DNA of 60,731 nucleotides, the filler included, from Basidiobolus ranarum (taxonomy: Eukaryota): NCBI GenBank assembly GCA_040143965.1. It is 7 parts of 7 records of this genome, joined end to end, with 100 filler letters (N's around TTAATTAATTAA, not from the genome) between each part and the next. Parts side by side here need not be neighbours in the genome. Positions count along the whole stretch, not along the records: positions 26,113 to 34,704 come from JASJQH010007827.1; 6 more parts are not named here. One strand, 5' to 3'. The translations under genes and the position numbers were made by a program. Within the stretch, counting starts at the first letter, position 1. The number at the start of each line of letters is the position of its first letter. Of this stretch, positions 1 through 60,731 are shown piece after piece. Below the pieces are notes generated by a model that was given only the letters and a program-made list of their open reading frames with translations, had not been told where the DNA came from and did no database searches.

Positions 1-1697
1 AACCTAGTAGATCCAGCAGTCAAGTGACTCCTTCGAATAAAGCTCGAACCACAATAATCGATGTGTGTATTTATGCTTTGGTAACACCAAGATTTTCTTT
101 TTCAACATTCCGCTTGGTAGATAGACTTGGCCAATCAAACTACCATGCAACCATCACAGACCAAAAACTTATTCCTATTATAAATAGATAGATTATGATC
201 TAGTTTTCATTTAGCTTGATTCATCTGGTTGAGAAATTCTAATACCGGGGGATATGCATGGGGACTGTAGGAATAGAGGAGACCCATCCGTTTACCACAT
301 TTCCCACATATGGCCCTGGAATTCTAGTATATTGATTAAGGAGAATTCCTGCTAGTATGTTGGACAACGAAGGAGTATTTCAACTTTTTGAGAACGAGCT
401 TCAATGTAACGATTCGAAAATATATAGATCATATATCTAAAGTGAACTTCGTGGTTTTCGGAATTCATTGATACTTACACGCAAGTTAACATTCCCTGGA
501 AGAAGCCTCTTTTCCCGGTATATCCAGTCATTTTCCATGAGCAATAATACCACGAAACCTGTAAACTGTAGACTTCTGGCTCAATGGGGAATATGCATGT
601 TTGTGTGATATGCATTGATTTTTTTCTGTTGACTAAAGTCTGACAGGAACCCTAATATCAGCCGGAAGCACTGTAAAGCGATACAATCAATGTGTCCTCA
701 GTCGAAGGGGATTTCAGATATACCACACGAAAGTTGGCATTCGGCCAGTAGTCCAGTTGAGGTTTGGAGATACCCGTATTAGGTAAGTTTCATCCAGACT
801 GCCCGCAATCAGAAGGTTTCATGGCACCAAGATTAAATTTCGAATATCCAATCAAGTGTATAGTTTGTACATGGCGCCACTCCAAGTATCAACCCTACTT
901 TGATATATACGTATTGTGATTTCAGGTCAATTTTTTCAACAGGCATAATGGATATGTTGGCTTTGATTTAGTGCAACCTTACTCTAATCACTAAAGATAA
1001 AAAAAGGTACTGGGAAGGCATCATCTGGAAGTCGAGGTAATCTAACTAAAGACGCACTGGTGAACACAAGATTGCCACACTAACTCATGATGGGCTAATA
1101 ATGTGTAGATCACCACCTTTTAGCTAATCATGTTATTGATATACATTGACAACCGTCTATTACTAAAAGTATCTACATTCACCTAGAAAAGAAACCCTCT
1201 CAAATCTTGTGCTATTCATTAAGTTACATGTGCTTGATTCCAAGAGGGATTCTTTTCAGCTTGTATCTCAGTAGCTCGAAGTAGTAACGAATGATCACCT
1301 ACCATTGCTGATGCAAATTAATTCCAACCCTTGTAGGCCAGCTTTTGAAAAGAAAATTCAATTTGGCTACATATCTTTTACTGCGTATTCTAGTTGGTCC
1401 AACAATACGATCCTCCAAATATAGTTATCTTAAACATTCATAAAGGTCTGGTCATGACTGCACACTCGATGTATGAACTATAAGTCAGGATATTATAATA
1501 TTTTAGCCTAATTCAACTTTACTACCACAGCTACTTTCACCATACAGCTAAGCAGGGCGGTTAGAGTACGCAAGTGATCTCTTCAATCAATTGTAAAGAT
1601 TGGAATAACCAGGTTTTTAGGGATATTATAAGGACTTTATTTAAGAACACTGAACTCTTTGAGATACCGAGGTGAGTGAGTGCACAGTAAAACACAT

Positions 1698-2688
1698 TCA
1701 CACCTCACGGAAAGGATATTCGATTTGGCGGCCAACTAGTCTCCAAAGTTTTCTTCTTTTCTTTGTAACAACATGTTCACCATTTACTTCTACGCAATTT
1801 TTACTCTTGAATTGGCTTACAAAAACAGGATCCCTGATATAATGATACTTTGGTTAGACTTTTCGCTAGAAAATAATTTAAAACATTGACGTAATTACCA
1901 AAGCTCTGACGCAACTCCAAGGTCTTTACAGCAACGAAGCAACGCATTACTTTTGCACCCTTCAGCTGCTGTAGCTAGTCCGTTAGGATCAAAGTAATCT
2001 TGCTCTCCTCGAGCCTGAGAAACAAATCGTCCATGGCATATTAAAGCATATTCACGTGAGATATTTTTGGATGTAACACTATGTGGCCCACGTGGAGCTA
2101 AAGCCCAACCTAAGATACAAAAGGACTTAGGATTTATAAAAAAGTAAATATTACGTTTTTTAACGAAACAGACCACCAGGACCGAACGCTCTATTCATAA
2201 CGCGACGATATTTAATTTCTGGTAAGTATAAAAGGCCATCTTCAGAAATAAAGTATTAGCTTTCATGATATATCACTAGGAAAATAGAATCGTCCGTATG
2301 AATTACCAGGCTTTACTTCTATATCTTCTTTATCAAGTGGTTTCATTAAAATCTCTGCTACAACGCTATCAAAGGGCTTTGAACCAACGCCGAAAAATGA
2401 TTTTGTCCAATCACGTTTACGAGTAGGGTGGTTTATATCATTGAAGTCACCCAAAATTGAGTCGTTACTGGGTGCATCGACATTTGAAGTATTTTCACTT
2501 CCAGGGGCACCATTTTGCAACAACAAAGAAGACCCAAAATTACGACGAAGTACTCCCTACTCATGAATAAATTGAATACATACTCCTAATAAAGTCAAAG
2601 TCAAAACATGAAATACCGTAGAAGCAAGGACTCGTGGTAATAGAGTAGAAGAGATTATACCACTACGTAAAATTGACTGTTGGTACAT
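1698..2688 (-). CDS. MGM101: Mitochondrial genome maintenance protein Mgm101 (Rad52-like ssDNA annealing protein), 5 exons
   Basis: Manual splicing gives [10 protein letters not shown]...[29 protein letters not shown]...[22 protein letters not shown]...[26 protein letters not shown]...YPFREV*. These are the Mgm101 signature blocks. The N-terminus resembles a mitochondrial presequence; introns are GT-AG. Confidence 0.95.
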
Positions 2689-2958
2689 GTTGAAAAGTAG
2701 AAGAGAAATAGATACAGAAATCTGTTGATATAATATTTATCAATTCTTTTTTTTTAATCATGTACAAGTCCAACTAAGAATTAATCATCTCTTCAACATG
2801 ATTCATCAACCCCAAATCTATTATCTATATTTGTTGATTTCCGCAATACCGGTGTGAAATGCGGTCTGCAATCGAATAATTTCTATACTATATAGAATCA
2901 CCCTCGGGGTCAGCACTCATATCAAGCAAAGCCACTCACTCCTGTTACCTTCTAAGAA

Positions 2959-5084
2959 ATGGATCCTTTACCACAAGAACCTACTTTTAGTCACCAACTA
3001 AGTAAAGCCTTCAATTCGCCGCTGAGTCCAACCTCCGAAACTAGAAGTATGCACTCGCCGGGTACTAATTCAACAGAAAGGACTAGCTTATCTTTGTTTA
3101 TAAATTTACCGTCTGAAACTTCCTCTGTGAACTTGGATTCTCCACTTGCCTTTAATTCTTTGGAATTTTCTCAACAGTTACCTCTACAAAGCCCCACCAG
3201 CCTACTCTCCACAAGCTCGAGTATAGTGAGTGTCGGGTTTGTATTTGTTTAAAGCATTAATAATTGTGGAGTATTATTAATCCTGGCTATCATAACTAGT
3301 AAGGAGCGGAAACTCTCAATACATAAGCGTGCCAAGTTTCCCGACCTAACCTCCAGTACACTTTTTTATGATATCCCTAATGTAATACATTTCCAAAGTG
3401 GAAACTCGGGATGTTTCTTATTCATGATACTTACCATCACTGTAGAATGACCCGCTCACGGATATGCTTACTCGTCATGCTACCACTGACCATCGAAAGC
3501 GCTCTTTGTCCGTGAACAAACCATTTATTAACCGAGAAGATTTGGATATTGTTTACGAGATGATGGTAGGAATAACACTATATATCTAAACTATAAATTA
3601 CTGTTAATAATTAGTCACTGGTTTTGGTATTCATCGACTGAACGATTTTAGAAACAAAATTCATGGTGGAGCTTGGCAGTTTCCTGTCGTAAGCGGATAA
3701 TTAATTCAGAGCCTTTCGAGTTAGAAAGGATATTATTTGTAAGGGATTTGTTGAAATACCATACCATCCATCCCCTCATCCATATCTTAACATGAGATTC
3801 TCCAGTTGTGGTATTGTAGAATACTATCTTTGGTTAAGCTAAGGATGCATTCCTTGGCTGCTGGTGAATTAGATCGTTTGGGAAATTTAGATCGTCAAGA
3901 ATTTCAATATGAAAACTATCCTGAAATTTACCCAGACCATAAAGCTGGCTCCATCGTTCCATTTGAGTTCTTAGTTCTCGCAGCAAGAATTCCAGCATAT
4001 ATGGGAAATAGCCAGGAAACTATCAACAAGTTATATAAGATTATCTTCACGTGTAAGAAGGTAAGCAAGTATTACCATTGGAATGGGAAACATACCTTTC
4101 ATATTTCTCGCGTAAACTTTGTAGATGAAATTGAGGCTAAAGTATTCGGAAAATACCGAGGGTAAGTCCAAAGTAGCCCTTGCTCCTTCAAATGGTAATT
4201 AATCAGCATCTTGATGACAGAACAACAGATGTGGGCTAGTAGAGAAGCCCAATTGTCGTTAACGGTCGTCAATCATTTGATCGAAATGAAGGCAAATTAT
4301 CATGCTTCATGTTAATGATTGAGCATCTCTAACTAGTCTCGTTTCTTTACAATGTTCAGGATGCCAATGCAGCAACTTCGTTGATGGCTTATATTTGTCA
4401 ACAATTCAAGACGCAGCCTGAAGTATGGTCGGCGTTGGGACGTATCTACATTCAAGTAAGTTAAGCAATCAATGCATTCATGGAAAGTGAGTATATTTCA
4501 CTCAATGAACCAATTCCATTGGTATATGTACAAAAGACCGGGAACTTAAAACAGGCTCAATGCGCTTTCAAGCATGTGGAAGATTTAGCAAGGGAGCAAA
4601 AATCCTTGGATGAAACTATATTGTTAAATAGGTATTACGACTTGTCCGTTTATTCTAATGTCAGATTATAACATATACTACCCCTGTTCAGCTCCTATGT
4701 TCAAATGGCTGAAGGGAAATGGGAGGAAGCTTGGCACACTCTGAATCGTGTATTAGAAATCAACCACCGAAATTCTGCGGTATTATTTCCAGTTAACTCT
4801 CAAGCTATACGCTCCACCTCTCTTATTCATCTGTTCAGGCTGCAAACAATCTTGCATTGTGCTCTCTATACATGGGCAGAATCAGCAATGCAATTGATAC
4901 GCAGGAGAGCCTAATCTCGTTTGCCCCTTCTACAGTCGGCAATTCGGAAACAGTCCTATTTAATTTGTCTACTTTTTACGAAATGAGAACCGACAATAGC
5001 CTTGAAAAGAAACGTCGACTAATGGTTGAAGTAGGGAAATGGGCAGGTGACGGGTTCTCTGTGGATTGCTTTAAACTCAGTTAG
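2959..5084 (+). CDS. TRAPPC12: Trafficking protein particle complex subunit 12 (TPR protein), multi-exon
   Basis: LWYCRILSLVKLR...GNLDRQEFQYENYPEIYPDHKAGSIVPF, TPR segments (VWSALGRIYIQ, AANNLALCSLYMG) and the C-terminus LFNLSTFYE...GDGFSVDCFKLS match recalled TRAPPC12 motifs. Boundaries of the early exons are approximate. Confidence 0.85.
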
Positions 5085-5856
5085 CACCATATGATCTAAC
5101 ATTACAAACAATTATGAACGCTGTTGAATACGAAAGTTCGGATTCTGTGCCACTGTATCGCCACTGGAAATCGAACGTGCTGAACTCCTATCTAACAAAC
5201 TGTAATTATCGATTGTGCCAGATGTAACTTACACGTAGTAATAAAGTTGACTATAGTTACCGAGCTCACTATCTGATCCAGAATAGATTTTCAGACTCAG
5301 TAACAATACGATGCAACAATCAATTCTCATAATGTTTGGAAATGGTAACAAAAACTAATTAAAGCGCGAAGAATCCGTACCTACCTTGAGTGCCTCCAAT
5401 ACTAGTCGCAGTCAATCCCGCACCACCCCTAAGAGATGAAAAGTTGTGACAAGTGTGGTTTGGTTTCATCCCAATATGCAGCTCATCGCACAACTTGCCT
5501 ATTTCGGAAGAATGATATGAGTTTAAGGAAAAATAACACTTTGATTAGGGCTGGCTCGCTTTTCTAACATATTATTTGTATCTTGGGGCGTGCAGTTTGC
5601 ACTTGTATCCTGAATATGAAAGGTATTGTGAAACAATGCAAGTGGCTACTTCCTAGACGTTCTTAGCCACTCCTTCCTTCACTTATCACTCTTGTGCGAA
5701 ATTTTATTTGAACCTAATACCTCTGCCATTGCTTCTCACTCTTAGAGCTTCTTAAGCGTCTCCTGCCGATATCTTCACTTCCCACGTATTTAGTAATAGC
5801 CTTTGGTTAGCGAAGCAACTATTCCTACCCGAAAGGCACTTTAACAAATCAAAGTA

Positions 5857-7575
5857 ATGCCTTGTTGTGGTGGCGACGCAAAATGGAAACGAGAGTTTAT
5901 AAACGACCACAAATTCGACTACGTAGATGTGGACGAGTTCATTGATGGAGGTTTTATGACCAAACTGAAATATTGTTTTGTGTTTCTATTTTCGTTGAAG
6001 TCTATTCTCATCTATGTGCTGGATATCTACACTGCTGTAATGTTGGTTGTCTTTAAAACTTGGACGAATTCCCTGAGTACTGACTCAACGGAAGTAAACA
6101 AACGCCCCTTCATTCGTTGGATTTTCGTCGCTTCTATCGGTGTCTCCTATATTCTACTGTTCTTAGAAATGAGGAAAACTCGGGCGATTATACTGTCAAG
6201 AGATATATCCTACACTTTCACGTCTATAATGGCCAATCGATATTATACGCTTAGATCATATGCCCATTACTGTTTCTTCAAACAGATACATAATCAAAAG
6301 AGATTCAAAGATGAATTGGCATTTTTTGTGTTTTTCTCTTTAAAAGGTAAGGGAATTTTTGAAGAAGTATCAAACACAATTTTGCATGCTTACACCGTCC
6401 ATATCGACAGGCTGGAAAAGATTGTTTTTTGCTGAAGCCCCACGTCAAGTAGTTAATGGGTATATTTTAGTACATGCAATACTCGATGGTGTCAACATGT
6501 TTTTGAAGTATGAGCAACACCACCATCTCTCCTGGACATCGAAGATCGAAGCTATCATTGACTATACCCTGGATGATGATCTTAATAGGAAACTAACATT
6601 CGTAACCATGGGAATACCATGTTTGCTTTTTATCATCTCAGCAATTCGAACTTTGTTTGCCGCCTTTCTTTATTTATTTTTGGTCTGCGAAATACGTGGA
6701 AATTTGAAAGAGTACTGCTGTCACAAAATTGATAAAAGGTAATTGGATAGCTATCATACATATCTTAGATATCTGAATTCTTCTAAGCTTTGTCGTCACT
6801 ATCCAGAATCGCTGAACTATTACGGTATAAAGCTCGTACACGTGCTCGCAAAGATAGAATCCAAAATGGAGCAATTCATCCTACCAAGCCAGTCATGGAT
6901 GGCTTCGAAGATTTGATAATGATGGAGACGGTTAAGAAATCAGTAGTACATGGTGAAGGCATCATTGCTGACGAGAAACGAGCCATGCCAACGCGCTCCA
7001 TCACGCCAAACTTCTCCGATACTTCGCCTGGTAGACTGGATGCCAATCGCCAGCGAACTGCCCAGCCTACACTTCCCAGAATAGACCTTGATCTTACTGA
7101 GTCCAATCCATATGGACCACAGGCAACAGGTCAAGTACATGGGAATCGAGCATCCCGTTTTTTGGCATCTTCATTAGGCCGAAATGAATATCTGGAAGTT
7201 GGCAGTTGCGCAAATTCAGAATGCTCAGAGGACAGTCATGATACTTACTACATGAATGGATCCAAATCTTCACGTTCCCTTGATCAGCATTCAAACTCTT
7301 CTCAATCTGGACAACGACCATCTAGAAATCAGTATACTAATGATCATCGGATACGCTCTTCTTCACCAACACGTAGTGAAGCGTCCTCACGTAGTCGTCC
7401 CGGTTATGCTCCCTCTAACAATGGGAGAAATCTGGGCGTTTATATCGAAGATGATGAAGATACATCCAACCGATATCAAGATAGCCACCACTCCCCATCT
7501 CACCCTAGATCCAGAAGCAAAAACAGTAGGAATCCTACAGTGAAGCCTGGCACCACTGGTGCAGTTAATTTCTAG
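5857..7575 (+). CDS. KCH1: Kch1/Prm6-family fungal potassium transporter/channel; exons 5857-6346, 6411-6738, 6807-7575
   Basis: N-terminal KWKREFINDHKFDYVDVDEF, hydrophobic helices, YYTLRSYAHYCFF, GWKRLFFAEAPRQVVNG and NLKEYCCHKIDKRI, then a disordered Ser/Arg-rich tail. Introns preserve the frame. Confidence 0.8.
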
Positions 7576-8614
7576 TACACTGTTAGCCAGATTGCTTCAG
7601 AGCAAGTGTATTTTTTGCATATTGTTACTTTACATATATGATAATATACAACGCCACAATTACTCCTTCACTGTCATCTGTTTATTATCACTGCTTGAAA
7701 TATTAGCTTTCACCGTCATCTCTTTAATCAATTACTAATACGATTTCCTTCAGAAATAGTTAATATAAACGTATTTATTTATATATAATGTAGAAAATTC
7801 ACCTGCTCTTTACTAATTCAATATCTATTCCCAGCTTGAGTTAAGTACTTGGTTGAATTGAAAGTTAGTCGATGTTTTAGTACGGATATTACCACACTCA
7901 TTCATGCAAATAAGAAATAAATTTGAACGACTCACGGTTGAGAATCATCTACTTGAAAATAGTATATGTGCAGGGTATTATGTTACGATGCAGCCAAGAC
8001 ACTAATAAACGAAGGACGGATTCTCAAAGGCATGTAGGGGTGACTGATTGACGTGAACTCAATGCAAATCGGCTTGCTTTGTGCAGTCAATCTATTCCAA
8101 AGCAGTGCTACATTTCGATCAGTATACAGTCCAACTCAACTATGAATTCTTTATTTTATTTTAGTAAGGTATGGTACAGGTAATATGATTTTTTAAGATC
8201 TAATTGAATTATAGGCTATGATATTATCTTTATGTACTAAACTACAATTTTTACATCGAATGCAAATGATAGTCCGTCCTTAGTCCCGTCCGAATAAGAG
8301 AAATCCGCGGTTTCGTGAATCAGCTTCTTGGGCCTGAGTAGGGGAATTTGTTGCGTGTGAGCTCAAAAATCCTTCAATCCATACCTTTCGGGCAGAAATT
8401 TTAGCAAATCCCTACATTCAAAATCAGTCAATAGAATGATATAAAAATCCAAAAAGAGATTGTTTACAGATGGGAATCCGGGTTCACAGTTTCGAGTGAA
8501 GCTTGTTACTCCTACTAGGATGGGAGCGCCCTTATCATTGATTTGAACTAGGGGACCACCACTATCACCAATACAAATATCTAAATCAAGAACGCGTTAA
8601 TAAGCATAAAATAG

Positions 8615-8714
8615 NNNNNNNNNNNNNNNNNNNNNNNNNNNNNNNNNNNNNNNNNNNNTTAATTAATTAANNNNNNNNNNNNNNNNNNNNNNNNNNNNNN
8701 NNNNNNNNNNNNNN
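8615..8714. other. Artificial contig linker (N44-TTAATTAATTAA-N44)
   Basis: Identical 100-nt spacer with stops in all six frames; occurs six times in the window. Confidence 0.98.
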
Positions 8715-9670
8715 ATAAATAAAGCTAACTGAACCTTTTGGTTTAGTGTGTGTCTCAACAAATATAGGATCTCAACACTTCTCAGTGTTCCTCAACAAAT
8801 TCAATATTCCCCTCTCATTTCTATCTAAGCCTAGTATCCACTAGCACCTACAGAACACCAAGCCTAGCTGCCTAGCAAACCTACTCTCTACCATAACATA
8901 GCAACCCACTGCTATTCCCAAGACATATATTAGTTAGATCTGCTCTGCTTATATATCCTGCTTAAACAGTTCTAAGATTCTGCACTTAACTGTTTCTTTG
9001 GTTCAGTAAAGTTCAAGACTTTTATCCACTTTTCTCCTGGACACAACACTTGCTCATCAGAATGACCTGAACAATGAATAGGTACCTTCTATCCAGAACA
9101 GGTATAAGTAAGCTATCAGGATGCCTGCATTGCAATAAATTGCTAGTTGAACTAACTTAAATAGGCTGTTTAAGATATTGGTACAATTATAAAGCTTACA
9201 TATATGCTACAGTTAAGCATAAATTAGGCCAGCCATCATAGTAAAGAAAGCTAATACACATTTATAGGTAAAAAAGGATTATGAAAAATATGAAATTGAC
9301 TTTAATATACTAACTATACCAAATACAAATGTATATAGCAAAAAGTAGTGGAATTATCTCCAAAATGTCTGAGATTGGTATTTGGGCTCTGTTCAAGCTG
9401 CATGTTAAATATGCAGTGGCATGATGTAGTGAATGAAGAGATATTGCTATCTGAAATATGGCTGCAAAAAAGTGAATCAATTTTGAGCTATAGTGTACAT
9501 GTAGGTGCTCAAATATACTGATTGAGCATACTCAGGCATTGTCAATATAGTGCCTGGAGGAACAATTATATTCATCCTCAAGATTCCTAACCATGTAAAA
9601 CCTCTGAATAAATAACACAATGGATACTGCATTAGGCTTGAATATAACCAATGGTAATGCATAGAGTGTC
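8715..9670. repeat. Degenerate CpG-depleted repeat relic, class not identified
   Basis: Essentially no CG dinucleotides, no intact ORF; composition like the TE contigs. Confidence 0.45.
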
Positions 9671-10220
9671 CGACCTTCAATCTAAAACACAACTTCTTGG
9701 TATGCAACATCCTCACAAGGAACTATAAATCGACGCAGATCTAATAATAATAAATAAACAACACACTGTATAGTCGGCTCTAATGTTCCAACACTATGAC
9801 CAGTACCATGGCCCAACTCTAAAGTTCATTGAATATAGGAAACTCACTAACTTGCATCCAGGTTGTTCTTGTCAGGAAAAGACTGCCACCAATTAACTTA
9901 CGTTCCGTGTTTACTTTATTATTGCTTTATTTTGACGACGTTTATTCATCAGCAACTAAGCTCTGCCTTATATTACTCGATCACCCAGAGATCCTAAATC
10001 ATGGGAATTACCCAAAAATTGTAATATATTCTACGACTACCTCGCTCATTGATTTACACTATCCAGCAATCAGCGAAGTCAAATTCTAATCAAAAACATC
10101 ATCTACCTCCGGATCCACATTCCTCGAATTGACAGAATTCGCAAACAATATGTGACCTCGATACATTCTTTGCAATTCAACTCGTTTCTTTCGTTTCTGC
10201 AAGTGTCAAACCAAATCACC

Positions 10221-11104
10221 ATGTTTATGCAATTACTTTCTTATCTTGGACTGACATTAGGCTTCTCGTTGATAGTTTTAAGTATAGGTAGAGGTGAATT
10301 CCCTGAATCCTTATTGTGACCCAGACTAATCCGCTTTGGTTTTAAACATTTAGCCTGTGGTCTATATTATTTGTCCGAATTAGTAGAAGAGCATACTGTA
10401 GTCACTAAAAGACTCATTAAATACATTACTTTGGTAATACTCTAATATTTAGTTGCTGTATGTATGTGCTCGATTTGCTCATGACTTCTGCTCTTCAAGG
10501 TTGTTCTCGGTATTCATGCGCTATTGTTATTTGACGGACTTCCTTTCTGGCGCATTGGATTTTCGGTTTTGTGCCATGGAGTTTACAGCTTGAATCTAAG
10601 CAATTTTCCTTTCATCAACCTGTTAGGAGTTCCTTTTATTGCCAGTTGTGGTGAGTTTAGTCAAACCTTCTTTTATGATACGAGTTTTACTAAAATGAGT
10701 TGTTGTAGCGATGGTCCTTGCTGATCATTTCCTCTGGTTCCAATATTTTACGATTCGACCCACGCCTGTAACACATATTGGTTCCTTCTTTGCTATATGC
10801 GTCTGGCTAGTACCTTTTATTTACTTTATTTCGCTGAGCGCTAACGATCTTACCTTACCTAATTACGGTCAGTTTCTTGATTATTATCTGATTATGAATG
10901 CTATTAGAACATATATGAATAATGCTTTGACAATTTTTAGGATCAGTATCTTCCCAGCCAACTCCCTCTTCACCCCAAGTTGGATCCATCAACATTCAGA
11001 GACGATACAAAGGTACAGGCTTACTCAAATCCTTCCTCAATGTGATACTACGCAAAGGAGATGATGTACTACCACGCTCCGGCTCGACCAACAAAGAATT
11101 TTGA
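10221..11104 (+). CDS. SVP26: Svp26/TEX261 COPII cargo adaptor membrane protein, 5 exons
   Basis: MFMQLLSYLG...ACGLYYLSELVEEHTVVTKR...LADHFLWFQYF...SFFAICVWLVPFIYFISLSANDLTLP are the Svp26/TEX261 signature blocks. Confidence 0.9.
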
Positions 11105-11740
11105 GAAATTGAATTGACCTTGGGTATTTTAAAATATAACGTGTTGCCGACTACAATTTCAGCATGTATATATGATGCATCTTTGATCAATAGGTACTTC
11201 ACTGTGGTTCAATCTTGAGAAACATTCCACTTAGTGACCCATCTTTTCTAAATAAAAGCAAATATATATTTTCACTATTTGGCATTTCTTCGTGAACCTT
11301 ACTGTACACCATCGTTCTATTTTCATGAAGTGATTACACTTTCAGCTGTTTTGTGTCAACCTCATTGTCTCCCAAGTAAATATAAAAGAGATAGAGAATT
11401 TACAAGCCGAACTTGATGTATTCAAGCTAATGTGGAATATACTGATCTAGATTAGTTTATGTGGTAATCACACCTATTTGGGAACAACAGATGAGCGATC
11501 ACTGATGGAATATGGTAATTAGTACGTAGTTGGTGGAACTGAGAAACAGTCAGATTGAGACAGGTAGAATAGGACTAATACAGGGTATGACTTAACTATG
11601 ACTATTTAACAACCGCGGGCTGATTACGAGGGTTACTAATATACTAGTTGACAATGCGATTTTAATATACATCTAGAGTAGTATTCATACGTCAAGTCAT
11701 CTACTTTTTCTAAAAACGCCTCTGTTTTATACTCGTACAA

Positions 11741-12397
11741 ATGAATTCTTTAGTAATGCTTAGACCAAGGTTTTCCAACTCATTGAGAAATCCAATTGTT
11801 CGCTTCAGTAGGCAACATGGTTCACTATCACAAAGTAACCCTGTTATCGCTAAATCTCTATGGAAGTCCAGCTATTTGAGCTCACGAAATGTTCTCAGTA
11901 CCTTCACCAACCAACATCCCCCATTAATCCAGCAACACTTCAAAAATACTGCGTCCCGTTCTTTTCGTCGCTTTAGCACTAATGGTGAAGCCAGTCCGAA
12001 CACACAAGTTCAGAAACCAGGGAAAATGAAAGAACTACTTCGAAAATATGGTCGTACAGCGACAGTTGCGTATTTAGGTTTGTCAGTATTGGATTTCCTT
12101 GCTTCTTTTGCCTTGGTTTATTCCGGGGGTGAAACGTTTGTCAAGGCAACTGAAGAATGGGTATTACAGTGGGGGAAGCGATTAGGTGTATTTGATAACG
12201 ACAAGCCATCTGATGTATATTCAGAAGAGGGAAAGAAAAAGAGTTCACTTACTTCAATGTTAGTTATAGCATACACTCTACACAAATTATTAATCCCTAT
12301 TAGAGTGCCTCTAACTGCCGCGGTGACTCCCGCTTTAGCCAAGAAATTTCAAAGTATGGGCTGGACATTCTTGGTGAAAGCGCCTAAAAGGATCTGA
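11741..12397 (+). CDS. DUF1279 (FAM210/Nat2-like) mitochondrial membrane protein, intronless
   Basis: Arg/Ser-rich presequence followed by KMKELLRKYG...AYLGLSVLDF and IAYTLHKLLIPIRVPLTAAVTPALAK, typical of DUF1279. Confidence 0.85.
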   Translation: MNSLVMLRPRFSNSLRNPIVRFSRQHGSLSQSNPVIAKSLWKSSYLSSRNVLSTFTNQHPPLIQQHFKNTASRSFRRFSTNGEASPNTQVQKPGKMKELLRKYGRTATVAYLGLSVLDFLASFALVYSGGETFVKATEEWVLQWGKRLGVFDNDKPSDVYSEEGKKKSSLTSMLVIAYTLHKLLIPIRVPLTAAVTPALAKKFQSMGWTFLVKAPKRI

Positions 12398-14704
12398 TTA
12401 GAAGAAAAATATACTTCGGATCTGTATTTATGACTTCAAGCTGTATTCACCTGATTAAAATAACCTTATTTTTAACTGTAAATTATTGATCTGCGGAGTC
12501 AAGGTCTCACCACTGATAGTGATTACTGACGAAGTTAGAGGCGATTATATAATAATTACATGCAAAAGCTAGCTGCAGATGGCACGAGAACCGTTGTTAA
12601 TAGTTCATGACTGATCGTCAATGAAGATGGCTAGAACGATGGAAGTGAGAAAAATACTCTATAGATCAGTATATCTGGCACCTTTGTAGTAGAGCTACAA
12701 GGTGTTTTTAGTGAAGGCAAAATCACCATAGTGCTCCGTGTGCTGCTTACCATGCATATAAAAAAGCACTTGACAGTGGGAACACATGTAGCTGAAAGAG
12801 CATGACATTCATTGCACTTCAAAAGATGAGTTCTATCCAAGGAAACCTTTGGAATCTATCCTATTGGGCTACTGACTAAAACCGTAGAACAAAGTCACAC
12901 ATCTCAAAGACGATGATGTACCCTATGAACGAATCGTACATTCAACTTGTCCAAAATTAGATTTTTATTTTTCTTGCATTTGACACCAAACCGGAAATCT
13001 ATAACTTTGCAACCAGTTTTATACAACCAGTGACTGGAAGCAATTCTTCACATGTCATTGAAAAGAACATCCAGATATCATATGGTAGTCATAGATTTCG
13101 GTAAATATCAAGCTTATTGTTTGCTCAATTACTTCATTTACTTTATGCACACTCTTCTAAACATGCTCAATCTTTTTGAATTACCATAGATCATCTAGAT
13201 ATTCACGAAAACATGATCTTTATTCAAATGGGTGTCAACGTAGGCAACATTCGCGAAAACTCAAGAAGTTCCAACTAACTCTATTCACACATCTATCAAC
13301 ACTAAAACAATATAGCTTGGCATGTTTATATCATTTTCGCTTGCAAGTGAAAGCGAACACCTCTTCAGAAGTTAACCAACGCTGAAGATAGATTTTTTGT
13401 TTGTTACATATATCGAGGCTCGATAGTTACACTCTAGGTTCAAGTGATTCATGAGGTTGTAGATCAGGTGATTGGGAAATAAACTGTTTTCCTGAAAGAT
13501 AGGCATATAGACACAAGAAATTACGTTGCCTTGTTGCTTAATGTTGAAAAGTGAAATGTAGCTAGAGATCGAGAAAATATTGTTTTGATGAATGGATGAG
13601 ATGTGCTTTCGTAATCAACATCCAGTAATTTACCTATCTGTTCAGGCAAAAGTATAAAATAAGGACATCAACATACTCTTCTAGAGGAGAATTTGGCATG
13701 TGTATTGCCTTGATATTCCCAGTTTGAATATTGAGGAACTGGTTGAGCGGACTTGTTTCGCTATTTTGACTGTAGATATTCACTACGAAGCATACTAGTA
13801 AATAGAAAGAATACCAAGCTGGAAGTCCATCAGGCTTAGCAACTTGCCAAAAGAGCACTATTGCCCCGTGAGGAATGGATTTAACATGGTTAATTGTGGG
13901 TTATATTCAGCTAATCAGTATATTTAAATTCCAAAGAGGATATCCGCAGTGCAGTGATAAGTTATTATGGCCGAATGAATACGGATCAGTCATTGTGACC
14001 CAGAATCCGAAGTTATTACAGGATAAACATTAAGACTCCGCTTCCAGACGATTAGCTCAAGATTACGACACGGAAATTGATGTTTGTTTCGCTAGCTTGT
14101 TCCCAAAATCCGGCGGTTGACAAATAGATGTAGGTAGTGTTTACCTTGGATACCGCCTTTGATCACAGCTAGTGTATGTAGAAATCAATCGCTCTTAGTT
14201 AGAAATTGATCGGACAGCCTTTGTAGCATTCTCACCCAGAATTACCTTGGTTCAACATGATCCCAAATGAATTGTTGCTGTCTACTTGAGTGGTTGAGAT
14301 GAATGTGAGACTTGTACTAAATTAATTTGAATTCATTTTTGGATATTTGTAATTTCAGATTTTGGTTGTGCGTCCATTTCAGACTTTTTGGTTTCTACTG
14401 GTTGCTACATTCCTTACCCTACCCCGAAATTGAGGACCCTCATTTCATCAGAGCCCCCTGTCCATATCAGTAGCACACTCTTTAATATCATCAGATTTCT
14501 TTCATGGGGTTACCTTTTTCGATATTCGAGTTTAGGTAATTTCTTTATAGTCTTTCCTAGTATTGAAGTCACTCTTCCATATACCTTGTCCTCACTAGAC
14601 GCAAATCAACACAATACATAAGAAACACTCTTCCAAAGCTTCTTATCTTCGTATTCCTTTCATCTTGTTAAAGGCAAACCACAAACTAGTTCCGGTTTAT
14701 TTTC

Positions 14705-16543
14705 ATGACAGACATCAATCAAACCACTTTTCAAAAAGCTGAAAGTCAACCTCGCCATTTAGTCTATCCCTCTCTTTCGCCCAGATGTTTGCCAGTAAAA
14801 AGCATGCCTTTTGGAAGTACGAACAGTCATCAGATCCTGACTCATAACAAAGAAAACCCAAACGAATCACAACCCAATAACAGTTCAGGGGGCATTCACC
14901 ACAATCATTCAACACTGAATTTAAATTCCCCTTTTCAAAACTACGCATGGGATAGGAATAACCCAACTACTTCTTTAAATTCACTTCCAGCTGAGATTAT
15001 TCTACTGATATTCTCCTTTCTTGGCGGGGAAGAAATATATAGAGTCTGCCAGGTTGGTGTATTATTCATTTAAATTGTTTCTATTTTGGGAGTTGGAAGT
15101 ATTGAGAGGGGTACATTGTCATGGAAGCTTTTCTTTGGGAGGGGGTATTTATGAATTTTTTTATAAGCAAATGTCAATAGTTTAAGCAACCCAAAACTTT
15201 TTATTCTTTATCGCTTCTATTGAAGTGATACGGTACGCGAAAGCCGAAATCTTTTTCTTAAACTGGATTTCGACACAAACCATAGAGTTAAAGATAGCAA
15301 GGCGCTTCTGAAGAATACACATGTATTCAGTGGACTCGAATTTCGCTCTTAATAGGTTCCTTTTTATTCTTCCGCGTAGCACAGACCAAATGAACCCTCT
15401 CATACATATCTCTCTACATATCTGAAGACATTATTGTTCTTATGAGTAACGAATTACTTTCACCTTAGATTTGTAAATATTTTAACCAGATCTGTCAAGA
15501 TGATCGGTTGTGGCGGATGATGCTCTGGTAAGTGTTTTTATAATTCTTCACTCTCATCGCAAACGAGTACTTACACATGATATATTGATAGTCGTCGGTT
15601 TGGTAGGCATCATTTATGTACTCTAGGGATCGGACAAAAATGTAAAGAAGTTTACAAAGAAAAATGTAAGTGATAATTGACATTTTTCAGGTAACCACCA
15701 CCTCACCGGAATACTAAAATTCCAATTCACTTTCCTATGGTCAATAGCGGTAATGAGAATTTCCATTGCTAATGGGTTTGCTCGACAGGGTCAAGGCTCC
15801 AATTCGTTTCGGGAGTACGATGAGTTTAGGTAATTATTTAAACATTCATTTTTATGTTACAACATAGATTTATGGTATTTTTATCTAGCGCTTCTGGAAT
15901 GGTATTATGCTTGAATGATTTCTATGGATTTTATGTGAGTTTCTTTATGTTGAATGATCATTCATGTCATTGTGTGAAATACTGACTATCACATCCCAGT
16001 CAAAAGCCACATTAGAAGGGGTGCCGCGCGGACGCTACGATGTTGTCTGGAAGATAAAGGTCTTTCACCGATCCTACATGCGTAACACATTCTTTGTCGC
16101 TAGGGTGTTGGTAAGATTCATTCAGTCAAGTCTGGCGTTCCTGTTACTGGTTGTTTAACGTAAGAGTAATTTTGATCAGGGAGTACCCAAAGATCTTGAG
16201 ATAGAAAGTGGGGTTAATCGGTTTACACCGTTAGTGGAGAAGTCGGAGGAGATCAAAAAAGGTCACTATGTGGAATTGGACCCAGGGATAAGTTTCTTCC
16301 AACGTACAGCCGGAATGGGGTGGTTTGATCTCGTTGCACCACAGCAATTAGTCGTGGATGGAAGCTATTACTATTCTGATATTGGTTTTGAAATCATTTC
16401 GGACCGAGATTCGTGGAAAACGGGATTGGTAATTGAACAAAATAATACTTGACGACTGTACACAAAGCATTCACTAAATTGAGGTATATTTTTCTTATCA
16501 TCATAAGGTACTGGACTATGTGGAGTTACGGAAAGTTGAGTAG
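14705..16543 (+). CDS. F-box protein with a C-terminal PP2-like (phloem protein 2-type beta-sandwich) domain, 8 exons
   Basis: F-box LNSLPAEIILLIFSFLGGEEIYRVCQ|ICKYFNQICQDDRLWR. Manual splicing keeps one frame through SASGMVLCLNDFYGFYSKATLEGVPRGRYDVVWKIKV...GWFDL...SWKTGL|VLDYVELRKVE*. Confidence 0.75.
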
Positions 16544-17320
16544 AAAAGCTTACCGGAGGGAAGGGGGAGGTGAAGGTGAAGCATGCAAAGTCGAAGCGAT
16601 ATGTGGACTGATATAAACTAGGTTAATTTTGAGGATTCTTCTATTGTTCAAGGACTTCCATAATTTATTATTCACACATGCATCTTTCGTCGAACACACA
16701 TCCGTAATTTCTTTTCTTATCGTCTACCGACGTATTTTGACCCCTTTGCCGGAAATGAGTGCCAAGATTTCATAGAGTATTTCACTTCAGCACTATTTTG
16801 AAATACTTTTGTTTTTCTTCTCGATTTATATGGGCAGTATTGTTATAATCACTTGATGTAAAACAAAACGACGAACAAATTCCACTTGAACAATACAATT
16901 CCAAAATCTTTGAAACTGAAACTATCATTCGCCAGTTATCTTCTTGATCTTGACTATGATGAGTTTATTCTTCGTTATCTCAATTTATCTCTTTTACTGA
17001 AACATAGCAAGTGCCTTCCTCATCAATCTATTTTTTCAGTGGCTCTGGCAGACTGTGGTAGGAAGGCTTCCGTCTAGTCATAGCAACTATAAGTCGAGTC
17101 AATATGCTTTCCACGAGATCAAGAGACAACATAGTTGGTGTCTTGTCCACATGGCGATGTATGTATGCATGCATATACCTATATGCACAGTCACGGGTAA
17201 TTATTGATTCTATATCAGAGAAGGTTTATTTTCAGGAGAGTTCGCGTGAAGCAAGGTGAATAAATGCTATGTAGAATTGATATTGAATTGAGTTAGATCC
17301 ATTTGTATTCTAGTTTCTAT

Positions 17321-17420
17321 NNNNNNNNNNNNNNNNNNNNNNNNNNNNNNNNNNNNNNNNNNNNTTAATTAATTAANNNNNNNNNNNNNNNNNNNNNNNN
17401 NNNNNNNNNNNNNNNNNNNN
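17321..17420. other. Artificial contig linker
   Basis: N44-TTAATTAATTAA-N44. Confidence 0.98.
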
Positions 17421-20400
17421 CAAAATCCAAGAGCTTATTCTCATTGTGAATGGTAACAAAAGTCAGCTATTTGCCAAGTGTCAGTGCTATTAAAATTTTC
17501 AGATGTTTAGCAATTTTTCCACTATTAGTTTGCTGGTAAAGCATATTGATGTTGTTGAGTAATGTCTAATCAGTCAAGTATATGCTTATGTAGAGACTAA
17601 GCACAACAAGATTCTTGTATTTTTTGATTCTCATTATAGCTGGAATACAAAGCCTAAAGTATCTAAATAAAGGCATCCATATTAAATCAAATTCCTACAG
17701 CAATAAACCCAGTAATTTGCCATTCAAAAATTGCCAAATATTGAATAACGCATGCCGATTTGGGGATCAATCTTTTAACATGTATGAATACCATGAAAAT
17801 ACCATCAAGAAACCGCCATCACACCATCAAAATCCCTGGCAGAATGCAAGCCATCAATATTGCAATGGTTCTCTGATGGTTTTGCTTTCTGGAGGGTGGA
17901 TCCAATTTGGATCAATTCAATTTTATTTTTGTTAGGGTATTGAGGAGTGGAGAGTTCTATCCAATCTTAGCAACCAGGTGTTTATTGCTTTTCTCATAAT
18001 TTCTCACCACAGTTGATTGGCAATTGTGATTTGCCACACACCTGGTACAAGTGAGAACACTTGCAAGTTGTATGACTTAACCTAGTAATTAAACTACCTT
18101 CATGGCCAAATGGTTGTTTGGCTTTCACTGGTGATCTGAAAAGCCTGAAGTCATGTACTGTTTGCACACAATTGGCAATCAGAGAATAGGGTCAATATTA
18201 TTCATATTTGGCTTATGTATTGTTGATTCCCCATATTAAAGTTTTAACAAAATCATCCAAGTATAGATCATTGATCCAATACTGAAGCACTCACCATAGA
18301 GTTGATAGTATTACCAGTATACTAGATGGATATCAATACCAGAACCTGAAAAGACAAGGTTTCTTTGAGAACACATAGGAGCATGCATTTGCATTGGCTC
18401 TGGATGATCTCTCACTAAACAAATACACCATCGGAAAGGCTGGCAGACCATTAGTTTTAATTAACTTGAATCTTCCTCCTTCTGAATGGTAATCTGTTTG
18501 TATTTGGCTTATATACCATTGATTCCCTGACTTAGAGTTTTGATGAAATCACCTAAATATAGGTCATTGATCCAATACCAAAGTATTCACCATAAAGCTG
18601 ATGATATTACAAATATACTTGATGGATATCACTACCAGAATATGAAAAGTCAAGGTTTCTTTGAAAACACATATGATCATGCATTTGTATTGGCTCTGGA
18701 TGGTTTCTCACTGATCAAATATACCATTGGAAGGGCTTGCTGGCCAATAATTTTAATCAACTTAAATCTTCCTCCTTCTGAACAGTACAAGAGTCCTAAT
18801 ATTTTGATAGTATCCATCTTATTTGGACTTAAATCACTAATGCTGACAGGTAGCTTCTTGGAGCCTTCAATTGTGGAATTTGTATGGTTATCTAATAGGG
18901 CTCAGATGGGTGAATATTTTTTAAAAACTAATCGTATTTTATATATTGGTAGCCCTCCTGCCATTGGTGCACTTGGAGGTTTTTGTGTGCACAATCCACT
19001 ATCTTGCTGTAGATATTTTCAAATCAATGGAGTCTACTCTATCAGGCATACATATTACTGCTATCCAAATATGAAACTAAGCTACATGATTTTACCATCT
19101 AGAACCTGGTCAGATTTCAACATGCCTACTGATATCAAGTGACCAAATACTCAGTCTAACATCAAACCTGGTATTAGCCATAAGCCTAAGACTACATTGC
19201 TAAAGGGGTTCAGCTGGAGTTACAGCTTCCCATTAAGCACTATGCACTTACTATTCAACATCATCACAATACTACTTGCTCAGCTATATAGTGGAAGATT
19301 CAATTTGAATGAGCCATTTGAGACAGGATCAAAGTTTAAATCAATGAGAAAAATGCTTGAAAAAATCAAGATATTATTATATTTAACCAGGACTCCCATC
19401 AATATACACTCATCTAGGCATTGATTCATATGCAAAGACTGGAAGTATTGGATTTGTATATATTCAAGTGGTATCTTTAAAAGATTTCTGCATGTTAAGT
19501 ATTGGCAAAATGGGGAGTTGTTTGTGGATATTGTTAATATATTCTTATGGCATCATCTCACATTGGCAGATCTTAGGCAGATACAGTAACTGAGCAAAAA
19601 TCTTATAATTGGATATGAAAAACTTCATTACATGTTTAAATACAATAGGCTGAATATATGCCAGCATTCAATACATTCCCTGCTGCATATTTCTCAATTC
19701 TTAGAGATTATAGGCCCTTGCTATAAATTCTGGGAGTTCCCAATGGAGTGCACCTGTGATGAAATGATGCTCCATGTGCTATTGTCAGTACTACTGTATG
19801 CTAGTCTGATCAACAATGTATCAGCAAAATCTGTGATGGATGTGATGCAATGGGTTAAGGATACTCCAGAGTATATCAACCTTTCAACAAAGGGCTCTTT
19901 TCAATGTGCTCAAGGGTTTTTGCATTGTTTCTGTAAAATAACAGCAACAAAACCCAATCCATGAATGCAGAGTAAGTACCTTTGTTATTTGGACTAATTT
20001 GTTTGTGTGATAATCTGATAGTATTTGTAGGAAAGCTGCAAGAAAGACTTCTTAGTGAGACAGATTAAGATTTACAGTATCACCATTTTAGCAATGGGGT
20101 AATTTATTCAAGCAATGACTCATCTACTTGTGACATGACATTTGTTGACTGCAGGTTAGGGCTGTTACAGCTGAATTTTTTTATGGAAATTTGCCAAAAT
20201 CCAAGAGCTTATTCTCATTGTGAATGGTAACAAGAGTTAGCTATTTGCCAAGTGTCAGTGCTACTCAAAATCTCAGATGTTTGGCAATTTTTCCACCATC
20301 AGTTTGCTGGTAAAGCATATTGATGTTGTTGAGTTATGTCAGATCAGTCAAGTATGTGCATATGTAGAGACTAAACATAACAACAAGTGTCAATGCTATT

Positions 20401-21535
20401 CAAAATTTCAGATGTTTAGAAATTTTTTTACCAGTTGTATGCTGGTGAAGCATATCAATGTTAGTGATAAAAGTGTTTAGGGGATTTGGAAGTGTTTTGG
20501 AAAAGATTTGGATTTGTGAATTATTCACTTGTATTATTGAATTGAATATGTCCTTTTATAGTTTACTATGAAAAAGGACTATTGGACATGCTTAGATCAT
20601 AACAAACATGCCTGTTAAGCATGGGCAAAATATTGAAGTGAAATGGAGAAGTTATGAGAAAATAATGAAAATTGGTAAAAGTAATCTAATTAGTATTTCT
20701 ATGAATTACAGCAATAAACACTTGTTTTTGAATGGCAGAATTGATTGCTAAATAAGCGGAATATGAATAAACTAACTACTAAATAATTAGTTGCTATTTA
20801 TCTTATTTCAATAGTTGCTGAGTTATGTCCAATCAGCCAGGTATGAGCATATGTAGAGACTTCACAACAAGATTCCTGAATTTATTGATTCTCATTATGG
20901 CTTGAGTACAAAGCCTATGATATCTGAATAAAGGCATGCATATTAATTCAAGCTCCTACAGCAACAAACCCAGTAATTTGCCATTCAAAAATTATATTTT
21001 GCAAAAATGCCAGAAATATAATAATGCATTGTGAATGGTAACAAGAGTCAGCTATTTGCCAAGTGTCAGTACTATTCAACATTTAAGATGTTTAGCAAAT
21101 TTTCCACAATTGGTTTGCTGGCAAAGCATATTGATGTTGTTGAGTTATGTCTGATCAGTCAAGTATGTGCCTATGTAGAGACTAAACATACCAAGATTCT
21201 TGTTTTTTCTCATTCTCATTATGGCTGGTATATAAAGCCAAAAGTATCTTAATAAAGGCATGCATATTAATTCAAATTCCTACAGCAGTAAACCCAGTAA
21301 TTTGCCATACCAAAATTTGATTTTTGCAAAAATTGTTGGAAATTAATAGCACATGCCAAATATGAGCATCAATATTTTACCATTCATGAATACCATCAAA
21401 ATAACATCAAGAAGCCATCATCTCATCATTAAAATCCCTGATAGAAAGCAAGCCACCATTATTGTGATGGTTCCCTTTTGGTTTTGTTATATAGAATGAT
21501 GGATTTGATCCGGATCAAATTGTTTTCATTCTAGT
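17421..21535 (+). mobile_element. Degenerate, internally rearranged CACTA/EnSpm (Tnp2-type) DNA transposon
   Basis: Broken frames at 18200-19960 encode LALDGFSL...CWPIILINLNLPPSEQYK.NILIVSILFG, TMHLLFN, DWKYWICIYS and HSLLHI...IGPCYKFWEFPME, matching CACTA transposase blocks. Many stops, CpG depletion, and 3' segments repeated at 17421, 20195, 20815 and 21030. Confidence 0.75.
20465..20813 (-). mobile_element. Solo LTR of the resident copia family inserted in a CACTA copy
   Basis: Reverse-complement similarity to the LTR at 23929-24275. It interrupts the repeated CACTA segment gcatattgatgttg|ttgagttatg and has degenerate TSD-like flanks (gttag/gttgc). Confidence 0.65.
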
Positions 21536-21539
21536 TTTG

Positions 21540-23928
21540 GCTGAAGGATTCCAATTCGGAGTGTTTTTGAGCTTGAATTAGTCAACATGTTGTGCTACCA
21601 AAGAACCTGAGGTGATCTACACTTGGTTTTAATCCATATAGAGCTTCAAATAAAGTAGAATATAGTAGCAAGCTTTTTAGGCAGCTGTTTTTGATATTGA
21701 CTGCAGTGGAGACAGATTCCACTAGATATGGTACCCTAACTTCTGTTCATGTCATGTTGATCTTGCCACATGCTTTTCATCAAAAATCAAATATCTGCAC
21801 TGAATTAACTTCTGACTTTTGGAATCCAACATTCTGTAGGTCTTAGATCTATCTCAGTAACCACAAGATATGCATTATCTGCTTTTGGGTTCCAATTTAG
21901 AGTGTTTTTGAGCCAAAATTAGGCAATATCCTGTGTGACCAAAGTTCCTAAGGTGATCCTCACTTGGTTTTGAAGCATATTGGGCTTCAAATGGTGTATA
22001 AGTTTATAGCAGTCTTGTTTGGGCATCTGTTTTTGATATGGACTGTAGTGGACACAGATTCAGCCCAATATTGGTAATGCAACTTTTGATCATGTGACAT
22101 TGATCTTGCCATCTCCACTATTGTCCTATTAGCATGTTGTGAAAACTCTATTTTGCTGTGGAGTATAAGGAACAGTAGTTTGTTGCTTTATCTATGTTTA
22201 CAGCAGAAATTAGCAAAGTCTTCTAAGCAGTATTCTCCACCATTATCACTCCACAATACCCATATTTTTGAGCTGCTTCTTTCTGTACCTTTGCTTTGTA
22301 GTATTTGAACAGAGGTAAGGCTTCATAATTTGATTTGAGAAAGAATACCAAGTATATCTTGCTTTGTCTTCAATAAATGCCATTAAATACCTTTTGCTAC
22401 CCAGTTTGATTTTTTATTGGGCCCACATCAATCAAAATAAATCAGGGCAAAGTTCTGAGTGGATATGACCTCTCCAGCTCCCAAAAGTGGCCCTCAATGA
22501 GTTTACCCACTTGTGCATCCTTCACATCAATCCAAATTGGTAATATTTTAAATTCCTCGGCCTGAAACAAGCTGATTTTTGATCATTTAGGTCAGTTTTT
22601 AATCCCCAACATGGCCTATTCTTCTATGCTACATATGAAAGCTTATTTCTCTGGTTTTGGCCAAGTTTGCATACTCATAATGCTTCTTGTTGATTTCAAG
22701 CCTGTGTAAGTATTGAGTTTTGCTCCCAGTACCTGACTTGGTATTATCCTGCTCAGCAATAGTGCAACCAGCCTTGCTGAGCATGAAATTTAGTCCTTGA
22801 GCTGTTACTTAGCTAACTGATAGGAGGTACATGGCTATATTGGGTACAATGTACACCTCACACATTTTTACAAGGGTGTAGCTGAATTTTGGTCAAAACT
22901 GGGCACCGCCATGCCCTGACCTACTGCATCAAGTGCAGAGTCATCACCTAAGTAGACTTTCTTTGATTGGATGTATTTTAAGCTGGAAAACCAATCCTTC
23001 CTATTGAAATATGTTGGCAAGCTCCTATATCAATGTACCACATTTCTGAGTCTTCTTTAGTGGTTACTGAGAAGGTATACAAAAATAGAGGATGCCATTC
23101 AGTGCTTACTTGATTTATCTGCTCCAATTTAGCCTTTTGTCAAAAGTCCTCTTTCACAATCTTTCATTAAATTGCCGGGCTTCTTACAGTACTTCAGATG
23201 ATGGATTACCTATCAGAGGCACCATTATTGATGCCTGTTGTGCATTTTACAGCTCCAACAAGTACCTGATCAGCATTATTTTGCTGAGAATCTGATAGCC
23301 TAAATTCCTAATTTAAAAGCCTCGTTCTAACTTCTTCCATTGCTTATGCCTCTGATCTTAATTCTAGTGCACTTATGAGGCTCCCAAACTCATCAGGCAT
23401 GCTCCTAAGTAGTGTAATGACTATATCATATTCATTTAGAGGTGCCCCAATAGACAAGATCTGATAAACCTTGGCTTGGATCTGATCATATCATTAACCA
23501 TTGAATCTCCCAAATCCGTGTGAATTTCAAATAGTTTTTGTCTAAGACAAAGCCTATTAGTTAGACTATTGATCTCATATAGTAGCACAAGTATTCTCCA
23601 AGCAATTAGGGCAATTATGGCTAAGCTTATGTGCCTCAATGGAAAGTCTCTGAGTTATAGACAAAGAGCAGAGGGTGCCTCCTCAGCCTCCTCTGAAAGG
23701 CCAGAATAGCTTCTAGTGGACTCTTTGGCTCTATTTCTGTTTCCATAACAAATCCTCAATGGTCCTTGTCTTCACAAACCATTTGCATCTTGAAGAATCC
23801 CAAGGTGAAAGTCCTCATCATCAAATCTTTCTGTGGTAATAAATACATTGTAATAGTTCTGGTAGACATTCATCTAAGAGCTAGCTGGGGGCTCATGGCA
23901 TGGTTTAAGTGCTTACAGGATTTGGAAG
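21540..23928 (-). mobile_element. Degenerate Ty1/copia retrotransposon 5' part (LTR end, PBS, gag, protease, integrase; integrase segment duplicated)
   Basis: Minus-strand fragments: gag ERFDDEDF..FKMQMV.EDKD and ITLLRSMPDEFGSLISALELR; protease WYIDIGA...KKVYLGDDSALDAVGQG; integrase-like blocks. Segment 21560-21770 recurs at 21890-22110. Confidence 0.75.
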
Positions 23929-24275
23929 TGTTGCAGTTAGGTAAATAGTGACTTATTATTTTTTGGTTAGTTTATTGATAATCTAATTATTTAATGCTCT
24001 ATTCTGACATTTGAAAACATGTGCTTATTGCTATGATTGGTAGAAATATCAGTTAGATCACATTTACCAGTTTTCACTAGTTACTCTAAACTCCCCCAAA
24101 TCAGCTCAAATTCTCATGCATACTTTTCAGGCATGTTTATTATGATCTATGCTTGGCCAATAGTCCTAATTTGTAGTAATCTATGAATAGGACATTTTCA
24201 AATAAATCTAAGTGTCTAATTCACATAGCCAAATCTTGTCTAAAACACTACTAAATACCCTAAACACTTATATCA
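23929..24275 (+). mobile_element. Copia 5' LTR (TG...CA)
   Basis: Begins TGTTGCAG and ends TATCA. Followed by PBS-like GGTTAAGTGCTC and a gag relic. Homologous to 20465-20813 and 24943-25290. Confidence 0.7.
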
Positions 24276-24299
24276 GGTTAAGTGCTCTAAGCTAGCTGT

Positions 24300-24900
24300 T
24301 AAAGGAATAGCTACCAGTACTATTACAGAAGTTTTTGTATTAACAGAGAAGTTTGATGGGCAAGACTTTCATCTTGAAAAGATCAAGATGCTAGAAGACA
24401 AAGGCCTTTGGTGATATGTTACAAGAGAGGAAATAGAGCCAAAGAGACCACAAGAACCTTTCCTTGCTTTTGACATGAAGCAGAGGAAAGCACTCTCACC
24501 ACCTTGTTCACATCACAGAAACTCTCAATTGAGGCACACGCACTAAGCCAAAAACAACCAAACTGCTTGGGAAACACTCAAGGGACTATACAAGACTAGA
24601 AGTCTTGCTAATGGGCCATATCCTAGGCAAAAGTTGTTCTCAATTTGGATCAGTTCCAATGATTCTTTAGCTATTTATGAAAATTGGATGAAAGCTGTGA
24701 CAGATCAGCTCTCATCCACTGGAGATCCTCTAAATGAAGAAGACTTAGCCATGATATTTCTTGAGAGCCTATCAGACAGGTTTTGGAGCCTTGTCATAGC
24801 CCTAGAATCAAGATCAGAGCTATTAACCATGGAATACATTGGTGCCAGGCTTTTGAATGAGGATTTAATGATATCTAATTCTTAGCAACTGGTACCAATC
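24300..24900 (+). pseudogene. Copia gag relic
   Basis: TEKFDGQDF...KIKMLEDKGLW and QLSSTGDPLNEEDLAMIFLESLSDRFWSLVIALESR, typical of copia gag; contains stops. Confidence 0.75.
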
Positions 24901-24942
24901 AGGCATTTTTTGGAGCTGTAAAACATGCCACAGGCCTCAGTG

Positions 24943-26012
24943 TGCTGAAGTATTTAGGGGATTTGGAAGTGTTTTGGACAAGATTTGGATTTGTGCAATA
25001 TACACTTAAGTTTTGTCAATTCAAATATGTTCAATTTATTGTTTACTATGAGATAGAACCATTGTACTTGCTTAGATCTTAACATACATGCCCATAAAGC
25101 ATTGGTGGAAATTTGAGATTACTTGAGGAATTTTGTGAAAATTGTGAGAATTAGTAAAGTGATCTCATTTCATAATCCTATCAATAAAACAATAAGCACA
25201 CATTTTGAATGGCAGAACTGCGTGCTGAATAATCAGAATATGAATAAGCTAACTACTAAAGAATGAGTTTTCATTTACCTAATTGTAGCATTTCCACTCA
25301 ACTAATTATTTAGTATTTCTCATAAACCTCAATTATATCTTGATAATTCAACTTGTTCTTTAGCTAAGGCTTTGGTTAAGACTTCAGCAATCATATCTTC
25401 ACTAGTGCAATAGACAAGTTCAATTCTATCATTCTCTATTGCTTCTTCAACAAAAGATGCCTGATATCTATACATTTTGTTCCGGCATGAAATATAGAGT
25501 TTTTGGCTCATGCAATATAATTTTCATTATTTTCAAATGCGGTAATAGAATATTTTTCCATCAATACTGAGTCTGTAAATAACTTTCTTAATCACATTGC
25601 TTCTTGTGTAATAGCAGAGGTAGCTATATACTCTGAATCTGTAGTGTTAAACACTGTGCTTGGTTGCTTCTTATTATTCAAAGTTATGGCTCCATAACCA
25701 TCAAAAAGTGTCCCCAGTGGTTGATCCTCTGTCATCATAGCTTCTTCCCCAGTCTTTATTGGCCTCTTCCCACTGCTTCAGCAATATCTGGATGTATTTC
25801 AACCATTGCTTGCATTAGGCTATACACCATGGATTGGGAAGAGAACTCCTGGCTTTGATTTGAGTTGCTTTGGGTCAAATTGGAGCAATTGTAATTGATT
25901 TCACATTGGAATCCATTGCTGTTGATAGAGATTTGCTTTTCTCCAGGTTTAAGCATTTCAGGTTGCGTAGTATATATCTAGACTGGATCAGCATGATTTT
26001 CGGATTGGGTTT
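24943..26012 (-). mobile_element. Copia 3' end: RT C-terminus and RNase H relic (25329-26012), PPT (25291-25303), 3' LTR (24943-25290)
   Basis: QSMVYSLMQAMVEIHPDIAEAVG and IELVYCTSEDMIAEVLTKAL (RNase H ADxLTK motif). A purine tract AGTTGAGTGGAAA lies directly before the LTR TG on the minus strand. Confidence 0.8.
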
Positions 26013-26112
26013 NNNNNNNNNNNNNNNNNNNNNNNNNNNNNNNNNNNNNNNNNNNNTTAATTAATTAANNNNNNNNNNNNNNNNNNNNNNNNNNNNNNNN
26101 NNNNNNNNNNNN
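26013..26112. other. Artificial contig linker
   Basis: N44-TTAATTAATTAA-N44. Confidence 0.98.
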
Positions 26113-26564
26113 TCATTGCATTTCACCTTAAACTATGGCTACCCTCATCATTACTGGTAAATAGAACCTTAAGTACATCACATTGACTGCTAGTTCCTGC
26201 AGCTTTTCACTTCCATTTACTGGGTTACTTGAATAGTAAGACATGATCGTCATCTCAATCATATCGATAATATACAAATATGGATATATCCTCAAGCGAT
26301 CTATTTTTCGGATTACATCTATATTTCTGTGTCTATAGATTTTATCTGGCCTAGAAATAACCACGTAGTGAGCGTTGGGATTCATCGTGAGATAATCTGC
26401 ACATCTCTGTATCATCAGAACTTCGTAGATGGTGATGCGATTAGGGAATATATAAGAGTAATAAGGCTGTGTATTAGTGAAATATATTGACAAGGAAAGA
26501 CTTCTAACTAGGTAAGACATAAAACTAGACAGTTGATAAATATAAACTCAAAGCCAACAGAATA

Positions 26565-27759
26565 TTAATTCAAAAATGAGCACTCATAGAAAGCTTTTCC
26601 GTTGAACACTAACTTCTTCTCATCAATCACTACTTCCACATGGGCATCATCGTAATATTGATACACATATGGCTTCGTAAAGAGTGTTTGGATCACCTTT
26701 CTTAGCAAATAAGGAAGCTCACTCAAAACGTCGATTTTGGCGATCAAAAATTGTGACTTGACGGTCATCTCTGCGCAAAATTTCTCTTTCTGCAAAGTCT
26801 CTCCTAGCCATGTATATTTGATTTCTGTGGGAACCTCATATTTGGTCTCTGGGTCAAGTTTCGTTGTTACAAATCTGGAGGTATTATCCACTGTTACTGC
26901 AACAAGTTCATCGCTCAACACAAATGCGCCCTGAGTAACGTCCGTGCAACCATAGGTTCTGGGGGTTTCAAATTGAAGCATGCTTAGGGAAGCATTTTCA
27001 TTTTCGAAAGAAATAAGATTACATTTGGAAGCAACTTCATGTGGCTTCAAACCAAGAAGGGCGTGAATAAAGATGCCTTCTCCGATTAGCTCTTCTTCCT
27101 TATTATCGAAGATCACGGTGCCAGTAACTTTCCCACTAGGGTAGAATTTATGACAAATGAAATTGTTGCTGTTGATTTTGTTAAAAAATGTTTTCCCCTC
27201 ACCAATCTTGTAACCGCAATCAACGGGTACAAATTGAAAGTGAACGCTGATGCTTTTCAATGCGAGATCCACTACCATCTCACGATTTTTACCATGCTGA
27301 ATTGACATACCATCCAGATTTACGGACAATTTGTCATCACTAAGTTTGAAAGAGCGGGAGGACCGATTGGCAGATTCAAATTTGTGGATATCTCCTTTAA
27401 CATATCGTGCAGAGGTTTGTATGGTGGGAGATAGACTGCAATGAAAAGTTTTAGTTATTCCCGCGAAGAGGTTTATCGTCTATTGTAGACTTACCCTATG
27501 TTTGAATGTGCAAGCTGAACAGACAAAAATCCACCTTCCCTGAGGTGAATATAAAAGGTCACGGTCTCTGTAGCTGAGCCAGAAGCTAGACTCCACTTAA
27601 GATCATCGGTGGTTAACTTGCTAACTAAGGGGAGACCTTTTTCTTTGGCGATATCGCAAGCTAAATGTAGGGCTATAAGGAATTTCAAGTGGAGAGTTAG
27701 AACCGTTGCCATGCCAGATATGCTGCCTGAAACCGAGTTGGATACATACCAGATGACAT
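26565..27759 (-). CDS. SVF1: Survival factor 1 (Svf1, lipocalin-like ceramide-binding protein), 3 exons
   Basis: ATGTCATCTG|gtatgt...ctaac...tag gives MSSALHLACD...DDLKWS...ATETVTFY...QLAHSNIG. Later IHALLGLKPHEVASK, IDVLSELPYLLRK and TKPYVYQY...FYECSFLN match Svf1 motifs. Confidence 0.85.
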
Positions 27760-28755
27760 AGTCTGAGAAGGAAAAAATTACAAAGATGTAAGCGCAAGTG
27801 TTCTGTCCTATTTATGGTGAAACTTATTAGGTTTGAGTAAAGTTTATATATGCGCTCAGAACAATGGGACACAATTTGCCAAATCGGGGCTAAGTGGATT
27901 CTCATACGGGAGTGCCAATTTTACATGTTGGACAAATAGCATCAGTCATTGGTAGAGGTACAAACGACATCCATTGTACCACTCACCATGGCCACCAGCC
28001 GGTGCATATAAGTGGATGTTGGCAGTATTACGATCACTGACAAAAAGGATGCTCCATGTCATGTTGAAAAGTAATGATTTCACCACCACGATATGTTTCT
28101 CTTGCCACGAAATGATTATATGTATGACTGAAGCCGACATCACATGTATGGTCTCAGCTACTCTGCAGAGTCATTAGATGGAGAATAGGAATGAATTGAT
28201 CTCAACAATTAAAATTATCAGCTTAAAGTGGACCAATGTAAGGCCCCATTTCATGGCAGTATATCCAGTTTTCTTGAAAAGATTTTCATATCTTCAGCCT
28301 CTTTTGATTTAACTAGGGGCATTCTATAGCCTGCGATAAGAGTTGCTTAATGTGAGCTGTACTCGGGCCTGAACATAACCAGCCAAGCATGCCAAGAAAT
28401 CCCAATCTAGTTTTATTGCCAACTTTACCCAATTCGATGTTTACCAAATGGTATAATCGAAAGATACTGGATGACATCAGAAACGCATAAAGCTCGTTTC
28501 CCTCATTTGTTATGCCCATCAAGCTTAGCGAACTGGATAATCAAACAAGCTTATGGATGATCACTTGGAATTGGCCAACTTATTTAAAATACGAATTTCG
28601 AGCATAACTTAACCAGAATTCCCCATGACGTATCAAGGAAATTGGAAAGTCTACGTTGCGTAATTGTCAATTTGTAATTACATCTCAGGGTGCCTTCTTC
28701 GCTCATAGTGCTTCTGCTCAATACATTTTCATTTCGACTGTCTTCTTTATCAAAT

Positions 28756-29802
28756 ATGGAACATTTTCCTTTACATTGGGGTAAGCCCCGTCAAGAAAAC
28801 GCTTCTGCGGATAACTTCAACTCTTATCCACTGTATAAAAGCCATCCTACAACTGCGCAAGGTCCCATCACACATACTCAGTACGTTTTTAATAGGGCAT
28901 TTACCCCGCTAGTTATACTAACTGTGCAACAATCTCTATAGACAGCCAATTGTTACCGGTACTTCAATTTTAGCAATCAAGTACAAGGATGGAATCATGA
29001 TGGCTGCAGATTGTCTTGGTATGGAGACTTGACCTGATTTTAAATACACTTCAGTGAATAATAGATAACAAAAAAATTTAGGTTCTTATGGAAGTTTGGC
29101 ACGTTTTCGCGATATTGAACGTCTGACCAAGGTTGGTGACTATACTATTCTTGGAGCTGGTGGTGACATCTCTGATTATCAATATACTAAGAACTTGCTA
29201 GAAAAACTCATGTTAGTTCATATTCACCTCACCTAAATTCCTCTTATTAAACTTTTATATATTCTTAAGGATCAAGGAATACTACATGGATGATGGACAT
29301 GTTCTGGGTACACCTCATATTTACGAATATTTAAGCCAGGTTATGTATGCGCGTCGTACGAAGATGAATCCTCTCTGGAATGCCTACATTGTTGGTGGTG
29401 TCCACAAAGGTACAGGGTAAGTAAAATACATTTCAAATTGATGGTTCTTTATAATTTTGTTCTTTGATCTCTAACTTCTATATTATTAGATTCTTGGGCT
29501 TCGTTGACCTTCAAGGCACTACATATCAATCTAGCACTATTGCAACAGGCTTTGGAGCTTATTTAGCTCAACCTATTCTCCGCAAAGCTGTCGAAGGAAA
29601 AGAAGAGACATTGACTGAAGAGGAAGCTATTAAAATCCTTGAAGATTGTATGCGTGTTTTATTCTACCGTGATGCTCGCTCTCTCAACAAATTCCAACGT
29701 GCCAAAGCAACTGCTGAAGGTGTTGAGGTCACTGAACCTTATTCTTTAACCACAAACTGGAGCTTTGCCGAAGGTATTCGTGGATATGGTTCGCAAAATT
29801 AA
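28756..29802 (+). CDS. PRE4: 20S proteasome subunit beta-7, 5 exons
   Basis: HTQ|[36 protein letters not shown]...GAGGDISDYQ...RRTKMNPLWN...MRVLFYRDARSLNKFQ. Confidence 0.97.
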
Positions 29803-29927
29803 AGGAAAATTTAAATATGTTAATTTGCCATCTTATTTATGTCAGTGTAATAAACAGTATGTGCCTCTGCTCAACATTCCATTTTATATTAGAATCATAT
29901 CACACCTTTACAAATAGGCAAACCTGA

Positions 29928-30055
29928 GAATATTTGGTTAGATATTGATTGAATGGTGGGACGAGATGAATATTTGGTTAGATATTGATTGAATGGTGGG
30001 ACGAGATGAATATTTGGTTAGATATTGATTGAATGGTGGGACGAGATGAATATTT
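29928..30055. repeat. Perfect tandem repeat, 40-bp unit x3.2
   Basis: gaatatttggttagatattgattgaatggtgggacgagat at 29928, 29968 and 30008, plus 8 nt. Confidence 0.95.
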
Positions 30056-30457
30056 AACGCTGAAATGGGTGAACTAGAATTTAGTACGTTCTATCATAAA
30101 AGATTTCTTCGTTTGAACTGTAAAAAGACATGTTCTTTTTGTCATAAATGAAAAAACTTAGAGAATTATCGCACAAATCTCTTTCGTTGTATATATACCG
30201 AGAATTCCAAGAGTAGCCCATGCTGACGCTATCCATATTATTTACTCCTCTATAATGGCAGATAAAAACCCAAGGATAATTTATCGCAGGTGTAAGATTT
30301 ACAGACGTCGTGTTATAGCTAAAATATCCATATGGGCACTGAACAGTAATAATATTCGGATAGATCCTATCAATTTATTGAACAATAAAATATATCATAA
30401 AGAAGAGACTAGTAGTAGAGAATTCAGGTGGAGATTGAAACTAAATAAAGTAACTCC

Positions 30458-30800
<343 letters not shown>

Positions 30801-31414
30801 TTCTATCCTACCAAAGAAGTAATTCTAACAGGAAAGAACAGTAGAATATATAGTACTGACGTAAACACTAGATGGTTACACTAAGAGATACCAAGATGTA
30901 TTATAGTATTGGCCATTTTTGAATATTTACAGTGAGTGACGCTAACTAGGAATGGGACAATTCTTTATTAAGACTCAGGTAATATTCTACTCTCAATTGG
31001 TCCAAAAATACCTTGAAGTCACTTAGTAGGAAGAACATTTCGTTGACAATCAGTGCATGATATGGATTGCAGACAGTCATCCCATTCACCAGGGAAGAGA
31101 AGCATCATATGGTGCTGAGACTATGCAAATTTCGAACTAAAGAATCTAGGTTTGATAGCTTCTAAATGGCATGCCATAATAATGGCAAATAACGCATACA
31201 ATTCTCAGCATAGAAATAATGCCGGTTAGACAAGGTGATTCCTATACAACTATCATGGCATCGGATATTAGCGGGTATCTCAGTTGAATTGTAGGATACT
31301 TAAATGCGGTAGGGGCGGATACCTATTTATAATGGCCGCCTTAATGATTGAGATGTTTCAACAATAATTTATTATTGAGCAGATAAACATACTCGAACTT
31401 CATAGACATTCCGC

Positions 31415-34075
31415 TTAACAAGTGGATGCAGGCAAATCTGCAAACACATCCAGTAACGGTGAGACTTCGAAGTTAGTAACCTGATACAAATTGTTAACTG
31501 GTTGAACTTGAAACGTGAGTGGAAAACCAATCTGTTCCCTAGTTGCCTCATCTAGTTTGACCCCAATCGAGCTCGCCTTCAGGTCTACTCGATAGAAGTT
31601 ACAAAATGATGTGCCCAGATATTTTCTCGATTCTTGGGTTACCACATAGATATTGAACATAGAGAATTCGCTCGAATCCCAAGAGATCGTCAGAATGATT
31701 TGATAGTCAGGCTTCGGATCAATTCCTCCAAATAGCGGTCCCTTCACGGTGATATCAGAGCTTTTGAGGTTGAGAGGCTCGGTCAGTTTGGGGATGTAGA
31801 ACAGACGATCCAATAGGCTGGTTGGATCTGTCTTCTCTAGGTTTCTTAACTGGTGTTCCGGATAGATTTTGATCTCACCAATATGGAATTGATGCACTGT
31901 TGTGTCTGGCACCAAGGTTAATCCTTTAATAATGATAATGCCATCAATCTGGGTGACTCGACAGCCATCAAATTTACCAAGATCAAACACCGCCACAGAC
32001 CAGTTTGTTCCTGGTATCTCCTTGACATACATGGGAGCAGCAGGTGAATTGGATTCGAACAGCTTGCTTGCTACAGCTTCACCACTAGGTGACAGGAACA
32101 CATAGCGATCATCTTCTAAACGTATTCTGAGTAATAGATTCAATTCCATCTTGTTATTTAGGATCTGTTCGTGATCATATACGAAGGAGAGCACAGTGCA
32201 ATCTGAGGTCAAGATGTTGGTATCGAATATGGGGAATAAGGTAGCTGCATCGTCAACAAAATCTTGGGGAATGGTCTCCACCTCTAAACGATAGCTTGAT
32301 CCGCCATAAAAACTGGTTTCGCTGGTTACCGAGGAATTCAAGATCAACGGCGCAGATGACAGCACTTCCGTTGCCCAACTGCGATATGTAGGTGTAACAC
32401 TTTGTTGGCTGAAGTTCAACCAATTCCCTTTATGAACAGGCTAGATGCGTCTTTAATACCAGCAAGACTGTGTAATAGACATAGGTAAAGTTATTACCTT
32501 CCCATGTATAGCAAACTGAGTGCCCACTCCTTGATCAAAGTTTGTAACAAATCGAGTATCTCCTGGAGCTATATGGGGCTTTACAAACTGTGAGACACAA
32601 TGATGATTGACTTGTAAAAATAAGGCATGAGTATTATTTGTCATGGACATAGGAGAAGCCGAGGCCTGTCACTTGATCATTTAAAAGAACGGTAAAGCAC
32701 ACTCACATCCATTCCCGTGCCAGAATTTAGACTCGTTATCTACGAAGTTTCGTCCCTGGAAGTTTTCATATGTCCAAGCTGGAGCAAATATAGCGGCCGA
32801 TATAGACGCGTCCGCAATAACGTGGAGTGCCTAAAGAGTCATGGTCTCATTAAGTTGCTGAATTCCCAAAAGATAATCGTTGAATGGATAACAATCACGT
32901 GTGGGTTACTACCTTGTAAGTATCAAACATTCCACCGCCGTAAGTGTTTCGTCCATGGACATCAATTCCAGCAAAGACATCAAATTTGCGATTTTCACCG
33001 GCCTTTATACATGATACTTTAGGGTACTGCCTACCCCATGTGTAATTTAGGAATATCCCATCGCACACTTCAAAAAAAGGGAAATTCAGCAGATTCAAGC
33101 GATTTTGCCAAGCCAAAAGCCCTTCCACCGTTACTGAATCGTACCTAATGATAGTGGACCAAATAGATAATATTAAGGTGAGTGGGTGTTGGAAAAGACC
33201 TTGTCAACTATTGGTACAATTACCAAATAACTTTGGAATGCGGGATTTTTTTGTGCATTTGCTCAGTCAGTATCCTGATGAAATTGATCATGTGCACAGT
33301 ATCCTCCTCAAGGTTGGAGAACACATTCTCAATATTGAGTAGCCAGCCATCAAACCCATAGCACTCGGCTATGTTGGCTGTTTTCGTTTATAAAAGACTG
33401 AACATTAATATTATTTTCCAGATTTTGAATCGTTTTCATACAAACAACAGTTCAAGAAACATTTTACAAAATAGGATTACGAACCTAACTGATTTGCGTA
33501 AAACTCTACGTTCTCGAGCAACTTGATGGTTTCACGAGATCCTTCTTCCCATTCAGTGATAAATGTACCCTATATAAAATGTATCGTTGAGCCTCATTTC
33601 AAAAAAATCTTTCGATTGATACTAACCAACACAGGAACTCCGTTCTTATGTGCCGCATTGATCCAAGTAACAGGTGGGATTGTAACTCGGTTATGAGAAA
33701 AATAAACGAACATATCCAGATACTGCCAGTATTGAAGATTGTATTTATTTTCCAACGCTTCACCTTGCACTGCAGCATCCTCATTATATCCTGCGAGAAA
33801 AGATGGTTAAATAAATGTGAAGGAAAGAAATCGCTTCATCACTTAAAACGTAAAGGATCCTCACCACCAGCCATATCATGGCACATTAAGACCTTTCCAG
33901 ATATCTTATTCCAATTGTCGGTGAATTCTTCACGCTCAAGCTTATTACGTTCTATTCGAGTAGCCAGAGGAACTGGTTTAGCAAAGGTTTGCCAAAAATT
34001 ATCCTTAGTGCTATCCCACTCGTCTAGCTCACTTAGCGAGCTAAAAGGGCGCGATTTTGGTGTAGACTCTGTCAT
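31415..34075 (-). CDS. Cytosolic endo-beta-N-acetylglucosaminidase (ENGase, GH85), multi-exon
   Basis: CHDMAGGY, FVYFSHNRVTIPPVTWINAAHKNGVPVLGTFITEW, FDGWLLNIEN (catalytic N-x-E), YDSVTVEG..WQNRLN, DGIFLNYTW, GIDVHGR, FAPAWTYE, FVTNFDQGVG. Confidence 0.95.
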
Positions 34076-34262
34076 TTTCTCTTTAACCTGGCTAGGAATC
34101 CGCTCGCTATATACCAAATAACGGTCAGTAATAGAAGGAATTTACTTAGTAATTGATCCCAATACGCTGACGGTATTAGAGAAATTAACCACTATTCGTT
34201 ACTAAATATTTAATAATTTTCAAATCATGGCATGTGTAATGTATCAAATAGCAATCACGTGT

Positions 34263-34412
34263 AGGTCCAACAGAGCCGTTGATGATATGTGTGAGAACCT
34301 TAGTCTGTAATTGGCACTTAAATATCAAAGTATCAATTTAGATCTAAGCCACCTGAATCTCTCAATTACATTAAAGTTCTTAAAATCTTACCTGTACTAT
34401 GGGTATCCTACA
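34263..34412 (-). ncRNA. Candidate omegaRNA scaffold / structured right end of the Fanzor element
   Basis: Directly downstream of the Fanzor exon. Nested stems on the minus strand: TGTAATTG/CAATTACA, GCTTAGAT/ATTTAAGT (with G-U pairs), and AGGT/ACCT enclosing the hairpin TCAACG-gctc-TGTTGG. Confidence 0.4.
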
Positions 34413-34465
34413 GCGATAACTGAGGAGGAAGAGAGTTTGATTCTTTTTGATTCTTGGCTTTCTTT

Positions 34466-34704
34466 CTACTTGCCTTTTCTTTTACCTGGCTTTTGGGGCA
34501 TAAATCGGTCAGGACGGATACCTTTTTCTCTAAGCGAAGTTAAGATATGACGGAAATTAAGTACTGCAGAAAGGTCTCGGCTCCAAAGTCGTATAATGCT
34601 ACTGGCTGGCGTGGTCTTCAAACAATTTTGGTTTGTGCACCTATTTGACGAAAAAATATTAGCTTTCATTTTCTTTTCTCTCTTTTTGTATCTCGGACAG
34701 TACC
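34466..34704 (-). CDS. Fanzor (eukaryotic TnpB-like RNA-guided nuclease): last exon plus preceding intron, truncated by the contig end
   Basis: A 63-nt GT..GCTAAT..AG intron (34703-34641) is followed by (R)CTNQNCLKTTPASSIIRLWSRDLSAVLNFRHILTSLREKGIRPDRF. This is a zinc-ribbon C-x4-C, a RuvC-III W(N/S)RD..A..N motif and a G.RP.RF tail, as recalled for fungal Fanzor1 C-termini. Confidence 0.8.
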
Positions 34705-34804
34705 NNNNNNNNNNNNNNNNNNNNNNNNNNNNNNNNNNNNNNNNNNNNTTAATTAATTAANNNNNNNNNNNNNNNNNNNNNNNNNNNNNNNNNNNNNNNN
34801 NNNN
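34705..34804. other. Artificial contig linker
   Basis: N44-TTAATTAATTAA-N44. Confidence 0.98.
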
Positions 34805-34924
34805 CGTGCCTATGGTGGGAGTCGCTGAGGTCACTGTGTTCGTGAGCGTATCGTTCGCGCTTTCCTTATTGAGGAGCAAAAGACTGTCAAGAAAGTCATC
34901 AAGTCTCAAGCTGGAAAGAACTAA
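34805..34924 (+). pseudogene. RPL34: 3' end of 60S ribosomal protein eL34 with an in-frame TGA (pseudogene, sequencing error or recoding)
   Basis: [38 protein letters not shown], versus canonical [31 protein letters not shown]. TGA at 34826-34828. Confidence 0.85.
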
Positions 34925-36178
34925 GCTATTAAGCTGTTCAGCTGTATCGTTGATCCAATAAACTAAACATCTACCCCTCATACATATCTATTTGAAGTAT
35001 TCTGCCAAAACGTTAGTCTTTCTGTAATCAAGTGTCGACTCGCCTCAAACCTCTGGTCTTATTCCTAGTCTTTCACCCATAATAACATAAAGTATAACGG
35101 CAGTAATCAGGTCACCAGGTGATTTCTATTGATTCTTTCATATTGAACTGAAGCCACACAGTTGCTATGCTTCAGTGTGCTCTTTATAGTCGGGGCTTCA
35201 AATCACGATCATTTAGTGCTCAGACAACACCTTTGCCACGGATACTTGACAATGTTGTTCTCCATCAAAGATTCGGTGAAGTTCTTGCTAACACCTCAAT
35301 TTCTTCCATTGAGGATGATACTGTTTTTCAAGTTTGTGATCATAAAGCTTTAGTTCTGATTTGCTTGACAACATGAAGGCTCTTGATGATTTTTGGTTGG
35401 ATGTCTCAAATGTACTCTGTAAGTATGCATCTGCTCTAGCGATTGCAGGAATTTAATGATCACCTTGATATGCGATTTTGGTAGTTCCGGACATATCTTT
35501 TTAATTGGATCATCTGTCGTGAAGCTGGCCGTAATTCACCAAATACCGGTTTCATGTTGATTCGCCGATTTGCAATATTGGTTAATTTGCGTTCGGCTCG
35601 ATACCTAGCCTATAGACTTTCAATAACTTTGGATACTTTTGAAGCCATGTTGAATTGACAAAAAGAACATCAACTACCGCTATTCGACCATAAATCAACT
35701 TCAGAGGACGTTCCAATTTCTTTATGATACATATGCTGGAGGGTTTTGTTGGTATCGGTTTCAATAAATAGTCTTGAAAGATCCAGTAGTTAGCACAAGT
35801 TCTATTTCTGGATCTAGATCACGTGACATGATCGTCGGCGAATAATGGGCTATCTTCTCTGCATCTTGATTAGTTTAAAAATGATGACATAGTTAAGCAA
35901 CGTGTAAGGTTTTAATATAGAGCATAGGCTCTGACTGAATCAACAAGTGGCATCACGTTATCCCAAAAATATACACAATCAGCAAAACCCATTAAAGTTC
36001 TATTTGATATGCTTTGAGAATATCACGAGCTGAGATCAAGTTTTGAGCATCCCGAGGATTTACCTTTGTTATATGTCGCGTCAGGATTTTACTATAAAGT
36101 CTAGGGATTCTCGAGAGAGGGTTCTCAACTGATCCCACTCCAATTGTTTAATTTATCTTTCAATAACTTATAGTGACC

Positions 36179-36844
36179 ATGAGTATCTCCGACGAATTCA
36201 GATCTGGCAACTTCTCCATCTATGGTCAATGGTAAAGCTACTCATTATCATGCTGCTCTCCACTCTATTCTAACTGTTTACCTTCAAGGACTGCAATTAT
36301 TGCTGCTATTTGTATGTATATTGGTAGAAGTAATGGAACTGGAGTATAAACTAACAATGTGTTTTCGCATCAGGCTTGATAGTGTTTGGCATCATTAAAT
36401 TTACCTCGGTCGTTGTATTTGCTATCTTCGGATTGTACGTGGATCATCTATTTATTCGCGCATCTCCATACTCTACTTATCTTTTTACAATAGCATTTTT
36501 GCAGCATGTATTCTGATTCTCGAAATACCCTTCTGTACCGCGGTTATACCAAAGAGTTCGGTAGTTACAGATCGGTTTTCTAGCAACCTTATGCGTGCTA
36601 TTTTGTATCTTATGTAAGTAACATCCATGTCCATGGCACATGTCGATCATACTTATTAAGCCGTTCATTCAGATTTGCCATCGTTATTTGGGCCTCTATT
36701 GCCCAGAGATTTACCGTCTTATTCCTGGGTGCACTATTTCTTACATTTTCCATCTTCTTCTACGCTATTGCCCACTTCCGTGGACAGGATAGAGCTTCCA
36801 GCACCTTAACTGGTGGTACCGGTGTCCACAATTACCCTGTGTAA
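36179..36844 (+). CDS. TVP18: Golgi membrane protein Tvp18, 5 small exons (absent from the ORF track)
   Basis: Spliced protein MSISDEFRSGNFSIYGQWTAIIAAICLIVFG...LILEIPFC...RFSSNLMRAILYLIFAIVIW...YAIAHFRGQDRASSTLTGGTGVHNYPV*; all introns GT-AG. Confidence 0.9.
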
Positions 36845-38039
36845 ATTCAAATCCTTTCTTGATGTAATTCCCTATTGCAGAGAATCTTTCTAGTATTCTT
36901 TCAAATCCCCTCTTGAGTCAATTTTGTGAGCTCTTCATGTTCTAAGTGAATTTTTGCATCAAGATAAAACACTACGGAATCCCAATCCTCTAGTTTTTAA
37001 GGGTTGCGACTTTAAGCCTTTGATTTCAATCAGCTTGAATGATTTACCTATCACCACAAGTCTGTAGCGTAACATGGGAGGTGACAAGGTCGCGTAGTCC
37101 ATGCATTGTGCTACTCGTTGGACAAACAAATCACCATACAGATCACAACAAACACGCAGGCCATTGTTTACTTGATTCAATGGGTTCATATCACAGACAC
37201 GTCAGCCACAATGATCATGAACGTACTTTAAATGTCGACATTAAAGAAATCCACTAAATAGCCATCAAATGACTAAGCAGATGTTAGTATAGCTATGGCT
37301 AATCCGCGTGTTCTGGGACCATGGCCTTTTCTGATCCAATATTCAGGAATATACCAAGGCCAGTCCGGGCCTGAGAAGATTCTGGTTTCAACATTGTATC
37401 CAGATAGATCATTCCATATTGCTAGTCCCTTTTTTAGGAATACATCGGGAAAATTAATTGAGGAGTTGACAACTGTTTGTTCACACGGTCGTAGGAAAAC
37501 TTACAATACTAGTGTACAACTTCTACACGAATTTAGCAATGAGTTTTTCCAATGTTCCACTTTTCAAACATCCGAAGCCTGCGTGGTAGCCTTCAACCTT
37601 AATTAAAGCAATTTCTTGCTAAACTTCCCGTCGATCTAACCGATGAGCTTAGGCCTTTAACGAGATAGCTACCGTGGTAATGTATGAATGGCAAGGGGCT
37701 TGATATTCAAAATACATGGTTACATTAGCGCACATTCATATTCAATTTCAGTAATTCCACTGGCCATTCTCAGTGCTAAACTTATTCCACCGGGTGGAAT
37801 CCTCTGACGATACTTCATGAATGTGGACAGTTATGTTGATACTTTGTTGTACAGATCCTTTAGGAAAGTGCACCAAATGGAACCCACATTTGAGGTTTGT
37901 TTAGTATATAAATGGTATAGATGTAAACTATTTCCAAAATATCAGCAACTCTGAAATTCACTTTATACTTGTTATCTCCACAATATATACCCTCCGGTAG
38001 AATAGTCCACTTAAACCAGTCGAATTGAACATATTGAAG

Positions 38040-38607
38040 ATGAATCTGTGTTATATATTGAACCCATCTAGCGAGATGGCCAACTTGGAGGCATCTCGGA
38101 ATCTTATGAAATTCAACCCAAGCTTACGTTCAGATTGTGATAAACCTAGGAGAGATTATCGATGTAGTCATGTTGGGTGCAGAAAGGTATTCTCCACTAG
38201 CTCGGACCTATGTCGGCACCGCAGGATTCACACCGGCGAGAAGCCCTATGAATGTCCGTGGGATTTCTGCAGTAGAAGTTTTACCCAAAGTAGTGCTCTC
38301 TCAATTCACTACCGAACACACACCGGAGAAAAGCCATTCGTTTGTGATCATCCAAAATGTTACAAAGGTTTCGGAGATGTAAGTATATCAAAGTTTCGAG
38401 ATAGTAGTGCCAATAACTCAGCTGACCAGTTCCCTTTAGTTATCCACTCTAGCTAGGCATAAGAAGATTCACTCGAAAGAAGCGTCTCACAAATGTCCTC
38501 ACACTGGCTGTGGACTTGCATTTGCCCGTCGCTCTTCTTTATCTCATCACCTTAAAATTCACAAGCTAGGATTATCTTTAACCCGAGGCATCAAGTATGG
38601 GCAATAA
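38040..38607 (+). CDS. C2H2 zinc-finger transcription factor with 4 fingers; exons 38040-38378, 38440-38607
   Basis: C-x4-C...H-x3-H fingers with HTGEKP linkers; N-terminal [13 protein letters not shown]-like tatataaa near 37905. Confidence 0.9.
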
Positions 38608-39181
38608 GGACGGCATCCATCACGTTAGACGCGGGGTCCTACTGCACTATTGTAAATCAACTAATTGGTTACCAAATTCAAACGATTGTAAATGTGAGCC
38701 ATACTGTAATCGATATTTGCATTTTCATATATTATTAAACCATCTCAGCTAAACTTGAACGATAACAACACACTCCATTTCAAAATGTGTCAACGTTCTT
38801 CAACCTGCATAATCTGTATTTACCATTTTGAGGTTCCATTCGTTCGGTTAAATTCAGTAATCTTCATAAAATATTATCCGATCGATCTACATTTATAGTC
38901 AATATTTCCACCACCCAAATTAGCAAAGTGGAATTCCACTTTATGGTGGAATAGTAGATATGGACTGGTGCTTAGGCTTTCCACATATTATGTTACACAC
39001 GATTACTGGTACTTCTTATTGAAACGAATCAACCCAATTGCCTCGCCTCTCTAGAAAAAAGTAATGTATAAAAAGTAAACATAATTTCTCACAACCAACA
39101 TATAGGTCCTTGGAGAATATTTTCGCTTTTTCTTACCGAAGCCGTGTATAGTATCTGCCTTCGAACTTCAATTTGCTAGAA

Positions 39182-39636
39182 ATGTTGAAGCAAATGAATT
39201 TACAGTACATCCTCAATCCTCCGAATGAACTCCTAAACAATACGAGACTCTATTACAAATCACCACCATACGGAGGGAAGTTTAAAAGAATATACCGTTG
39301 CAAACATCTGTGCTGTGATAAAACCTTTTCAACTAGTTCTGATCTTAGTCGACACCGACGAATCCATACAGGAGAGAAACCATACAAATGCTCTTGGGCT
39401 TCTTGTGCACGTAGTTTTGTTCAAAGTACAGCTCTTTCGATACATTACCGAACACACACAGGAGAGCGCCCGTTTTCATGCGAACACATGGGGTGCACAA
39501 AAGCATTTGGAGATGTAAGTGTTATTCATTGAATATGTATTTACTCCACTCGCTAACATAATATGTATCTTAGTTATCTACGCTTAATCGGCATAAAAAA
39601 GTCCACAAGGAGGCTACAACCTTAAGCATATCTTAG
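39182..39636 (+). CDS. C2H2 zinc-finger transcription factor with 3 fingers, tandem paralog; exons 39182-39514, 39574-39636
   Basis: Same finger sequences ([18 protein letters not shown]), same intron position after FGD, N-terminal MNLQYILNP. The start may be 39194. Confidence 0.88.
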
Positions 39637-40741
39637 ACCCAAAAAAAATGATATAACTAACGGTTTTGATGTAACATCTTATACATTAATATCCATATTT
39701 ATTCTTCATGTATATTGAAGAGGTGGTGATTTTTATCGAATACCCCTTTTGCCCCATAATATGTACGAGATTTCAAATCTTTCACATTGCATGTACAAAC
39801 ATGGTACTTTTAATCCATTCATTTTCCCAATTCTTAGAAAGTAGTTCCCAACTCCGGAAATATTTGTGTCCAATTTTTACAATGTACAGTGAATCAATTT
39901 TCATTACTTTTCTTTTTGTACAAATAGCCGAGTATGTTGATTAAGCATGTAGGTTGATTCTCTTGTACTATATTTCACGTATAATTCTGAATCCTTATTC
40001 TCACGCGTGGAAATAAATCCCAACAACCCACCATGCAACTAGTTCTGGAGTTGCTGGATATTCCATTTTAATATCCAAATAGTGACTCTCCAACTTAATA
40101 TTGCTTCCTAATGTACAATTGGCTCGGCCACATGGCTTCTTGATTGATTGCGTAGATATAAAATATATAAATAGTTCACAGACTCCAATCAGCCTTGCGA
40201 GACCACAACAAGATCCAGCCAGTATGGCTGGGTAATTACTGCCCCTATATTGCATAAGCTTAGGATAAATTGACCTGAGTAGCTTCAAGAAATTCAGTTT
40301 ATTTAAGGTACGACAGTACGTATAAATAAGCATATAGTAATAAATAACGGATGATACTCTTCATAATGTAAGCGAAATAAAGGAAATATAAAATTAGAAA
40401 TGGGAAAAAGATTTCTTGATATTGATGAAGGAGGATTGAAAACTAATAAATCGTCAGAGAGCAGTATGAATTTCTTCCTAGGGAACGTTAGAAAAGATAG
40501 AAAGGAAATGATAAAATAGAAAACGGTTGCCAAAATGACCAAAGAATTCATTCTGCAGGCTCATCCAGACATATGTGATATACGGACGTTCATACACAAC
40601 TAGAACTGTAGTGAAAAATCGTACATTTCTCTCAAAATTGAACCTCTAGGTAAATGAACTTCGCGATAGACGGTATCTGTAAATAGATCAAATATCAAAC
40701 AAGAGTATTACTTACAAACAACATATTGCAACTCTCAACAT

Positions 40742-41620
40742 CTACTGATCTGTTAGAATACGATGAGCTTCAGCAAGTTGATTCTCAAGAGTTTGAATAC
40801 GTATTTGAAGCTCTAGCTCCTTTTGTCGTTGATATTTTTTTTCACTTTCCAAGATAGCGACTTTAGTGCTAAGTTGTGTATTTTCAGTTAGAAGTTCGGA
40901 CGTACGCTTATCCAATTCGTTGAGCTTCTCAGTCTTTCGCTGACGGGATCGTCTAGCAGCATCTGTGTTTCTCTTACGCTTGGTAGCAGTTTCATCAGTC
41001 ACGTTTTCATCAGAGTGACTACGTTTGTTTGATTCTGAAACAGTGGAGGCGACTTGGGTAAAAGAATCTTGAGAAATATGCTTCGAAAGAAGAGGGCTTG
41101 CACGAGGAGTTTGGGCGGGAGAGGGGAGCTGGATGTTCACAGGAGATGGTTGTTGCGAAGCGTAGTTCACATAGGTAGGAGATGTAAGCGAATCGTATGA
41201 AAGAGCTGAGATGTCACCAGTGGACATCTCTGAAAGGAAACCCATATGGCTCATGCATTCTGGAGAAGGAAAGCTACTGAGCATAGAGTCATCAATGAGA
41301 GATGCATTGAAGATATCCAAACTATCCATGGGCAGACTGAAAGGATCACTAATAGGAGTGATTTCAAAATCGCCAATGGGATGGATCAGCTTGCTACATG
41401 ACTGAGTAGCTACTCCATTATAGTCATTAGCGAGCCACTCGTCGAAAAAAGATAGTTGTTCAATCTCTTCGGGAGTAGGTGCGCTAACGGCCAAGCCCTC
41501 AAGAGAGGGAAAGAATTGAGCAGTTTCACAGGTGGTAGAGGTATTCATATAATGGACTGATGATGAGACTTTGGCGGTATTTGGGATAGCGGATTCAATA
41601 GGAAAAGCGGTAAGGGACAT
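40742..41620 (-). CDS. GCN4: GCN4/CpcA-like bZIP transcription factor (general amino-acid control), intronless
   Basis: Basic region KRKRNTDAARRSRQRK followed by a leucine zipper; acidic activation region with FFDEWL; upstream uORFs. Confidence 0.8.
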   Translation of the reverse strand: MSLTAFPIESAIPNTAKVSSSVHYMNTSTTCETAQFFPSLEGLAVSAPTPEEIEQLSFFDEWLANDYNGVATQSCSKLIHPIGDFEITPISDPFSLPMDSLDIFNASLIDDSMLSSFPSPECMSHMGFLSEMSTGDISALSYDSLTSPTYVNYASQQPSPVNIQLPSPAQTPRASPLLSKHISQDSFTQVASTVSESNKRSHSDENVTDETATKRKRNTDAARRSRQRKTEKLNELDKRTSELLTENTQLSTKVAILESEKKYQRQKELELQIRIQTLENQLAEAHRILTDQ

Positions 41621-41737
41621 GTTGGAAGGGGATTTGACAGTGGTGGTGTATAAAATAATAATGAACTCAAATGTGGTAAAAAAGATAACTGGAAGAAGAT
41701 TTGACTAATTCTGACGGGTTAGCTTATAATTTCTGAT

Positions 41738-41941
41738 TCAACTTCGATAAGATGGTGGTTCTTCACACGGAAGGTATTCTGGGTTAGCGCGGTGGGGGAG
41801 GCATTGTTGCGTTGCTGTTATTTTTGAAAGGTAGACCATTTTGTTAGGGCTACTGGATGTTTGATAAAAAGACACGATTTAATATTGTTGAGAGATAAGA
41901 TGGGGCCACAATCTAATGATTTAGACCATGATGGAATCCAT
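41738..41941 (-). promoter_or_regulatory. uORF cluster in the 5' leader: uORF1 41941-41921 (MDSIMV*), uORF2 41839-41738 (33 aa), uORF3 41804-41784 (MPPPPR*)
   Basis: These contain the only minus-strand ATGs between about 42330 and the main ATG. The layout resembles GCN4/cpc-1 translational control. Confidence 0.7.
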
Positions 41942-43303
41942 GATGACAACAAAAGTAAAAGGTAGAAGGGTGTGTGGTATCAATAAAAAATACTTAATTA
42001 AAATAAGTATACAACTCAAAGGACAATAATTAACGAAAGCTGTTTATCGCAAAGGCGAAGAAATTAGTAATAAATATGAAAAAGATTCAAGGAGTATCAA
42101 TAAAATAAACCGGGAGGTCCCGACGTCAAGATTTCACCGTAAGGGAAAGGTGCAAAGGTGCGAAATGCAGATAACAAATCTTTATAGCTGAGTTCCGAGT
42201 AGAATACGAAAATTTCTTTTTTGTTGGGGTTCAATTTCACTGATAGTCACAGGGCAATCTTATCTAAGGAGATCTTGCAATAATACAAATTCAAAATCCT
42301 AATAAATAATCCAATGAAGGCAATAGAGAACATTAAACGAGAAAAAAAAGCCAAATGAATGGGGTAGTATGCGTTTCTCAGATAGTCAACAGTGATTGGA
42401 TTAAAACTCAGTTAGGTTTCACTGGTTTGCAGGTACTAACCTCTCCTTTGTAATGCAAAAGAGAGAGTCTAGTATGAATCCTGTTTCTCATAGATCGTCT
42501 CTGGCAATATGGTAATGAGTGTTCAGCTATACAAGTAAGAGCATGGTACTATGATTCTATAGGTAGGGGAGGGAGTACTTGTTGTAACTGGAAACTCACA
42601 CTAGAGAGCGGTCCCGAAGCCTACTAGGAAGTAGTAGACCGATTGGCTAAGGGGAAAGTGAAATTAAGTCCGTATCTAATCCAAAATAGCATTGCAGGCT
42701 TCGAAATACCGGTTGTGCCATTAGTCGTAAGTTGACGCTTAGATAGATCCTACTAGGCATCCTGCTTCATTGGATAAAGGTGATATAGGATTCTGTACAT
42801 TCCATTTTAAGAGTATTACTCAATATAAGTCGTACGTAGTTGAGACCACATTGGTAAAAATTATGTAGGAGATTAGATAACTACTGATCATGTGTCTTCA
42901 GCACCACTGGTGAACAATAGTTGAGTGATCTATGAAGGCCCAGAACTACTCGTCAAATGATGCAATTCTGAAGGCGGCAAGGGCGCTGAAGTAGATTCAT
43001 GATGAAATGAACTAGTTTCACGCCCCCTCATAATTGGTGATAAGAAATAATCAGTGTAACCAACTGAACCTCTGGGAAACAAATCTTACCATATCGGACT
43101 TGGCAGCAAACCTGGGTTTCTCATTGCCCAAATATCCATGCTCTACCACTGCTTATATCTCCATAGAATCCATTTCATGCTAGGATTACTTAACACTCCG
43201 CCCAATGAAGATACTTTCCTCTTTTGGCCACATCCTGCACGTTTGACAGATAATTTAAGCTACGACTTCACATCAAGTTGAGTGAGGTTGAATGAGTTCT
43301 GTC

Positions 43304-43330
43304 ATATATATATATATATATATTTATATA
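43304..43330. repeat. (TA)n microsatellite
   Basis: atatatatatatatatatatttatata. Confidence 0.8.
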
Positions 43331-43391
43331 TTGGTTTTCTGTATTGGAGCTCAGTTCTATTTAGGGCTTGCGCGCAATGGGCACTCTACTC

Positions 43392-43491
43392 NNNNNNNNN
43401 NNNNNNNNNNNNNNNNNNNNNNNNNNNNNNNNNNNTTAATTAATTAANNNNNNNNNNNNNNNNNNNNNNNNNNNNNNNNNNNNNNNNNNNN
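43392..43491. other. Artificial contig linker
   Basis: N44-TTAATTAATTAA-N44. Confidence 0.98.
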
Positions 43492-46400
43492 AGCAGCTCT
43501 GAAATTTGGAATCTTTTGGTATGCTGGTTTTCCTATGAGATTTCTACTTTCATGTGCCCAAGCAATATTGGGTTGTTGTAGAGGCTAAGTGATCCAAAAC
43601 AAATCTGTGTTGCTAGATTATTATTCCAATGTTCCTATGTATGGTGTGGGATTGATTGAAACCCCATATGAGAACAAATAGAGGGAGCAGCATGTTGTTG
43701 TAGCTCATGCACAGGATTCTGAGGATGTTGTATTATTATTGAGTGACTCTCTAAGCATTGACTAGCTGCTTCAGAATGCTGCATATATTGCAATATTGAA
43801 GTGTTATTGCTTATCATGGCCTTTAGAGCAATTTTGTAGTTTTACTAATGATTATATACAAATCATTATGGTTCTCTGCCTGATATTTGCTTGTGTAATA
43901 ATCAGACTTGTCCCATTTGCAAAGGCTCCTGCATTATGAAACATCCATAGTTTTAGCAAACTGGTGGCCAATCACAGCGCATGATGATGGAGCAATCTGC
44001 ATTATGATACTATTAATCAGGATTGCCTGATTCATCATTTTAAAATCAGTAAATTGTTCATTCAATCATGTAAGCTTCTATATGGATGAGAATATGAGCC
44101 AATTGACCCATATTGTGCCAATAAGGCTGCACAAGCTTTCATTGACAAAGGTTTTTCATTTATTTTGAGTGGAAATGCTTGTATTAATAGGTTAACGTTG
44201 ATATTTTTGATAATAAACAATTTCACCCCATCAGTGATTCATAAAGACATAAGTAATTGTGATTCCACTGAAGCAATTTATGCTGTGTTTAACTGTTATC
44301 ATTGCAATTGTTCAAATTGTGCTCAAGAGTAAAGATATGACAATACAAATATTAACAACAGCATTCAGCAGTTGCCCAGGTTTCAAGTGGTACTTGCAGA
44401 ATTGCTTTGGTTATTTTTGTTATCTGCTTGATATTTTCATGGGAGAAACTTTGCTTGAACCTCTGTGCTTGTAGGTTTGTTTCACTCTGCTTACATTCCT
44501 CTACCTTGGCCAGCATGAGATGTGGCCTGAGGTAAATATGCTGTGGTATTCATTGGCTTGTCTGGTCTATTTTTGGCTTGTTTATGTCCAAGTCTCTCCT
44601 TTAGATGTGAAACCTTCACCAAATTGGTCAACCAGCCATTTTTGCTTGTGCACAGTTCTATATGTCAACCCAGAATGTTTCCATTGAGTTTTGTGCTAAG
44701 CAGTAATTATTGCTTCTTCAGCCACAGTTGAAGCTTCATCTCTTATGACTGGCAGTTGCTATGATTGCATGGCAGTACATGTTGGAGCATATTATCTACC
44801 TTGAGGTTTGTGTTTGGCAGTTCTTGCCTCTTCAACCATAGTAGAAGCTTCATTTCTTTCAGCTAGCAAAGAACTCTGTCACATGGCAGAACATGTTGGA
44901 ACATACAGGAACTTATTGTCTACTTTGAGGTTCATGTTTGACTGTTGTGGTTTCTTCAAGCTCAGTAAGGGCTTCACTATCTATATCTCACTCCTGTTGT
45001 CTTGGTCTCATGGGAGTAAACTTTGTAACAAATTGCTATCTTAATAGTTTGCTTTCAGGTGTGAAATCTTCATCTGGCAAAGTGGATGGTTCCATAACTC
45101 TGGCAGTTGGCCTTTGTTGCTGTCATATGGTAATACATACTCAACTGGTAAGTCTGTCTGGTGGCACACTGCTTGGAGCTGACTCTTCTCCAGATGTAAA
45201 AAGCTCACTGGTTGGTTTGGTTGAATCAGGCAGATTCTGTGCAATACTGCATGGTATTGTGGGCTGTCCTCTTTGTGGTTCTTCATTTTCTGCTTCCTCT
45301 CCAACAAAAATGGGAAGAACATCACAACTTCTTCCAAGCTGGTTTTGCTGTTGAGGTGTACTGCTAGCTTATGAGCCAACTTGTTAGGCTCTTGCCCTTG
45401 TTGCAGGTACTATCTCAACTACAGTGGTGAGTTGTGTAGGCTCATTTTGTCACAATACGGAACTGGAAAAGGACTAGAAACAACAACAAGAGGCTAGAAG
45501 GCAGCAGGGTACTTTGGTGTAGACCACAAGACAACAGAAGTCTGGATGGGGAAGATACTTTGGCCACAATCTTTATTGATAACTGGTGTTCATCAGAATG
45601 AGGTCTGATCAAGAAATTCATGGAGCTTAATAGATATTGCAGGGTGAGACACAATATACTGAATAGGCAATATATTGAGGCAAGTTCAAGTGTTGAGGTG
45701 TTGGGGACTACAGGCACCAATACGCAGAGAGATGATGTAAGTATGATGTAAGTATGATCTGGATGATGTAAGGATGATCTGGTGACCTTCCAGGCAAGGT
45801 CTTGGTGGAAATACACTATGTGTGGGATGACATGATTGGTTAGGTTTCATTGAATGTTCCAAAGAACATTACTTCTGCATAAGGTAACCTGGATGAACTA
45901 ACACAAGCTTGCCAAGAAAGGATGGAACAGCAGATATGATGTCACAATCTAATAATAGAAGTGCTCAATTTGCAGTAGATGAGTATGCCAAGATCAGAAT
46001 CATGACATATCTTTTGAAACTGATACCTTGTCAGGAGTCTCTTCAATTTGAAGTGATCTATTGATTTTGTGACATGGTCTTGACTGCTTGAATTTGCCTT
46101 CGGAAATATCTTCTAAATCAATAAATTGTGTTGCTTTTCTCCTTACACCTCTGATGATTACAGTTACCATAATGTCCTGAAATATTGCTTTAAACTCTGC
46201 AACCTCCAGCATCAGTTGGTGTCCCCTCAAGTATAAACACAATTGGAATTGTGACTTTGCAGACTCAAAATCAAAGTTGTTATTTCTTTGTCCATATTTT
46301 CTATGCTCATGTGCTTTATTGTATAATTTCTTGCAGACTTTTGAAGGCATGAAAATATGGTCTTCTCTGCATAGCAGAGTCAAAAGTTGTTCCACTTTTG

Positions 46401-47550
46401 TCTAATATCCCCTTCCCCAGCTTGTGTTAAGTTGATCAATAATTCCCATATATATAAGCAAGAACTCATAGTGCATACTTTGGCATCTGTAAAATCATCT
46501 GGTCAACACCACCTACACTCTATATGACAGTGCACACAAAATTTTGGAAGTGATGGTTTCCTGTCCTAAAGTAAGTTGTGAATCAGGGGGAATCTGCATT
46601 GCCAAGATATGTTGCTAATATGTATATCAATGATGTTAGATTATATTGGTTACAATCAGAATTAGGGATATTTATATATTATTGGTCAAAATGTCAAAGT
46701 AAATTTCCTTTAGTGTGATCAAGCATAATGCATTCTGTATTGAGCTGTTTTGATATGTACATCTAACATATTGATCTAGATCAAACTATGATAAACTTTG
46801 TTGATGCAGTTTGCTACATTATTCCCATGCAATGAAACATAATTGAAATAATTAGGATAATTGATTCACACAGAAATTTTATCATTCAGAATGTAGGGAA
46901 TTTTACCATGATAATTGAAATTCTAGGAGAAATATTTCATTTGGGATGTAATGAACTATATCATGCCAGCTCAATACAAGATTAGTAGCATGTTCTCCAT
47001 CTACTCTAAATGGTCATTGCCAATTAGTTCAAAATCATCTACTGACTTTCCTATCTCCACCTTAGAAGCTATATTTAAGAAATACTTTGGCTCATATACT
47101 CCAGTACCTTCCAGAAAGCTGCTGGTCAATTTGTTTTGTTACTACAAAAACTTTTGACTCAGAGTTCAGTGCACTATTAATGGAATTCAAAGTGTAAGAA
47201 GCTATTCATACCAGGCTTCAACTGAGTGAGAATTATCTAGCTTCAGTGTTGAAAGATGTTGAAGGTGCCTGGGGCAAAAGATTTAGACACAACAATTTCT
47301 TTGCATTTCCTGGAGTATTTCCTAATTGAATTCATATCAGAAGTATCATTAAAACATTTCCTGTAGGAATTAACAGGTGCAAGAGCAACCAAAAGATATT
47401 CTCTTCAGGCAAATACAAAGCTCACTGTGAAAAGTTCCAGCCTTTGACAGATTTGGAAGGAAACATTGTTTGATTTGGTGGGCCACATCCAAGGAGACAA
47501 TGTGACAAAAGGCTTGGGCTGAGAAACATGCACCATCTAATTGAGATTGC
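43492..47550. mobile_element. Degenerate CpG-depleted repetitive element(s), class unresolved
   Basis: Near-total CG absence, broken coding-like frames, and an internal ~114-bp tandem coding repeat at 44678-44978. Confidence 0.45.
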
Positions 47551-47554
47551 TATC

Positions 47555-50500
47555 AATTAAAGCAAAAAACACATATTTTTCAATGTTAGAATTGAGTGCT
47601 AACTAATCAGAATATGAATAAATAACCACTCAATGATGAATTGCAATTTATTCAATTTCAGCATTTTCACTGAACCATTTATTTTGAAATTCCCTTAAAC
47701 CAAACTTACATCCTAATAATTCCCATTGTGCTTAGGCAAAGGTCTGGTCAAGATGTCAGCAATCAATTCAGTAGTAAAGTAATTGACATGTTTAATTATA
47801 TTATTTTTCATTGCTTCTCTTACAAAATGATACTTAGTATGTATACACTTAAATCTAGCATGAAATGTGAGGTTTTAGCCAATGGAATACAACAATGAGT
47901 TTCTTCAAATACAGTAATAGCATATTTGTGCATGTATCCTAAGTCTGTAAGTAACTTCCATAACTACATAGCCTCTTGTGTAGTTGCAGAGGCAGCCATT
48001 TACTCTGCTGCTGTAGTGGAAAGTACTGTGGTTAGCTGCTTCTTACTATTCCAAGTGATGGCTCCATTACCATAGAGAAAGGTGTACATAGTTGTTGATC
48101 TTCTATTATCAAGGTTTCTTCCCCAGACTGCATCACTATAGCCTTCAAAAGTGGCAAACTATTCTATAACTAGATCTGCAATTACTTTGGAATACTTGAA
48201 TATATGTTTTACTCCAGTTTTAAGCTTCAAACTTGGATTTTAACAATATTGGCTGATAGTTCCCACTGTTACAGCAATGTCTAGACACATTCCAACCATT
48301 ATATCTATTAAACTACGTACCATGGATTGATACAATAACTTCTGGTTTTGACTCTGAGTCACTTGAGGCCAAATTGGATCACATTTGATTAATTTCACAT
48401 TGGTATTCAGTGGTGTTGATACAGGGTGGCTATTCTCCATGTTAGAGTATTTTAGGATATCTAGGATGTATCTGGACTGAAACTACATGATTTTCAGAAT
48501 GGGTTTATCTCTTGATTTGGATTACAAGGAAATATCTAAATTCACCCATATCAGCCATCTCAAATTGGTTTGATAAGCTTTTTTTGTCTGATTCAATGCT
48601 TCTAAATCATCTGTGGCTGTGATCAAGTCTTCAACATACAGTGCTAAGATGAGAATCCCACATTCTGTTGTTTTCATACAAGTACTGTGATCTGCTGTGC
48701 ATTGTTGGAATACCTGTGATTCCAAAAAAAGCATCTTTCTTGCCATACCTTGCCCTGGGTGCTTGCTTAAGTACATATAGCAGTTTTTGCAGCTTACAGA
48801 CCATATCAGGGTGTACTGAGTCAAACAATTCAGCTGGTTGCTCCATATAGATCACTTCTTCATGATATCTACTCAGAAATGCTGCTTTTACACTTTTCTG
48901 ATGAAAATCAAGATTACAGATGGCTGAGAGTGCTAGGATTGATGCAATGTAGTACACCTTAGCTACTGGAGAAAAGGTTTATTAAAACAGCTCCTGGAGT
49001 CTGGGAATAACCTTTTGCCTCTAATCTTGCTTTGGATCATTGTGTGGTTCCATCAGCTTGGTTTTTGACTTTATAGACCCATATGCAGCAAATTAGCTTT
49101 CTCCCTGATAATAGAGGATTTAGAACCCGTGTTTTATAGTGTTCAAGCAACAAAACTTGTCAGACAATGGTTTTCCCATTTTGTTCATTCTGCATGTGCA
49201 GAGTTTGATGCAATGTCTGTGGCTTGTCACAGAATGCTGCATAAGCATATACATCATCATTTGAAGTGTTATACCTATTTCCTGGCTGATCTCTCCTTTT
49301 AGAAGATCTTTGAGGTCCTGATTAATCCTCAGATGTAGTGGGAGCTGGAATTTGGTTGTTTTGAGCTCAGAAGCAGGGGGAACTTTTGCACACACCTGCT
49401 GAATAGGTCTGATTGTGTTTTGCAGATCAAAAGCTGTGATTTACTGTGAAAAACTTGCTCTCTCATCAAAAATCACATCTCTGCACTTAGTTAACTTCTG
49501 ATCTTTGATATCAAACAGTTAGCAGACCTTAGAACCATCACAGTAACCAAGAAATAAGCATTTAGTCCTCTTGGGCTCCAATTACAGTATTGATGAGCTG
49601 GATTTAGGCAACTAGTTGATGCTACCCAAGATCTGGAGATGATTCACACTTTGTTTTGATTCATATAAGGCTTCAAATGGATTGGAATTTTGTAGCAATC
49701 TTGATGGGCATCTGTTGTTGATATTGACTGCAGTGGAGTCAGATTCAGCCCAATATTGGTGATCTATTTTTTGATCATATGCCGTTGATCTTGCCATCAC
49801 CATTCAGGCCCACCTTGCACATTCTGCAACTACATTTGCCAAAGAGTATATGGTAATGGAGTCTGTTGCTTATTTGCAGTCTTAAAAAAAAGCTAGCAAA
49901 GTCTTTAGAGCAGTATTGTGCATCATTATCCCTTTTTATTAACCTTATTTTAATTCTTTCTTTAACATTCTTTTGTGGTGCTTAAATATAGCAAAGGCTT
50001 CAGACTTTAATTTGAAACAGAATACTCAAGAATATATTATATGTTATCAATTAAGGTCATAAGGTATCTTTTCCCACTAAGTGGGATGTTTGTCATTGCC
50101 CCCAGAAGCCAGAATGAAACAGGGCAAAATTCTGATTAGATTTCTATTCCCCAGTGCCTGAAAAGGGTTGTCTGCAATGAATTTGCAACCTTCCCACAGA
50201 TCCAATTTAGTGATATTTTTGATATCTTAACTTGAAATAGGCTGATTTTGGATCACTTGGGACAGGTTTTTTGAGGGTTAGTATTGTTTAGATATGTGAT
50301 ACAGCACCCAGCCTTGCTGCACACAAAGTTTAGTCCTTGAGTTGTTGCTCGGCTTAATTGGAATAGATTCTTGGCTATATTTGATATTGATTACATCAAC
50401 CAATTTTGCAGATGGAGTAGTGGAATTTCAGTTTAAATTGAGCACAAGTATGCCCTTACCAACTGCATCTAGTGCTTAGTTATCATCCAAGCAGACTCTC

Positions 50501-51105
50501 CTTGCTTGGATTTGTTTTAAGCTGGAAAACCAATCTTTCTTGTTTGACATATGCTGGGAAGCCCCTTAATCACTATGCCATGTTTCTGAGTTTTCTTTGT
50601 TGGTTACTGATAGTGCAGACACTAAAAGATGATCCCTTTCAATGCTTACTTGATTTGCCTGTTCCAGTATTAGCTTTTTGGCAAAAATCCTTTTTCTGCA
50701 TTCTCTGATTAAAAAGGCTGGTTTCTTGCAACACTTGCAGATGATTGATTTCTTATTAGGTGTACTATTATTGAAGCCTGTTAGATGTTTTACAGCTACA
50801 TAAAATGTCAAATCTGTGTGAATTTGCCAAGAATTAGATTTCATTGATTCCTAATTCAAAGGTCTTACAGCAACATTTTCCATTGTTAATTGCTTTGATC
50901 TTAATTCTAGGGCAATGTTGAGGTTCACAAACTTTTCTGGCAGGCTGCCAAGTAGAGTGATGACTAAGCCATCTTCATTTAGAGGTGCTTCAATGGATGA
51001 CAGCTGTCCTGCCATAGTTTTTATTGGACTTATAACATTGAGCATATATCAACAAAGTTGATATGAATTGAGAGTAATTTTAACCTAAGATACAGCCTAT
51101 TTGCC
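47555..51105 (-). mobile_element. Degenerate near-complete Ty1/copia retrotransposon (gag-PR-IN-RT-RH plus partial 3' LTR 47555-47663)
   Basis: gag LNEDGLVITLLGSLPEKFVNLNIALELR; zinc knuckle CKCCKKP.....EC; integrase YWAESDSTAVNINNRCPS; RT VKAAFL...EEVIYMEQP...VCKLQKLLYVLKQAPR and LALYVEDL; RNase H ADILTRPLP. Domain order IN-RT-RH is diagnostic for copia. Confidence 0.9.
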
Positions 51106-51109
51106 AGAC

Positions 51110-52073
51110 ATAGGCAATATGCTGTGCAATCAAAGATTCTGGTATGATCAACACTTGGTTTTGATCCATGTAGTGCTTCAAATGGTATAGAACATTGTAG
51201 CAATCCTGTTGGGCATTGGTTTTAAATATAGACTGCCATGGAGACAGAATCAGCCCAATATTCTTGATCTAGCTTCTAATTATGTACCAATGATCTTGGC
51301 AGCTCCACTATGCCCCTATTGGCAAGTTCCACAACTCCATTTTGAGCAGGAGTATAGGATTCAGTAGTTTGTTTCTTAAATAAACCTTTAGAACTAATAA
51401 AATCAAAGTTGTCAGATCAGTATTTTCCATCATTATCACTCCTTGTTAACCTTACTAACCTTACTTTGTGCACTGCTTCATTATTCACCACTGCTTGGTA
51501 AAGCTTGAATGTAGCTATGGCTTCAAATTTGGATCTGAGAAAGAATGTGCCAGTAAATCTTGATTTGACAACAATGGAGGAGATAAAGTTCCTTTTGCAA
51601 GCCAGTGAAACATTCTTTATGGGCCCACATAGGCCCAATTGAACCCAGATGAATTTTGGAGTGGATTTGATCTCTTCCAAACTTGAAAATGGCTCTCTGT
51701 GTTGTTTTCCATATATGAAAATGGCATACAGCTCAGATTTGGTCATATTTTCAATGTGTAAGCCTGAAACAAACTGTGTTTGGATCATTGATGTCACTTT
51801 TTATTCACCAAAGAGGGACAATATTCTATGCCATGTTTGAAAGCTTATTTTGTCTGTTGTGGCTAAGTTTGCATGCTTAAAATACAATTTGCATATTTTT
51901 AGCTTGCATAGGTTTTGAGTTTTGATCCTGGTGTCAAATTTGGTATCAGTCAAATTTGTGAAACTTGATCCAGCCTTGCTAAACACAAAATTTAGTCCTT
52001 GAATTGTTGCTTGGTTGACACAGAATAGATTGTTGGCTATATTTGATACATTGAGTACATCATCCAATTTTGC
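51110..52073 (-). mobile_element. Second copia fragment (pre-integrase and integrase core)
   Basis: DVLNVSNIANNLFCV, TWHRIL, LCGPIKNVSL, FFLRSKFEA, RSDNDGKY. Confidence 0.8.
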
Positions 52074-52173
52074 NNNNNNNNNNNNNNNNNNNNNNNNNNN
52101 NNNNNNNNNNNNNNNNNTTAATTAATTAANNNNNNNNNNNNNNNNNNNNNNNNNNNNNNNNNNNNNNNNNNNN
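52074..52173. other. Artificial contig linker
   Basis: N44-TTAATTAATTAA-N44. Confidence 0.98.
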
Positions 52174-54036
52174 GTCCTTCCAGGCAGTCTGGGGGATAGC
52201 CTTCGGAGGGGTGTAGCAACCAGGGGTGGCCCGTCCGGCTGTGGTTCGCCCCCCCCCAAGATCCTTGTGGTAGCAAGTTCTGCAATCCGTGAGTTAACCC
52301 TTCTTTTCACGGTGACGAGTCGAATCAGTGGAATCATCCATATTTCTTCAACTAATGGATGCAGTCCCTCCTTGTGATAAAACTAGATTTACTCTATTGC
52401 TATGACATCTATCCCCCCAGGAATCTTATGTACTTCCCCAACCCTACTCTAGTAACTGGCGAAGAAACCAGAGGTAGGTGGGTCCCAGAAGCAAATCCCT
52501 GAAGATTACCGGTGTTTTCTAGCTATCAAACCAGAAGATACCCATTGGATGTAAAAGAACGATAATTAATTGGGATGATTTAAGACAATCTATTTTGCTA
52601 GTGAGTGTTAATGATTATTTCATTCAAAGATAGGATTCATTCGGTGGGTGACATACATATCCATCATTTCTCATTTGAAATCAACGTGGCTTTAATGTTA
52701 CTCACGGGAAACAACAATGCTCGAAAGAGACCAGAATACATACGTAGGTTGCATGCTATGTGCTTGGTTTGTATCACAGCTTTGATCAACACCTACGTAT
52801 TATCCCATGTTTTAATTAATTTGGGTATTCTTTGATGCCATTACACCAAACTCATTTTAAGCAGTCTTTCTCATCACACCATCACTACATGGGAATCTCA
52901 TTATTCTCCGATCACTTGGCTTGTCAATGAGCAAGCAGCGGTCCTCATGTCTAAACCCTTAACCAACTTCCGATAATCTAAACAATCCAAGAGATCTCTC
53001 ATGGTACGAGGAGAGAGCTCACCAGTTGCGGAACAATAGAGTAACCTCTGGTTGACCTCAGAAAAACTGTTTTGCCCGCTCGAAACCAGAAATGAACATT
53101 TAGAGAGAAGGCTTTTCCCATGGAGATGAAAAAATCTTCACTATCGGCATGTTTTCATCGTCTTACGCTCTAACTGTATCAGGTAACTTGTTGAAACGGT
53201 CATGTTGGCACTGAGAAATGCCAAGGATTTCCGAACCAAATCTGGACCTATAGAGAGAATTCCACCAGTTGCAGATAATCTTGAAAGGTTTAGTCCATGG
53301 AATATCGTCATATCAAATTATGGATCAATGGATAAATTGTATGTGCGGATGGATTTCTGGCCTTCTCTTTATACTTCATTGGTGATTGAATGGTCAACAA
53401 TTCAGCTAAACCTCGTCTGGGAAGTCTCACCAGACCAGATTGACGCCATACTGATTCGTACCATCAGCGGCGTAAAAAGGGATTCCTCTGTTCTTTGTAC
53501 TTCGCTCAGTTAATTGTTTTATGGGAACCATTCAGGCCTTCGTATATGATCCCCCATACTCACTCTGTTGTCGGATAAATGTTTAAAACATCCGCATGTT
53601 CATGGATTCACCAGCTACTGGCGCCAAAGTCATGACAATTCGGCTGAAATTTCTAAAGAAGCTTCCGAACAGGTGGTCAGTTCATAGAAGAAAAAGTATA
53701 TATGAAATGTTTATAAAGATGATTCGACAAATAACAATTTACATGTGAAAGAATAAAATTGGTATTGATCACTAAAAAAATCTTGTCTGTTGGCACTGCG
53801 TATTAATAAAAGCTCTAGAAAAGAATGAAAATTGTAAGGTCGGAAGGGGGGCGGAGTGAGCTACTTCTATAATTGTCTATGAATTGATGATATGTCGTTT
53901 CCTCGATTAATAACTGTTGTAAAGAAAAAGGGTGTGGATATAGGAAATCGTTGATACAATGAATATAATGGAAATACAGAGAAATTACAGGATCCCTTCG
54001 AGTAAAGGTGAAAGAATTCACAGGTGTAAATGGTAT

Positions 54037-55120
54037 TTAGGATGAGTAGTGCATTGACGAGCAATAAACACATGGCTCATTGTTGTACTCTCGCCAATGG
54101 CAATCTTGTAGACCATCACAACTGATACCACCATGTGTTCTAGCCACAGTAGAAAGAAAATGCGCTCTTTCGATCAACAATTCGTCTCTACTGCTTTCCC
54201 AAGCCCGTATCGATTGTTCGTCAGAGAGGGGCTCTAATGCTTTGTGGCTCTCATGGTCTAAACAATAGCATGAGGATTCGTCAGTTTCATACAACGCAGA
54301 GTCCGAGTTGGATTTGTTCAACAAGCAATCATGTTGATACCAACGACATATATAGCACCGTCGTTCACGTTCGTCGTTTTGTGGATAGTGCGTACGATTG
54401 AGACGTTTCTGTATGTTTGAAAGATTGAAAGCCTCGAACTTATAACCACCTGTTGCGCAGCTACCTTCACCATCGATAATGATTGGAGAAAACTGCTCAG
54501 GGCAAACGCCGCCTTGTGAGGGTGTTAAGGTTTCTATTACTTGAAGGTCAAGCTGAAAAGTAGGAAGGGAGTGGACTCCTGGATCGAACTCATATCGAAG
54601 CTTTGTGTTTTGTTCGAAGACATTTCTCAACTTGTATACTCTTTCATCCTTTAATATCCTCATCGCAAATAGTTCCTCTTGGCCATGGATTGATAAGAGT
54701 GGCGTGGGGTCATGGGGGTGTGTGTGCTCTGAAGGAGAATATTGCATGAGTAATTGTAAAGGAAATACCCAAGTAAGAGTGTGACTGTTACTTACCAATA
54801 TACATTCCAGGAGCTACGGACTTGATCCAACCATCACATTCGTTGGGGAGTACCAGTTGGTATACAATGCTTGGGAAGTAGGAGGAGAGTAAAACTTCAA
54901 TCTCGGGGCAACTATCCAGATCCGATTTTTGAATGCAGGGGATTGATTGGTGATAGACATGAAAAGAGTACTCAGAGTCCTTCCAACCAAAGAGGTCCTG
55001 AAGCACGATATGAAGTTGGAGAAGTGAAAACGCTTCGGGAATCAACACTGTTCTCCAGGTATTTGGTTGTTGTGGAAGTGAGGCCCGGATAATATACAAT
55101 TTCTCGTTTAGATTGGTCAT
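54037..55120 (-). CDS. pRiA4b-ORF3-like (MM3350-like) domain protein with a Cys-rich C-terminus; exons 55120-54796, 54728-54037 (338 aa)
   Basis: YIIRASL...TWRTVLIPEAFSLLQLHIVLQDLFGWKDSEYSFH and KLRYEFDPG...IIDGEGSC match the recalled family pattern (WR...VP...L..LH..IQ...GW; Y.YDFGD; G...P). A 67-nt GTAAGT...CAG intron joins the two ORFs in frame. Confidence 0.7.
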
Positions 55121-55949
55121 GGGAAATACGGCAGTGTAGGAGATAACTAAAAGGGACTGGCAAGGTGAGTGGACGAAGGGACAAAAGGCTTCGTGCTATG
55201 ATGCAAAGGACAAGCGACTTTAGTTATGAATGCTTCACACCTATCTAAGGAAATCAACGTTTAAAGGAGTGATCAATCCGAATCAACAGATGGCAAATAA
55301 AGAAAAAGAAAGAGTTGATTTGGTGTCGAGTGAAAAGGGTTGGAATTTATACAAAAAGTGATCAGTGACTGGGAAAAGTATGGGGATCTCACTCGAATCG
55401 GCAGAATAAGGGGATGAAAAGGTGAATTTGGAGGGTAAGTAGGGGTCATGTTCAAGTTCCGCTTGTCAGGTAGGAAAATGTTCCTGCCTCAAAGGATCGG
55501 GAAAATTAAGTTTTCGTAGGATTTGTGATATGAAAGATTTTTTCACCAGAAACCAAATCTGGTTTCTTCAATGCATAAGAATCCCGATTTTGCCTAATCA
55601 ACTCATGATTATGAGATTGCATTTAATCTCTCGTAAGTTATTACTATGTTGAGTGGGCTGTTAGCTATAGAGAGCTAAAGCCCAATCAAAAGAATATGAA
55701 CCCATCCAAAGTAGCCTCTGGCCGGTTTTGTCCCAGTTTGCATTAAACCAGATCGGATTTCCTACTTTGGTCGGATGACCCGTTCTACACGGAACATAAT
55801 TCTTGATTTTACCACGCTATTCACTATTATTTCTATTGTTTCTGTCAAAAACCGGTTCATCCAGAAACTACACATCCCTAGAGACAGCCTTTACTTTTAT
55901 TGGTTTCGATTGCCTTCTTCATCTAAAGCCCTGAATGGTATGACTCACA

Positions 55950-58900
55950 TTTACATAACGCTTGCTTTTTTCAGTTTACTAGTCGATCGACCGGTATGAT
56001 TTCTGAAGAGCCATGGTTTAGCTTGGATGTAAGACCTGCGTTTCCATGTGTTATTGCCAGAACCCACCACTTGTACCACCACACGGTTGTTTAAGTTTGC
56101 TGACGATTTATGCGGAACAAATGGATTCCCCTGGAAGAACAGGGCATTGAGAGGCATGTATATAGCCATTTCTCGTTTCACTCTTTGAGTTTTTTCTTCG
56201 CCAACTGGAATGTATCATATCAAATATTGGTTTCTACTTGCACGCTCTGTTCATTCGCTGCTTGGCACGTAGTCCAAGGGGAACTCTTGAAAGTTTCAAG
56301 TCTTTCAAGAACTGTCCAACTAGAGAGATGCCTTGTTGCGATCTCGACTGAGAACACTGCTCTGTGAATGCCACAAATACTAGCAAGGCGACTCTTCACC
56401 AAGAAAGCTGGAATGCGGCATCATCAGACCATTGACCTTGGTTGTCTGGAACCGCGTTTTCATTTAATTGATCCCGTTCCAAAAATATCCTCTAACCATG
56501 AAGATCGGTATTTTTTGATGGAGAATGTTCAGCCAATCTGGAAATGAGGGTTCTTATGAGATGTCTACAAGCAAAACATCGCCTCACTCTATGTTGTAGG
56601 GATTGTGTGTATCACTTATGATATGGATCCCATTTGCTTGGGAGCATCATTGCTGCAAAAGTGTCCATATGACCGCACTGCCTGTCTCGGATCTAGTAGT
56701 GGATGCACTGAAAAATTGGATAATGTCTGCTTGAAATAGATGGCTAAATAACGGTGGCCAGTGTCTCGAACAGCGCAAAGAGGAATTCAAAGAGACCCAC
56801 ATCTAGCACTTATTTGGCCATTTTGCTGTTCTTCGCCGCAATCAGAGTAAGGAATAACCACACACTCTACATTATCCCATAAAGTGAAAAAAAGGAGAGC
56901 AAGCGCATGAATACCTGGCATCAGCAAATAGATTTGGCTGATACTGAGAAAACCCATCTACATTTGCAAGGTTCTTGAATGCACCGAAACAAGCTTTCAA
57001 ACTAATAGGAACCTACTAAAGCATATACAGGATGGAATAGGGGATTCTTTAACCATGACTTTGTATACATTCTGTGGTATATTGGCGGTTACGATATGGA
57101 ATCTGAATCCTGTATACTTGATTCGGACACAGAAAAAGACGTTTCTCGTTTAGAATCCTGAATACTAATTCATCGATATGTAGCGAAAGGGGAAATCAGT
57201 AATATTAATTTGGCCAATTCAAATCAGACGCAGGCAAGATCAATATCGCAGTCCCCATCAAAGATCTCTTGATTGTAGAGAAGCCTTCTAGCTGTTGTTG
57301 ATGATAGCAGATGTGCCAAAGTAAGGGTGTATCTGGTAACAGAATCTTGTTCCTTCATGCGCAGCCATATATTGTGTACACCAATGGAAGGCTAAGAGCA
57401 TCATGGTTTCCTTGTGCAGCCTTAAACGTGCAAATAAACACACTATTTACCAATGTTTTTAATTATTTATTTGTCACACAAGCGCTATCAAGTAAGCTGG
57501 TTCAGTGGGGTTTCGAGTTAATCAAAAATCCATCATTGTTTGGAACACTGAAAGGTGATCCTCCAAAGCAAACAGTGAAACGAATGGCATTGATGTTGAG
57601 AATGAGGGGAGGGAGAGGTCTGTTTGATGAAAGCCAAGATCGACTGCTGAATAAAATGAGACCTATTTGCACTCTGGCAAACTAGCCGCGATTTCTTCGG
57701 GTGATCATGATTGAGAACATCCCGCTGACATAATTTTCATCAAATAGAACCACAGCTTGCCAATTGTCTTTCCGGTTTAAGATCCCCTTTGTGGAAGCAC
57801 CTGTTTAAACCGATTTGAAGCCGGAGTTGAATAACTAATGCGTTTGGCTGCCATGAAGGCTCTCTCAAATTGTGTAGACAATTACTAGACTTGTCTGGTG
57901 TGAGTTGAATACATATAGGTCGCAGTACCTCGCATATGCCTATATCCCCTCTACTCCAGTAAGGCAATCCAGCCCTAGCTTTAATTGACAAGCATGTAAG
58001 TGTCACTGATGGTAATGTATGGATGTCTTTAAACGAAGATTCAGGTTTCTAGCTCCTTTCAGAAAGGGAATTCCATTCAAAATGCACCAAGCAAACCAGA
58101 TTTATTGCACTAGGTAGTAAAGGTGCATCTCTTATATCCATTCGTCGTTCCTACTCTTTCCTTGAATAATCCGGACGTAGCTAGGAAAATAAATCAGCTT
58201 CATTAAATGTGTGCAAAATATGCGAAATTTCATTCTGTGCTTCAAAAACCTGAAATTTGTCTGGAATCCACTTAAGCCTACTTGTTATTTGGTAATCATT
58301 TTTCCGAATTCCATCACTGACGACGACATTTTGGGATTTGTATTCAGATTTTTACTGAACCAGCTACTATTGAACCCAGTGGTGGAATTCCTGATGGATG
58401 GACTCTCTTTTACCCTAGGCAAGCCAGTCTGCGCCAGACACTGCAAGTTTAGTACAGCCCCAACCAGGTGAGAATAAGGATGCATCCTATCCCTTGCTAT
58501 CCGATGAGCGAGTCTGAAAGTGTAGCGATTGAAGGGAGCTCGAGCTGCGATAAGCCCGAACGACCTGGGTAAATAAGATATTACCCCAGGTCAGATGCTT
58601 TACTGATGATACTTGCATTAAATTCATGATCTACGGCACATTGTCATACAACTGATGTATCAATCTGAAGTCACGAATATGCAGCCAGAGCCCCGTCTGT
58701 AGCGAAATACTCATGAACCTCGGCTGTAAGAAACCATTGTATCCAGACATATCTTGTATTTGGAATGAGCCTCTAGCGAAATCTTAAACCAATTCATCTG
58801 AATCACTTGCACAACTTACTAATCGAAATACTGCTAAAAATGAAGAAACATTGGATTCCTGCTGGTTTCATCTTCAATCCAGATATCGATGCAGGGAATA

Positions 58901-59461
58901 ACGTGACAAATTGCATAGAAATTGTATAGAGCGATGCTCATCATCAGATTCGCTGATTTACTGATTAAATTAAATATTGGCGTTTCGGATTCAAAAAATA
59001 GCCAAATACAAGTTTGAAGTACCTGCTAGACCTTGCCGTGCCTTGGTGCCATATATTTCGGCCCCACAATTGTTTTAATTTGCTCAATGAAGTTCGAAGC
59101 AGTGTTTTCTTCCACACTGCGACCCCAAATATACAGCCATCATAATGCGCATTATCAGATTGAGGAAGGTTGTAAGGCTTATTAAAAGTCATCGAACAGG
59201 CTTTCAAGCCCATTATGACGTCAGATATTACCTATCAACGTTATGATGTAAATTGGCGGCGCTCTTGATGAGATTCTTTGTCAACAATATGAAATTCCGG
59301 AGCACCATTCCATTTGCCGTGCTCTGATGTCAAGCGCAACTCTCAGCTACCTTCCTTCCACATACGTGCTTATAAAGCCGTCTTCGCTCAAAAAGGGCGA
59401 GAACAGCAACATGAAGTTGAGGGAGTGTGATGGAGATGGATAGATCGAGCCTTGTCTCCAT
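55950..59461 (-). pseudogene. Probable degraded multi-exon host gene of unknown identity
   Basis: ATG at 59461 (METRLDLSISITLPQLHVAVLALFERRRLYKH...), intron-like GT..AG segments, and coding-like stretches interrupted by stops and frameshifts. CpG content is normal. Confidence 0.35.
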
Positions 59462-60094
59462 GTGTTTTGACAGGAGTTAGAAAGTAAATATTCGAAGTAC
59501 AGTTCCTAGATTCTTGGAACAGATTTGTTGCTTTAAAACTATCCTGGTTTTACCAGTATAGAGTTCTCGGTGATCCCCCTGGTGTTTATGATTTCTCCAA
59601 CTTATATATGTGGCGCACCTCTCCCTACTCAATCATACAGTTGCCTGATACAATTAGATGCCCGCCATATTCATGGTTGTATAGGATTGAGGTGGTAGCC
59701 TCAAACTGAAGTATATCAATTAAACATGGACCTTTTATACATCATAGTCTATCTTTCTGTTCAATCATAGGCTAGTGTATATTTAGAATACTCGGTTTTT
59801 TATGTCCCAAAAGATGGTTATTACACTGCGCTCTGATTCGTCCTATGTTTTCTTCTGAAGCATCAAGTTATCTTCTTTTGGGTTATGACTCCCTAGTAGA
59901 ATACGTCCACAAAGCTAACTTAACAGGCTGAAATTTTGCACCTTTGTAGTAACCCAGAATAATATATATTTGACTATTGTGAACGCTCAGTCTGTGTGTA
60001 GAGTCGCACTTTAACGATGTAGTGATATTTTCTTAACTTGAGACAGAAAAGCAACATTAGTAGTTCCAGGAAAATCCATACATAGCCTAATTAC

Positions 60095-60731
60095 TGTTGA
60101 AGTGAGCGTTGCCTAAACACCTACTTAGTATTATATATAGCTTAGTACCTAGTTACTATTAAAGTATTTGGGAGCCTGTTAGTAGAAATTGGTGGTTTTC
60201 ACTTATTGATTTATTGAGTAGAAAGTTAACATTTTTACTTTTTTAAAGACATAAACAAACTAGCACATATAATGCATTAAAAAAAGTCCTAGAAACATGT
60301 GTGCAAAGCTTGGGGCTTCTAGCACAAGTTTGAAAACCTATATATCTGAGCATTTCTAAGCAGGTAAAAATATTCCAAATAAATTCCAATTTAGAATAAT
60401 GGGTAATATCATAGTGAAATATAAGATTATTGAAATTAGCATTGCCTAAACACCTATATAGTCATATATAACTTAGTACTTAGTTATCTAATAGTTCACT
60501 AAGATATTATCAATTATTCTCAATTGGAATTTACTTAGAATATTGACACCAACTTAGAAGTTCTCAGATATATAGATTTTTCAAACTTGTGCTATAAGTC
60601 CCAAACTCTGCCCAAACTCTGCACACATGTTCCTGGGACCTTTCTTAACACATTTTACATGGTAGTTTGTTTATATCTTGACAAAACTATAAATGTTAAC
60701 TTTCTACTCAATAAATCAATGAGTGAAAACC
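60095..60731. repeat. Cluster of degenerate LTR-like copies in direct and inverted orientation
   Basis: ttgcctaaacaccta...cttagtac at 60109 and 60443 (direct). 60194-60352 is the approximate reverse complement of 60561-60731. CpG-poor. Confidence 0.7.

Follow-up and report, generated by a model that had tools for sequence, protein, structure and literature searches.

The locus described here raises the question of whether a short open frame at the very end of a Basidiobolus ranarum contig is the last exon of a Fanzor1 gene, and whether such a gene would still be working or would have been left behind as a relic. The window, i.e. the whole stretch of 60,731 nucleotides that was analysed, consists of seven contigs arranged in descending order from 8614 down to 8558 bases, with six identical linkers between them (Table 1). 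Adjacency across a linker is biologically meaningless. The frame lies at the high-coordinate end of the contig at 26113-34704, and position 34704 is the true end of that contig.

The same contig carries host genes. The GH85 gene is on the same strand as the Fanzor exon, 390 bp downstream of it, and corresponds to K7432_011784 (P0070) of B. ranarum, which it encodes exactly once spliced. Its introns measure 57-107 nt and have variable donors (GTGAGG, GTTAGT, GTTCGT, GTAATT, GTAGTA, GTGAGT and GTAATA). Just past the linker, on the next contig, the end of an ORF was seen at 34829-34924 on the plus strand, with 29 protein letters followed by a stop; it resembles the tail of a small, conserved protein and is unrelated to the Fanzor exon.

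Table 1. Features at and around the contig end, given in window coordinates
Feature	Position	Strand	Remarks
Svf1-like lipocalin protein, host gene	26565-27479	-	PF17187 at 2e-41; PF08622
Proteasome subunit exon, host gene	29455-29802	+	PF00227
GH85 endo-beta-N-acetylglucosaminidase, host gene	31415-34075	-	7 introns; PF03644, E=9e-97
Spacer between Fanzor relic and GH85 gene	34076-34407	-	Expected site of an omegaRNA scaffold and transposon right end
Former coding tail	34408-34465	-	Behind the stop, frameshifted; ORF 34408-34539
Terminal Fanzor1 exon	34466-34640	-	Last base of the split codon, then 57 codons and TAG stop
W-S-R-D motif	34574-34585	-	D22 at 34576-34574; S20 at 34582-34580
Putative 63-nt phase-2 intron	34641-34703	-	GTACTG donor, CTAAT at 34662-34658, T-run, AATAG acceptor
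Sole surviving base of the upstream exon, G	34704	-	Presumed second base of a split Arg codon (xG/G), by analogy with L002
Contig-joining linker, N44-TTAATTAATTAA-N44	34705-34804	.	Artificial; an unrelated contig lies beyond
All linkers in the window, N44-TTAATTAATTAA-N44	8615-8714, 17321-17420, 26013-26112, 34705-34804, 43392-43491, 52074-52173

Identity of the exon at the contig end

On the minus strand, the G at 34640 completes a split codon, positions 34639-34469 give 57 codons (CTNQNCLKTTPASSIIRLWSRDLSAVLNFRHILTSLREKGIRPDRFMPQKPGKRKGK) and the stop is at 34468-34466. The motif series pointed out in the initial annotation, CTNQNC-x11-LWSRD...GIRPDRF, was found to be exact in its x11 spacing and in its placement on the minus strand at 34640-34466.

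A phmmer search of the 57-residue peptide (P0002) against all PDB chains matched the extreme C-terminus of the Fanzor1 protein PpFz1 (9cf0; E=7e-7, chain residues 1207-1256 of 1259), and residues 980-1028 of the 1032 in the SpuFz1 chain (8gkh) at E=0.044. When a family profile of 31 sequences was used instead, made up of the window peptide and 30 of its 67 relatives (the short ones and K7432_011095, P0003), the E-values were 1.1e-20 for PpFz1, 3.2e-10 for SpuFz1 and 0.46 for GtFz1. The PDB chains with a stretch passing on its own were Fanzor1 only. WD40 rows in the profile search were discarded as repeat noise, since none of them has such a stretch.

The relatives were obtained with an exhaustive phmmer search of 1.84 billion representatives, which gave 67 proteins at E<=1e-3, the best at 7e-23. 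In the long members the match was always at or near the C-terminus of the protein. Further relatives belong to Coemansia, Dispira and Dimargaris (Kickxellomycotina) and to Helicostylum, Cokeromyces and Rhizopus (Mucorales). A full-length relative from Coemansia (P0017, 807 aa) matched PpFz1 at 1.3e-79, and the first exon of a gene from a soil metagenome, L002, did so at E=5.6e-136. This L002 exon stops at SpuFz1 chain residue 978, and the alignment of the window exon opens at residue 980.

Pfam and NCBIfam gave no family for the 57-residue peptide or for its 78-residue extension, the sole match being Exog_C below the cut-off (E=0.03-0.06), and a gathering-score match to PF07282 (TnpB / OrfB_Zn_ribbon) was absent from the window fragment in Pfam. 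PF07282 (Cas12f1-like TNB) was above the cut-off in none of the ten longest relatives either; four of these ten had sub-threshold matches (18.5-23 vs 26.3 bits), located just upstream of their aligned part. Divergent eukaryotic members, and a domain of which one half is present, would be expected to give such misses, in the fragment as well as in the long relatives. PF26935 is precomputed for all six of six long relatives of K7432_011095. The silence of the Pfam and NCBIfam models is what could be put forward for a chance open frame, or for an unrelated zinc-finger protein that is neither Fanzor nor TnpB. Against this stand the 67 relatives, with C-terminal matches in the long ones, and the restriction of own-stretch PDB matches to Fanzor1 chains, and we regard such an origin as exceedingly improbable. 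Sequence comparison identifies the exon as the terminal exon of a Fanzor1 gene, and the proposal of a Fanzor C-terminus made at the outset is upheld by the single-sequence and profile matches alike.

Of the TNB zinc ribbon, the exon has the second Cys pair (C-x4-C), with C1 at 34639-34637 and C6 at 34624-34622. The first pair reads CPxC in the relatives, and its expected position in the window gene is past the contig end. In the phmmer alignments, D22 aligns with the Asp of WNRD in both PpFz1 and SpuFz1. Positions W19, N20, R21 and D22 are each at least 90% conserved in the alignment of 31 sequences, and an Asp occupies position 22 in 58 of the 59 motif matches found among the 67 relatives. 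These 59 matches comprise WNRD (49), WNQD (3), YNRD (2) and one each of WNCD, WNRN, LNRD, YDRD and WSRD. The residue before R-D is Asn in 57 of the 59 and Ser in one, the WSRD relative P0036 from Dimargaris; the window copy has Ser as well (S20). This Asn is a clade-level conserved residue outside the catalytic triad. An AlphaFold2 model of the exon peptide shows a single long helix at residues 12-38, with pLDDT >90 for residues 21-40. D22 would be the third RuvC catalytic residue, on the RuvC-III helix after the TNB domain, and its position in the fusion chain suggests that it corresponds to D606 of SpuFz1. The alignments agree with the earlier remark that the third catalytic Asp is kept, with SRD replacing the usual NRD.

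The proposed intron and the contig edge

Family homology sets in precisely at 34640. The 63 nt between this position and the last base of the contig are in frame and stop-free (YCPRYKKREKKMKANIFSSNR...), which means that the sequence by itself does not demand splicing. In the tblastn comparison, the read-through (PRYKKREKKMKANIFSSNR) was without the family's P.V.CHGLL. It does have P-R-x-x-x-R at the family spacing, and ungapped tblastn extension reached this point for 5 of 13 queries; the motif was taken as a chance occurrence in a Lys/Arg-rich stretch.

The same codon was compared in 29 metagenomic loci that encode relatives. The coding sequence is continuous there in 27 of them, and the nearest two to the window exon (L001 and L002) are interrupted exactly at the split codon. 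In L002 the exon ends with ...CAT GGC CTT TTA AG, a 59-nt intron follows (GTAAGT...CTCAG), and the next exon begins with G TGC AAA AAC. An Arg codon (AG/G), the same codon as in the window, is interrupted here by a phase-2 intron, and the lengths are 59 vs 63 nt. In addition, among the 31 aligned fragments, seven or more show residues immediately ahead of R-C that are non-homologous and look like intron sequence (FFSRC, LLFRC, YQYNRC and SSNRC, for example), whereas six others have CHGLL there (CHGLLRC). The intron position appears from these comparisons to be common to a subset of fungal Fanzor1 genes.

If the 63 nt were coding, the protein would read ...PRYKKREKKMKANIFSSNRCTNQNC. The open, stop-free frame and the ungapped extension to P-R-x-x-x-R are compatible with this, and the NCBI model of K7432_011095 likewise takes SSNR as coding. 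The conserved P.V.CHGLL is nevertheless absent, yet over the following 50 residues the identity to the very same relatives is 45-60%; L002 has a real intron at the exact codon, and the architecture of CTAAT, T-run and AG is present. We consider unspliced coding very unlikely, and the read-through was rejected.

The two borders of the proposed intron are not equally firm. The acceptor at 34641/34640 is well supported. The donor, at contig bases 2-3, is uncertain; the intron could be longer, and the GT there a coincidence. Its 63-nt size and weak donor fit the introns of the GH85 gene. Taken from the window alone, the split codon xG/G is compatible with Arg, Gly, Trp or Ser (TCG). A phase-2 intron splitting an Arg codon, as initially annotated, is thus matched by L002 at the exact codon, and for the window the donor and the Arg are proposed by analogy. 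We infer the donor site, as well as upstream exons that would lie beyond the contig end.

Copies in the assembly and the state of the window copy

The best BLASTP match of the window exon was K7432_011095 (191 aa, contig 9463), with 90% identity, and K7432_012806 (P0004; annotated as partial, contig 7205) was 83% identical. Both are on other contigs of the same B. ranarum assembly as the window exon and are therefore paralogs. They bear out the earlier suggestion of a multicopy element. The window itself holds one Fanzor copy only: no other Fanzor pieces were found in it by tblastn with 13 relatives, and a weak match at 27819-27920 (E=0.17) was dismissed as chance.

Both paralogs keep WNRD and both are incomplete. 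The model of K7432_011095 has ...KRKFGEDAV joined straight to SSNRYTNQNC, with Tyr in place of the first Cys, and leaves the family frame after PQKPG. It aligns with PpFz1 in two blocks, 1092-1128 and 1206-1253, and the approximately 77 residues between them, with the RuvC-II Glu and the first half of the zinc ribbon, are absent; either the copy has an internal deletion or the gap is an artefact of the gene model. K7432_012806 starts 8 residues into the exon and is one residue short in the catalytic helix. With K7432_011095 as query, no Basidiobolus relative of at least 336 aa was found in a word-prefiltered search that depends on gene models. The NCBI models of the paralogs are fragments named 'hypothetical protein', so that the present finding is useful for their annotation.

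The window copy differs from both paralogs at I16, S20, I41 and G56. K7432_012806 runs on past the position of the window's stop with an undisrupted tail (...KRKSKQKESQESNNLPPQLSL), and an NNLPxQL tail closes this protein and three Coemansia-type relatives. The window codon aligned to a Gln of K7432_012806 is TAG, after which KESQES follows in frame. The remainder, ...ESNSLPPQLSL with its stop at 34410-34408, is in a frame other than that of KESQES. A 10-nt tandem direct repeat is present at 34453-34444 and 34443-34434 on the minus strand (GAATCAAA and two more bases; the two units agree at 8 of 10 positions), and this duplication accounts for the frameshift in the tail. The alignment of K7432_012806 with the window DNA falls into two frames, at E=4e-25 and 8e-5.

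The CpG observed/expected ratio of the exon was 0.87 (7 CpGs in 174 nt). For five of the window's contigs it was 0.66-0.80, the level of the host genes, and for the contigs at 17421-26012 and 43492-52073 it was 0.07 and 0.03, with a TpG excess of 1.33 and 1.42. The two CpG-poor contigs look like the product of methylation-driven decay of transposon-rich DNA. They contain few long ORFs, one of which, at 18531-19142 in the contig at 17421-26012, had a sub-threshold match to Transposase_21. The initial annotation was right that the exon has a normal CpG content when compared with the two depleted contigs. This means that the copy escaped whatever depleted those contigs, and it says nothing for youth. 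The accompanying suggestion of a young insertion or a domesticated copy found no support: the copies are only 83-90% identical at the protein level and each has its own defect. In the window copy, Ser has replaced Asn, a stop stands where K7432_012806 continues, and the 10-nt duplication shifts the frame of the tail. A protein divergence of 10-17% among the copies argues against youth despite the normal CpG content.

The exon is the terminal Fanzor1 exon of one of at least three copies in the assembly, and we consider this copy, with moderate confidence, to be most likely a decaying relic, not a working or domesticated gene. The third Asp is retained, the element is multicopy and the tail has lesions; the window copy would, by this reading, have lost its function. 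Some features run counter to decay. The Asp, both cysteines and 52-57 codons of the open frame are intact. The surroundings are those of host genes (Svf1, proteasome subunit, GH85), unlike the CpG-poor transposon contigs. The characterised proteins PpFz1 and SpuFz1 end a few residues after RP..F, shortly past the aligned region, so the nuclease may be unaffected by the stop, which precedes the frameshift. The occurrence of WSRD in the Dimargaris relative also means that the Ser may be tolerated. Variants of the third position can be active according to the available text of PMC11423790, in which GtFz1 has Asn and the SpuFz1 D606N variant is more active. Together with the normal CpG content, these features would suit a Fanzor1 gene that is intact, perhaps active or domesticated, continues past the assembly break and tolerates the Ser and the short tail, with the exon as its 3' end. 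Such a gene would, however, have to be reconciled with the divergence and the separate lesion in each copy, with a stop and a frameshift in a stretch that is coding in the paralog and ends in the Coemansia-type motif, and with the failure of the K7432_011095 query to find a long Basidiobolus Fanzor protein. We hold an intact gene to be possible but unlikely.

The copies could also be 3'-only or internally deleted, non-autonomous derivatives, consisting of the last exon and the omegaRNA or right end, that are kept for their transposon end or guide-RNA module and not for a nuclease. For none of the three B. ranarum copies is more than a 3' piece known: K7432_011095 joins its 1092-1128 block to the last exon with the intervening residues skipped, and the partial K7432_012806 begins inside that exon. 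The gap in K7432_011095 may nevertheless be the gene-model artefact mentioned above, and in an assembly this fragmented, contig ends are frequent. Moreover, Rfam, folding and blastn gave no sign of a structured or conserved RNA in 34076-34560. In Rfam at E<=1, nothing scored above threshold as an omegaRNA, and the one match was snoR83 at E=0.7 (19 bits vs a cut-off of 40). The RNA fold of 34300-34560 had z=0.14, with 108 of 200 shuffles folding equally well. When positions 34076-34704 were compared by blastn with the 29 metagenomic loci, which hold no close copies, the similarity was within the coding part only, and blastn found no second copy of this region, which comprises the 3' 240 nt and a 390-nt spacer, in the window. 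A non-autonomous derivative is, in our judgement, improbable. A bolder version, in which the three copies are 3' modules of internally deleted, non-autonomous Fanzor elements that are kept in unmethylated, gene-dense DNA and still provide a nuclease encoded at another site with transposon ends or omegaRNAs, seems a little more doubtful again; if it were true, the recurrent assembly break at the intron and exon would mark the boundary of the module.

Relation to known Fanzor systems

The best solved match of the exon is Fanzor1 of Parasitella parasitica, PpFz1 (PDB 9cf0-9cf3), described in Xu et al. 2024 (PMC11423790, available text). The window exon aligns with its C-x4-C and the RLWNRD.AAVLNFR.IL..LRE...RP..F that follows, and the paralog K7432_011095 also matches the block before RuvC-II, ...KKKFGADAV in PpFz1. 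The two differ in WNRD vs WSRD in the window, and the comparison covers the last ~57 residues, with the FRI insertion outside it. SpuFz1 of Spizellomyces punctatus has a similar C-terminus (CTNPNC...WNRD...RP..F), but as a single sequence it is matched more weakly than PpFz1. A zinc ribbon followed by the helix with the RuvC-III Asp at the C-terminus is also found in TnpB (IS200/IS605, IS607) and in Cas12f, and the sub-threshold PF07282 matches of the relatives point in the same direction. In contrast to TnpB and Cas12f, the window gene has a putative spliceosomal intron and a eukaryotic host; TnpB or Cas12 chains did not appear in the PDB searches, and neither Pfam nor NCBIfam matched the fragment to a TnpB model.

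As described in the available text of PMC11423790, the Fanzor RuvC triad consists of two Asp and one Glu: the Glu is on the loop that precedes the TNB domain, and the second Asp is carried by an alpha helix. In SpuFz1 the triad is D383, E541 and D606, and the helix with D606 follows the TNB domain. The same source places the guide RNA at or beyond the 3' end of the ORF, with a length of 75-150 nt, and PMC10530073, in the text available, states that it reaches farther downstream in Fanzor than in TnpB. By homology, an intact member of the B. ranarum family would be a eukaryotic TnpB homologue carried by a transposon and acting as an omegaRNA-guided RuvC DNA endonuclease. The protein would form a complex with RNA made from the 3' end of the very element that carries its gene, the guide of this RNA would direct it to matching DNA beside a short motif, and the DNA would be cut by the D-E-D site of RuvC. 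The share of the window exon in such a protein would be the last two zinc-binding cysteines of the TNB and the helix with the third catalytic Asp.

Fanzors have already been reported in thousands, from fungi and other eukaryotes, with introns and in many copies; the available text of Jiang et al. 2023 (PMC10530073) gives 3655 clusters across 22,497 assemblies, with as many as 122 copies in a single genome. Within searchable full text, supplements being outside its scope, no paper pairing Fanzor with Basidiobolus was found. The exon is an ordinary addition to a known family, and knowledge of the Fanzor1 family as such is unchanged by it. What is added is a Fanzor1 family in Basidiobolus (Zoopagomycota), a probable conserved phase-2 intron position common to a soil-metagenome relative, three differently damaged copies within one genome, and a pointer toward a possible intact Basidiobolus Fanzor1.

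The soil-metagenome relative L002, to which L001 is near-identical, is 53% identical to the window copy in the last exon, in addition to the shared AG/G intron. Its upstream exon has the composition of a complete Fanzor1, with DPGRRD, DEFRTS and CPSC...HGLL. Unlike in the window, the whole gene is intact and WNRD is kept, and the DNA similarity is limited to the coding sequence. This apparently intact Fanzor1 gene extends over 1259-3264 of the locus, with its last intron at 2941-2999. Two ORFs in different frames overlap near 1300, and a further intron is probable there.
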